In this document: positions 1 through 64,000 of the stretch, piece by piece
How positions within the stretch are numbered: the stretch's first letter is position 1
Layout of the letters: each line of letters begins with the position of its first letter
Assembly (NCBI GenBank): GCA_001643675.2
Contig: LSRY02000044.1
Coordinates: 186,001-250,000, forward strand
DNA length: 64,000 nt
Direction: 5' to 3'
Origin: Monocercomonoides exilis PA203
Taxonomy: Eukaryota; Protista; Preaxostyla
Notes under the pieces: model-generated
The model's input: the letters and a program-made list of their open reading frames with translations, nothing else
What the model was told of the DNA's origin: nothing
Database searches by the model: none
Position numbers and translations under genes: made by a program

Positions 1-874
1 CATCATTTTCTTTTCGTGAAGGCATTAAAGGAAGGTTTGTTTTCATCAAAAAACCAGAAATTGGAAGAGGAAGAAGAAGAAGAAGACAGAAGAAGAAGAA
101 GAATAGGAAGACGAAGACGAAGAGGAAGAAGAAGAAGTGAAAGAAGACTTTTTATCATTTTCTTTAAGAAGTTTGTTGGTAATTTTGATTATATCGAAAA
201 GAAGAAGAAAGAGAAGGAGAAGATAAAGATTGCGTAAAACAGCGGACGAACGGAATGATGTGAAAAGGTTGCTTAATCGTTGTTCTGAGAGAGCAAGCAT
301 ATAAGGTGATTGATTATGAAGATGAGAGACGAAGAATAGGAAGGCAAAGAGGAAGAGGAAGACGATGAAACAAATTAACAAAATGAACACATTCTGAATT
401 TTGTGGAGAAAAAGAAGACTGAAAGGAAGAGAAGACGACTACGATAAAGACGAAGGAAACAAATATGAAAGAAGAGGAAGAAGAAAAATTATACGAGCAA
501 AAAATGGATTCGAAGACATTTTCAGCAGGAGTCGAATGCATTGTTGTGGTGCAATCGGAATAAGTCATATTTGAAAATCTCAGCAAACAGGAAAAAGTGA
601 AATCTTCGTGATGCAAAAGAAGAATATTATATCGCATCAGCGTTGTGGATGAATGAAATGTTGAAGCTTCAAACTGTTGCATGATTGAAATAGTTAAATT
701 TCGAATGACTAAGAAGAATAAGAGCATGAAGACTCAAATTCTATTTGATATTTGACATCTGTTATAAGCATCAAATGTTCTATATATTGAAATGCGAACA
801 AAATTGTTGTTCTGTCACTGTACACAATGAATCTCCATATAAAAATTCGATGAAAAAAATGCAGTTTCAGATGC

Positions 875-1754
875 ATTTCTGAAAGATGAATTATTATTCT
901 TTCATTTTCACTGATATTCCATCTCGGGCTGACAAATTATTTATGAAAAAAATCGTATTGGTTGCTATTATTGCAGCTTTTTTAATAGAAATAAAATGAG
1001 AATATGGTTCAAACACATTAATTGCTTTGCGCTTTGCTCACAAAAATATCCATATGAAAATTAATGCATATTTATTTTTGACACAATAAAATACAAAAAA
1101 TTATAAATACGTTCCATTTTCCTGAAAATATGTGAAATAAAAAATCTCGATCACAAAAGTGGTCACTAATTTTTCTTCAGATTTTGCAACAAACAGACAT
1201 AAAAAGATGTGGGGAAGCTGTCTGCGTGGAAATCTGAGAAAAAATTAGTGACCACTTTTGTGATCGCCAGTCATTTACAAAAACACTTTTATTAAGGTTC
1301 TCATCAGATTTGATCCGTTGAACGATCGGAACTATTATAAAACTGAAAATTGAAATGACTGGCGATCACAAAAGTGGTCACTAATTTTTTCTCAGATTTC
1401 CACGCAGACAGCTTCCCCACATCTTTTTATGTCTGTTTGTTGCAAAATCTGAAGAAAAATTAGTGACCACTTTTGTGATCGAGATTTTTTATTTCACATA
1501 TTTTCAGGAAAATGGAACGTATTTATAATTTTTTGTATTTTATTGTGTCAAAAATAAATATGCATTAATTTTCATATGGATATTTTTGTGAGCAAAGCGC
1601 AAAGCAATTAATGTGTTTGAACCATATTCTCATTTTATTTCTATTAAAAAAGCTGCAATAATAGCAACCAATACGATTTTTTTCATAAATAATTTGTCAG
1701 CCCGAGATGGAATATCAGTGAAAATGAAAGAATAATAATTCATCTTTCAGAAAT
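875..1754. repeat. Long inverted repeat: 402-bp arms (875-1276 and 1353-1754), 76-bp spacer
   Basis: Left arm atttctgaaagatg...gatcgccagtcattt is the reverse complement of aaatgactggcgatc...catctttcagaaat; no mismatch seen by eye. Confidence 0.95.
1148..1266. repeat. Nested 119-bp hairpin with 27-bp inverted ends (mirror copy at 1363-1481)
   Basis: cgatcacaaaagtggtcactaattttt starts at 1148 and aaaaattagtgaccacttttgtgatcg ends at 1266. Confidence 0.9.
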
Positions 1755-2319
1755 TTGTCTGTAAGTGATTCTATTTTAATGAGTATTTTTTTGACTTTAT
1801 TTTTTATTTCATCATGGTTAATTGGTTTTTTCTCCATTATTATTAATTCGATCTATCTTTTTTTTGATTCTCTATTTTGACTTATTATTTCTTTGAATAT
1901 ACTCTGAACTTATCTTCATTGATTTTTAAAATTTATTTAAAAATTTATTCATCTGACTTTTGGATTTTATTTTTCATGTTTATCGTATATTGATAGCTAT
2001 TTATCGTGACACAACGTGCATTGAAGATGGAGAAAAAAAGATGAAAGCAAATTAACTCAATAATGAAGAAATGAATTTCTTTTTTAATTAAAAAAGATTT
2101 TTGGAGAATTAACAGTTCACTTGAAATGAAGTTTAATTTTTGTTGGATGAAGATGAAGAAAGAGAACATGACGATAGAGTTCAGAAGAATCAGAAGGAAA
2201 TATATTTTCTGAATGAAATCATAGCAAAGAGAAAAGAAACAGGAGCAAAACCATTTGAAAATTGATTCGCATCAGCTAATTAGCATATTCAAAAGGTGAA
2301 TGAATAAAAAATCAACTTC

Positions 2320-2730
2320 TTCGTTGGAAGCACTTCTGTAAATGGCAGAGGAAATGATGTGTTCTTCAGTGGAAGCAGCATAACCCAATCCCCATTTGAG
2401 AATTGTGGTTCAACAACTCAAACAAAAAGAGTGTGGAATCAAGGAACTGCTGACAATGAAACTTTCAATGGCTGGCTCCCCCTCATTGCCCAGAACAAAA
2501 TTGCTGCCAACAATGGAACCGATGCTGATGTATGTGGAAGACCCCAAAAGACCCCATGTGCCGCCATCGAATATGCTCTCAACGGCTTCATATCCCTCCT
2601 CCAAGAAGCATCCCTCACCCCCTTCACCTCAACATTTGTTCCTCTTCAAGCACTCACCTTCAGTGCGATTGATTCCAAAATCACAGGAAATGACACAGAT
2701 TCCACCAACATCGCCTCCAGTAGTATTCCT
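2320..2730 (+). pseudogene. Fragment of the Pmp-like receptor family
   Basis: Reads GRGNDVFF...PFENCGSTT..KRVW...GWL...NGTDADVCGRPQKTPCAAI. This matches the head/stalk junction (GHDVxF...PFYESYTTN..KRVY...DWL...GND...CG....PC) of the two full genes, then decays into Ser-rich sequence. Confidence 0.7.
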
Positions 2731-3224
2731 CAACCATCTTCTTCTTCTTCTTTTTCTTTTTCATCATCTTCTTCTTCTTCTGCTGCTACTAATGCTTTTT
2801 CTCAAAAATCTTTTTCCTTTCCCCTCTCGTCCTTCCATTCATCTCATTCGTCTTCCCATTCTCGCCTATTCCCTTTTCGGTGGTATGTTTTCAACATCAG
2901 AGGAATGTGCGAACATTGCTTCATTTTTTTGCTTGAATGAAGTTCAGTCGCACGACTTCAATGCTTTCATCATCATCTCAAACTTCTCCCCATTTATCGA
3001 AAGATTGTTCCATTTCACATTCCTCCTCTTCATCGTTTTCTTCCTCATATTAATCATAAGCCGCTTTTCCAAATAACACATCCACTAAATTATCTTCCTT
3101 ATCTCCCTCTTCGTTATCATAATTTTCGTCTTTATTTTCCTCCTCTTTTTCTGCTTCTTCTGCTTCTGCTGCTTCAAATACTTCTTTTCCTCCTGCAACT
3201 TCATCATCCATTCCATCAAAGCAA

Positions 3225-6200
3225 TTGCCTTCTCCCCGTTCTCCTTCAAAGAGAAGAAAGGCCATTCCATCTTCTTCTTCTTCCTCTTCCTCCTCCTCTC
3301 CTTCTTCTTCTCCTTCTCCTTCCTCTTCTCCCTCATCTTCACCCTATCCTTCCTCCACCCCCAGTTCCCCTCTGCCCCCTCACACCTCTTCTCCCCTTCG
3401 CCATCAGCTGTCTGCCTCAGACATCGTCGAAGGGAAAAGGCAAGTGCATGCACCGAAGATGTTAGACCTCGACTTCCGAAAGCCACACAGGGGAAAGCCA
3501 AAAAGAGGGAAGAAGACGATTGGGAAAGAGAATTCATTGTTTGCAGCGAGAGAGGCGAGGGAAGAAGGAGAAGAGAGAGAGGAGAGAGAAGAAAGAGGAG
3601 GAAATGGAATGGATAGCAATGGTGAAGGTGTAAGTGAAGGTGTGTCATCAGATAGAGACAAGATGGATGAAAGTGACTCACTTGGATTTCTGAGTGAAGA
3701 CGGAGAGTCTGCAAAGGAAGGGAAGAAAGAGGAAGAAGAAGAGGAAGAAGAGAATGAGAAGAAGAAAGAAGGAAATGAAAATGTAAATGACAATGAAGAT
3801 GTTAACAACACAGTGAGTGATTCAAACAAAGTCAGTGAAGAACAGCAAACTTACACAAAAGAGGAAGAAGGAAGCTCAAATTCACTCAATCTTCAGTCTT
3901 CTTCTTCTTCTTCCACTTCTTCCACTTCTTCTGTGGCAAACAAAACAGAATCGCCTGGAAAATCAGTCAGAACAGCTGCCTCAATACACGCCCCGAATAA
4001 ATTCTCGCCTCAAATCAAACTTTCGCGCAGGGCGAGAACAACAACACGCACATCGAAGTTGCTCAAAGCTGCAAATTTGCTACAGAACAATACAACATCT
4101 GCTTCTTCTTCTGCTTCTTCTTCCACCTCTGCATCGTCAAGTGCTGGCTTTCCAACTGCCTCTTTCCCTATATCAAATGCTCAAGCCAAGAATCCCTCTT
4201 CATCATCATCATCTTCTTCTTCTGTTTCACTGCTGAGCATTCCATCAACTGCATTTGGAAGAGCACTCAAAAGAAGCGGCGGGAGAAAAGCGCTTGCTGC
4301 CTTCAAGCGAACAGTTCGTATGAAGACGCACACAGGCTCAAGAATTGCTCCACCCTAGTTCAAATCAGAAGTGCTGGGGCTGACAAACAAGATGGGTGGA
4401 AGCAGCAATAATAACAGCAATAACAATAATAACAGCAAGAAGAAGAAGCTATTACGTGTGGGGATGTAGCAAGTGCCGCTGAATATTCCACACGGAAGGC
4501 CGCCGAAGATGAAGAGGAAGCGGATGATTACTGCGATTGGGTTGAATCAGCAGGGGAAGAAGAGTGAAGGATGTGCAAATGCAAATGCAACAGCGCAGAA
4601 TACGAGTCGTTTGGAATCAACTGTTGTAACATTGGCGAGAAAGAGGATAGTTTTGAAACAAAGAGAAGGAGAAGGAAAAGGAAAAGGAGAGAGAAAAGGA
4701 AAAGGAGAAAGAGAAAGAGAAGGGAAGAATAATTTATGCGTTTAAAGAGCTTCTTCCAGATGAATAGGAGTTTGGAAGACAAAGAGGAGCAAAGCGGAGA
4801 TAGAAAGCGAGCGTGAGAGGGAAAGGAAAAGCGAAAGGAAAAGCATTCCTATCAAAGACAAGTCCGACGATGAGTTCGTATGATGTACTGAGTGAGCTGC
4901 TTTCGAGAGAGCTGGAGCTGCTACATGTGGTAGATGGCAGCATCACATTTGACTCTTCTGTGTCTGACACGAGTGAGACAAGTGGAAGAAGTGGCAGAAA
5001 CATTGATGGAAATGAATATGACGAGGAAGTTTTTGATGAGGATGAGGAGGAGGAAGAAGAAGACGTGGAGTAAGACAGGATTCTCAGTGCAAAGATATTT
5101 TTGACAAGTACACGGTCCATTCGGCAGACACTGGAAAAGAGCAGATCTGTTTTTGAATATGACACCTCGAACACATGCAACTCGGTAAAAATGAGAGAAA
5201 ACAGCTGAGTTGAAGCAACATTTAATGCAGCTGAGATGAAAGAGAGGCAGAAGAAGGAGGCACTTACGAAGAAGAAGAAGAACATACTGAAGCTGACACA
5301 TGGAAGTATTATTCCTCTAATCAAGCCAGTCTTCCTTCTGCTGCCTTCAAATCTCGTTCAGGAAGAGGAAATCAAGGCAAAGACGCTCAAAAGAAAGATC
5401 TGACCGAGAGGGAAAGGGAAGAACATGTTCTATTTGTTCGAGATGAAGAGATGAAAGAGTGAGTGAACGGAGCAGGTGCAGCAGACACTGAAGAAGCAGA
5501 AGAAGACAGTGAAGATGATGACAATGACGATAGCGATGATAGTTACGTTAGCGGTGATGAAGACAGTTTGGATATAACACGATCTGCTGAAACATCAAAT
5601 GCCGATGAAACATAAAAGACAACAGAAAGAAAAGAAGACTTAACTTCACACCCTGCCCTGCGCTTCACTCCCAAGCAGCGAAAGATGCTTTCATCAGCAT
5701 CCCAAAAGAGCAATCAGAAGAAGTCGCATGTCACTTTCTCATACACCTTAACCATCGTCTGCGGAGAGCTCAGTCCAACCCATCTGCAGTTCACCTTTCC
5801 TTCAGCCAAGTCCACAAAGGAAAATGGAGAGAAAGAAGAAGACGAGAACTCAATTGGCTCAGAAGGCAGCAGAGAAGCCAGACAGCACCCGCCAGAAGAC
5901 ACAGCAATCACAGCTTGGCGGCTGTTTCTGTGTCACGAAGGCATCTTGCCTTGTCTGCCATCAGAGCAGCACTCGGCAGAGAATTGCAGGCACATCTCAG
6001 AGCAGCTGCGGGAAACAGGTTTGCGACGGCTTCTTCATGAGAGAGTTTGTCTAGCAAGACAGGTATGCCAATGCAAATGGAGAAGACGGAGGAGGAGAAG
6101 GAGGAGTGGATTACTTTGGGATTATCATTCTGTTTGGGAGGAAATGCAGACTGAAGACAGGGCTGGAGAAACTGTTTTGTGGTCGATGCAGCAGGTTGGG

Positions 6201-7489
6201 AAGAATGAAGGCGCTGCTTTGCTCCACTCACTCGGAAACGCGCTGTCTCATCTTTTCAGCCAACTTGGATCTCCTCTGCTTCCGAAGCCCATTACGATTC
6301 CTTCATCTCACGCTTGGGCAACGGGGGGAGTGTTGGAGAATGCTGCGAACTCGTTTCTGAATCTGCTGTGTGGCACGAGGCTGTTCAGTTTGGGGAAAGA
6401 AGATGCAGTAAGAGATACACAATTGGTGGAGAACATAAGAAATGAGATGAGTTTGTGGAGAGGAGAAGGAAGGGCAGCTGTGGAAGGATTGGACGCTGCA
6501 AATGGCGTGACGGAGCTGTTCTGCGAAGAGAGAAAAACATTTGGTACTGTGTCTGATGTGTAGAATAAGATCAATAGAAAGAATGATGAACATAATTCCT
6601 CTTTGAATGCAGTGGAAAGAGAGTCATATGCAATCAATGCGAATATTCTGCTTGACCCGCTTTTGTTTGCTTCGTCTGTCTTTTTCGAAGACCAACAACT
6701 TCTGCTGTCTACCTCAGAAAATACAATTTTAGTTCCTCCTCAAAGAACTACATATGTCCCATCCATCGGAGAAACTCTGCTCGAACTGACAAATCCATCT
6801 TTTCAGGTTGTTCCGCTGTGCATTGAGTATCCACAGAAAGGGGAGCAGCATTCGATTCTGCCTTCTTCTCTCGAGTTTTCATGAGCGCTTCTTGTCAACG
6901 TGTGTCCTCTCCATCTTTCTCATCCACTCACTTCTATCGTCCGCACTCTGCTTTCAAAGATGCTTTCAGTATCTTTCACTTCATCTTCCGTGTTCTCCAT
7001 CCCTTCTTTATTCACCTCCTTCGTCACTTCTTTGAAAATTCTAAGTCCACATCATCCTTCATCACAACACCTGCCATCATCTCATTCTCCACGCAGCCCC
7101 TCGGACCTTCTGCCGCGTTGTCCAATCGCCTGCTGCTTTGTCTGCTGGCCACGCGCACTGCACTCACTGCTGTTGCAACCGCTTCTCACAGGCTGATGGT
7201 GAAGAAGGAATTGCTCCACAAAATATCAGCCATATTCGAGACACACCATGTCCAGAAACCTTCTTCTTCTCCTTCAATGTTCATTTCTGCCTCTCTCATC
7301 CAGCGATTGGAGGTTGTTGGCGCTGCATTCGCACAAGCCACACCTTCCGCTTTTGCTTCTGTCCAGCAAACATCTGAGTCTCAGTCAACTTCATTGGCAC
7401 CGAATATAACAACAGATGCACTGGACCTGAGTGGATCTTCAAATTCTGCTGCTGATGAAGCTAATACAACTTCTGTTGGCATGCGATAA
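3225..7489 (+). pseudogene. Degenerate long gene of unknown function, low-complexity N-terminal part
   Basis: Successive + ORFs continue in frame across single stops (TAG 4356, TAG 4467, TAA 5071, TGA 5206, TAG 6561), with frameshifts between blocks; no domain recognised. Confidence 0.6.
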
Positions 7490-9519
7490 ATGCATAAGGA
7501 ACAGCAAGTGGAAGAAGAGGAGAACTTCCCTATCAGATAAAGAAAGACTAATTCTCAGCAATTCTTCCACATCAGCTTCAGACAAGCGTCACCTCCTCTC
7601 AGTTACCTCTCTCTTCTCTTTCGCAATCTCCCTCTCCTTTTCCCTCTTCTCCGTCATTCACATCAAAAAATTCTCCATCCTTAGTTTTCCTCCCTTTTCC
7701 TTCGACTCATTCTCTCCCACTTCAGAGTCGTGAACGGGTATCTTTTACTTTTTCTTTTCTCCCCCATCTGGAGCAATTCCTGAGAATTCTACGACACGAA
7801 GTCTATTTTTTCAAAATTCTTTCTTTTTTTCAAAGGATATTCTTTCATCTTCACCTGCAACTGTCCTCCTTGCTCTGCTTTTGTTACAGCTACCATCTGA
7901 TTCATCATCGTAGTCATCATCATCATCTTCTTCTTCTGATCGTATTTCTTCATTTTTTGCATCTTCATAAGTGATAATAGCAGAAATAAAAAAGAATAGA
8001 ATTTATGAAGAAAAGAAACTAGTTGAAGATGAGAAGATGATTGTTTAGTGAATGAAGAGAATGAAGATAAAGAGAAAGATAAATTTATTAAAAACAGAAT
8101 ATTATGAATGGAATTTGGATTTAATAAAATTGAAGAGATTTTAAAAGAAAAAAGGATAATATGGAAAAGGAGAAAAGTTGGAAGAGAAGACTTCAACGAG
8201 CAGTAAAAGAACGCTAAAACGGAGAAATAATCAATTGTAATTTATCTGAATCATTCCGTCTGCTGCTTCTTTTTCATGGGTGTCCTTAAGCACAGCAACA
8301 AACAGCAGGGAAGGGATGTAAGATGCGATGCTTCGGAGAGCTAATCGATGGTTGGGAAGCCACTTGGAAGTGCCAGAGAGTGCGCAGTCGCTTTGTCAAA
8401 GCGAGGCAATGTTAATCTCACAAAAGTCAGAGCTGATGGTGATGCTGCAGGCAAAGGTGATATTCGGGACAGGCTGATCTGTTGCAGGTGAACAAGCAGC
8501 TGTCGATATGTTCACAGTTGTTCGCCTCTGAACTGGTCGAAAGAAATGGTAGTGAAGAAGGAGAACATCATGCTGAAGAAGCTTGTTGACTTATTTAAAA
8601 CAGAAAGATGAAAATAACACGCTGAATCATTCAGTGGATAAATAGTGGTGATGAGATGCTCAACGAAGAAGCTGATGCTATTATTGAAAAACCAGCAGAG
8701 GCTAGGCAGGACGTAGGGTGGAGAGGTTGGCGTGGGAGAGGAAGAGGGAGGAAGCGGGGAGAGCACGAATAGCAGGGCAGGTGAGGTGGAGGGAATGGAC
8801 AGATATCCTGGAGAGGCGAAGGGTTCCTCGGGAAACACAAAGGAGTGTGGAGTTGAGGTAAACAGGCTTGTCGGCTTCGGAAAAGAGGGAGGAGAACACA
8901 GCAAGGTATCCGTCGAGGAAGGAGAAGAGGGAAGAGTAAGCAGATGCGAAGGAGGAGGGGAAGGAGAACTGGCAGTTGGTGAGGATACAGGTGTTGAGAA
9001 AGGTGACAACAGCAGAGCATCTGAGGAGGAAGACATCCAAATGTATTTAAAAGACGAGGAAGAGGATGGAAGACAGAGATAGAGAAAGATGAAAAAGTGC
9101 AAGTGAAGATTTTCGTTTAATGGAAGCATTTTTTGCGCAAAAAATGAAAATTCACAAATTGTGTTGTTCAATTTTTTAAATAGTGATTTTTTTTTTATTA
9201 TCATCTGTCACTTCTTTTGACGAATAAATCAACAAAAGTTCTTTTTTGTATTATTTGTTGTAAAATCGAAATAAACTGCAAACTGTGAATTTCTTGTGAA
9301 ATATCCTGCATAACAATCATATTTTTGTTTTTGTGTTTTCGATAATTGTTTTTTTCAACGTATTTATTTGGATCTTCAACATCTATTTTGAAATTTCTTT
9401 TCAATAACATTATTTAGCATTCTTCATTTAAGAAATTGATTTATTGAGTATTGAAACAATCATTATCATGCTTCTCAAACAAGATAACTTATGTTTTATA
9501 ATGTTTATTGAATTTTCGA

Positions 9520-9734
9520 GTTTTTTTTTTTTTTTGAAATTATTTTTATTTTATGATATTTGTAATAACATAAATTGGAAACAAATTAAAAACGACAAAT
9601 AATTAATAATGATAATATTTTAAACTATATTTTTATCAAAATATTAATAAAAATTTTCTAATAAACCCCACCCTTAATAAAAAATTATAATGATCAAACT
9701 TTGTAATTTTTTATGATATCAAAAAAAATCACCC
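9520..9734. mobile_element. Solo right end of the GGGTGA/TCACCC inverted-repeat element family
   Basis: cccttaataaaaaatt...tgatcaaac...aattttttatgatatcaaaaaaaatcaccc closely matches about 53381-53444; followed by ACAT. Left boundary approximate. Confidence 0.7.
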
Positions 9735-10365
9735 ACATGAAATGTTATTTGTGCTTCGAAAGAAAAGGAAAATGCATATCTGCTTCGGTGAGCAGTCATT
9801 TATCTCAGCGAGCTTTAATTGAGGTGAAAACAGTGTTCAAGAAAGAAAAAACAACAAACGAAAGAAAAACTTTTGATAACCAAATCAAACCAACAAACGC
9901 TTTTTCGTTGTCAAGTACTACAATAGAATTATTTGAAAAAAGGCATGTTATTGTTCGAGATTGTTCTGTTTTTGATTCGATTTCTTTTTTTAATAATTTT
10001 TCTTGTTATAAATGCAATAATTCTTTGTTGGGGAAAGGTTTTGGTGGTTTCAATTGTTGCGGTGTTTGTGATGCTTTTGGTTTTTGTAATATTTCAAACA
10101 ATTCTTTTCAAGATTTTTCCTTTAATTCTTCTGATTCTTGCTGTTCTTCAACATTTTACACATTACGAGGCATCATTGTACATGCTCAGCCAACTTCATA
10201 TAGGGTTTGAGGTTGAACATGACAACAGGCAATATATATGAAAGCGGTTGTTTTCATATACGGACTTGGATACGGCCTGTTGCCTCCCAGGTGCGCGATT
10301 TAAACAATTATTGTTATTCAAAAAACAACTCAGATTGTGATAAACACTTATCAATAAATATTGTT

Positions 10366-10489
10366 TTCTCTTCTCTTCTCTTCTCTTCTCTTCTCTTCTC
10401 TTCTCTTCTCTTCTCTTCTCTTCTCTTCTCTTCTCTTCTCTTCTCTTCTCTTCTCTTCTCTTCTCTTCTCTTCTCTTCTCTTCTCTTCT
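10366..10489. repeat. (TTCTC)n microsatellite, about 24 units
   Basis: Directly visible. Confidence 0.98.
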
Positions 10490-12299
10490 TTCATCTTTTC
10501 ATATCTTTTTTCAGTGTTGACCTTTCTTTTTGTCTTTGTTTTTGTACACTTATCCCTATCCTTTCCTTTTTATCTATCTTCTTTCCTTTTTTTCTTTTAA
10601 TATTTATAATGAACTCAACTTGTTCTTTTTTAGTTTTTTTCTAAATTTTCGTCATAAAGTTTTTCAATCACCTTTCCCAAACAATTTCCTTTTTCTCTTA
10701 TTCTTTTTGTTTTCGTTTGTTTTGTTTCTGAAAGTCTCCACAATAATTGTTTTTTTTCATTTTTTATTTCATTTTTTCAGTTTCTCGTTATTTTCCAAAA
10801 ATTTTTTCCTTCATTTATTTTCATCCCCATTTTTTTTTTAATTTTCAATTATCATTGACCTTTATCTGTAAGTCTTTATTTTTTCCTTCTCTTTCACTTT
10901 ATTTTCTTTTTTTATATCCAAATTTAATGTTTTTTATCCAAACATCTAATATCCAATTTTTCATTTGTAATCTGGCGTAAAATATGGACTTTCAAGCTTT
11001 TTATGCACTCCCTATTGAAATATTTTTTATTGCATATTTGTAAGGATTTCACAAAGTTGAACAAAGCAATCCATATTTTTCGGGCGGAGCATTCTTCGTT
11101 CAAATGTTATTGAACTTTTATTAGTTTTGATCATTTCCCACAAAAGATCAAAATCTTGATTCTTTCTAAAAACGATGAAAAATAAAAAATCCTTAATTCA
11201 AAAACATATTTTCACTTTTATTTGTCACGAAAACGATTCAAAAAGTTTGGAAATTATGAAAAAATTTCAAAATAAATAATTAGTGGGATATGATCTATCA
11301 AAATATTTCGCACAATTACCTGTGCTTTTATAAGGAAGCAAAGAAATGTGAAATAAAATAAAATGAAAGTCAATTTTCGTCAAAAATATCAGAACGAGCA
11401 GAAAGCAACAATCACAACATTCTCTGTTTCAGTGATTGATCTTTTCATTTCACTGTCATTTGATTCATATGGTATTGGCGCCAAGCGGTAATTCCTTCAT
11501 TACCTACATATCCTCTTCACATTTCAACTTTTTACATGAAAAACCCCTGTTCCTTTTGCGCTTTCACCAATTTAGGAGGGAATTTTTGGTTGGTCGACCT
11601 TTCTGATCCAAATATGGATGTCGTGTTTATGCTTCCGATGGAGCTTCTGTCCTATATGAATGTTATTTCTCTTTAAAAGTTTTGCAGAAAAAACATCTTA
11701 TCAATCGTCTCTTCTTTAAGAATCTTCAAATTCTTCATCTTCTTCATAATCTTTCTCTTTATCCTCCCCTTCTTCTTCGCAATACGCAACAAACATCTTC
11801 TTTTCGCCATTTCAGATGCAAAGAAAAGGGGTAAGTCAGATGCATCGATATCGGAGGATGAATATTCTACACTTCCTCTCACACTTCATACCCACAGATT
11901 GCTGACGATGACTGCTTCATTTCCGTGGGAATGAATGATGAACATTATCAAATTTTTTTGAAGATTTTTATTGCCAGATGCAGGAGGAATTTATGCAAGT
12001 CAAAAGAGGCCATCACAATGAGCTCGAGAAACAATGTTGAGGTTATACTGTGACAAAGCGCACTCTCCTGATCAAAAGTGCTATGTTACAGAACAATTAG
12101 AAGCTCTCAATGATGCTTTTTCGCTCAACTTGTGATTGCACTTATGTGAAAATGTCTGTTTTGAGGGATATTGAATCATAAAGCAAGCAGAGCTTAAGGC
12201 TGTGGAAGTGAATTATTTTCAACGAAACAAAAATGTGCCTGGTCTTCAGCGGATTTCGTTCGTAATTGTACATCTGGTGTCTGAATCTTCGTTGAAGAT

Positions 12300-14220
12300 G
12301 CGTACTGAGAGACGAAACTGAGCGAAAAAGTGATGGAGCAAGGGTTGCAGTGTGCGAAGTGGGGGAGATTGTGGTGATGGGGCTGTAGGCTGCGGGGCTG
12401 AGGATGGAGGATGTGGTTCAATCTCATGCAGCGATTGCACTGGCGGTGCTGGAGGAGCGAGAAGAGGCAGAGGAAGGAGAAAGGGGAGGCAAAGAGGGAG
12501 AAGAAAAGGTAGTAGAAGATGGAGTAGAAGATGGAGGGAGAGAGGAAGGTGAAGGGGATGAGATGAAAGGCGGATATTCTGCTGTGCACAGAGAGTTTGT
12601 AGAAAGAATAAAAGAGAACCAGGGGAAGCTGGAAGAAGCGATGACACCACTGGTTGTAGAGGCGCTTGGGCTGAGTCGGCTGAGGTTTGCGAAGGCAGGG
12701 GCGGGGACAGAGGCTGATGCTGAGGCGAGTGCAGACGCAGCATTCGGTGCAACCAGAAGTGTGCAGTTCCTCTCCATCCGATGGCATTCAACGGGAGAAC
12801 AGGAGAGCAGAAGAAGAAGCAGCAGATGGATCTTTGGGCATGACTTCAGATGGAAGTGCAGAGGAAGTGGGAAAAGATGTGGAACAGGTGGAAATGTCGA
12901 AAAGTGGTTTAGAGATGAATGAGGAGTCAGGGAGAGAGGGTGGTTTGATTGATTTGGAGAAGGAAGAGGAGGAAGAAGAAGAAGAGGGACAGATTCTGGA
13001 TGTGGAATCGCTACTGAGTGTTCCTGCGCACCCGGAGTGTGTGACGCTGGTTGACGAGAGTGCGTATGGGAGCTGGCGGGACTATCTGGTGACGATGACG
13101 GTGACGGGGGTGCTGGTGGAGCTGTGTGCGGAGCGGGAGCGGATTGTGTGGAAGCCGGTTGTGGAAGGGATGATACAGCCGGATGGGACGATGAGCATCA
13201 CGTTTATTGGGGAGAGTCAAATTCAGAAAGAGAAGAGAAGAGAAGAGAAGTGGGGTGGGAGTGAGTGTTTAGCATCGGATTGGGCGTTGTTTCATTTTAA
13301 TAAAGACAGGCAGAGGGAGACGATGAACGAGTTTGTTGTGATCGAGGCTGTTGTGCCGCAGGAAAGTGTGCCGTCGATCGCTCTGCGGGATGCGACGTTT
13401 GCGATCGGGCAAGTGTGCCAATGGAAAGGGATGATTGAGGTGTTTGGATTTCGTATTGTGTGTTTGTGGACAAATGGGAGTTGCTGAAGGATTCATCGGC
13501 ATTCCTGTGAATGTTGTATTTTCTGCTTTAAGGCATCGAGATCGAATTTGGAAACTACCTCCTTCCGCGCCGCGCCAGCGCTGCCGCTTTGCATGTGCGT
13601 GCTGCGTCGTCTGATTCTGCGCATTCTAACTCTGCTCGGCTTAATGGATCTTCGAGCGGAGTGCACAGGTTGGCTCTGCAGCGCCAGGTGTTCATCGAGA
13701 GTATCTCCTCAACCAGTACCTGGTTGGGCTACCGTCTCAGCACAAGCGTATGCCTTCCTCTCTCCTATTTCAGAGCGCAGCTTTGTGAAAGAGCAGCCGT
13801 TCTACCATCCAGAGCTGAAGCGTGTGCCGCGCGGGCAGTTCTTTTCGAACTGCCGGTAGCACAACATCACGTTTGACTAAGATGGGAAGTGAGATGTGCT
13901 GTTCCAGCCGGCAGGACATCTCATCGCTGGGATTGTGGAGCGAACAGCATAGCGAGCGCTGGAGACGGTGGCTGTGCAGATGCTGCACTGTGCATTTGTT
14001 TCTGAGCTGAGCTGAGAAGACAAGAAAAGGATGGAAAAGCGGGTGTATGGAGAGAATGGGGGCGTGACAAGAGAGAAGGCGATGGAGAGGTTGAACTTTG
14101 TTGGAAATGGGCATGAGAAAAGCGCGCGAGAGAAAGGAGACTTGGCAAAGGCTGGTCTTAATGACCGGTCGCGCATTTGCTATTCAGTCAATCTGATAGT
14201 TCATTTTGGTCAGCTTCAAG
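12300..14220 (+). pseudogene. Frameshifted coding-like region, unknown product
   Basis: G-rich coding-like composition; overlapping ORFs 12404-12922, 12687-13487 and 14031 onward lie in shifted or interrupted frames; no family recognised. Confidence 0.45.
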
Positions 14221-14869
14221 TTTGTTCAATTATCATTCGATCTTTTTGGTTTTTTAATAAGAAACTTCTTCATTTCAGAAATTTTGTTCTTATGAGAATA
14301 TTTTTTTTTTTTTTTTGCTTCAATTAAATTGTAATCATTTTTGTTGAATGAACTTTGTTCTTTGTTATTCATAAACCATTTCATGCACATGGAATTTTGA
14401 ATAACCGTTTTTTAAATATGTTGAAATTTTTTGTTCAACATGAAGATGTTTTTTCACTATCATTATCCTGAGAAAAGTCTCGTTAGCTATAAGATTTGTC
14501 ATATTTCAAAGGTTAATACTGACAAAAAATCACTGATGATAACACCAAAACAAATAATACCATGAAAATTATTTGAAGTGAAGTTGCTTTGAGCGAAGTG
14601 GAGATTATGCTAAAGTGAACTTTGCATTCCAAAGAATAAAAAATTTGCTTTCTCTTCTTTTGTGTACTCAAGCGCTTCTCAGCTTCTATTAATGAATACG
14701 TTTGCTTGTGAGCTGTTTCATTTATAAGACAATCAGTAAATGTGAAAATAATATATGATAAGAGTTTGAATGAATTTGTTAAAGAATAGAAGCGGGGGAA
14801 ATGAAAAATATTTGATATTGATATGCAATTGCATATAAATAACAAACTTTCAGTCATCTTCGCTTGCTT

Positions 14870-15560
14870 CAATCGCTGCTTTCTTTGATACATAAATAAA
14901 TCGTTCTCATTCGTTCCAATCATCTTCAGCAGCATCGACGCCTTCAAAGTTCTTGCACTCAAACTCCCTTCGCTTCCATCTCCTTTTTTCAGTTCCCTGA
15001 ATTTATCTTTCGTCAACTTCCAGGACACGGAACTCGCTGCTTTTACGTTGAATGAATGGACTACTGCTTTGATACGATAAGCCTTCTAAGCGCATCGCAG
15101 CACACCAAATTTGGATGCTCTGCGATTGAAAACAACATGCACAAGACTGTTGCTGCTTCGAAATGCCAGTTGGTAAACAGTTCTATTATATCTCACTTGA
15201 GTTTGGAACCTATCGGCCCAATCTGTTTTAAAAAAATAGTAGAAATAAAATTAGCACAATAATGAATGAAAGTAGATAAATATGAGTTGAAAAAAGAAAA
15301 CGAAAAAAATGTATAATTGTAATAAAATATAGAATTACGTTGAAATTCTATTAAACAAAAGTTGCAAGCAAATAAAGGAAAGCATTTTGAAGCAGTCGTA
15401 TGTGAATATGAACAGCCTTAACGTTTTCTCATCCAAGTTTCCCACCCTCAGGATTATACTAATTCCCTCTCTAACACATTAGCCTCCCAAACCGCCAAGG
15501 TTAAGAACAACATGCGCAGATCGAGGCTCAAAAATAGATACATATGAAGCGACAGAAACT
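14870..15560 (-). pseudogene. Possible spliced gene relic
   Basis: Coding-like blocks separated by an AT-rich GTAATT...CAG segment (about 15223-15338, minus strand); stops occur within the blocks. Confidence 0.3.
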
Positions 15561-16767
15561 ACTCCCGATGGAGTGGTGGATTAGGAAACAGATGAAGATA
15601 AAGATGAGGAAGAAGTTGAACACAAAAAAGTTGGCTTTCTTTCCTTAAGGTGAAAGAAAGATGAAAGAATCGTATAGGGATGTGATTGAAAATTAGATGA
15701 ACTTTTCTTTGATTGAAAAAATAAGCTGATTAATCTTATCCTAGAAAAAATGGCAAAGTGGAATTATCATTAACATTGAAATTTGCTATTTTGACGTCAA
15801 ACTTATTTAGCTTTGAAACATGAGAATTAATAATTATCGTTTCTTACCTTGTTGTTCAACAATTCTCAAATATGAAGAAGGTCTTCTTTTTTTCGGCCAA
15901 GTTGAAAAAATCTCGTCAATGAAGAGATTGGAAAAGGAGAAGGAGAAAATTATATGTTTTCTTCAAAAATGTTGCTTGTAATGGATTGTCACCAGGAATG
16001 ACGCTCAACATAAAAAATGCTGTTTGCTGGAATGGAAAAATGATTATAAAATTCAAATAAATAATAAGTTTTGCATCGATTATAAAAATTCCTCAAAAAA
16101 ACACACACACCCTCCCTATCGCAAAAGAAGAAGATTGTCCAATCACTGAAGCAGCCAATCTCCTTTTCCATTGTTTCTCAGTGCTTCTTTCTCCATCATC
16201 CTTTTTTCTCCTTAAATATCTTTCTTTCTATGTTTTCATCGATTTTCCTCACAAAAAAATAATTTTTGCATTTTTCTTTCAAAGAGCCGTCCAATTGTTG
16301 TCATTCCATTTCGCTCTCATCCAAATGCTTCGAAATCGAATTTGTTTTTCGTCCCTTGTTCAAGTTGAATACAAAAAACTGCAATCCACATGTGCTGATT
16401 GTATCTTTGCATCAACCTTTCTTTTGGTATTCTGCTCAGTAAAGCAAAAGAATAATATTTCGATAACTTTCTCATTCGAAAATTCAAAAATGAAATTATG
16501 AATATTTCTTCATTTTCATTTCTCTCACAAAAGCAAGAGGTTAACAAACTGATTTACACAAAAAAAGAAATGGCACACACATTGAAATAGAATACATGAT
16601 TTTCAATTTCTTTTAACCGATGAATAATTATCTGGAACTGATTTTCATTGCTGATCAAAAAACAGACTCAGACAATTTCGAAAACAAATTTGCAATTTCA
16701 TTATCATATCTTAATTCTTCAAGAATTTTAATTGATTCGAAGAATTCACAAAAAAATTTGAAGGTGC

Positions 16768-19700
16768 GGCAAGTTCCAAATATGTGGACCATCGATAATA
16801 AACTTCTTTCACATTCTAAACGAAACAAAACGTTATATTAATTAATGCAAAATTCGTTTTATTTGTCGAAAATGCATTGTGACGAAGTATCAATTATTCA
16901 TTCGATCTTTCCCATAAAAATTTTCTTTTTTCCATTTTTTCTTTTTTTCTCAAAATTGAAGGCTGGGAACTGTATCATCTCAAATCAAAAAATTTAATAG
17001 ATTAATTTTATTATTATTTGCTTCAAATTTTTTGATGAATATTCGCATCATCATTTTTGGCTGTTTTTATTCAAAACAAATAAAATCATAATGTTTTATT
17101 TCAATTTGATTGATTTCTCTAAGAAAATTTTGGATATGAATTTCACTATTTGAATGCGCATTGTTGCAACGGATATATGCGAAATATAAGATTTGTTTCA
17201 AAATTTTGAATTGAATGCCATTCAAGTGAAAATTTTGTATCATTGAAATGAATGTTTTCAGTTTCTGTGGCTTGGTGCGTATCCAAGAAACATTCAAAGA
17301 CTGCTAACGGTTAAAATGACGACTTTTATTTGTTGATTAAATGCTTCAACCTCAAAAAAACAATTGAAATAACAAATAAAAAAAAGCTCGTTGTTGTTAA
17401 CACCAAGAAAAAGAAAAAAATCATAGTAACAAGCCAAATCACATGACTTCATTAACAAAAAAGTTATTTTTTTAACACAAGAACTTTTTGAAAAGAATTT
17501 TCGTTTCAATACAGCCAAACATCGCTGAGTTTTTCCAGCCTAACTTCCCCTAACCATCAATCCTTCTCGTTCTTCCCTTTCTCTGATGACACAAATATCC
17601 GCTCTGACTTGTAGAACACAATAAATGGCACCAAATCAATCGGCTCCTCCTCCACTTTGTCCAACCCGAAGATCGCATTATTTCTGTCAAAGGCCAACTC
17701 ACTGAAGTCCATCACAAACAGTGCCTCGTTGATCTGCTCAGCAATCGATCGGCAGACAATGAAAAGATCCTTCCCCACACTCGCTCTGTTCAAAGAAAAC
17801 CGAATCAGCCGAAATTTGATTGGCAGCGCCTTCGCTTTCTTCGAAGATTGTGCATCTAAATCTTCTGGATCGTCCATGCAGTTCAATGCAATTGCGCCTC
17901 CTCTGCCTTCACTTGTTGAGCACGCACATGTCACAAAAGACGACAGATTCGCCAGCACACTGCCTTCATTTGCCCAGCTGTCAGCCAGCCCGCACGCCTT
18001 CTCCTTCATCCACACACAAAACGCCCCTCCCAGCTGAGACTCGCTGTTGCAGTCGCTGAATGTCGAGTTGTCCATCGTCAGCTCCACAGACAGCGCGCTC
18101 TCATAAGAAATGATCGACGACTTCGCGTTTGTGCTGTGGATGAGATGCCACTGAAGATTCTCCAGTCTGATTTCGCTCGCTTCTTTGCTCACTTTCGTTT
18201 CTTTGCCATTCCCTGATAAGATTGATTCCTCATCTCCCTTCTCTTCCGCATCACCCACAGAAATAAACGATCCATCTGCAAAATTCAGAACATCAACAGA
18301 AAACGCGCTTGCCACAAAATGTGCAGCTGGCGCAGCAAGCCGGATGGCTGATGTCGCAAAGGAGAGCTCGGCCATTTTGGACTCTTCAATCGAAAGTGTC
18401 CCCGACGAAACATGGAAAAGCACAAACGCAATGCCTTCTTCTGCTGTCTGCATCGCAAAGGAGCATTTGCTAAGCGTGGCTGTTCCTGTCTCAGTGAAAA
18501 GAAGTTCCTTTTGCGATGTTTCGAAAGACGAAGGAAGGCAGAAGTTGATGGAGGTGAAGATGAGCATAAGCTTGTTTGTGAGCACAGCCTCAGAAGGCTC
18601 AGAAAGAGATTGAATAGCTTTTCCCACATTGATTGTGCATTCATCTGAGGAAGGCTCATCAGAAGAGGAAGAGGAAGAAGAAGAATAACTAGGAGAAGAA
18701 GGAACAGCTGGGCTTATTGAGCTGTTTGAAAGGTCCCACTCGTCTGAAATGGCAGCACTTGTGTTGATTTTGATTTCTCTGAACTGAATTCCTTCTCTGA
18801 AATGCCTCATCCCTTCCCAAAACGACAGACAAGGCTCCTTTTCTGATCCGCACCCGTGGATGTCTCTTCCACTCGACGACACAACAACATAAGTGTCTGT
18901 GTGCTCAAACAGCAGCTTGTCCAAAGATATGCCTTCTGTAAAGTTCACTTTGTCTGCCCCAAAGAAAGCATTTGTGTTTTTCCATTCAGTCCAATCAAAC
19001 ATCAACCTTCCAATAACAACTGAAGAATTTAAATCGGAGCTCAATATGAACACGTTTTTGCCAACAAATGCTTCATTCTCAGAAAACACCAAATCAGACA
19101 AAGAAAATCCATCGATCGAGTTGCAGCAGCTCAGATACAAAAACCATCCTCTTCCTTTAAAAGTGGAACAAACGCAAACAATTCAGAATTCACACCATTC
19201 CTCAGATCATTCGCCACAATGAACATGTCTTTTCCCTATTGTGCCTTGTTTCCTCCAACACTTATCTCTGAAAATGAATATCTGTCATTGTTGTCTGTTG
19301 CACATGTCAAATAGATTCCTCCCCCACATCCTTCAGAACTGCTGCAGATGCTGTTCGTCACTCCCACATTCCTCATCTTCAGCTGTCCATCTGCCCCTTT
19401 CAGCTCAAAAGACATCGCTCCTCCCTTTTTGAATCCTTCTGAGCCGAGCGCTTAATACGTGCAACAACTTCTGCTTCGTTGATGTTCTGAAGAGAGAATA
19501 TCGAAGAACACGGATTTGATTATCCATTGTTGACGCTGCAGAATAAAATAAATTACAACAGAAGAACAGCTGAAAAAATATCTTCTTTTTCTTTATCGTT
19601 AATTGATTTTTTCACAAAAAAGAATTAAGCAAATTATTTGACATACGAATATATGAGAATTTGAGAAAGCTTTGGTATCAAAATTATCGTGAGCTTCAAT

Positions 19701-20180
19701 GTCATCATTGAATTCAATGTTAAATTGATTATAACATTTTTCATTATAACAAAAAAATATAATTTACAAAAAACAGTGCGCTTTTGAAAATTGATAATCG
19801 ATTTGAAGTTATCTATGTTAGCACACACTTCTGTGCTCGAAATAACCTGTGCAAAATCCACAACTCAACTGTGATTTTTCAGTTCGAAAAAACACGAAAA
19901 AATATGTGAAAAGAAAACGTTTTTGTGTTTCTCAAAATATGAGAACAACAAAAACGACCATGTGAAAACATCACATAGAAACGGAAATGAATGAAACAAA
20001 AAATAAAAAAACCAGGAAAAAAGAAAATTTTTATGGGAAAGATCGAATGAATAATTGATACTTCGTCACAATGCATTTTCGACAAATAAAACGAATTTTG
20101 CATTAATTAATATAACGTTTTGTTTCGTTTAGAATGTGAAAGAAGTTTATTATCGATGGTCCACATATTTGGAACTTGCC
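16768..20180. mobile_element. 166-bp inverted repeat pair (16768-16933 and 20015-20180) enclosing a receptor gene fragment; putative cargo-carrying non-autonomous transposon
   Basis: ggcaagttccaaatatgtggaccatcg...ttttcttttttcc and its reverse complement ending catatttggaacttgcc. No target-site duplication found. Confidence 0.65.
17557..19520 (-). pseudogene. Internal stalk fragment of a Pmp-like receptor (527-aa ORF 17557-19140 plus broken upstream part)
   Basis: Motifs GKNVFI, SGRDIHGCGSEKEPCLS, GGAF, GRGGAI and GKDLFIVC match the full genes. Upstream GGAM/GGGIYL/GKDMFI segment has a stop and a frame break. No signal peptide, TM helix or kinase part. Confidence 0.8.
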
Positions 20181-20265
20181 CTCTCAACAAACAAAAAATG
20201 AACCAGAAACCTCCTTTATCTTCCGTGCATTCATAAGTCAAGCCTGATGAAATTATTCTATTATA

Positions 20266-22468
20266 CCATTAGTGCCAAACCCGGAACCTGGTGCCAAACC
20301 CGGAACTGGCAAATTTTTGTGAAATTTGAAAAAATTTATAACTCATTGTTCATTAAGTCCACAGAGCTCGCTTTCGGGTCATTACTATATTTATTTTTAT
20401 TTGCTAATATTTTTCTAATAAATACACAAAAATGCACATATTTATTTAAAATGTTATATTTGTCATATTTTTGAAAATTACTATTTCTGAGATCGCTGCA
20501 GAAAAAGAAAATCATCGAATCGAGCTTATTTTAATATCTATGAGTAAAAGATCAAACATATGGGAATTTTGATTCGTTATTCGTTTGATGAAACATTTTT
20601 CATTGATTAGATCAATAACCATAAAGATGTGAAAGCAATTGGCATACTTGACTGCAGCTTAGAGAAGAAGTTTGCTTTGAATATTTCAAGAAGGTTTTAA
20701 AAATATTGTGTCTTTTATTTAATTTACAACAATTTTTTTAGTGAATGCACTTGTCAGAACCATGCTTTGATTGGGGTGTGTTTTTTTGGGGAGCAGGCTT
20801 TCAAAAAGTTTGATTACAGTTTGCTGTTTCTCAATTGTTGTATATTTTACAATTTTTTGTTTTGCGCAATTATTTGATTCTTCAAAAGCTAGTTTTTGAA
20901 TGTTTTGTTTGACGCACATATTTGCTTGATTTTATCATTGTAAAGAATGTTACTGCATTTATATCTTCAGATATCTGTGCTGTAAACATTAACTACTATT
21001 TAATGTCAATTTTTTGAAAAGCAGAAATATATCTTTATCGATATTTTTAATATTTATTATTTTTAATAATTCTGTTATTTTTTTGAAAGATATTCATTTT
21101 ACATGTTAATTTTGATGGAATCTGTTAAGCACTTATTTATTGAATTTACTACATTTTTTTCATAATATTTTTATTTGTATTTAATGAATAACACAACAGA
21201 ATTATCTTATATAAATTTTGAGTGTTTTTAATATTTATATAAATATTTATGTAAATTTACATTTTTTGAATTTTTTATTAACACATAAAACATTTTGCAT
21301 AGCAATAGCTGTATATGCAATTTAAAATATTCTGTAAGAAAAACATTTTCCAATTTGCTCAGTTAGTAAATAAGTATTATGCGCTATCGATGAACACGAT
21401 TTAAATAAAGATAAGTTTTCATTATTCACTTTCAGTCCGTAATTTAAAATCAAATTAAATCTCGCATAAATATTGTTAAATACGAATTGATTGAAATAAA
21501 TATCAAAAACACTCAAAATTTATATAAGATAATTCTGTTGTGTTATTCATTAAATACAAATAAAAATATTATGAAAAAAATGTAGTAAATTCAATAAATA
21601 AGTGCTTAACAGATTCCATCAAAATTAACATGTAAAATGAATATCTTTCAAAAAAATAACAGAATTATTAAAAATAATAAATATTAAAAATATCGATAAA
21701 GATATATTTCTGCTTTTCAAAAAATTGACATTAAATAGTAGTTAATGTTTACAGCACAGATATCTGAAGATATAAATGCAGTAACATTCTTTACAATGAT
21801 AAAATCAAGCAAATATGTGCGTCAAACAAAACATTCAAAAACTAGCTTTTGAAGAATCAAATAATTGCGCAAAACAAAAAATTGTAAAATATACAACAAT
21901 TGAGAAACAGCAAACTGTAATCAAACTTTTTGAAAGCCTGCTCCCCAAAAAAACACACCCCAATCAAAGCATGGTTCTGACAAGTGCATTCACTAAAAAA
22001 ATTGTTGTAAATTAAATAAAAGACACAATATTTTTAAAACCTTCTTGAAATATTCAAAGCAAACTTCTTCTCTAAGCTGCAGTCAAGTATGCCAATTGCT
22101 TTCACATCTTTATGGTTATTGATCTAATCAATGAAAAATGTTTCATCAAACGAATAACGAATCAAAATTCCCATATGTTTGATCTTTTACTCATAGATAT
22201 TAAAATAAGCTCGATTCGATGATTTTCTTTTTCTGCAGCGATCTCAGAAATAGTAATTTTCAAAAATATGACAAATATAACATTTTAAATAAATATGTGC
22301 ATTTTTGTGTATTTATTAGAAAAATATTAGCAAATAAAAATAAATATAGTAATGACCCGAAAGCGAGCTCTGTGGACTTAATGAACAATGAGTTATAAAT
22401 TTTTTCAAATTTCACAAAAATTTGCCAGTTCCGGGTTTGGCACCAGGTTCCGGGTTTGGCACTAATGG
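20266..22468. mobile_element. 2.2-kb foldback element: about 965-bp inverted arms, 275-bp spacer, TA flanks, doubled 16-bp subterminal motif
   Basis: TA|ccattagtgccaaacccggaacctggtgccaaacccggaac ... gttccgggtttggcactaatgg|TA. Arms 20263-21229 and 21505-22471; mirror ORF pairs in the track confirm the symmetry. Confidence 0.9.
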
Positions 22469-22569
22469 TATTGCGGTATAATTTCACATAGGTGACATTT
22501 CTGTATCATATCGTATTTTTGTCCAACAAATAGCTATTCACATATAAATAAAAATAGTTAGCTTAGATT

Positions 22570-23603
22570 ATGACTGAAGCCAATCCCTCTGAGAGTGTTA
22601 TGGATGTACACCTCTACAACACGGAGAAGGTGATTGCGTGAAAAGAGCTGTCTTTGAACCAGTTGAGTAACGCGTTTACCCGCGAGCTTACACCTGACGA
22701 TGACACATTCAACCGCTACGATGGCCTGCTCTTCACAGAGGCTGGTATGCGCTTGCTGCGGAATCTGCTTAATTTGCCTTTCAATTTGTGTGCTGCTCCG
22801 CTGGGAAGCAAGACGTTTTGAAGATTGCGTTGCAAACGTTGAGTTTCACCGATGAGCATGCTGCGTTTGAGATCGGGCGAGGAGCAGAGACGACTGCGAT
22901 GCATTTTTTGGAACAGGTGCTAATCTGCGAGGTGAATATGCAGATTCAGTCAATCGTGCTTCAGAATGAAGGAGGGACAAGCGTTGGCTGCTAACTCAAC
23001 CTGACTGAAGTGAAGCGTCTGAATGCGTCTGCGACTTATTTCCCTCTGTTTTAGTGTTCTGTCACGAGAGGGATTGTGCAGGTGTGTGAAAAGCAGACGA
23101 TATACCGGAGCTTCCATCAGCTGATGCAATGGGGATATTTGGTTAGGATTCTCGTAAAGTTGGGAAGCAGATACAGCTCTATGAGTGAGATGAACGAGAA
23201 TGTTGGAGGAGGAGGAAGTTATGGAACAGAAGGTGTCACACACATGGAGCAAGCATCGCAAGTGTTGCTGGCGGGAGAAGGCTTCATTTCGTTAAAAGGC
23301 ACAGAGCCGTTTGTTGATGAGAAAATGACAATAATTCCAGCTTTTCTTTTTCAACTTTCTGTTCAGCAATATTTATTGAAGCATGAGCGAATTGACTTTA
23401 TGAGAATGGAATGTTGGAGCATGGAGCGGAGGCTGGTGCACATGGCGTATCTACGTGCTAGGCTGCATCTAGCGCTGCAGAAGATGGAGAAAGAGAAAGG
23501 AGAGAAGAGAGGCATCCTGTTTGACTGGAAAAAGAGCCATCAGCTGATCAAGAAGCAGATTTTGACGATTCAGCCGATCAAAGAAAAAATTGCAGTGGGA
23601 TAA
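22570..23603 (+). pseudogene. Broken coding region, unknown product
   Basis: Coding-like sequence from ATG 22570 with stops and frameshifts, ending in the 175-aa ORF 23076-23603. Confidence 0.4.

Positions 23604-23605
<2 letters not shown>

Positions 23606-23641
<36 letters not shown>
23606..23641. repeat. (GT)18 microsatellite
   Basis: Directly visible. Confidence 0.97.
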
Positions 23642-23642
<1 letters not shown>

Positions 23643-23730
23643 GTGGAGCTGCATGCACTGACAGCTGCACAAGTTGTGGACTCTTCACTTCAGTGTAACA
23701 CCAGAAAATAGATCTTTGCATCATCAATCA

Positions 23731-23982
23731 TCTTCTTCATTCTTCTTCATTCTTATATTTTCTTCTTCTATCTTCTTCTTTCTTCTTCTTTCTTCTTCTT
23801 TCTTTTTCTTTATTCTTTTTTATTCTTCTTTTTTCTTCTTTCTTTTTCTTTCTTCTTCAATATTCTTCTTTCTTATATTTTCTTCTTCTTTCTTATATTT
23901 TCTTCTTCTTTCTTCTTCATTCTTCTTCTTTATTCTTCATTCTTCTTCATTCTTCTTCTTTATTCTTCTTTATTCTTCTTCT
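23731..23982. repeat. Pyrimidine-rich minisatellite with 10-bp period (TCTTCTTCWT) and 30-bp higher order
   Basis: Units such as tcttcttcat tcttcttctt tattcttctt recur in register. Confidence 0.85.
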
Positions 23983-24480
23983 TAAATACAGTTTGCTTCT
24001 GAAACCTGAAAATTATTAAGATAAAGCCCTCTTCCAGCGCCACTTGCTTTGCATTTCTGGAACTTGCAACCACTGATCCTGACACACGAAGTAATATAAT
24101 AAGCATACATTCCTCCTCCATAATCTTTTTGAGCGGTACAAGAATCAAATGTGTTATTTGCAATCTCAACAGACTTTATATTGATGCAATTTGTTCCGCC
24201 GCCTGCATAATGAGCATAGCAGTTGCTGAAATAGCAATGAGAAACAGACACAGAGGTGTTTGATTGACTGTACATGCACATAGCTCCATCACTTGGTACT
24301 CCGTCAATATTTGAGTTATTGTTTCCAGTTATCTTTATCCACTCCACTCGCACCAAGTGAATGTATTCTGTTCATGTTCTGTAATGTTTTGTCTCCAGAG
24401 ATTTAAATAATAATTTTCAGTTCCAGTAAATTACTGTTTCTATTCCGATAATATCCGATAAGCGAGGTGCTTGGAACAGC
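23982..24480 (-). pseudogene. Orphan, frameshifted copy of the receptor variable head domain
   Basis: HCYFSNCYAHYAGGG...NNTFDSCTAQKDYGGGMYAYYITSCVRISGCKFQKCKASGAGRGLYL aligns residue by residue with both full genes; an upstream frame gives RQNITEHEQNTFTWCEWSG. Confidence 0.9.
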
Positions 24481-25699
24481 AAAAGAGGATAAATGAGTAA
24501 AAAAGAAATAAATCTTTTATTGATGATTTTGAACCCAACAGAGTGTGCAACGCTGCAAATTCTTCCGATGAATAGCAATGGAAGTGATCCAATAGTGCGT
24601 GTGCCGATTGTTATAACAAGAAAATGAATGATTCCTTTGTTTTTTATTAATTCTTTGTATTTATTCAAAAAGAGATAAATGGAAAAAAGAAAGAAAAAAT
24701 GAACACAAAATATTTGAGTGCTGAAAAAAATGACAAAACAGGAAAAATGTTTTTGGCATGCAACTGGATTCATTGTGAAAAAAAATGAAAAAAAACTTTC
24801 AGATTTACAAATAAATATTATGGATATGCTTTTAAAAAATGATTTTTATGTGTTTTTGATATCACATCTTTAACATTAACAACTTTCATTCAAAAACAAT
24901 TTATTTCCGAGTTTTTTTATTAAAAAATATTTTCAAATTTTTATATTTTATTTTGATCAATTCTCGAACGATTTTATGATCTCATAAATAATTACTCATA
25001 TAACTTTTTTCTTATATTTTTGTTAACATACACCAAACTTCACTGATATAGAATCTGTATCTTGATAATGCTATTTCAAATATTCTTGAGGAGATTCATG
25101 AGTCGAAACAGAAATTTGAGTTAAATGTGAAAATTTTGATTTCTTTGAAAAAAAGACTTTTTCGACTTTTCAAAAAAAAAAAAATAACCTATTTTTTAAG
25201 AAAATTGTTTCCTTTTCATTTTTTTCATTTCTTCTCTTTTTTTTATTGTTTTCTTTTCTTCACTTTCATTTTATTTGAAAATAATGTTTATCGAACTTGT
25301 TAAAAATGAAAATAAAAATGAACAATTAAGATAACGAAATTTACATAAATTCGAAAATTATACATGCTCAATAATTAAAAAAAAACAATTATTTTTTCAA
25401 TTTTCAATGAATTTTTTTCGATTTTGTGAAAAAAATTTTCGATATTATCATATATATAAGGTATTTTTTTTGAAAATATTTTAACAAAAGGGAGTTTGTT
25501 AAAACTTCTGCTTATCTCAACTGAAGAATCCTTCCACACAGACGAATCAAAAATGTGTGAATATCTTTGAACAGCATTTTCTGCATTTCAACATCAATAA
25601 TAAAATATTATATGTTAAAAAATTATTCTAAATTGCATGGTTATTCAAACTGTGTTGGTGTTGCGTGCTGAAAAACACTGAATCTACTCAAAAATAAAT

Positions 25700-28600
25700 G
25701 AAAAAATTGAATTGTTGTTAAAAATACAACGAAAATTGTTTGAGTTACACAAGAAGATGTCTGCAAATACATATCGGATTAACAATCGAAATAAGAATGG
25801 TTTAACAAAATCTCCATATATGAAAACATTCGAAAAAGGTGTTGGAAAATCAATCAAAACAATAAATATATGAGACACAACAGAAAATAAATACTCATGT
25901 CTGTTAACAATCAAAAAGGGAAACACAATCACAAAAACTTGAAAATAGAAAAATAGACAAACACAAACAGTTGTTTTGGTGAATGACAAAATCTAGTGAA
26001 AAAAAATAAAACAAACAAAATAAAAACAAATATTCATTTGAGGCTTTCCCACAAATCAAAACACATTCTCAAAATAAAAAAAAAACATCTATTTGAAATA
26101 AAAATCTGACTTTCTTCAATTCCACAAAGCAGCCACTGGTAATGCAGCTGCCCTGATATTTTCATTCCACCAACAAAACACTTATTCAAAGCAACACCAT
26201 CTCAAATTGCTCATCCATATTTCCTTCATTTCCTCTTTCTGCTCAATCGCATTCCCCTTCCAAACTATTTCAAACTGCAACTGCTGCTGGTGTTTCCCTC
26301 ATCTTCATCATCCTCATCAACTTCATTATTATTATTATTATCGTCACCCTCATCATCCTGTCCATTCGCTTCGCAATACATCAACGACTGAATCGCAACT
26401 GCATCCGAAACTGTCATGATCAGCGCCTCTTTCGGAAAGTGCCCAAGAAACTCCCGCTTCAAATCTCCCAGTGTCGGCCGCAGCCCTGCCTCACCCGACA
26501 GGCACTCCTTCACCACCTCTTCGAGACTCGAGTGCTCTTCCCCCATCCTCGGCCTCTCCCCACGAACAATCTTGTCTCCTGCAATCGCTGCCTCATACTC
26601 TCCAAACGGAATCTCCAGTGTCAAGCACTCCCACAGCATCATCCCAATCGAGAATGCTATTGAGCTCTTTGTTGCTCCCATCTTCTTGTTCATCTGCAGC
26701 TCTGGTGCCTTCCACCTTAAACACTCTTTTTTGTAATCATCTTCATCCTCAAACGCTGATGAGGGAAGAGAGTCACTATCATCATCATCACTAGCAGATG
26801 TCACAACTGTTGATGAAGAGATGGATGATGAATCTGAGTCATCTTCTGACAATAAGTCTGAATGCGTCACAATGCAGATCACCATATGTTCTGAGAACAG
26901 CACAACATGAGGACTCAAATTGGAAAGAGAGGAAAGCGGAACTTCCATTTCGTCAAAGGAGTGGAGCGCCAGATTAGCCACCCAGAACAGAATCTGAGCA
27001 GCTGTTTGCTCTCTTTGCTGAAGAGTGCCAATCGCCATCTCTTTCTTCTCATTCCTTCCATGCAGCAGCATGAACAGTGAATCTCTCAAGTCCACAATCA
27101 GCTTCTCATGAGGAGATGAACAGGCCATTGCATCCACCAGATTCGACATCGATGAGGTAGTTGGACTCACATCTTCAATTTGCACAAATGAGGTTTCTGT
27201 GTCTGTGGATGAAATCGATGGTGATGGTGTTCTCTTCCTTATCTCTTCCTCTTCTTCTTTCTCCAGTGCCCATTCAGGAATCTTGTCTGAATCCTTTCCA
27301 AGAATATATTCTGTCGATCCACTCTCAGCCAACAAATACTCTTCTGAATCCGAATGCACCATAGTTTTCACAAACACTCTCTTCTTTGCGTTCTCTTCAT
27401 TCTTCTTCTCTTCTCTACTCCACTGCTCCTCTGGTGACATCTCCATCGTCACCATCTCAAACGCCTTCGGATCCTTCTTGATGTTATCATTCACAATCTC
27501 TCTCAGATCTTTGTTCTCTTTCTTTGCTTTTCTCCATCGAACAGCCAGAACAATAGATACAATCAGAACAACCAATAATATCACAATCAACACAACAACA
27601 ATGATAATCCAATAAGATTTCCCCTCTTTTCCTCCTTCAACAATCCTTTCATCTCCACTTGTTTTGGATTCACTCCTGTTCTTTAGGACAAATGGATCAG
27701 TTGAGGAAGGAGCATTTGAATTCCCAAATAAAATATGCACACTCACCTCAACATCATTTCCACAGCTGCTGATTAGATCTTTTGCCACAGTACCCTCAAC
27801 TTCTCTCTCTGACAAAAACCCACTTGAATCAAAATCGTATTTTTCAATCTCTTTCTCTTCTCCTTTCCTCTTCACAACTGAGAATAACAGATTGCATGGA
27901 ACAAGAAGCATCCCTTTGAATGTCAACTTCATTCTATCTGTCTCTTCCTTTGCTTCTACACTCTCCAATACAGGTATGAAAAATGATGAATCCCTCTCAG
28001 AAGCAATCCCTTCAAAACTGCATCCTTCATTCAACATCCAAAGTGAGGAGTTATCCTTCAATCCATCTCCTCCTTTCAAACTCTTCACATTCAATGTTCC
28101 TGAATCTGAACAAATGATGTTCCTTCTCAGTGATGGATATCCTTCAATCGATGGATTATTGTTTTCAAATCTTCCATAATTAACAGTCAACGCCCCTCCA
28201 CTCATTGTTATTCCTCCTTCTGGTGAATTCGAGATTGTTGTATCTTTCATCATCACATAACTCTTCACAACATCCACAAGAGATCCATCCCATCTGCACA
28301 TCTCTTCTTCTATATTCAAATATTGTTCATTTCTTTTCTTTAGGTTTCCATCAAAAATGCAACTGTCCATTTTCACATCAGTGCAATTCTCCATTTTCAT
28401 CAATTTCCCTTTTGTGACCTTTGAACTGACTCCAAATATTGTGCAATTTGTCAATTGCATAGTCTTTTTCATTGAAAGGCAAGATATCAATGATTTATCA
28501 TTTCCTTCAACTGAGATATTTTCTGTATTGATATTCTTTATTGTAAATTGTCCACATTCTTTAAAATCCATCAAAGATGTTCTAATTGTTGAATTGCAAA

Positions 28601-31600
28601 TCGTTGATGAATCAATCACTGATGGAAGAGAAGATGAAAGATATATTGAAGATTTTTGAAGCACAAGATTTGACGCTGTGCATCCAACAATTTGTAATTC
28701 TCCTTTTTCTATATTAATAATGTGAAATGGAATGTTTGCAAAAGCAGCATTTCCTTCTTCAATTAAATGTTTTGAGCTGAATGAACAATTCATAATTTCT
28801 AGAATTCCTCCTTCGGGTGACATCAATGATTCATGTGAAGAGATGAAATACGAATCAAATACAAAATTCACTCTCACCAACGAGACTGTTTCTCTTGTTG
28901 AAATCAAAGAATCCCTTGTTTTTTCAATTCTTGATTTCACTTCAACTTTACAATTTTCTCTGCTCTTCGAACTCAGACTCATTTCCTTCAGATTTATTTC
29001 TCTTCCAACCACACTCTCAGTATCAACATACAATAGACTCACATATTCAGATGTCAAGTGAATCAGACCTCGTTCAATTGAATCACATGGAAGAGCATTT
29101 GTTCCACATTGTCTGTCATTCGATCCAACCGCACTGCTCACAATTATTGTGTCACTCTGATGGATAGTCACAAAATCAATCAGATTTGTATCTTCTTTGT
29201 GTTCGCAACAATCAATTCCATATATCGCATTCATCCGCGAATAATGGCCCTCTCGAAGATCAAACTGAAATTGGCTTTCATTGATCTGAGATGTGATGCT
29301 GAAACATTCAATGAAAATATCATTCCCCACTCTTGCTGTATTTGCACTGAATTTCATTCCCACAAATGTGAAATTCAATTCTCCTCTTTCCTTTGTTGTC
29401 AAATACACTCCTCCTCCTCTTCCTGTGGAGTCACTGCAGCTGCATTGACTGATTATCGAGTCAATCATCTTCATTGATCCAGATGCACCCAATGTGAAGA
29501 ATATTGCCCCTCCTTTTTCACTTGTTTCTGCCTTGTCTTCTGTGATGTTGCTCTCATTCACAACAAAACAAATCTTTTTCTCACTCTTCGATTCCAAAAT
29601 GCTTGCTCCATTGTCACTTCTCTTCACCCCTGAAAATGATGAATTATCAATGTTGAGACTCATTTCCTCACCCACTTCATTTATCTTCAATCCTGTTTCA
29701 GACTTCTTGATTGACAAAATGCAACCTCCACTTTCATTCAACGATTCCACTTGAACATTCACAAAATGGCAAGTAATTCCAGTATCATGAATGACAAAAA
29801 TATTGTTTCCAACATTGCACGATTCAATCGACAAATCATTCACTTCCATACTTCCTCCAATCGCATTTACAAATGGACAATCAAATCCATTGTTCACTCC
29901 TGCTTCTGAATGGAATGAGCATCCAGTTATCACCAATTCTCCATTTATATTCGAAATAATTGTTTTGGCTGAGTTGTCAAATCCAGATGTTAATTGAAGT
30001 TGGATGTTTGTCAATTCAAGATAAATATCATTTTCCATAAAATATTCCAGTTGGCCTCCAATTGCCTTTTCAAAATTCAATGTTGCTTTCACATTCTCTT
30101 CTCCCATCTTCACACCCTTTTTGATCTGATAATTGGACACATTGAATGAATCTCGAATGATTGTTGATCCTTCAATCTGAATTGTTTTATTTCCTTCTCC
30201 CTCTATCATGTTTTCCATCCCTTTCCACATCGTCTGACATGGCTCTTCTTCACTTCCACAACGTGCAACATCAAATCCTTCAGATGAGACAAATATCTCA
30301 AATGAGCTGAATGGAATGAGGAACATGAACAAATCCTTTTCTTGATGAAAATCATCACTCCCAACAAACAGAGTCTTATCATCTTTCATTGAGGAATAAT
30401 CAAATTTGAATGAGTCGTTTGTCACGGTCTTGTTCAGATCAGATGTGGAAATGAACATGTTCTTCCCCTTCCATGCACTGCACCCACTAAATGTCATGTT
30501 CTCCAATGAAAATGTTCCTATTTGATTGGCAAGTTCAGCAAACATCCCTCCTCCCATTCCTCTCCCTCCGTTCTCAACATCCTCTGATGGCACAGCACAT
30601 CCTGATAATTTCACTCCTTTCACTCTCAATGTTCCTCCATTTCCCACTGATATCATCATCCCTCCTCCTTTCATTCCACTTCCACCTGAGCATCTTGATG
30701 AAAAATTGCTTTCTTCAATTTTCACATTCCCATTAACCCCCATCCCAACATTCAAACATCCCCCTCCTCCACTTCCACCTGCCACATTCACCTCCACTCC
30801 ACTCACTCTGCTATTCAATATCTCCAATTGCGCTCCACTTGTCATTGTGATTGGTGATTTCCCATTCATCTTCAGTGTCATTCCACTTTCCATCACAAAT
30901 CCATCAACAATCAGATTCCCTCCTGCCATATCAATGATGCTGTATCCTATCTTTCCATCAGTCAATGCCCCACTCTCAAATGAGACTGAACAGTTCGTCA
31001 CACTGAGTGTTGATGTTGAATGAATGAATGCACTTCTCCTTGCTTTCAACTGACCTTTCACAACAAATGCAAGTCTGCTCATTGTCAGTGAACTCGAACA
31101 CCCAACAAGCCAATCTTGTGTGTCTGATCCTCCATCACTCACATTCACTCGAATCCTCTCTCCATCTGATGACACTATTCTGCCTGAAATATTCACACCA
31201 AATGATGGTCCTGTTATTTCCTTCGTTATTGACGAAGATGAGATAACTTCTATTTCTTTTGAACCTTCACTCAACCTCGAGTTCGCACAATAATCAACTG
31301 TCAAACACCTAAATGCATCAAATCCACAATGATTGTGATCCTTCCCATTTCCTCCACTCCCATCAACAAGCACTTTTGCCCCCATTGTGCACAAATACAC
31401 AAACAGTGGAATCACTCCACTTTCATCCCCATTTTCACTCCCACTCAGTTTCAACACATCTGATGGAATTGTTCTCACATCAAAAAATGAAAATGTGTTT
31501 GTATTCACTTTTGAATCCAAAAACACTCCACTCCCACAATCAACAAACACATCCTTCCCATATGTTGCCACATTCCCATTCACTTTCGAAAACTCAACAT

Positions 31601-34600
31601 TCTGCCCAATTGTCAATCCACATCCCTCACTCTCCATCAATACAAACATCCCTCCTCCTCTCCCTCCATTATTCTTTGCATTATTCTCTGCCTTATTCCC
31701 ATCAATCACACTCGTTCCACTCGCAGCCACTTTTCCACTTCCCTTCAATCCAACATACATTCCTCCTCCTTTTCCACCACCACAACTGCACCCATTCACA
31801 TTGCATCCATCAACAGTCAACGTTCCACACCCTCCAACTGTTCCTTTCATCCATCCTCCATCTCCACCATTCCTTTTGACTCCACTGATATTGCATCCTG
31901 AACAAATCACATTCGTCATCCCTTCACAAAACTCAATCGCTGAGTGATCATTGAATGTCAGCCCTTCCTCCATCACAAATCGTTCCACGTTCAGACTCCC
32001 GCTCTGCGCATTCACAATGCTATATCCAAAGGTCACACTCGATGTGCTCTCTGATATATGAGCAACTGAGCAGTCTGTGAGTGTGAGTGATGAGCTTGTC
32101 AAACAAATGAGTGATGTTGCACTCGATAACGAAAATGGAATTTGGAATGCAATGTTCTTTATTGAGCTTGCACTCTGAACATTTATCAAATACGAAGATG
32201 TCATTCCACTCGGCACTCTCACATTCACATTCGTCTTGTTAATCCCACAATACACCTCCCATTCATATGACCCCTCCATCGACACAACTTCTTCCAGCTC
32301 AAACCCTGAATCCAACACAATGTTCTTTTTTGACAAACTGAATCTGTTCTCTGCTGCCTTTGCGATTGTTTTGCATGGAAAATACCCAAACCCACAAAAC
32401 CACGAGTCATATCCTCCATATCCATTTACCCCCTTCCCCACATGTGCTGCTCCTGAAAATGCATCCAAAAACACATTCAATGGGAATATTCCCATCCCTC
32501 CCTCATTCCGATCATATCCCATCAGCTCATCATTAACAGATCCATTGTGTCCAACATTCAGCTTTGAGGCTGTTATTGCCCCACTCACAAACCTGCTCCC
32601 ATTCACAAGCACATCTTTCCCTCCCAATGTTGCGCTGCAACCAACAAAACTCACTGATGATATTGTAAAATCGAATGAGCTATCTGCCAGCCACAGCATC
32701 ACCCCTCCTCCATATCCACTGCACTTGCACTGATTAAATGTTGTTGTCCCTCCGCCAGGTGACGTTGAATCTCCAATAAGAATCTTGCTCGATATTCCCT
32801 CCAGCACAACCTTTATCCCTCCTCCATCTCCATTCACACACTCACATCCTTCCATTGTTGTGTTCCACACCACAAATGTCTCTCCTCCCTTCACACTCTT
32901 TGTCATCACCACTCCATCTCCTTCTGTTGTCCGATTCACATTTCGAATTGTCACATTCCCCAGAACACTCTCTCCTGATGCCGATCCTGTTGATAATGGT
33001 TCAGAAAACAGAGGCTGTAATATTTTCATATTTTTGATCTCCACATCAATCATCTTCAACTGCCTCAGCGCCACTTCAAGCACAGATGAAGAGATTCCAC
33101 TCCCACCTGATGTCGAAGAGTTGATCACCACATCCTCCAGCGAAAGAGTCCCGCTCCCCACAGACACCACAAACACACTCGGCGATGGGCTTCTTGTCGC
33201 GTTGTGATCGATCCCCACATGCCCCACCTTCAGTTGACCAGAAGATATGCTGAACAGCGTTGTTGAAGAGATTGAAAGAGAATTTGTCCCAATCACACTC
33301 ACTGCCTTCCCTTTCCCAACAACTGAAATCTTCTTTTCCCCGACATTGATTGTTGCTGCTTCGCTCGCATGTCTTCCGACAAGCACTGAAATTCCAAAAC
33401 TAGCTATATCATTGCATTTATTCACGCAATATCCAATCGTTTTACAAGGCTTTGTTTCATTTATCCCACATAATTCATTTGAGTCATTTCCATTCTCTCC
33501 AACATAAATCGTTTTGTTCTTAAGCCAATCCTTCTTTTCTGTATGTTGAGACACCAAATTGTTTCCGTTATAATAATCATAGTACACTCTCCTATTATCG
33601 CTATTCGTTGTATATGATTCATAGAAAGGGTTGTTAGACGAAAAGAGATTGTAATAATCTGAAAAACACACATCATGACCATATGGAGTTAAAGAGTTGC
33701 AACTGCAATCATGGAAGAAGAAGAAATAGCAATAAATGTTGTTGCTTGGGGCTGTTGGTTGATATGGATCAAAATACAATCCTCCGCCAGTTGATGCTGC
33801 GTTGCACGAAATGAACTGCATGCTACGCATTTTGAATGCAGCTGGAACACCGTAGCAATACATCCCTCCACCAGCAGCATTTGTAAGTGAGCACGAAGTG
33901 AAACTGCAGTCAAACACACCCGCACTCTCTCCTCCTCCATTTTCTTCTCTAATGCATCCTGTTTCTGAAACATTAAAATAATCGAGATAAAGTCCTCCTC
34001 CACAATCTTTTGCTGTGCATTTATGGAATTCGCACCCACTGATCCTGACACATGACGAAATTGATTCAGCATGCATCCCTCCTCCAGCCAAATTTTGTGC
34101 AGTACAAGCATTGAATGAGTTGTTCTCAATCTTGACAGAATTGATAGAATAACAAAATATTCCTCCACCATAAGCATATGCATAGCAATCATTAAATGAA
34201 CAAAATTTCACTGAAAGCGTCCCAGCTGCAAGATTATACATGTTAATCGCCCCTCCATTCGAAGCCCTATCTGTATAAGAATTAGTTGTTCCAGTTGTAT
34301 TTGACCCATTCCACACGCACCAAGTGAACGAATTCGCCCCATTGTCTGCTATCTGCTGTCTCGCTGGTTTCGATGGATTCCCCTCACTCCCGCTGATTGC
34401 AACATTCTGAGAGCGATAGCACCTGACAAAAGAGGTGTTCGAAGCAGCCAAGGATGATGAGGGGCTGTTCAGCGAGGGGACAATGCCCCCGTCATACACA
34501 TCCCACACCGATGAAAATGTGCACCCACTCATCAGAAACACTCTTTGGCCCAGTCCTTCAGCCAGTTGCCTTGTTTTCAATGGATTTGTGGAGATGTTGA

Positions 34601-36625
34601 AGAATTCTAATTGGGAAAGGGATACAAAGTGCGATGAGATGAACGGAGCTGAAGACACACAAAAAGATGAGAAATGAGAAGAACAAACAGAAATGTGGCA
34701 TTTCTCTGAAATATCTCCTTCCACTGCTTTTGAAGAGAAAAGTGGAGGGAATATCTGTTCAGTCGAGGATGAGGTTGAAGTTGAAGACGATCTGAGGGAA
34801 ATGTTGGTGAACAATCCACAGCTCCCACACAAATCAAAGGGGGGTGTCTCTCTCTCAACTCCAATCACACATCCATGCACCTCAACAGAACTTCCATCCG
34901 ATGCCCTGAGCACACTCTCCCCACTGATTTCCCTCAATCTCAATGAATTCAGTTTCAGTGATGAATTGACCCCAACAACACTTCCCTCAACCCCACTCCC
35001 ACCACACACACCCTCCTTTCCCCACATTTTCCACTCATCGCAAAAACCCCATTTTTCATCTTTCCCAACCTCTCCACTTTTCCCATTCCATTGTTTTGTG
35101 CATTTCTTCAATATTTTCTTTTGCTTTTCGGTCTCTCCCACACCACCTTCATTTCCTTCAATAAATGTGTCAAATAAATGGCCATCTCCAATTTTGTTGT
35201 TTTGAGCCTTCTCTCGCAATGTGCCTTCAGGATAATCCAATTCTCCTTCTTTCGCTGATTCCTCAACAAATCCTGCTCCATCACTTGTGGCACTCTTGCA
35301 CACGCACCCCACACTAATTATCCACACACAATAAAATATTCCTGACAGCAACATAACCATGCCTCTCCAACTGCTTTCTTTTCTTTTTTCTATTGCAGAC
35401 TAATATGGGCACTTCAACAAAAAAAAATATTATTAAACTTTTGATAAATATTGTATTATAATTAAAATAAATATTCTCCTTTGTTTATTTTTCAACATTT
35501 ATTTATGATCCGATGAATAATAGAGAATGAATCATCCATTTTTGTTGATGTTCCGATATTTCAGCCGTCACTCTCCGTCCAGCGAATATCTGCCTCTGGG
35601 ATGGAACAACGCATGATTTGGAGCATATAATTTTGCTGGCTGTATTTTCATGAGGAATGGCATCAGGGAAAGAAATGAATGATGTGAAGATTGGTTTCAC
35701 AGGTGAATGGAAGGGGTGCGAATGATGGAAGTTTTGCGATTCTGCATCACATATAAATGTATGTCTTTTGGTGGATTTTTTGTGATATTTTTATTTGAAG
35801 AGATTTTTGATGTTTTGAAAGAAATGATTGTTTTTGCCTCGATTGGCTGAAATGGACACTTTTCACAAAAGGGATGGGATGCATGGAACAAGGTTATATG
35901 AGCATTTGGGTTGGATTTTTGATGAGTTTTTCTCACAGATAGAGATGGAATTTCAGTTCAAGAGAAAAAGGCCAAAATGTGAAATGAGTGAAAATGGACA
36001 TTTTTTGTTGAGGCAAAGGGGTTGCAGGAAGGGATTCTATTTGCTATTGGTATGCGACAAACTTTGTTTTATTCGAATATTTTCATGAAAAATGAAATTT
36101 TTTATTTTTATTTATTCGTATTTTTGGGCAGTGGAAGTTATTTGAGAAATTCCTGATGATTTCTATTTGCAGGGAGAAATTCTTTTGGAGAAAGGAAGAA
36201 GGGTAAATAAGGAAGAATAATCAGATTAAAGGATATTTAAGATAAAAGTTCTATTAAAGAGGAAAAGAACAAACTACAATGATGATTAAGAAAGAAAAGA
36301 ATGGAAAAAGATGATTCCATTGAAACAATTCTTTCGAACGTTTTTGGATCATCGTACATCAGCATCGTTTTGGAAGAGGAGATGAACTTCTATTCATATG
36401 CATATTCTCAGAAGCGACAAAGATATGACTGAAAGGAAAAGTATTTCTTCTTCTTCTTTAAACACATCTCAAACATCATCATCTTCCTCCTTGCACAACC
36501 TTCTTCATCATCATATGCTGTATCAGAAATGATGCAAAGGGAATGCTAATCTGGCTAATCGATGAGAATTCAAGCCAATCCTTTTGTGATTGAGCTGCTG
36601 AGAAGAGGAAAGAGGAAATAGAAAA
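25700..36625 (-). repeat. Left unit of an inverted duplication (gene plus flanks); partner 55195 to the window end
   Basis: Homology covers about 1.25 kb upstream and over 0.5 kb downstream of both CDS; mirror ORFs 35828/55772 and 25684/63786. Boundaries approximate. Confidence 0.9.
26265..35360 (-). CDS. Giant single-pass receptor-like protein (3031 aa): signal peptide, Pmp-like beta-helix ectodomain, five Cys-knuckle modules, TM helix, TKL-like pseudokinase
   Basis: Uninterrupted ORF; hydrophobic N-terminus; repeated FxxC...GGG(A/I/M) motifs; TM YWIIIVVVLIVILLVVLIVSIVLAV followed by RWRK; kinase C-lobe RWKAPEL...FSIGMMLWECLTLEIPF...GERP...CL...RPT. Confidence 0.92.
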   Translation of the reverse strand: MVMLLSGIFYCVWIISVGCVCKSATSDGAGFVEESAKEGELDYPEGTLREKAQNNKIGDGHLFDTFIEGNEGGVGETEKQKKILKKCTKQWNGKSGEVGKDEKWGFCDEWKMWGKEGVCGGSGVEGSVVGVNSSLKLNSLRLREISGESVLRASDGSSVEVHGCVIGVERETPPFDLCGSCGLFTNISLRSSSTSTSSSTEQIFPPLFSSKAVEGDISEKCHISVCSSHFSSFCVSSAPFISSHFVSLSQLEFFNISTNPLKTRQLAEGLGQRVFLMSGCTFSSVWDVYDGGIVPSLNSPSSSLAASNTSFVRCYRSQNVAISGSEGNPSKPARQQIADNGANSFTWCVWNGSNTTGTTNSYTDRASNGGAINMYNLAAGTLSVKFCSFNDCYAYAYGGGIFCYSINSVKIENNSFNACTAQNLAGGGMHAESISSCVRISGCEFHKCTAKDCGGGLYLDYFNVSETGCIREENGGGESAGVFDCSFTSCSLTNAAGGGMYCYGVPAAFKMRSMQFISCNAASTGGGLYFDPYQPTAPSNNIYCYFFFFHDCSCNSLTPYGHDVCFSDYYNLFSSNNPFYESYTTNSDNRRVYYDYYNGNNLVSQHTEKKDWLKNKTIYVGENGNDSNELCGINETKPCKTIGYCVNKCNDIASFGISVLVGRHASEAATINVGEKKISVVGKGKAVSVIGTNSLSISSTTLFSISSGQLKVGHVGIDHNATRSPSPSVFVVSVGSGTLSLEDVVINSSTSGGSGISSSVLEVALRQLKMIDVEIKNMKILQPLFSEPLSTGSASGESVLGNVTIRNVNRTTEGDGVVMTKSVKGGETFVVWNTTMEGCECVNGDGGGIKVVLEGISSKILIGDSTSPGGGTTTFNQCKCSGYGGGVMLWLADSSFDFTISSVSFVGCSATLGGKDVLVNGSRFVSGAITASKLNVGHNGSVNDELMGYDRNEGGMGIFPLNVFLDAFSGAAHVGKGVNGYGGYDSWFCGFGYFPCKTIAKAAENRFSLSKKNIVLDSGFELEEVVSMEGSYEWEVYCGINKTNVNVRVPSGMTSSYLINVQSASSIKNIAFQIPFSLSSATSLICLTSSSLTLTDCSVAHISESTSSVTFGYSIVNAQSGSLNVERFVMEEGLTFNDHSAIEFCEGMTNVICSGCNISGVKRNGGDGGWMKGTVGGCGTLTVDGCNVNGCSCGGGKGGGMYVGLKGSGKVAASGTSVIDGNKAENNAKNNGGRGGGMFVLMESEGCGLTIGQNVEFSKVNGNVATYGKDVFVDCGSGVFLDSKVNTNTFSFFDVRTIPSDVLKLSGSENGDESGVIPLFVYLCTMGAKVLVDGSGGNGKDHNHCGFDAFRCLTVDYCANSRLSEGSKEIEVISSSSITKEITGPSFGVNISGRIVSSDGERIRVNVSDGGSDTQDWLVGCSSSLTMSRLAFVVKGQLKARRSAFIHSTSTLSVTNCSVSFESGALTDGKIGYSIIDMAGGNLIVDGFVMESGMTLKMNGKSPITMTSGAQLEILNSRVSGVEVNVAGGSGGGGCLNVGMGVNGNVKIEESNFSSRCSGGSGMKGGGMMISVGNGGTLRVKGVKLSGCAVPSEDVENGGRGMGGGMFAELANQIGTFSLENMTFSGCSAWKGKNMFISTSDLNKTVTNDSFKFDYSSMKDDKTLFVGSDDFHQEKDLFMFLIPFSSFEIFVSSEGFDVARCGSEEEPCQTMWKGMENMIEGEGNKTIQIEGSTIIRDSFNVSNYQIKKGVKMGEENVKATLNFEKAIGGQLEYFMENDIYLELTNIQLQLTSGFDNSAKTIISNINGELVITGCSFHSEAGVNNGFDCPFVNAIGGSMEVNDLSIESCNVGNNIFVIHDTGITCHFVNVQVESLNESGGCILSIKKSETGLKINEVGEEMSLNIDNSSFSGVKRSDNGASILESKSEKKICFVVNESNITEDKAETSEKGGAIFFTLGASGSMKMIDSIISQCSCSDSTGRGGGVYLTTKERGELNFTFVGMKFSANTARVGNDIFIECFSITSQINESQFQFDLREGHYSRMNAIYGIDCCEHKEDTNLIDFVTIHQSDTIIVSSAVGSNDRQCGTNALPCDSIERGLIHLTSEYVSLLYVDTESVVGREINLKEMSLSSKSRENCKVEVKSRIEKTRDSLISTRETVSLVRVNFVFDSYFISSHESLMSPEGGILEIMNCSFSSKHLIEEGNAAFANIPFHIINIEKGELQIVGCTASNLVLQKSSIYLSSSLPSVIDSSTICNSTIRTSLMDFKECGQFTIKNINTENISVEGNDKSLISCLSMKKTMQLTNCTIFGVSSKVTKGKLMKMENCTDVKMDSCIFDGNLKKRNEQYLNIEEEMCRWDGSLVDVVKSYVMMKDTTISNSPEGGITMSGGALTVNYGRFENNNPSIEGYPSLRRNIICSDSGTLNVKSLKGGDGLKDNSSLWMLNEGCSFEGIASERDSSFFIPVLESVEAKEETDRMKLTFKGMLLVPCNLLFSVVKRKGEEKEIEKYDFDSSGFLSEREVEGTVAKDLISSCGNDVEVSVHILFGNSNAPSSTDPFVLKNRSESKTSGDERIVEGGKEGKSYWIIIVVVLIVILLVVLIVSIVLAVRWRKAKKENKDLREIVNDNIKKDPKAFEMVTMEMSPEEQWSREEKKNEENAKKRVFVKTMVHSDSEEYLLAESGSTEYILGKDSDKIPEWALEKEEEEEIRKRTPSPSISSTDTETSFVQIEDVSPTTSSMSNLVDAMACSSPHEKLIVDLRDSLFMLLHGRNEKKEMAIGTLQQREQTAAQILFWVANLALHSFDEMEVPLSSLSNLSPHVVLFSEHMVICIVTHSDLLSEDDSDSSSISSSTVVTSASDDDDSDSLPSSAFEDEDDYKKECLRWKAPELQMNKKMGATKSSIAFSIGMMLWECLTLEIPFGEYEAAIAGDKIVRGERPRMGEEHSSLEEVVKECLSGEAGLRPTLGDLKREFLGHFPKEALIMTVSDAVAIQSLMYCEANGQDDEGDDNNNNNEVDEDDEDEGNTSSSCSLK

Positions 36626-37774
36626 AATTATCAACTTCGTCTTATCTGTTTCTTGAGTCATCTTCGTAATCCTCTTGTGCATTCTCATGAATAGAAGAAA
36701 GAGAAAACGAATTGAAGGAATAGGCAGATTTTCCTTTGAATTTTCTGATTGGTGAGAGAAAGAAGCTGAACAAAAAGACAAGAATTTCATTCTTCTCTCT
36801 ATCGACATGACTTTTGAGCTCTTCTTCCTTTCATTTTTCAACTTCAGATTTCACTTTGTGTTTGATAATCTTTCTTTTGTCTCAATCCGATTCAACTCCG
36901 ATTTGAATGAGCCAACAATAAATGTTTGTTGGGGATGCACAATGTTGTTGCTGAGCTGAGTCAGTTTTCACTTCAATGTCTTGACAAATTGATAGGCACA
37001 CCAAGCAATTTTTAAAGAAGCTAATGAAAGCTTCTTTCACTCTCTCTCTTCTTTTTCAAGCTTTCAAAACAATTGCACATCATATTATCTTTTTTCTTTT
37101 GTTATTGTTGTTTTTGTAATTCAAAAAATAAAAATGAAAAAAGGCGATTTAAAAACATAAACTTGAAACTTGAAGAAAGCGAGAGCCAACCAAAAATGAT
37201 GGATTGTTCTCGACAAAGACTGAAAAACAAAAATTAAATAAAATTAAATAAAAATAAAATATGGAAAAAGAAACAAAAAATTGATAAATATCAGCTTCAG
37301 TGTCAAACAGGCAAGCTCATTAAAATACAACTGACGGCGAAGTAACACAACACACTTGCTGCAACAGAAAGGATTGCTTTCCATCCAATCATAACAGAAG
37401 ATGCTGTCCCAACGATGCTCCTCTGAAAATCAGCTGTCCAGATACCCTTCAAAGTGCCTAAAACTATCTCACTTCAAAAGAATCGCAGCACGAAGCTAAA
37501 TGTAGCAAAGAGAAAACAAAAAATAATTAAGAAACCGGAGGATGAACACTAGCAATCAACCATTTGCGAATAAATATCGAAGAGGCATGCAAAGCAAAAC
37601 AACTCAAAATCAGACAACAGAAAAAGACTTCAAATTACATTCAAAAATAAACAAAATAAATAAATAATAATAATAATAATATAAAAATAAAAATAAAATA
37701 CGAACAAATAATAAGAAATCGCTTTCTGGTCATAAAGAAGAACCATTTATTGCAACTGGCGCTTCCTGTGCTCC

Positions 37775-40700
37775 TCAGCCCCCGCCTGCCATCAGCCCCA
37801 GCACTCTGTCCCTCGAGTCCAGCAGCATGTTCAGAGCAGACTCCTTCTTTGCCAGCAGCGCTGCTGGCCTCCCTCGCTCAATTATCTCCCCGTCTTCCAC
37901 AACCGCAATCTCGTCGCACTCTGCAATCGTGTCCAGATGGTGTGCAATCACAACCACTGTGCACCCCCGCCTCCGAAGCACCCGCCCCATTGCCTCCACC
38001 ACCCGCCCCTCTTCCTCTCCCCCCATCCGCGATGTCCCCTCGTCCACAACCACAACACGCTCTTCCCCCAACACCGCTCGGCACAGCCACACAAGCTGCT
38101 TCTCTCCTCCACTCAGCTTGCACACCCTTCCTCTACCTCCTCCTTCTCCTCCTTCTCCCTCAGAAATTGCTGATTCCATGCTTGCTCTGTATCCATCGGC
38201 TGCTTCATTTGAAGAAGAAGAAGAAGAAGAAAGGAAGGAGGAAGGTGCCTTGACTGAAGCACTTTCTTCTGCTCCAATTCTTGATTCTGCCAGCGCACCA
38301 TTCACAATCGTGTCCAGCCCCCACCCCATCCTCTCTGCCACAATCTCCTTCAGCCCCACTTCCTCCAGCGCTCTCCAAATCTCCTCGTCGCTCTTCTGAC
38401 CAAAAACATCCACATTCTCTCGCAGCGTCCCTCCCATCAGCGGAGCATCCTGAGGAATAACACACACCTTCCTCCTCAACTCTTCCAGCGCCTCTTCGGC
38501 AATGTTCATCCCATCCAAAAACACACTTCCACGATTCCATTCATCATCATTGTCATCGTCTTCTTCATCATCTTCTTCTTCTTCTGCAACATTGTCACTT
38601 TCCAGAATAGATTTCCTTTTCAAATTGCTTCTTGCTTTCGTTCTGTTTTTCTTTTTTCCTCCTTCTTTCTCTTCCTTTCCCTTCGCGCTTTCTCTCCTCC
38701 CCACCTGTACTGCAAATCCTGTCTCGCCGTCAATCTCATATCTTCCCCTCCGCCTCTTGTCGATCTCCACCAGCCGAACAAGCACTGCCACCAGCGACGA
38801 TTTCCCCGACCCGCTCCGCCCGCAGATCCCCAGCCACTTCCCCTGCTCCACCCCGAACGACACACCCCGCAGCACATACTCCTGCCCTACCCGATACTTC
38901 ATCCACACATCTCTGAATTCCATCCCCAACACTTTGCCTCCCTCTTCCCCTTCCCCTTTCACTTTCCCTTCTTTTCTTCTCTGAGCCAAATCCCTTGCAT
39001 CTGGTGCTTTCACAGAGTCTGCTCTTGATCCACTCTCAGATGAGCCAGAAGCCGAAGAGCAAGCCTGTTCGTTGTTTTCCATTTCCATTCCTGCATTCTT
39101 CTCACATCCCGCGTCCTCTCTGCTGTCTGCACAGTCTGCGCCGGCAAGCGCCACTTGCCGAGGCATCTCGCCTCCTTCGCTGCCCAGCCGCCCCTGCTCC
39201 TCCTGCGGCATCTCCTCTGCGTAGAACAGGATCCGCTGCAGCGCCGTCATCCGCGCATCCAGATCCACCGTCCGCTCCACCAGCGTCTGCCCCAGATGCG
39301 CAAACTCCATCGACGCTGTGATCGCCACCGCAAGCAGCCCCGCACTCATTTCCCACCACCCAATCACCACCACCCCTCCCATAAACACTGCCCCCAGCAG
39401 CGACGTCGTTACCCGCGTCCATCCTCTCCCTTCTCCACTCAGCAGCAGCCGCATCGACCATTCGTCTGTCGCCTTCTCAAAACGCCTCAGCCACTCCTCC
39501 CTCCTTTCCCACTGCCCAATGCTCACAACCCCACTGCTTATTCCCCTGCTCCTCCTTCTCTCCCTTCTCTCCCTTCTCTCCCCTTCGTTTCCTCCCTCCT
39601 CTTCTTCCCCGTCGCTGCAGACCTCGCTCAGCGTCAGCACTGCCGAGCGCCCAATCGACTCCACCCGCTGCAGGTTGCGTGCTGCCCGCCCGTACAGAAC
39701 AAGCACCCCAAAAAACACCCCCAGAGTCGGCACTCCAATCCACAGAAACCACACGCTCGGCACTGCCACCACCACCACCTGCCCCACCACCCCGATCCAG
39801 CACCCCGCCACAGCCACCCCCACACTCACGAGCATCTCGTCAACCATGCTCATGTCCCCGCTCGCCCTGTTCAACACCCGCCCCGCTGGCGTCCTCTCGA
39901 AGAAGCTCATCCGCCCGCCCACAATCGACTTCATCAGCCTCCAGTGCACCTCCACCGAAGACCGTCTCTCCCCCATCCCCGCCATCAATGCCCGCACCAC
40001 ACTCAGCACTAGCTGCACCACAATCGCCCCTCCATACACCCACCCTTTCTGCCCCATCCCCAGCTGCCCCAGCCCCCCTGCTTGATCTTCCTCCCCAATC
40101 ACCCCCAGCCAGCTCTCCCCAAACACTCCCATCCCCTCCGACACCACAATCACTGCCCCAAACACACACAGCCACCCGATCGGAAACAGTGTCCTCAAGT
40201 ACTTCCAATACAAACCCGCTGGAACCCTTCCTGTCGCCTGCTCTTCTGCCGTAATCAGCTTGCTCTTCTCTTTTCTCCTTATCCTTTTCGCTCCCCAACC
40301 AGTCTCACCTCTTCCAATCATCCTCTCTTCTCCATCAAATTCGCCTTCTTTCCCTTCCCCTTCCTCGCATCCCCTATCACTCGCATCGCATCGCACAACT
40401 TCCACCGAATTCACTTCATCCTCATTGGGCTCTATCGAACTGCCTCCACACCCTGCCACCATCGGTGCAACGGCCCGCTCTCCAATTCCCCTTCGCGTTG
40501 GCTGCAGAAGAGGCTCATTTGAGAGCGGTGAAGCAGACAAAAATGAAACTGACTGTGCTGAGTCCATTGGCGAATTCTCTTGCGCGTTTGTCCACACTCC
40601 ACATCCTTCGCAGCTCGGCTGTGTGCATCCGTCGCACTCTGATGGCTTGTTCATCCCATCTTCTGCCATTCCTATCACAACGCGAACTGGCCTCACTTCT

Positions 40701-43700
40701 TTCACTGCTCCGTCTTCTTGCTCTTTAGCTTCCTTCTCCTTCGCCACAGTCAGCATGGCTCTCCTCTTCGCTTCTGCCTCTGCTCTTGCTTCGGCTGCAG
40801 CTGTTTCACACAGCTCACAGCAATCGCACTGTCGTTCTGTGCCGCACAGCTCGCATCCACTTGCTTTGCCCCATTCCGCCCTTTCGCTCTCTTCCAACGA
40901 AGTCATTGCAAAAAGTGGATTCCACTCTTCTGCCTCTCCCTTCCTCTCATTCCAATGCCTATATTCATCTGCATCATCTTCATCATCGTTAATATTCAGT
41001 TTCAAACACTTTCTTTCTTTTTCAAGTTTCACAATTCCTTTCTTCTCTCCCTTATCCGTCTCTTGAATGTTGAGTGAGAATTCTTCTTCTCCTTCATTTT
41101 CTTTGCGGGAACTCTTGTGAAACGAGGATTTAATGTCTGTGCTCCGCAAATGGAAGGTGTGTTCTGATGTGTTGGCACTGCAAATGGCTGGAGAACATGG
41201 CGCCTCGCACAAACAGCCTCCTCCCTCCTTCCGCACAGCCTCTGCCTCTGCCTCTGCCTCCTTCATCCCACACAAAACATCTTCCATGCTTCTCCTCTCC
41301 CGCAAGGCACGCCGCCGCAGCTCAATTTCTGCTTTCGTTCGCCTCCGCCTCCTCGTTCTGCCATCTTCGCCTTCTGCTCTCCTCCCCTTTGCCTCTTTGC
41401 CCCTGCGCCCCATCTCTTCTGCACCCACCGTCTCTTTGACCCACTTCTCCACATCTGCAAACCCTGCCAGCTGCCCACCCGCAAGCACCCCAACATAATC
41501 TGCCACCTCTGCCCACTTCCACTCGCTCGTCGTCATCACCACACACACCCCGCACTCATCCACAAGCACCCCAACAATCCCCTTCGCCATCACCTTCCAT
41601 CCAATGTCCTCGTCCAGCCCACACAGCACATCATCCAGCACAACCACTTTGTGCTCTCTTTCTCTTCCCCTCCCTTCCCCTTCTCTTCTCTCTCTTTTTC
41701 GCTTCACTTCGCACAAGCACTTGTACACAATCCGGCAAAGCTGAATTCGCGCCTTCTGCCCTCCGCTCAGGTTGTCTCCTCCTTCTCCCACCTCCTCAAT
41801 CATCGCATGTCTCTTCTGCCTTCTCTCCTTCTTCGTCTTCTTCCTCCTCCTCCTCCTTTTCATTTCAGTGCATTCACTCTCTTCTTCCTCTTCCTCTTCC
41901 TCTTCCTCTGATTCTTCCAGCTCGACTTCTGCATCCAAGCAGCACGCCTCCACAGCCTTTCGAAGCAGATCCTTGTCCTCCTCTTCTCCAAACACGATGT
42001 TCTCTTTCACCGTCGCACACTCAATAAATGCATTCTGACCGCACAGCAGCACATCTCCATCCGCACGCAGAGAACTAACAGGCACACCTTCAGCATCTAC
42101 CCCTCTCTCAACATCCTCTCCACACTCCAAGCAAACACCTCTATTTTCTGTATCACTTCTTTGTCCATTCAATGCCAATGGCAAATGCAGTTCTGTATCC
42201 TCTGCACCAACACCAACCACTCTCCTTTCTCCTTCCTTCTCTCTCTGCTCCTCCATCCTCTCCCTTGTACACAGCCTCTCTGCCTTCAGCTCCATCGCCT
42301 TCAGCTCCATCGCCACTGCACGCTTCACCCGCTCTTTCGTCATCACTTCCCGCATCTGCCCGCTCAGCGCGTTGCACAGCGCTGTTTTCCCTGATCCCAC
42401 TCCTCCCACCACAACTGCCACGCTCTCCCGGCGCATGCGCAGGTTCATTCCGCTCAGCTGAAACACAGACTGCCTCGAGCGCACCGATGGAAATGGCAAA
42501 TCTGTTGACGCTTGACACGAGCACTCGTCCTCAAACAGTGGCGTCTTCATCGCTGTTGCCCCGGTTGACCTGATCGCAACTGGAGCAAGTTCGCTTTTCG
42601 CAGACGCAGAATCATCACTTGCTGCTGAAAGCAAAGGTGGAGAAAGTGAAGAAGCTGGCACGAAAGCAGTCGCCTGAGAATGTTTGCCCGCAAGCTGCTC
42701 TGTTTCGGGGGACAGTGCAGCATTGTCGGCTCCTGTGGCACTCGCTCCATCCTCACAAGTCGCAGAATCCATTACTTCGTCTTTAGCCGCAACTGCTGCT
42801 GTTCGCATTTCTGATGTTGTTGCTGTGCTTGCAGACAGTTCTGCCCCTTCCCAAAGCATCTCCTTCCTCAGCCCCAGCGATGCCAAATCCACATCCTCAG
42901 CATCTGCCTCATTCCACACAAAGCATCCGTTCCTCATTTCCAATGCAATTTCTTCTCTCTCTCTCATCTCTTCATCCTCCATTTCACCACCAGCATCATC
43001 AGCATCATCATCTATCCTCGCCTCTCCACCACCTTCATTTTCCTTTTTTGTTTCTTTCTCTTTCTCTTTCTCAATCAACGCCTTCACCACCATCCTCCAG
43101 TGCTCCTTCATCCGCTGCTCCTCCCCTTGCTCTGCCCACTCCTCCGCCAGCCATCTCTCAACACGCCGCTCCCCAGCCCACACAAGCCCTGCTGCCTGCG
43201 CCCATTCCCCCATCTCTGTCGCTGGCTCCGTCATCTGCGCCTGATATCCCAGTATCGGCATCACACGCACTGCAAACCACCGCCCGTCCACCCCGCCCTG
43301 CCCAAGAAGCACCCCAATCGTCGCCCCATTCACCAGCCCCGGCACAGCACTCATCACCGCCTGCGCTGCCTGCTGCCACCCCGTCGCCCGCCCTATCTCC
43401 ACTGCCTGCGCTGCCCGCACCCTCCCCACTGCCTCGCTCATCCGCCGCTCCAGCCCTCCCATCTTGATCGTCCGCATCCCCTTCACCACCTCTCCTATCC
43501 CCTTCACCCTCCCGTCGTTCATCCTCAAATACGACCTCATCCCGCGCTCCATCGCAACACTCATGCCCCCAAACACACACACGCACACCCCCATCACCGC
43601 CACCCCAACCCACGTAACCCACCCGAATCCTCGCACAACAAACACCAGCGGCACCACCAACTGAGCTGGCATCCACACAATCGACGGCAGCAGCGGAAAC

Positions 43701-44671
43701 AGCTCGCTCATGTTCCGCAGGTCAACTGACAATATCGAGGCCACACTCCCTCTGTATCCCCCTGTCCCTGCCCCTGCCCCTTCCATTTCGTTTCCTCCTC
43801 TTTCTCTCCCTCTTTCTGTTCTTTTTTCATTCAAGCCTGTGTGGCGCTTCGCCTTCAGCGCACGCTCCATCAGCGCATACGACAGAGCCCCGCGCATCGA
43901 AATTGCATAGTGCTGCAGATTCCTCTGCGCCCATGCATCAAACAGCCCGTGCACAAAAGGCAGCACAATCAGAAGCACCCCACTGGCAACTGGAAATGCT
44001 CTGCTCCCATCCTCCTCCTTTTCTGCAACTGCCTCCAGAACAAGCCCCATCATGGTGGGCTGCAGAATGTGACTCGCCGTACTAATGCAATGCGAATTCA
44101 ACAATAATTCAAAATTTTTTTCAGAATTTCATTTTAAAAATCAGACAAAAAAAATTATAAAATAAACATGAAACAATGAATCAAAAAATAAATATTTTCG
44201 CTAAATAGCATACTGCAGCCCCAATAGCACTATCGCAAGAACAAGTCTGGATGAAGGCATGTCCAGAAGCATCAGCTTCATCAGAGAAGGCGCTGAGGGC
44301 TTTTTCGTCTTTTTCTTGCCGCTCGCCCCACGCTCCCTCCTGTACCTCTCCAACTCCATCTCATACTCTCCCCACCGTTTGTCCCATTTGGCAACCAATT
44401 GCTTCGCCTTCTCTCTGCACTTGTCCTCCTCGCTCAGCCACGGAATGTCTTTTTCTGTCACTGGCTTGACTCGGCAAACAAACGGGTAGAAAAAGCAAAA
44501 CAGCACGTTCAAAAACCATGCCGACTGTGACTCCCGGTTTTTCGGGCGCTTGTACTCTTCCTCCCCTCTCTCTCCATGCACAAATCCCAAATCCTCTTTT
44601 TTCCTCGTCCTTTTCTCACCGTCGCGCATTTCATCAATATCCTCCGAAACACTCCGAATGTCTTCTCTCAT
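37775..44671 (-). CDS. ABCC/MRP-type full ABC transporter, two exons (44671-44214 and 44081-37775)
   Basis: NBD1 GGVGSGKT, LSGGQKARI, VVVLDD; linker EEQATGRV...YWKY; FFERTPAGRVLNR; NBD2 GRSGSGKSS, IPQD, LSGGEKQL, VVVVDEGTS, IAH. A GTATGC...TTAG intron at 44082-44213 preserves the frame. Confidence 0.93.
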
Positions 44672-45400
44672 GGCTATTTTTTTCTTCTGGATTATTCAAC
44701 GCCACAGCGCAAGCAAAAGAGAAGATTTGAATAATTCGTATTTGTCCCACAACATTTATCTTGCATATAACGAAAAAAAAAAAAGAAATATAATTTTAAT
44801 ATTGTTGTTGAAAAAAGCTATTTGCATGTCAAAACAAAGATAGATGTTTTTGTGCAAGATTCAAATTGAAATTATATTTTTCTAAAATTCATTTTGATTT
44901 CTTTTCAAAAAACGTTCTTTTTTTCTCTGTTGAATGAACAGCATCTGATTATTTAAGAAAGATCAAAAAAAGAAAAGAAAAGAAAAAGAAAAAAGTAATT
45001 TTTTTTTAAAGAAATTGCTGAAATGCAAAAAGGAGCACATTTCTGAAAAGGAAAGCAAAGAATGAAATTATTTTTATTTTCACTCTTTCTTTTCGTGCCT
45101 TCCGCTGCCTTCTGCCAAACATGCTCGCAATTTCCATCTGCAAAATCGAGATGTTTCACATGCTTGTCAGACGCGTTTCCTTCTTCCCCACAATCATTTC
45201 CTGCCTCTCCTTCTTTTTCTCCTCTTCCTTTTGTTCTCTTTCTCGAACGAGTTGCCATTCGTCCCAATAACCATCCTTCTGCAAAAATGAACAGCGCAGA
45301 ACAAAAGGCACAAAACGCATTGATGAAATCGAATGTTCTCGTTTGTCTCGGGTGAATCATCGATTTGGGCTATCCAATGGCTGCCAATTGAGATAACTCA

Positions 45401-45460
45401 AAAAGACACCTCTAAAAAAGACACCTCAAAAAAAGACATCCCAAAAAAGACAGCCAAAAA
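45401..45460. repeat. Four imperfect 15-bp tandem repeats (AAAAGACACCTCWAA)
   Basis: Directly visible just downstream of the Ska-like gene stop. Confidence 0.8.
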
Positions 45461-45502
45461 TGCCTTTCATCAAAAGTGTTGCAATTCCTCCTCTTCGCGC
45501 TG

Positions 45503-45695
45503 TCAGCAGGGAGAGTATCGCACAACCCCTCCACTCGAAAACCCCTTCAGCAGCTGCAGTGCTGTCAGCGCCATCACAATCGTCTTACCTTTTGTGCCTG
45601 CCCAAGCAACCATCACCCCAGTTTCCAGACGCCCACACCAAAGTCAATGCACATAAATAACAGAGAACAAATCATCAATTTAATGTTTAAGAACG

Positions 45696-45736
<41 letters not shown>

Positions 45737-47048
45737 AAAGTCAACAAAGAGAAAATACAAAGGCAATCAAAAATCATCACATTTGTTTCGAGTTAAAAAT
45801 TGTGAATTCAAAGGCAATTCCCAAAACACAAAACGAAACACCAAACGAAATACAAAAAACAAACCTGACTCAAAAATCTCCAGCAGCTCGTCTGACGTGA
45901 AGGAAACACTCCTCCTCTCTTCCTCTGCCCCTGCTTGTCCTTCTTCTCCCTTTTCTTCGTCTGCCTTGCCTATTTCCCCGTTCTGCCTCTGCTCATCTGC
46001 AATTGCCCTGTTCAGCAGCTCAATCTTCCTGTTCAGTTCTTCCACCGTAAGGCTCCTCCTCAGCCGCCAAGGCAGCGCCCCAAACTCCATCTCGCTCACC
46101 TCCTCCACCACACACGCTCCTTTCCCTCTTTTCCCTTCCTCCCAGCCCCGCTGCTCCTTTGCCCCTTGGCTCGCACCATCCTCCCTCTTTTCCATTCCTG
46201 CAACGCTCCTTTCCTCACTGCCCAATCGATCCTGCTCGCCCTCGTCCTTCCTCCCCTTTGTTTCTCCCACACACCTTGTTGTGCCATCAGAGTTTCCAAG
46301 CGAATCCCTGGCTTTGTAGATGCACTTTGAGCCATTCATGTTCATGGTCGAAGAACAGCTCCTTCTTTCCTCCAGCCCCAGACGCAGCGCAGATGGTGCT
46401 TCCAAGCTCATCTGCTGCACTGCGCGTTCCTCCGCAGAACGGGCAGACGCGCTCTGCCACACGCTTCTGCACCCACCATTTGCCTTTTCTTCAAGCAGCC
46501 CAACCTCCTCGGGCGTCTGAAACTCTTCCAGCATCCCTGCGCCTCCTCTTGGAGTGCCAAAAAACTGTGGCTGCAGCGTGTGCCGCCTTCTCGGCTGAGG
46601 CTGCAGGAAAAACGGCTCCATCCCCGGGGCTTCTGGAATGGCAGCCCCTTTTCTAAAATAATCAAAAACAGAAAGAAAAAGAGCAAAGCCAAACAGCACG
46701 GTTGTTTGTTTGGCAGCAAAACAAAAAGTTCACTAAAGTTTCAGTAAAACAGAAAAACATAGCAAACAGTCTGAGGCAATTAACGCAACATTGCAATCCC
46801 CTGTTCGTCGACTCCACTGAGCTGCTCACGATACCCACTGCTTCCTCCAGCTGCCCCCGCGCCTGCTCTCTCCGTTGCAGCTCGTTTATTCCGTCCTGCA
46901 GCTCCTGCGCTTCTTCCTTGAACAAAACGCGAATTCCTCCTGCCTTCAGCTGCAACGTTTTCGGGATCCCCATGCCCTCTTCAACCTGCTTAATCTTTGC
47001 ATCTATCTCCCTCATCAGCGTCTCCATCTCGCAAAATGCACTGCTCAT
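45503..47048 (-). CDS. Ska1/Ska3-like spindle and kinetochore-associated protein, three exons (47048-46768, 46652-45865, 45597-45503), 387 aa
   Basis: Phase-compatible GTTTG...AG introns; N-terminal coiled coil; C-terminus VSEMEFGALPWRLRRSLTVEELNRKIELLN...FTSDEL...GTKGKTIVMALTALQLLKGFSSGGVVRY resembles the Ska C-terminal domain as I recall it. Confidence 0.65.
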
Positions 47049-49282
47049 CTTGTGTATTGTTCCAAAATGTTTTATTTATTTATTTCAATTGAAAAGTGCT
47101 TTTGCCATTAGGGTAAAATTGATCAAAATGCTTGACAATGAAATATTCAAAAAACCTTTGATTTTCCCCATAATCAATAAATGATATTTATTACATTCAA
47201 AAAATGGATGATTTGTTGAATTGTTTTTTTATTTCCGTTTCAAAACAAAATTTGATCAAAAATGTGGTATTTTTTATTTAATTTTCATTAAAGATTCTCA
47301 AAAAAAAATTATGATTGACATTTATTTTTCAAATGAAGAAATGAAGAAATCAAATTTTTTTTATGTTGAATATTTTTTAAATGTTCTTTTGATGTAGAAT
47401 TTTGTCATTGATAAAACTATTCTGGTGATGAAGAAATAAAACTTGTGAATCATTATTAACTGAACAGATCATGAACGATATTTAGCTCATCATTCTTTGA
47501 ACTGTATATGTTTTATTGCTCAGCAAAATTATGTGTTGCTGTTCATCATTTAAATATTAATGAAAAGAAACCATTCAATAAAATTCTTTAAAAATTAAAT
47601 TCACAGAACGTCGTTAATGAAACTCACTAAATTGGAAAATTGAAACATATGCGTTATTCTTTTTGAAAAGTTACAAATGTTGAATTAACAAAATTTTTTG
47701 AAATTTTCATGTCTTGATAGAAATTTCGTTGACACGCACAAATCTTCACTTATTATGAATCGATTTCTTATCAATGTTATTTCATTCTCTCTTGTGAAAA
47801 TTCGTGAGCAGGAAAATAAATTTGATCAAGATATGAATATATTTTTTTCATGACTATTTAATATTTGCAACTTTTCAAAAAGAAAAATACGCATAGGTGA
47901 TTCTTTTTGAAATCATAACTTTTTTCGGTGTGCTGTTTTTTCAAAGATTGTTTGTAATTTGGAAAAGATTTTTCATTCAAGTTTTTTGAACATCAGAACA
48001 GTTTTAAAAACAAATATTTAAGCTCAATTGAAGCCATGGACTTATGAAAATACATATTCTCTTTACTATGTTCATTTGTTAATATTCATGGGAGTTTTTT
48101 CCAACCGAAATTTTTGAATGGAAAATTTCAACATCAAAAACAAACACACACATGCACTATTTAATGTTTGTTCCAAAAAAAGAACTGATTCATAGAATTA
48201 TGTGTTTTTCCATTTGAAAAGTTGTTTTTGATAAATTTTCAAGTGAAGCAAGTAATTCATTTTAATGATAAACAATTTAAACATTTTTGTCAAACATAGC
48301 TGAAATGAAAATCATTTGGGGATTAATAAAATCTTCAAACTTTTTCATTGAATATTTATGCACTGTTAATTTCCTTTTTGTGAACTGGAATTATCAACAA
48401 AATTGGTTCATTTTATGATATCCTTGTGCTGTCATTAAACAAAATGTAATTATATCAATGAAGTCTTTTTTCAATTATGAAAATTTGATATCTTTTGGCA
48501 TTTGAAAAAGTTTTGAAAAGTTATGAGTGGTTCAAATATTCAAAACTTTTGTGCAAAAATTGCTTATTAATCTTAATTTTTCCCCATTTTATGTTTATTT
48601 AAATTGTTCAGTGGCTTATAAACTTTAACTGTCATGAAATTCAATTCTATTCGTTTGTTTTTTAAACAAAAAAAAAAAAAAATAAAATAAAAAAAAAAAA
48701 AAGAAGAAGAAGAAGAAGAAAAAGAAAAAGAAAAAAGAAAAATAATTTGAAAAATCAAACTCTCAAACTTTCACATATTTATCAAACAATTAAAAATATG
48801 TGTTGGGATAATGTTCCAACTTTTGTTTAACTCAAAAATGTGGAAAATAGTTTTTTTTAACTTCTGAGTAATTTAATTTTAAATAACTTTTAATTTGTTT
48901 CCAGATCAACATAACAACTTCTAATTTTGATGAAATTATTGTTTTCTCATTCTTTGTTATTTCAGAATGGAAATAAAAACTTGACAACTTTTTTATATTC
49001 ACTCGAGTGAAACTTCATGAGTGGAAGCATAAATTTGATTAAAAATAGTAACAACAAAATATGAGAAAAAAACACGACAAATGTTTTTTTAAAAAAAATA
49101 AAAACAAAAATAAAATAAATACAAATGATTTAATTTTCACATATAAAATTTATTCACTATTATTTTTGAGGAGAAGAAAGAACAAAACATAAAATTTCTT
49201 GGTCAAAATATACAAAAGATGCAAATGTTTTAAAAAAAAAGTCTTCTAATACAATTTCTGACAATTGTTCAAAAAACTATCT

Positions 49283-52200
49283 GGGTGATTTTTTTTGATA
49301 TCATAAAAAAAGATCAAAAATCGAAAAAATAAATTCTATTATGGTATTTATTGATCAAAAGACAAATTGTTTTTTCTCCAGCATTCAGCTTTTAAAGTAT
49401 TTCATATGTTTTTTTATTCATGAATACAAAATATCATACCTTTTTTTTAAATTAATAAGTCCATATTGAACAAGATCGAACAAAAATGTGAAAAATAAAA
49501 AAATGAAACTGTTAAAGATAAATATCAAGTTTCTCAACTTTCCAAATGGCACTTATAAATAAAAAACTTTGAAATACATTATTGAAATTGTTTGTTAAAA
49601 AGATGGTTTCAATAAATAAGTATTTGAACCTTTAACTTTTGAAACCAATTGGTTTTTTTTTCTTTATTCTTTCATCGATTGAAATATCATAATAAAATAT
49701 CAGTACTTTCTTTTCGATTCAGTTGCTTCATCAAACGTTGAATGAAATACGAGGAAATCAATAATCGATGAATGAAACTGATTCAATCTCGTCTTTTTGC
49801 TCTTTATTTTTCTCATCACTTGTCCTTCCCGCTTCCTTCTCCATCCTCTCCTCATCTTTTATCCATTTCAACTCCGCTTCATAAAAATTCTCCTTTTGAA
49901 AATGTCTCTGAAGTAGCTTGATTCCTCTCCCGCACTTACCGGGTCATTATTCTCGTTCCATTCCTCGATAACTACAATTGCTTGTAAAACTCTTCTTGAA
50001 ACAAATTTTCTTTTATGCAAAGTTCTTTGGCTGCTGTGTGTGAAAGGAGGTGAGCAAAGGATGAGGAGGAAGAATAACAATCCGAGGAATTTGAGGAGGA
50101 GGAGGAGGAGGAGGAGGAAGAGAAGGAGGAGGAGGGGTTTGGGAAGGGAAGGCAGAAAGAGAGAGAGAGAGAGAGAGAAGAAGAAGAAGAAGAAGAAGAA
50201 GAAGAAGAAGAAGAAGAAGAAGAAGAAGAAGAAGAAGAAAAGGGAATGATGAAATGATAAATAAACAAGAATAAAAGCAAAAATATGAACAAGATTAAGA
50301 AGAAATTAAAGCAAATGAGGATGATGATGAAGTAGGAAATGAAGAAGAAGTGAATGAAGTTGATGTTCTTTCAAACGTAAATGTTGAGAAAACGAATGGT
50401 GTTTCGATTATTTGCCGCTGTATCCTTCTTCGATTTTTGATTTCAGGCAAAAAATATAAGCAAAGCGCGGTTAGAATCGTTTCATACTTAATCTTCCCTT
50501 TTGTTGTTTTCATCTTTTCTTTTGCACCTCTTTCTTTCTTTCATTTCTCCACTTTTTCTTTTTCTTTTTCTTTTTCTTCTTCTTCTTCTTCTTCTTCTCA
50601 TTCTTCTCATTCTTCTCTCCCTTTCCCTCCTTCTCACCACCCACCCGAATCCACTTTCTTGCCACATACGCTGCGCATTTCGCACAATTATCTGAAGGTC
50701 AAACACATCCCTCGTGTTTCGCACGCTGTAGCTCCCAAACACTCTCCCATTTTCCAATCTGCTCTTCTCAAGAATCGCATAAGGGATCGGAACAGTTACA
50801 AGTGGTGGCAGCGAGAAGGAAGAAATGGAAGAAGAAGAAGAAGAAGAAGAAGAAGAAGAAGAAGAAGAAGAAGAAGAAGGAGAAGGAGAAGGAGAAGACA
50901 TGCTCGATAAAGAGGCAGAGCTTGGGCTTGAGATGTCAAGGGACTTTTGTGTGAGTGAAGAGAAGTCTGTGGAAGGAGATGAAAATGTTAAGGGATTCAA
51001 TGGAGTTCCAACAAGAATAGAAGGTGCAGACAACTGAGCATGTGGTAAGCGAGAAAAAGAAGGAGTTGCAAATGTTGAGAAGGTTGTGATGTTTTGAGTA
51101 TGCAGCTAAGCAGATAAGAGCGTGCTGTCGAACGAGTAAAATGTCTGCTGTTGTTCATTTCTCTTTTTCTTCCCCTTCCTTTCTGCAGCTGCCTGGAAAA
51201 GCCTTATATGGATAGCATCAATTCACGAAGTTCAAAACTCACATTTCTCTCTTTTCTTCATCTTCGCCTTTGTTTCTTCATGCTTTCTCCCTTTTCATTG
51301 TTCCGCGTTCTTTGCTTCTTCCATTTGAGCACTCTCTCCTCTCTCTTCTCCTTTAGGCGGTTTCATAAAGCGAGAGGACGAACGCTATGCGCCTGCCAGC
51401 CCTTATGCATTCATAATTCACTCATTTCATCTCATTCTGCACAGCTTGCGAATAAAAGCTATTCGAATCGATGTAACAGAGCGGAGTGAGCTGCCGCAAT
51501 AAAGGAAAGTGGTTCAGATGCGCATTCAGCTATCACATAAAAGGCATCAACAGTGATGTTGCTATTGAGAGCAGGAAAACTGAACGATATAATTATTGGC
51601 ACATTTTATCACCTGGATAATTGAACAGTATTTATGAAATTGAAGGTAGATGGTCTGATTCAGCAGATAGCGAGATGAATACTACAAAGAGGAAGTAGAA
51701 AAAGGCAAAGAAGAAGGTGAAGACGAAGAACACGAAGAAGATGATGAAGGCTATGAAGACGATGTGATTGAAAAATGTGAAATCTGCCGAACGATATTTA
51801 TGAAGTTTAAAATAATTCTATTGAATTCATTGATTGGACCTAATATTGTATTTGATGAATTGATATTAGAAAGAGCTAACAATCGCCATCACAATATTTG
51901 TTGAAGGTTGACTGAAATCAATTGATGAAAATGACATCCTCCGTTCATTAACAACCTTTTTGAAAATGTTCTGCGCTTCACTGAGAAACAAAAAATGAAA
52001 ATATTTCTTAATTTCCTTTCCTTTCCATTCCCCTCTTCCATTCAGCTCACAAAATCATCAAAAAATGTCAATCCCCTCCTTTTCTTCATCTTTCCCCGTC
52101 TCTTCCAAAATATCTTCTTCTCTCATAAAAAATACCCCTCTTCCATTTGAATATTTCAGAATATTCATCTTCTTGCCCGCTTTTGACCTCTTTTCCTTTT

Positions 52201-53444
52201 TTTCAAAATCCATTTCTCCCATCAACAATAATCACCTTCCTCACCATCTCCAACCACTTCTCTATATATTTACTATATTATCTTCTCTGAATCTCCACCT
52301 GCTCTTCTCCATCCCTCCGTCTCCAAATTTCAATCAATCAAAAACCCCTCTTGAAGCATTAACTTTCAAAAAACCACTCAACTCCCATCCCCTGCCACAT
52401 CAAATATTCTTCCATCTCTTCTCTGCGCCATATCCCTCATGTGCAAGGTGTTGATGAAATAAACGAGATATATTTCTTTTGGTGGTTGAGAATATTATTA
52501 AAGGAGAAGATCATACCAAAAACAGAAAAAACACCTCTGGGCATCCACAACAATGTGTACGGGCTGAGAAGACCCTCCAGTGAGATGCACAATGTATTTT
52601 GAGGAGATGCATTCCATGTTGCAATTTGACCATTCTGAGACTGAAATGAAGAGATTGAATTTTTGAATGATGATGGCTGTGGAGATGAGTGTGTTTGTCA
52701 AAAACCAGTCGAAGTGCAGTTTGGCCTTTATTTGTTTTCTTTATATGAATATTTATCTGTTGATGTTTTTTGTGTTGTTTACAGGGCAGGAGGCGGAAAT
52801 GAATTAAAATGCATGTGAGGATGAAATCTGGTGATACAGGCTGAATATCGAGTTAAAACAGCAGATTCATTTGGAAAGCGCGCAGAATGAAGAAGTTGGA
52901 ATGGAAATTGGAGATGTTTATTTCTTACGAAGCTTATTGGATTAGAAAATAAATAAAAACCTCATTCTTTTTTAAAGGAACTGGAAATCGAAGCATTTGA
53001 GAGAGAAAAGACTTCTGGAAATGACAATTGGTGAATTGGTTTTTAAAACCGAGGAAATTGATTGACTTCATTTGTTATTTGTAGATTTCGACCAATCAAA
53101 TTTTTCTCATTTTCAATAACATCATTTATTCAAATCTTCAAAAATAATATAACTAATTAAATAAAGATTATCATTGTGGGCATGTTATATTAAAGATTGA
53201 GCGTGCATTTTGAACTGTATTTTGAAGTTTTGATATTTTTTGGGAAATATTTTAATTATTTTTTCAAATTTTGAAATAAAAACTATTTGTTTCTAATTAA
53301 AAATGACAAATAAACAATAACAATAACAAATAAAGCAATGCTTAAATTATACGGACAATTAATTATTCTGATCAACTTTACCCTTAATGAAAAATTTTTA
53401 TGATCAAACGTCGGAATTTTTTATGATATCAAAAAAAATCACCC
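49283..53444. mobile_element. 4.16-kb element with 28-bp perfect terminal inverted repeats and a 4-bp ATCT target-site duplication; interior is gene debris
   Basis: ATCT|gggtgattttttttgatatcataaaaaa ... ttttttatgatatcaaaaaaaatcaccc|ATCT. Confidence 0.75.
50160..50240. repeat. (GA)n(GAA)n microsatellite; second (GAA)n tract at 50828-50878
   Basis: Directly visible. Confidence 0.95.
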
Positions 53445-54126
53445 ATCTCAGGAAATCAAAAAATCATCATCAATTCAAACAAATATATTAAGCACACATT
53501 TTATAGACTGGAAAAAAAAATCAACATAGAAACAAATGTCTTGATGATGAATGACAATCAATAAGTTAAACAATTTCAAAATTAGAAACAAGAAACCGTG
53601 ATTATTCAACAAACACATTAACACACAAAATTTTCACATCAAGGTTCAACGAACCATTGAAAGAAAGTTTTTATAATATTTGAATCATTTTTTTTATAAA
53701 TGACAAATGTTTGATTCTTTTCCATAAAGTGCCTCCACTATTGATACTGAGGATCTCGTTTTTCAGATTATAAATGTAAATTTATTCAATAATTGTTTTT
53801 GATTAAAAAATGGCAAAACATCAAATAATAAGTCAATCTCTAAAACACTCATCGTTTGATTTTTTTTCTCCATTTTTTTGATATTATTTTCGCATCAAGA
53901 AATATTTATTGCACCCATATTTGATTTCATTTATTTATGTAGTTTTTGTTTCAGCAGGTCGCATGAGCCCATTTGCCAATTTTCCTCTTCATTCTTCAGA
54001 GCAGAAGCTTTCAAATTACAAACAGAAAATAGAAAAAAACAAAATAAAACTGAAAAATGCTGATATTACTTGCAGCGACAGACAAACAGAGGTCAAACGC
54101 ATGTTAATGACAGCCTGTGCTTTCTC

Positions 54127-54127
<1 letters not shown>

Positions 54128-54165
<38 letters not shown>

Positions 54166-54420
54166 AGAGAGAGAGATGCAGATGCTTTCCAAAACTATTC
54201 CAATTCTGCTGCTGAGCTTTGTGTTGCACACCAAACAGCACAACCCCTTCGCCAACTGCAAACAAGATGTTTGCACTGCTGCCAATGCCAATGCTCTTCT
54301 TTCTGCCTCTTTCTTCCCATTCTCTTCCCATTCTCTTCTTTTTGCATCTTCTTCTGCTTCTTCTGCTCGCACAATCGGTGGGTGTCTTCAATGCCGTCTC
54401 CATCTGCCTTCCCTCTTGTC

Positions 54421-54514
<94 letters not shown>
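54128..54514. repeat. A35(GA)7 and (CT)26-G-T31 simple repeats in mutually complementary order
   Basis: 54128-54176 and 54431-54514. Confidence 0.9.
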
Positions 54515-54515
<1 letters not shown>

Positions 54516-55194
54516 TTCTCTTCTGCTTTCTTTCCCCTTCCACTCACTTGCCTCTTCTTTTGCCTTTGCCTTTGCCTTTGTCTTTGACACTCATCAGAGA
54601 AGAAAAAGAGAAATGCTTTGAAAATGCCTCCAAAACCGACTGAAACACACAGAATATCTGAATTGTTTGAGGAAAAACCCCACAAACGATGAAGAAGAGG
54701 AAGAAGAGGAGGAAGAGGAAGAAGAAAACCTCAAACACTTTTCGAGTGTTCTCTGTCATCCCATCAGAATTGTGGCTGTCTTTCTTCTCCTCTTCATCCG
54801 ACTCCTTCTCATTTGCTGCACTTCCTCCTTTTATTCATCACACTTTCTGTTAAATCTGATGAATTCTCTGTGTTTTCTGATGTTTTGCAGAAGAACGAGG
54901 GAAGAGAAACACTTTCTGATTGCATTGGCTTTGCCAGCATCTGAGAAGAAGAAGAGAAAGAAGGAGAAGGAGAAGGAGACGAAGAAGATGATGAAACGAT
55001 ATTAACATAAATGAGGATGATGAAGATGAAGATGAAGATGATTGTGGAGTGTGTGATTGAAGATTTATTGGGACACACACCAAAACAAGAACAGCAGCGC
55101 AGATGAAAGAAGAAAGCAACTGAAAATGGCTGTGGCCTCAAGGAATTGATGTGCAACTGCCAATGAGAAGCACCACGATGAAAAATGTTGTTTC

Positions 55195-58100
55195 TTTCTG
55201 TTTCCTATTTCCTCTTCTCAGCAGCTCAATCACAAAAGGAATGACTTAAATTCTCATCGATCAACCAGATAAGCATCCCTTTTGGTGCTTTTCTGATACA
55301 GCATATGATGATGAAGAAGGTTGTGTACGGAGGATGACGATGATATTTGAGGTATTCTGGAAGAAGAAGTAATCCTTTTCCTTTCAATCATGCCTTTGTC
55401 GCTTCTGAGTAGGTTGTAAATGAATGCTAATCCATTTCCTCTTCCAAAGCGTTGATGATGAACGATGATCCAGAAAAGTTCGAAAGAATTGTTTCAATGA
55501 TATCTTCTCCATTATTTGTATCCATAATCATCAATGCTGCTTGTTCTTTTATTCTTCAATTGCATTCCAATTTGCAATAGCCTTCAACCTGATTTTTCCT
55601 CTCATTTTCCTTTTCAATCTCTTTCTTCAAAAGAAATTCTCCCTGCAAACTGAAATTATCAGTTATTTCTCTAATGAATTTCATATTCGTATCATATGAG
55701 AAAATTAAAATAAAAAATTGTATTTTAATGAAAATATTCGAATAAAACAGAGTTTGTCTCATACCAATCGCTCATTGCATCCTTTTTCTGAAACCTCTTT
55801 GCCTCAACAAAAAACATACAATTTCACTCATTTCGCATTTTCGCCTTTTTTCTTTGAACTGAAATTCCATCTCTATCTGTGAGAAAAACACATCAAAAAC
55901 CCAACCCAAATGCTCGTATAACCTTGTTCCATGCATCCCATCCCTTTTGCGAAACGTGTCCATTTCAGCCAATCGAGGCAAAAACAATCATTTCTTTCAA
56001 AACATCGAAAATCGCTTCAAATAAAAATATCACAAAAATTTCACCAAAAGACATACATTAATATGTGGTGCAGAGTCACAAAACTTCCATCGCTCATACC
56101 TCTTCCATTCTTCTGTGAAACCAATCTTCACATCATTCATTTCTTTCCCAATTGCCTTTTCTCATGAAAATACAGCCAACGTAATTATATGCTCTAAATC
56201 ATATGTTGTTCCATCTCAGAGGCAGATATCGCTGGACGGAGAGTGACGGCTGAAATATCAGACGATCATCAAAAATGGATGATTCATTCTCTATTATTCA
56301 TCGGATCATAAATAAATGTTGAAAAACAACAAAGGAGAATATTTATTTTAATTATAATACAATATTTATCAAAAGTTTAATAATATTTTTTTTTGTTGAA
56401 GTGCCCATATTAGTCTGCAATAGAAAAAAGAAAAGAAAGCAGTTGGAGAGGCATGGTTATGTTGCTGTCAGGAATATTATATTGTGTGTGGATAATTAGT
56501 GTGGGGTGCGTGTGCAAGAGTGCCACAAGTGGTGGAGCAGGATTTGTTGAGGAATCAGCGAAAGAAGGAGAATTGGGTTATTCTGAAGGCACATGGCGAG
56601 AGAAGGCTCAAAACAACAAAATTGGAGATGGCCATTTATTTGACACACATATTGAAGGAAAAGAAGGTGGAGCGAGAGAGTCCTCGAAAGAAGAGAGAAT
56701 GATGAAGAAATACACAAAACAATGGAATGGGAGAAGTGGAAAGGTTGGGAAAGCTGAAAAATGGGGTTTTTGTGAAGAGTGGAAAATGTGGGGAAAGGAG
56801 GGTATGTGCGGTGGGAGTGGGGTTGAGGGAAGTGTTGTTGGGGTCAATTCATCACTGAAACTGAATTCATTGGGATTGAGGGAAATGGGTGGGGAGAGTG
56901 TGCTCAGGGCATCAGATGGAAGTTCTGTTGATGTGAGTGGATGTGTGATTGGAGTTGAGAGAGAGACACCCCCCTTTGATTTGTGTGGGAGCTGTGGATT
57001 GTTCACCAACATTTCACTCAGATCGTCTTCAACTTCAACTTCAACCTCGACTGAACAGATATTTCCTCCACTTTTCTCTTCAAAAGCAGTGGAAGGAGAG
57101 ATTCCAGAGAAATGCCACATTTCTGTTTGTTCTTCCCATTTCTCTTCTTTTTGTGTGTCTTCAGCTCCGTTCATCTCATCGCACTTTGTATCCCTTTCCC
57201 AATTAGAATTCTTCAACATCTCCACAAATCCATTGAAAACAAGGCAACTGGCTGAAGGACTGGGCCAAAGAGTGTTTCTGATGAGTGGGTGCACATTTTC
57301 ATCGGTGTGGGATGTTTATGATGGTGGCATTGTCCCCTCGCTCAACAGCCCCTCATCTTCATTGGCTGCCTCGAACACCTCGTTTGTCAGGTGCTATCGC
57401 ACTCAGAATGTTGCAATCAGCGGGAGTGAAGGGAATCCATCGAAACCAGCGAGACAGCAGATTACAGACGATGGGACGAATTCGTTCACTTGGTGTGTGT
57501 GGAATGGGTCAAAAACCACTGGAACAGGAACTTCTTATTCAGATGGAACTTCAAATGGTGGAGCGATTTACATGTATAACAAGGCATCTGGAACTCTTTC
57601 AGTGAAGTTTTGTTCGTTTAACGATTGCTATGCATATTGTGCTGGGGGAGGTATTTTTTGCTATTCAATCAATTCAGTCAAGATTGAGAACAACTCGTTC
57701 AATTCTTGCACTACCAAGGAACAAGATGGAGGAGGAATATTTATCAGGTTTATTTCAACTTGCGTCAGGATAAGTGGGTGCGAGTTCCAGAAATGTTCTG
57801 CAAAATATAATGGAGGAGGACTTTATCTTTATAATTTTAATGTTTCTGGATCTTCCTGTATTGGAACAGAAAATGGGAAAGGGGAGAGTGCTTGTGTGTT
57901 TGAGTGCTTATTCACTTCATGCTCTCTTACAAATTCTTATGGCGGAGGGATGAATTGTTATGGTGTTCCAGCTGCATTCAAAATGAGGAGCCTCCAGTTC
58001 ATTTCGTGCTCGGCGGTGTCGTATGGCGGAGGGATGAGATTTTATCCATATCAATCAACACCTCCAAGCAACAACATTTATTGCTATTTCTTCTTCTTCC

Positions 58101-61100
58101 ATGATTGCAGTTGCAATGCTTCCACTCCATATGGTCATGATGTGTATTTTGAAGATCGATACAATCTCTTTTCGTCATACAACCCATTCTACGAATCGTA
58201 TACAACGAATAGCAATGAGAAGAGAGTGTACTACCAATATTATAACGGAAACAATTGGGTGTATCAGCATACAGAAAAGAAGGATTGGCTGAAGGACAAA
58301 ACAATTTATGTTTCTGTGAATGGGAATGACTTGTATGAGCAATGCGGGTCAAATGAATCAAATCCGTGTCTGACAGTGAAGAGGGCCTTTGAGGTGTGTG
58401 AGATACAAATAAGCTTGACAATCACTCTGCTGGAAGGGGATCACAAAAGAGAGGCAACAACGATTGCGATTGAGACAAAGAAGATTTCAGTTATTGGTGC
58501 AGGCAAAGAGAAGAGTTCGATTGGAACAGGAGCCCTTTCATCAACAAGAGAGCTGTTCAGCGTGTCAACAGGACATCTTGGAATGAGTCACTTGAAGGTT
58601 GATTGCAACTCAAATGCAAATCCTTCTTCTCCGAGTGTGGCTGTGGTGTCTGATGGGAGTGGGTCACTCTCGTTGGAGGATGTTGTGATCACCACGAGCA
58701 AAACAGGAGGCTATGTGATGTCGTCGTCAGTGTTTGTGGTGGCGCTGTCGCAGCTGTCGATGGTTGGTGTGGAGATCAAAGATATGAATGTCTCAAAACC
58801 ATTGTTCTCTGAGCCGGATCTCTCTTCTCCTTCTTCTTCATTATCTTCATCTTCATCAACACTTTATCTGACAGCAATAACATCAGGAGAGAGTGTTTTG
58901 GCGAATTTGACAATTCGAAATGTGAATCGTACAGGCGGAGATGGAGTGGTGATGGCAAAAAGCGTGAAGGGAGGAGAGACATTTGTGGTGTGGAATACAA
59001 CAACGAAAGGATGTGAGTGTTTGAATGGGGATGGAGGAGGGCTAAAGGTTGTGTTGGAAGAAGCATCGAGCAAGATTCTAGTTGGAGATTCAACATCACA
59101 AAGTGGAGGAACAACAACATTTAAACAGTGCAAGTGCAATGAATGTGGAGGAGGGATATTTCTTTCTTTGATGGATGCAAATGCAATGTTTGAGTTATCA
59201 GGAAATTTGATATTTGATGGAAATGAGGCAGAATTTGGAAAGAACATGTTCATTTTAGCATCTGATCTGAACAAGACCGTGACAAATGATTCATTCAACT
59301 TCGATTATTCTTCAATGAAAGATGATAACAATTTGTTTGTTGGAAGTGATGATTTTCATTCGAACAAAGATTTATTCATGTTCCTCATTCCATACAGCTC
59401 ATTTGAGATATTTATCTCATCAGAAGGATTTGATGTTGCAAGATGTGGAAGTGAGGAAGAGCCTTGCTTCACGATGTGGAAAGGGATGGAAAACATGGAA
59501 AAGGAAAATGGAAAGAAAACCATTCAAATTGAAGGATCAACAATTATTCAAGATTCATTCAACGTGTCCAATTATCAGATCAAAAAGAGTGTGAAGATGG
59601 GAGAAGAGAATGTGAAAGCAACTTTGAATTTTGAAAAGTCAATTGGAAGTCAACTGGAATATTTCATGGTGAATGATATTCATCTTGAATTGACGAATAT
59701 CCATCTGCAACTGTTAACTGGATTTGACAATTCAGCCAAAACAATTATTTCAAACAAAGAAGGAGCTTTGGTGATAAGTGGTTGCTCATTCCATTCAGAG
59801 GCAGAAGTGAACAATGGATTTGATTGTGTGTTTGTGGATGTGATTGGAGGCAGTGTGGAAGTTAATGATTTGTCGATGGAATTATGCAATGTTGGAAACA
59901 GCATTTTTGTCATTCATGATTCTGGAATAACTTGCCATTTTGTGAATGTTCGAGTGGAATCGTTGAATGAAAGTGGTGGTTGCATTTTATCAATCAAGAA
60001 ATCTGAACAAGGATTGAAGATAAATGAAGAAGGAACAAATATTGAGATTGAAAAATCATCATTTTCAGGAGTGAAAAGAAGTGACGATGGAGCAAGCATT
60101 TTGGAGTCAACAAGTGAGAAAAAGATTTGTTTGGTTGTGAATTCGAGCAACATCACAGAAGACAAGGCAGAAACAAGTGAAAAAGGAGGGGCAATATTCT
60201 TCACATTGGGTGCATCAGGATCAATGAAAATAATTGACTCAACAATCAGCCAATGCAGCTGCACAAATGGGAGAGGAGGAGGGGTGTATCTGGCAACAAA
60301 GGAAAGAGGGGATTTGAATTTCACATTTATGGGAATGAAGTTCAGTGCGAACACAGCAAGAGTGGGGAATGATATTTTCATTGAATGTTTCAACATCACA
60401 TCGCAGATCAATGAAAGACAATTTCAGTTTGATCTTCGAGAGAATCATTATTCACGAATAAATGCAATCTATGGAATTGATAGTTGTGAACACAAAGAAG
60501 ATACGAATCTGATTGAGTTTGTGACTATCCATCAGAGTGACACAATTGTTGTGAGCAGTGCGGTTGGATCGAATGACAGACAATGTGGAACAAATGCTCT
60601 TCCATGTGATTCAATTGAACGGGGTCTGATTCACTTGACATCAGAGCTGATAAGTCAAATTCTCATTGTTGAAGAGAGTGTGATTGGAGAAGAGATAAAT
60701 CTGAAGGAAATGAGTCTGAGTTCGAAGAGCAGAGAGATGTGTGAAGTTGAAGTGAAATCAAACATTGGAAAAACAAGAGAGGCATTGATAACAACAACTG
60801 GAACAGTCTCATTATTGAGAGTGAATTTTGTGTTTGATTCAGATTTCATCTCTTCCCACGAATCACTGATATCACCAGAGAGAGGGATTCTTGAAATTAT
60901 GAATTGCTCATTCACAGCAAAACAATTGACGGACGGAGTTAATGAAGCTTTTGCAATCATTCCATTTCACATCATTAATACGGCAGAAGGAGAATTACAA
61001 CTTGATGGATGTGCAATATCAAATCTCATTCTTCAAAAATCTTCAATATATCTATCATCATCACTTCCATCAGTGATTTATTTGTTTGAGATCAGCAATT

Positions 61101-64000
61101 CAACGGTTTCTCATTCGCTTGTTGAAATTATTGAATGTGGACAATTAAACATGGAAAAGTTTCATTCAGAAAATATCACGGTTGATGGAAATGAAGAATC
61201 ATTAATATCGTGCCTGTCAATGAAAAAGACAATTCAGTTAGCAAATTGCACAATAGGTGGAGTCAGTTCAAAGACTACAAAAGGAAAATTGATGAAATTG
61301 GAGGATTGTTTGGATGTGAAAATGGACAGTTGCATTTTTGATGGAAGCTCAAAGGAAAGAAATGAAAAGAATTCAAATACAGAAGAAGAGATGTGCAGAT
61401 GGTCTGGATCTCTTGTTGATGTTGTGAAGAGTTCTTTAATTATGAAAGTTTCAACATTATCAAATTCACCAGATGGTGGAGTCACAATGAGTGGGGGAAA
61501 TGTGATAATTGAGAAAGGAGAGTTTATGAACAACAATCCTTTCATTGAAAAATATCCATCATCGAGAAGAAACATCATCTGTTCAGATTTTGGAAAATTG
61601 AATGTGATGAGTTTGAAAGGAGGGGATGGATTGAAGGATAACTCCTCACTTTGGATGTTGAATGAAGGATGCAGTTTTGAGGGGATTGTTTCAGAGAGGG
61701 ATTCATCATTCTTCATTCCAGTTCTGGAGAGTGTGGAAGCAAAAGAAGAGGCAGATAGAATGAAGCTGATATTCAAAGGAATGCTTCTTGTTCCATGCAA
61801 CCTGTCATTCTCAGTTGTGAAGAGAAAGGGAGAAGAGAAAAAAATTGAAAAGCATGATTTTGATTCAAATGGATTTTTATCGGAAAGAGAAGCAGAAGGG
61901 AGTGTGGCAAAGGATCTCATGAACAGTTGTGGAAATGAAATCGAGGTGAGTGTGCATATTTTGTTTGGGAATGCAGAGCCTCCTACATCAACAAATTCAT
62001 TCATTCTGAAGAATGCAAGTGAAGCAAAGGCAAATGGAGATGAAAGGATTGCTGAGGGAGGAAAAGAAGGGAAATCTTATTGGTTGTTGATTGTGATTGT
62101 GCTTGTTGTAATTCTACTGATTGTTCTGATTGTATCTATTGTTCTGGCTGTTCGATGGAGAAAAGCGAAAAATGAAGCAAAAGATCTGAGAGAGATTGTG
62201 AATGACAACATCAAGAAGGATCCGAAGGCATTTGAGATGGTGACGATGGAGATGTCACCAGAGGCGCAGTGGAGGAGAGAAGAGATGAATAATGAAGAGA
62301 ACGCAAAGAAGAGGGTGTATGAAAAGAAGATGGTGCATTCGGAGTCAGAAGAGTATTTGTTGGCTGAGAGTGGATCGACAGAATATATTCTTGGAAAGGA
62401 TTCAGGCAAGATTCCTGAATGGGCATTGGAGAAAGAAGAAGAAGAAGAGATAAAAAAGAGAACACCATCACCTTCAATCTCATCCACAGACACAAACACA
62501 ACATTTGTGAGGATGGATGATCTGTGTCCGACCACCTCATCGATATCGAATCTGGTGGATGCAATAGCATGCTCATCACCACATGAGAAGCTGATTGTGG
62601 ACTTGAGCGATTCATTGTTCATGCTGTTGCATGGAAGGAACAAGACAAAGGAGATGGCAATTGGAACGCTTCAAGAGAGGGAGCAAACAGCTGCCCAAAT
62701 CCTGTTCTGGGTGGCTAATCTCGCTCTCCATTCATTTGACGAAATGGAAGTTCCACTTTCCTCTCTTTCCAGTCTTAGTCCGCACATTGTTCTGTTCTCG
62801 GAACACATGGTGATCTGCATTGTGATGCACTCCGGCTGCTCGTCAGATGATGATTCAGATTCATCATCCATCTCTTCATCAACAGTTGTGACATCTGCCA
62901 GTGATGATGATGATGACAGTGACTCACTGCCCTCATCGGCTTTTGAGGATGAAGATGATTACAAAAAAGAGTGTCTGAGATGGAAGGCACCAGAACTGCA
63001 GATGAAGAGGAAGATGGGAGCAACGAAGGAGTCGGTTGTGTTTTCGATTGGGATGATGCTGTGGGAGTGCTTGACACTGGAGATTCCGTTTGGGGAGTAT
63101 GAGGCAGCGATTGCAGGAGATAAAATCGTGAATGGAGAGAGGCCGAGGATGGGGGAAGAGCAGTCGAGCCTTGAAGAGGTGGTGAAGGGGTGTCTGTCGG
63201 GTGAGGCAGGGCTGCGGCCGACATTGGGAGATTTGAAGCGGGAGTTTCTTGGGCACTTTCCGAAAGAGGCGCTGATCATGACAGTTTCGGATGCAGTTGC
63301 GATTCAGTCGTTGATGTATTGCGAAGCAAATGAACAGGAAAATGAGGGAGAGGATAATAATGATAATGATGAAGTTGGTGAAGTTGGTGAAGTTGGTGAA
63401 GTTGATGAGGATGGTGAAGATGAGGGAAGCACCAGCAGCAGTTGCAGTTTGAAATAGTTTGGAAGGGGAATGAAGGCGAGCAGAAAGAGGAAATGAAAGA
63501 AATATGGATGAATAAATATGGATGAGGTTGCTTTGAATAAGTGTTTTGTTTGTGGAATGGAAATATCAGGGCAGCTGCATTACCAGTGGCTGCTTTGTGG
63601 AATTGAAGAAAGTCAGATTTTTGTTTTAAAAAAAAATTTATTTTATTATTTTGAGAATGTGTTTTGATTTGTGGGAAAGCCTCAAATGAATATTTGTTTT
63701 TATTTTGTTTGTTTTATTTCACTAGATTTTGTCATTCACCAAAACAACTGTTTGCGTTTGTCTTTTTTTTCGTTTTTAAGCATTTGTGATTGTGTTTCCC
63801 TTTTTGATTGTTAACAGACATGAGTATTTATTTTCTGTTGTGTCTCATATATTTATTGTTTTGATTGATTTTCCAACACCTTTTTCGAATGTTTTGATAA
63901 ATAGGTTTTTGTTGAATCACCATTCTTATTTTTCGATTGTTAATCCGATATGTATTTGCAGTCATCTTCTTGTGTAGCTCAAACCATTTTTGTTATTTTT
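55195..64000 (+). repeat. Right unit of the inverted duplication; runs off the window
   Basis: Reverse-complement homology to 25700-36625. Confidence 0.9.
56453..63457 (+). CDS. Giant single-pass receptor-like protein (2334 aa), paralog of 26265-35360 with three Cys-knuckle modules
   Basis: Uninterrupted ORF with the same signal peptide, beta-helix motifs, TM (YWLLIVIVLVVILLIVLIVSIVLAV) and pseudokinase C-lobe. Confidence 0.92.
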   Translation: MVMLLSGILYCVWIISVGCVCKSATSGGAGFVEESAKEGELGYSEGTWREKAQNNKIGDGHLFDTHIEGKEGGARESSKEERMMKKYTKQWNGRSGKVGKAEKWGFCEEWKMWGKEGMCGGSGVEGSVVGVNSSLKLNSLGLREMGGESVLRASDGSSVDVSGCVIGVERETPPFDLCGSCGLFTNISLRSSSTSTSTSTEQIFPPLFSSKAVEGEIPEKCHISVCSSHFSSFCVSSAPFISSHFVSLSQLEFFNISTNPLKTRQLAEGLGQRVFLMSGCTFSSVWDVYDGGIVPSLNSPSSSLAASNTSFVRCYRTQNVAISGSEGNPSKPARQQITDDGTNSFTWCVWNGSKTTGTGTSYSDGTSNGGAIYMYNKASGTLSVKFCSFNDCYAYCAGGGIFCYSINSVKIENNSFNSCTTKEQDGGGIFIRFISTCVRISGCEFQKCSAKYNGGGLYLYNFNVSGSSCIGTENGKGESACVFECLFTSCSLTNSYGGGMNCYGVPAAFKMRSLQFISCSAVSYGGGMRFYPYQSTPPSNNIYCYFFFFHDCSCNASTPYGHDVYFEDRYNLFSSYNPFYESYTTNSNEKRVYYQYYNGNNWVYQHTEKKDWLKDKTIYVSVNGNDLYEQCGSNESNPCLTVKRAFEVCEIQISLTITLLEGDHKREATTIAIETKKISVIGAGKEKSSIGTGALSSTRELFSVSTGHLGMSHLKVDCNSNANPSSPSVAVVSDGSGSLSLEDVVITTSKTGGYVMSSSVFVVALSQLSMVGVEIKDMNVSKPLFSEPDLSSPSSSLSSSSSTLYLTAITSGESVLANLTIRNVNRTGGDGVVMAKSVKGGETFVVWNTTTKGCECLNGDGGGLKVVLEEASSKILVGDSTSQSGGTTTFKQCKCNECGGGIFLSLMDANAMFELSGNLIFDGNEAEFGKNMFILASDLNKTVTNDSFNFDYSSMKDDNNLFVGSDDFHSNKDLFMFLIPYSSFEIFISSEGFDVARCGSEEEPCFTMWKGMENMEKENGKKTIQIEGSTIIQDSFNVSNYQIKKSVKMGEENVKATLNFEKSIGSQLEYFMVNDIHLELTNIHLQLLTGFDNSAKTIISNKEGALVISGCSFHSEAEVNNGFDCVFVDVIGGSVEVNDLSMELCNVGNSIFVIHDSGITCHFVNVRVESLNESGGCILSIKKSEQGLKINEEGTNIEIEKSSFSGVKRSDDGASILESTSEKKICLVVNSSNITEDKAETSEKGGAIFFTLGASGSMKIIDSTISQCSCTNGRGGGVYLATKERGDLNFTFMGMKFSANTARVGNDIFIECFNITSQINERQFQFDLRENHYSRINAIYGIDSCEHKEDTNLIEFVTIHQSDTIVVSSAVGSNDRQCGTNALPCDSIERGLIHLTSELISQILIVEESVIGEEINLKEMSLSSKSREMCEVEVKSNIGKTREALITTTGTVSLLRVNFVFDSDFISSHESLISPERGILEIMNCSFTAKQLTDGVNEAFAIIPFHIINTAEGELQLDGCAISNLILQKSSIYLSSSLPSVIYLFEISNSTVSHSLVEIIECGQLNMEKFHSENITVDGNEESLISCLSMKKTIQLANCTIGGVSSKTTKGKLMKLEDCLDVKMDSCIFDGSSKERNEKNSNTEEEMCRWSGSLVDVVKSSLIMKVSTLSNSPDGGVTMSGGNVIIEKGEFMNNNPFIEKYPSSRRNIICSDFGKLNVMSLKGGDGLKDNSSLWMLNEGCSFEGIVSERDSSFFIPVLESVEAKEEADRMKLIFKGMLLVPCNLSFSVVKRKGEEKKIEKHDFDSNGFLSEREAEGSVAKDLMNSCGNEIEVSVHILFGNAEPPTSTNSFILKNASEAKANGDERIAEGGKEGKSYWLLIVIVLVVILLIVLIVSIVLAVRWRKAKNEAKDLREIVNDNIKKDPKAFEMVTMEMSPEAQWRREEMNNEENAKKRVYEKKMVHSESEEYLLAESGSTEYILGKDSGKIPEWALEKEEEEEIKKRTPSPSISSTDTNTTFVRMDDLCPTTSSISNLVDAIACSSPHEKLIVDLSDSLFMLLHGRNKTKEMAIGTLQEREQTAAQILFWVANLALHSFDEMEVPLSSLSSLSPHIVLFSEHMVICIVMHSGCSSDDDSDSSSISSSTVVTSASDDDDDSDSLPSSAFEDEDDYKKECLRWKAPELQMKRKMGATKESVVFSIGMMLWECLTLEIPFGEYEAAIAGDKIVNGERPRMGEEQSSLEEVVKGCLSGEAGLRPTLGDLKREFLGHFPKEALIMTVSDAVAIQSLMYCEANEQENEGEDNNDNDEVGEVGEVGEVDEDGEDEGSTSSSCSLK

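Follow-up and report, generated by a model that had tools for sequence, protein, structure and literature searches.

Predicted beta-helix surface proteins of Monocercomonoides exilis combine a hypervariable, tyrosine-rich face with a pseudokinase tail

In lamprey VLRs and in plant LRR receptor kinases and NLRs, an LRR solenoid with a conserved framework displays hypervariable, aromatic-rich outward residues on one beta-sheet face; VLRs are assembled somatically, and plant RLKs usually carry complete kinase domains. The Monocercomonoides exilis proteins described here share this one-face solenoid hypervariability with the VLR and LRR systems, but carry it on a beta-helix rather than on an LRR fold. 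The EhTMKs of Entamoeba histolytica have ectodomains that are CXXC-rich rather than beta-helical. Like the M. exilis proteins, EhTMKs form an expanded ectodomain-TM-kinase family of a protist; many EhTMKs are truncated and a single one dominates expression, and EhTMKB1-9 is an active kinase, unlike the pseudokinase tail of the M. exilis proteins (PMC2880585).

In chlamydial Pmps (PF02415), as in the M. exilis heads, GG[AG]-hydrophobic and Fxx[NC] motifs form the rungs of a right-handed beta-helix. GGA closes turn T3 and opens sheet PB1 of each Pmp coil (PMC11166332), and the variable elements of these proteins lie on a common face beside the GGA turn (PMC10715098, PMC11166332). The chlamydial motif is GGA(I/L/V) with FxxN, whereas the M. 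exilis heads show GG[GA](I/M/L) ... FxxC at regular spacing. Variation in M. exilis consists of substitutions in coils of fixed length, including the PB1 strand, in contrast to the variable-length omega-loops of the chlamydial proteins; the autotransporter barrel and Pmp middle domain are missing, with a TM helix and a pseudokinase instead; and there are more than 100 paralogues, compared with 9-21 chlamydial Pmps. Among metamonads, the Trichomonas Pmp and BspA proteins are expanded families of single-TM surface proteins with Pmp-type repeats, for which adhesion and endocytosis have been proposed. According to the accessible part of their description, trichomonad Pmps differ from the M. exilis family in having short tails with endocytic motifs and no kinase, with about two dozen expressed, and no face-restricted hypervariability is mentioned in that part (PMC6701047).

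The accessible parts of two publications on the M. exilis genome report 332 predicted tyrosine kinases (320 of them TKL), the largest family, overlapping unclassified repeats; they describe neither an ectodomain nor a variable face nor lost catalytic motifs (PMC6759080, PMC8767320). This published kinase expansion probably comprises the same genes as the family reported here, and our literature search, thin on subscription journals, found no description of the ectodomain. The M. exilis system works like a diversified receptor family of the LRR type, and is a member of none of the families compared above.

Receptor genes in the window and their paralogues

The window, a stretch of 64,000 nucleotides of the M. 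exilis genome, contains gene A (P0001; 26265-35360, minus strand), which is intronless and encodes a 3031-residue single-pass beta-helix receptor with a pseudokinase tail. A hydrophobic N-terminal segment, judged by eye to be a likely signal peptide (35289-35360), is followed by the head (residues 340-614; 33519-34343), with about eight beta-helix coils bearing GG[GA]-hydrophobic ... FxxC motifs, then by a stalk of modules marked by a C...PC motif (27612-33518), a transmembrane helix at approximately residues 2584-2608 (27537-27611) and a cytoplasmic tail holding a TK/TKL-like C-lobe after a two-strand hairpin (26436-27140), all on the minus strand. The C...PC motif recurs at residues 631, 989, 1345, 1701 and 2085, a spacing of 356-384 residues.

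Gene B (56453-63457, plus strand) encodes a 2334-residue paralogue and is an inverted duplicate of gene A, the duplication extending over about 1.3 kb of upstream and 0.6 kb of downstream DNA. Its head (residues 340-614; 57470-58294), transmembrane helix (62078-62152) and pseudokinase C-lobe (62573-63277, matching Pfam PF07714 over profile positions 161-257 only) all lie on the plus strand. The two heads are 77% identical, with their differences concentrated on the variable face described below. Residues 615-800 are only 55-61% identical between the two genes and have different nearest neighbours in each, indicating module swapping. About two 356-residue stalk modules of gene A (window approximately 30540-32680, minus strand) are missing from gene B, and across the paralogues the number of stalk modules varies. 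Alternative genetic codes proved unnecessary, because the long reading frames of both genes are open in the standard code.

The original prediction had described three copies of the head, and every residue string that it quoted is present where it was placed; the third copy (copy C, approximately 23976-24400, minus strand), on the other hand, is a pseudogene head fragment. It belongs to another subfamily (64% identity to P0124 versus 53% to gene A), and a frameshift near 24340, broken GGG and framework motifs, and a stop at the start of a 10-bp-period microsatellite rule it out as an intact receptor. The microsatellite, at 23731-23980, cuts the copy off.

Several other features were observed in the window. 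Between genes A and B lies an intronless gene for an ABC transporter of about 2100 residues with low-complexity insertions (37775-44104, minus strand; GC 53-57%). A near-perfect palindrome with 470-nt arms, 18 nt apart, occupies 836-1793, and a 997-nt inverted repeat, 99% complementary and with a 245-nt spacer, lies in AT-rich DNA at 20248-21244 and 21490-22486. Inverted repeats of 181 nt (97%) at 16768-16948 and 20000-20180 flank an ORF (17557-19182, minus strand) for part of a receptor from a distant subfamily, consisting of stalk only and 28% identical to gene A; the arrangement is possibly a terminal-inverted-repeat element carrying receptor cargo.

Searching with the head (residues 330-625) retrieved at least 108 M. 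exilis paralogues, a lower bound given the length-limited homologue search, the best matches being 40-74% identical over the head and a few of them only partial. The large family foreseen in the original prediction thus exists, and 96 of the 108 paralogues carry a TM segment. Beyond M. exilis, the same search returned weak repeat-level matches only, in Streblomastix and Blattamonas. The head architecture recurs, at about 30-36% identity, in unassigned metagenome proteins (P0165, P0168, P0171, P0176, P0225 and P0239), which are probably from other oxymonads; the heads inspected among them have Tyr around their GGG turns. Within M. exilis, P0004, P0260 and P0261 (MONOS_8047, 16438 and 8050, on the L003 contig) are 93-96% identical overall and about 83% in the head. 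Loci L006, L007 and L008 hold clusters of short head-only ORFs (about 400-600 residues), several of them open, with no full-length gene adjoining. Immediately downstream of family members, at L003 25676-27742 and L011 22784-24319, there are a tyrosine recombinase (PF00589) and a DDE_1 transposase.

A kinase-fold tail and a beta-helix head

The tail of gene A shows no GxGxxG, VAIK, HRD or DFG motif and keeps RWxAPE. The same pattern holds among 95 tails, in which HRD and VAIK never occur (0/95 each), a DFG-like motif occurs in two and RWxAPE in 82. In our model of the tail, no more than two strands and a disordered linker come before the kinase C-lobe, leaving no intact N-lobe, and the model matches structures of TK/TKL kinases with a best E of 7e-7. 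Since both the catalytic motifs and an intact N-lobe are missing, we assign the tail as a pseudokinase, and the linkage to a pseudokinase proposed earlier for the head is found across the family as a TM segment joined to a kinase-fold tail without catalytic motifs. The tail is conserved (dN/dS 0.10 between genes A and B), and PF07714 is present in most of the family. By eye, the tails of two beta-helix proteins from Blattamonas are similarly motif-less. The layout of signal peptide, ectodomain, single TM and cytoplasmic kinase-fold domain fits that of a receptor kinase, and we infer that the pseudokinase acts as a scaffold.

An AlphaFold model of the head, based on 101 sequences, has block pLDDT values of mostly 93-98 and values mostly above 90 over the head, and superposes on right-handed pectate-lyase-like beta-helices with Z of 17-19 and an rmsd of 3.2-5.7 Å over about 225-255 aligned residues. 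VIA-align resolved the fold where Pfam and Foldseek did not: a Foldseek search of the PDB with the head model gave no match at E<0.001, and Pfam applied to the 101 heads gave one Beta_helix match only, with no PF02415. The nearest Atlas cluster is a Preaxostyla family, and the next are clusters bearing Chlam_PMP, at TM 0.54-0.66. Model, superposition and Atlas neighbours together support the Pmp-type beta-helix scaffold of the original prediction. The binding groove of beta-helix enzymes has PB1 as its central sheet, with T3 and T1 on either side (PMC8952511). We read the T3-PB1-T1 face of the head, by analogy, as a putative ligand groove, because the same face is the groove in homologous folds; faces were assigned by coil register and DSSP, not by atomic coordinates or surface area.

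The structural matches of the head include the glycoside hydrolase BT_1002, CBA120 tailspikes, RbmB and AlgG, and this company of glycoside hydrolases, tailspikes and lyases would suit a family of polysaccharide-degrading enzymes, lyases or hydrolases with varied substrate subsites. However, PB1-outward and T3 positions hold no invariant residue of catalytic type, the invariant residues being a framework of Gly, Cys, Trp and Phe, and the conserved Asp563 sits in a G-x-D-hydrophobic motif that recurs in the stalk modules. Because the groove is without an invariant residue, we reject an enzymatic role as extremely unlikely.

One variable, tyrosine-rich face of the head

The head had originally been contrasted with the roughly 200 nearly identical residues just upstream of it. 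That stretch is indeed 95% identical between genes A and B (residues 141-339), but it provides no clean control for constraint, as dS is also low there (0.12, versus 0.46 in the head). Among 11 subfamily members, differences at third positions amount to 0.07-0.11 for residues 1-200 and rise to 0.29-0.35 within the head, and the 5' end and upstream DNA are homogenised among these close paralogues; about 1.3 kb of upstream non-coding DNA (35361-36627, minus strand; gene B copy at 55192-56452) is common to the subfamily at 80-87%. Family-wide, residues 141-276 are not conserved (mean 1.76 bits). The low upstream dS rules out equating identity with constraint, and the near-identity therefore reflects homogenisation of DNA, not only protein constraint. 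Because the upstream contrast mostly records how the DNA has evolved, the appropriate comparison is one made inside the head and over the whole family. Residues 1-140 of gene A (34941-35360) have an open frame with dN close to dS (dN/dS 1.3 between genes A and B), first and second positions together differ as much as third positions among the 11 paralogues, and this segment is possibly an unconstrained pro-region.

Per-site entropy over 102 paralogues placed the hypervariable sites at positions -3 to -1, +4, +6 and +7, counted from the first G of every GGG, on one outward face of the head as originally predicted. Mean entropy is 2.82 bits at PB1 outward sites, 2.55 at the end of T3 and 2.11 at the start of T1, compared with 1.16 at PB2 outward sites, 1.48 at PB3 outward sites, 0.75 in the core and 0.15 in GGG (face versus other outward sites, p=5e-9), and 19 of the 25 columns of highest entropy fall within the predefined face. 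Any two paralogues are on average identical at 28% of face sites, 61% of other outward sites and 75% of core sites, and each of the 102 has a distinct face signature. Among MONOS_8047, 16438 and 8050, 20-22 of the 45-50 head differences are on the 42 face sites.

The 27 face sites that vary most are composed of 19% Tyr, 12% Ser, 11% Asn and 6% Asp, with 3% Ile and about 2% each of Lys and Leu, against a neutral expectation of 4-8% Tyr, 8-12% Lys, 7-13% Leu and 8-14% Ile and a Tyr content of 1.6% in the stalk, which upholds the Tyr/Ser/Asn/Asp-rich character first noticed at these sites. Such a Tyr/Ser/Asn/Asp alphabet is typical of antibody CDRs; the term 'CDR-like' refers to a resemblance in composition and geometry and to nothing more.

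These data bear on the possibility that constraint is merely relaxed, the groove being the least constrained face of a structural or adhesive coat protein that drifts near-neutrally under gene conversion and holds no repertoire of specificities. The departure of the face from neutral composition speaks against such drift, as do the coils themselves, which are nearly free of indels and preserve both loop lengths and the Gly/Cys/Phe framework. A further argument comes from the stalk: at the same register positions of its coils (smaller sets of 37-86 sequences), entropy is 0.4-1.4 bits and Tyr content 0-8%, whereas the head reaches 2.66 bits and 18% Tyr. Because stalk equivalents are far less variable, the variability is specific to the head rather than a generic surface effect.

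Selection, conversion and readings of the family

The selection analysis covered the DNA of 19 heads, taken from the window and from loci L001-L012, and excluded copy C and frameshifted or partial heads. With fixed site classes, dN/dS is 0.89 on the face, 0.17 at other outward sites and 0.08 in the core. With branch lengths scaled rather than fully re-optimised, M2a improved on M1a by a 2ΔlnL of 41 (F3x4) or 29 (F61), with 6-7% of sites at 2.5-2.8, and M8 on M8a by 31 (F3x4) or 22 (F61); the standard models put 6-14% of sites at dN/dS>1. All 15 sites identified by M8 belong to the groove side, to which 86 of the 257 codons are assigned (p=3e-8). Recombination as the sole source of the M2a signal was not reproduced in 27 coarse null simulations on four discordant segment trees, whose maximum was 9.8 versus 27.7 observed. 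With segment-specific trees, 2ΔlnL falls to 8.1 (p=0.017).

Allowing double and triple substitutions gave a much better fit, in which the dN/dS>1 class is gone (2ΔlnL 0) and dN/dS is about 0.55 at PB1 and T3 sites versus 0.11 at other outward sites. On simulated point-mutation selection the same model had full power (2ΔlnL 31-67), indicating that multi-base codon changes are truly in excess in the real data; this excess is higher on the groove (0.23 vs 0.11), and short-patch conversion or site-specific amino-acid preferences could lie behind it. Conversion tracts are significant in two of 171 pairs, are about 60 nt long and span variable sites, and the PHI test gives p=0.011 for all sites and 0.35 for third positions. 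The scarcity of such pairs and the 94-98 distinct six-residue alleles found per coil in five central coils rule out widespread recent reuse of whole coil patches. The positive selection suspected at the variable sites is therefore significant in M2a and M8 and survives a coarse recombination null, but vanishes under the multi-nucleotide model. The robust statement is that amino-acid replacement is about five-fold faster on the groove under every model.

Part of this evidence suits relaxed constraint: the face-average dN/dS of 0.55-0.89 is never clearly above 1, the multi-hit model abolishes the signal of positive selection, the two significant tracts cover variable sites, and debris of gene birth and death, such as copy C and the head-only ORFs, is common. 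Weighed against the composition, the preserved framework and the quieter stalk, we regard this account as quite unlikely.

A second alternative is antigenic variation, in which the head would be a variant surface antigen, with one or a few expressed at a time, escaping host secretory antibodies or viruses or predators that bind the groove. The variable domain is the membrane-distal one, the homogenised upstream DNA and N-terminus could serve as recombination anchors, and the head-only ORFs of L006-L008 would also fit. In pooled assembled contigs from three metatranscriptome runs of one study, short contigs identical to gene A have a depth of about 5-7 and variant stalk contigs of about 240-1560, those at about 600-1560 matching the MONOS_8047 cluster; this is only a hint that expression of the family is uneven, since contig depth cannot rank expression. 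Of four stalk variants, three have MONOS_8047 as best match in translation (98.5-100%; in one case level with another paralogue); the fourth shows a tie with gene A. Escape from antibodies, however, should vary all exposed faces, whereas purifying selection acts strongly on the outward sites of PB2 and PB3 (dN/dS 0.11-0.19). The enrichment in Tyr also suits a binding surface better than an escape surface, and we consider antigenic variation unlikely, though the least so of the alternatives.

Recognition of self, kin or mates, with heads binding other M. exilis surface proteins in a homophilic or paired manner, would share the geometry and composition described above, and 9cdu, a solved beta-helix-peptide complex according to the accessible part of its record, is among the structural neighbours (Z 17.3). 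No partner family has been identified, however, and more than 100 germline paralogues would suit environmental ligands better than a single polymorphic recognition locus. Such recognition is very unlikely.

On balance, we think it probable that these genes form a germline-encoded repertoire of ligand-binding surface receptors, although the depth of RNA contigs from one cluster would also fit a switched surface coat. Each paralogue would bind a different ligand at its groove, and the ligands would most likely be polysaccharides or proteins on the surfaces of bacteria, whether prey or neighbours in the gut, given that M. exilis shares its surroundings with bacteria and may depend on their phagocytosis (PMC12308965). 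New specificities would arise by duplication, by fast replacement of groove codons, often several bases at once, and by short-patch conversion between paralogues, and binding would be relayed inside by the conserved pseudokinase as a scaffold and not as an enzyme. We are doubtful of a bolder version, an anticipatory, antibody-like library of binders on a beta-helix scaffold, in which sister genes and head-only cassettes would donate multi-base patches by conversion, each cell would display one or a few receptors and signalling would proceed through a kinase C-lobe alone.

For the repertoire of ligand-binding receptors, the consequences would be both practical and biological. The head would provide a binder scaffold of natural origin, a beta-helix in whose fixed framework about 27 positions open to randomisation have been mapped. 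A gene family annotated as 'tyrosine kinases', and probably the largest in the first eukaryote known to be amitochondriate, is recast as pseudokinase receptors with a diversified groove. The family would be the beta-helix counterpart of LRR-based repertoires, and the discrimination of prey or partners by a gut protist would become directly testable.
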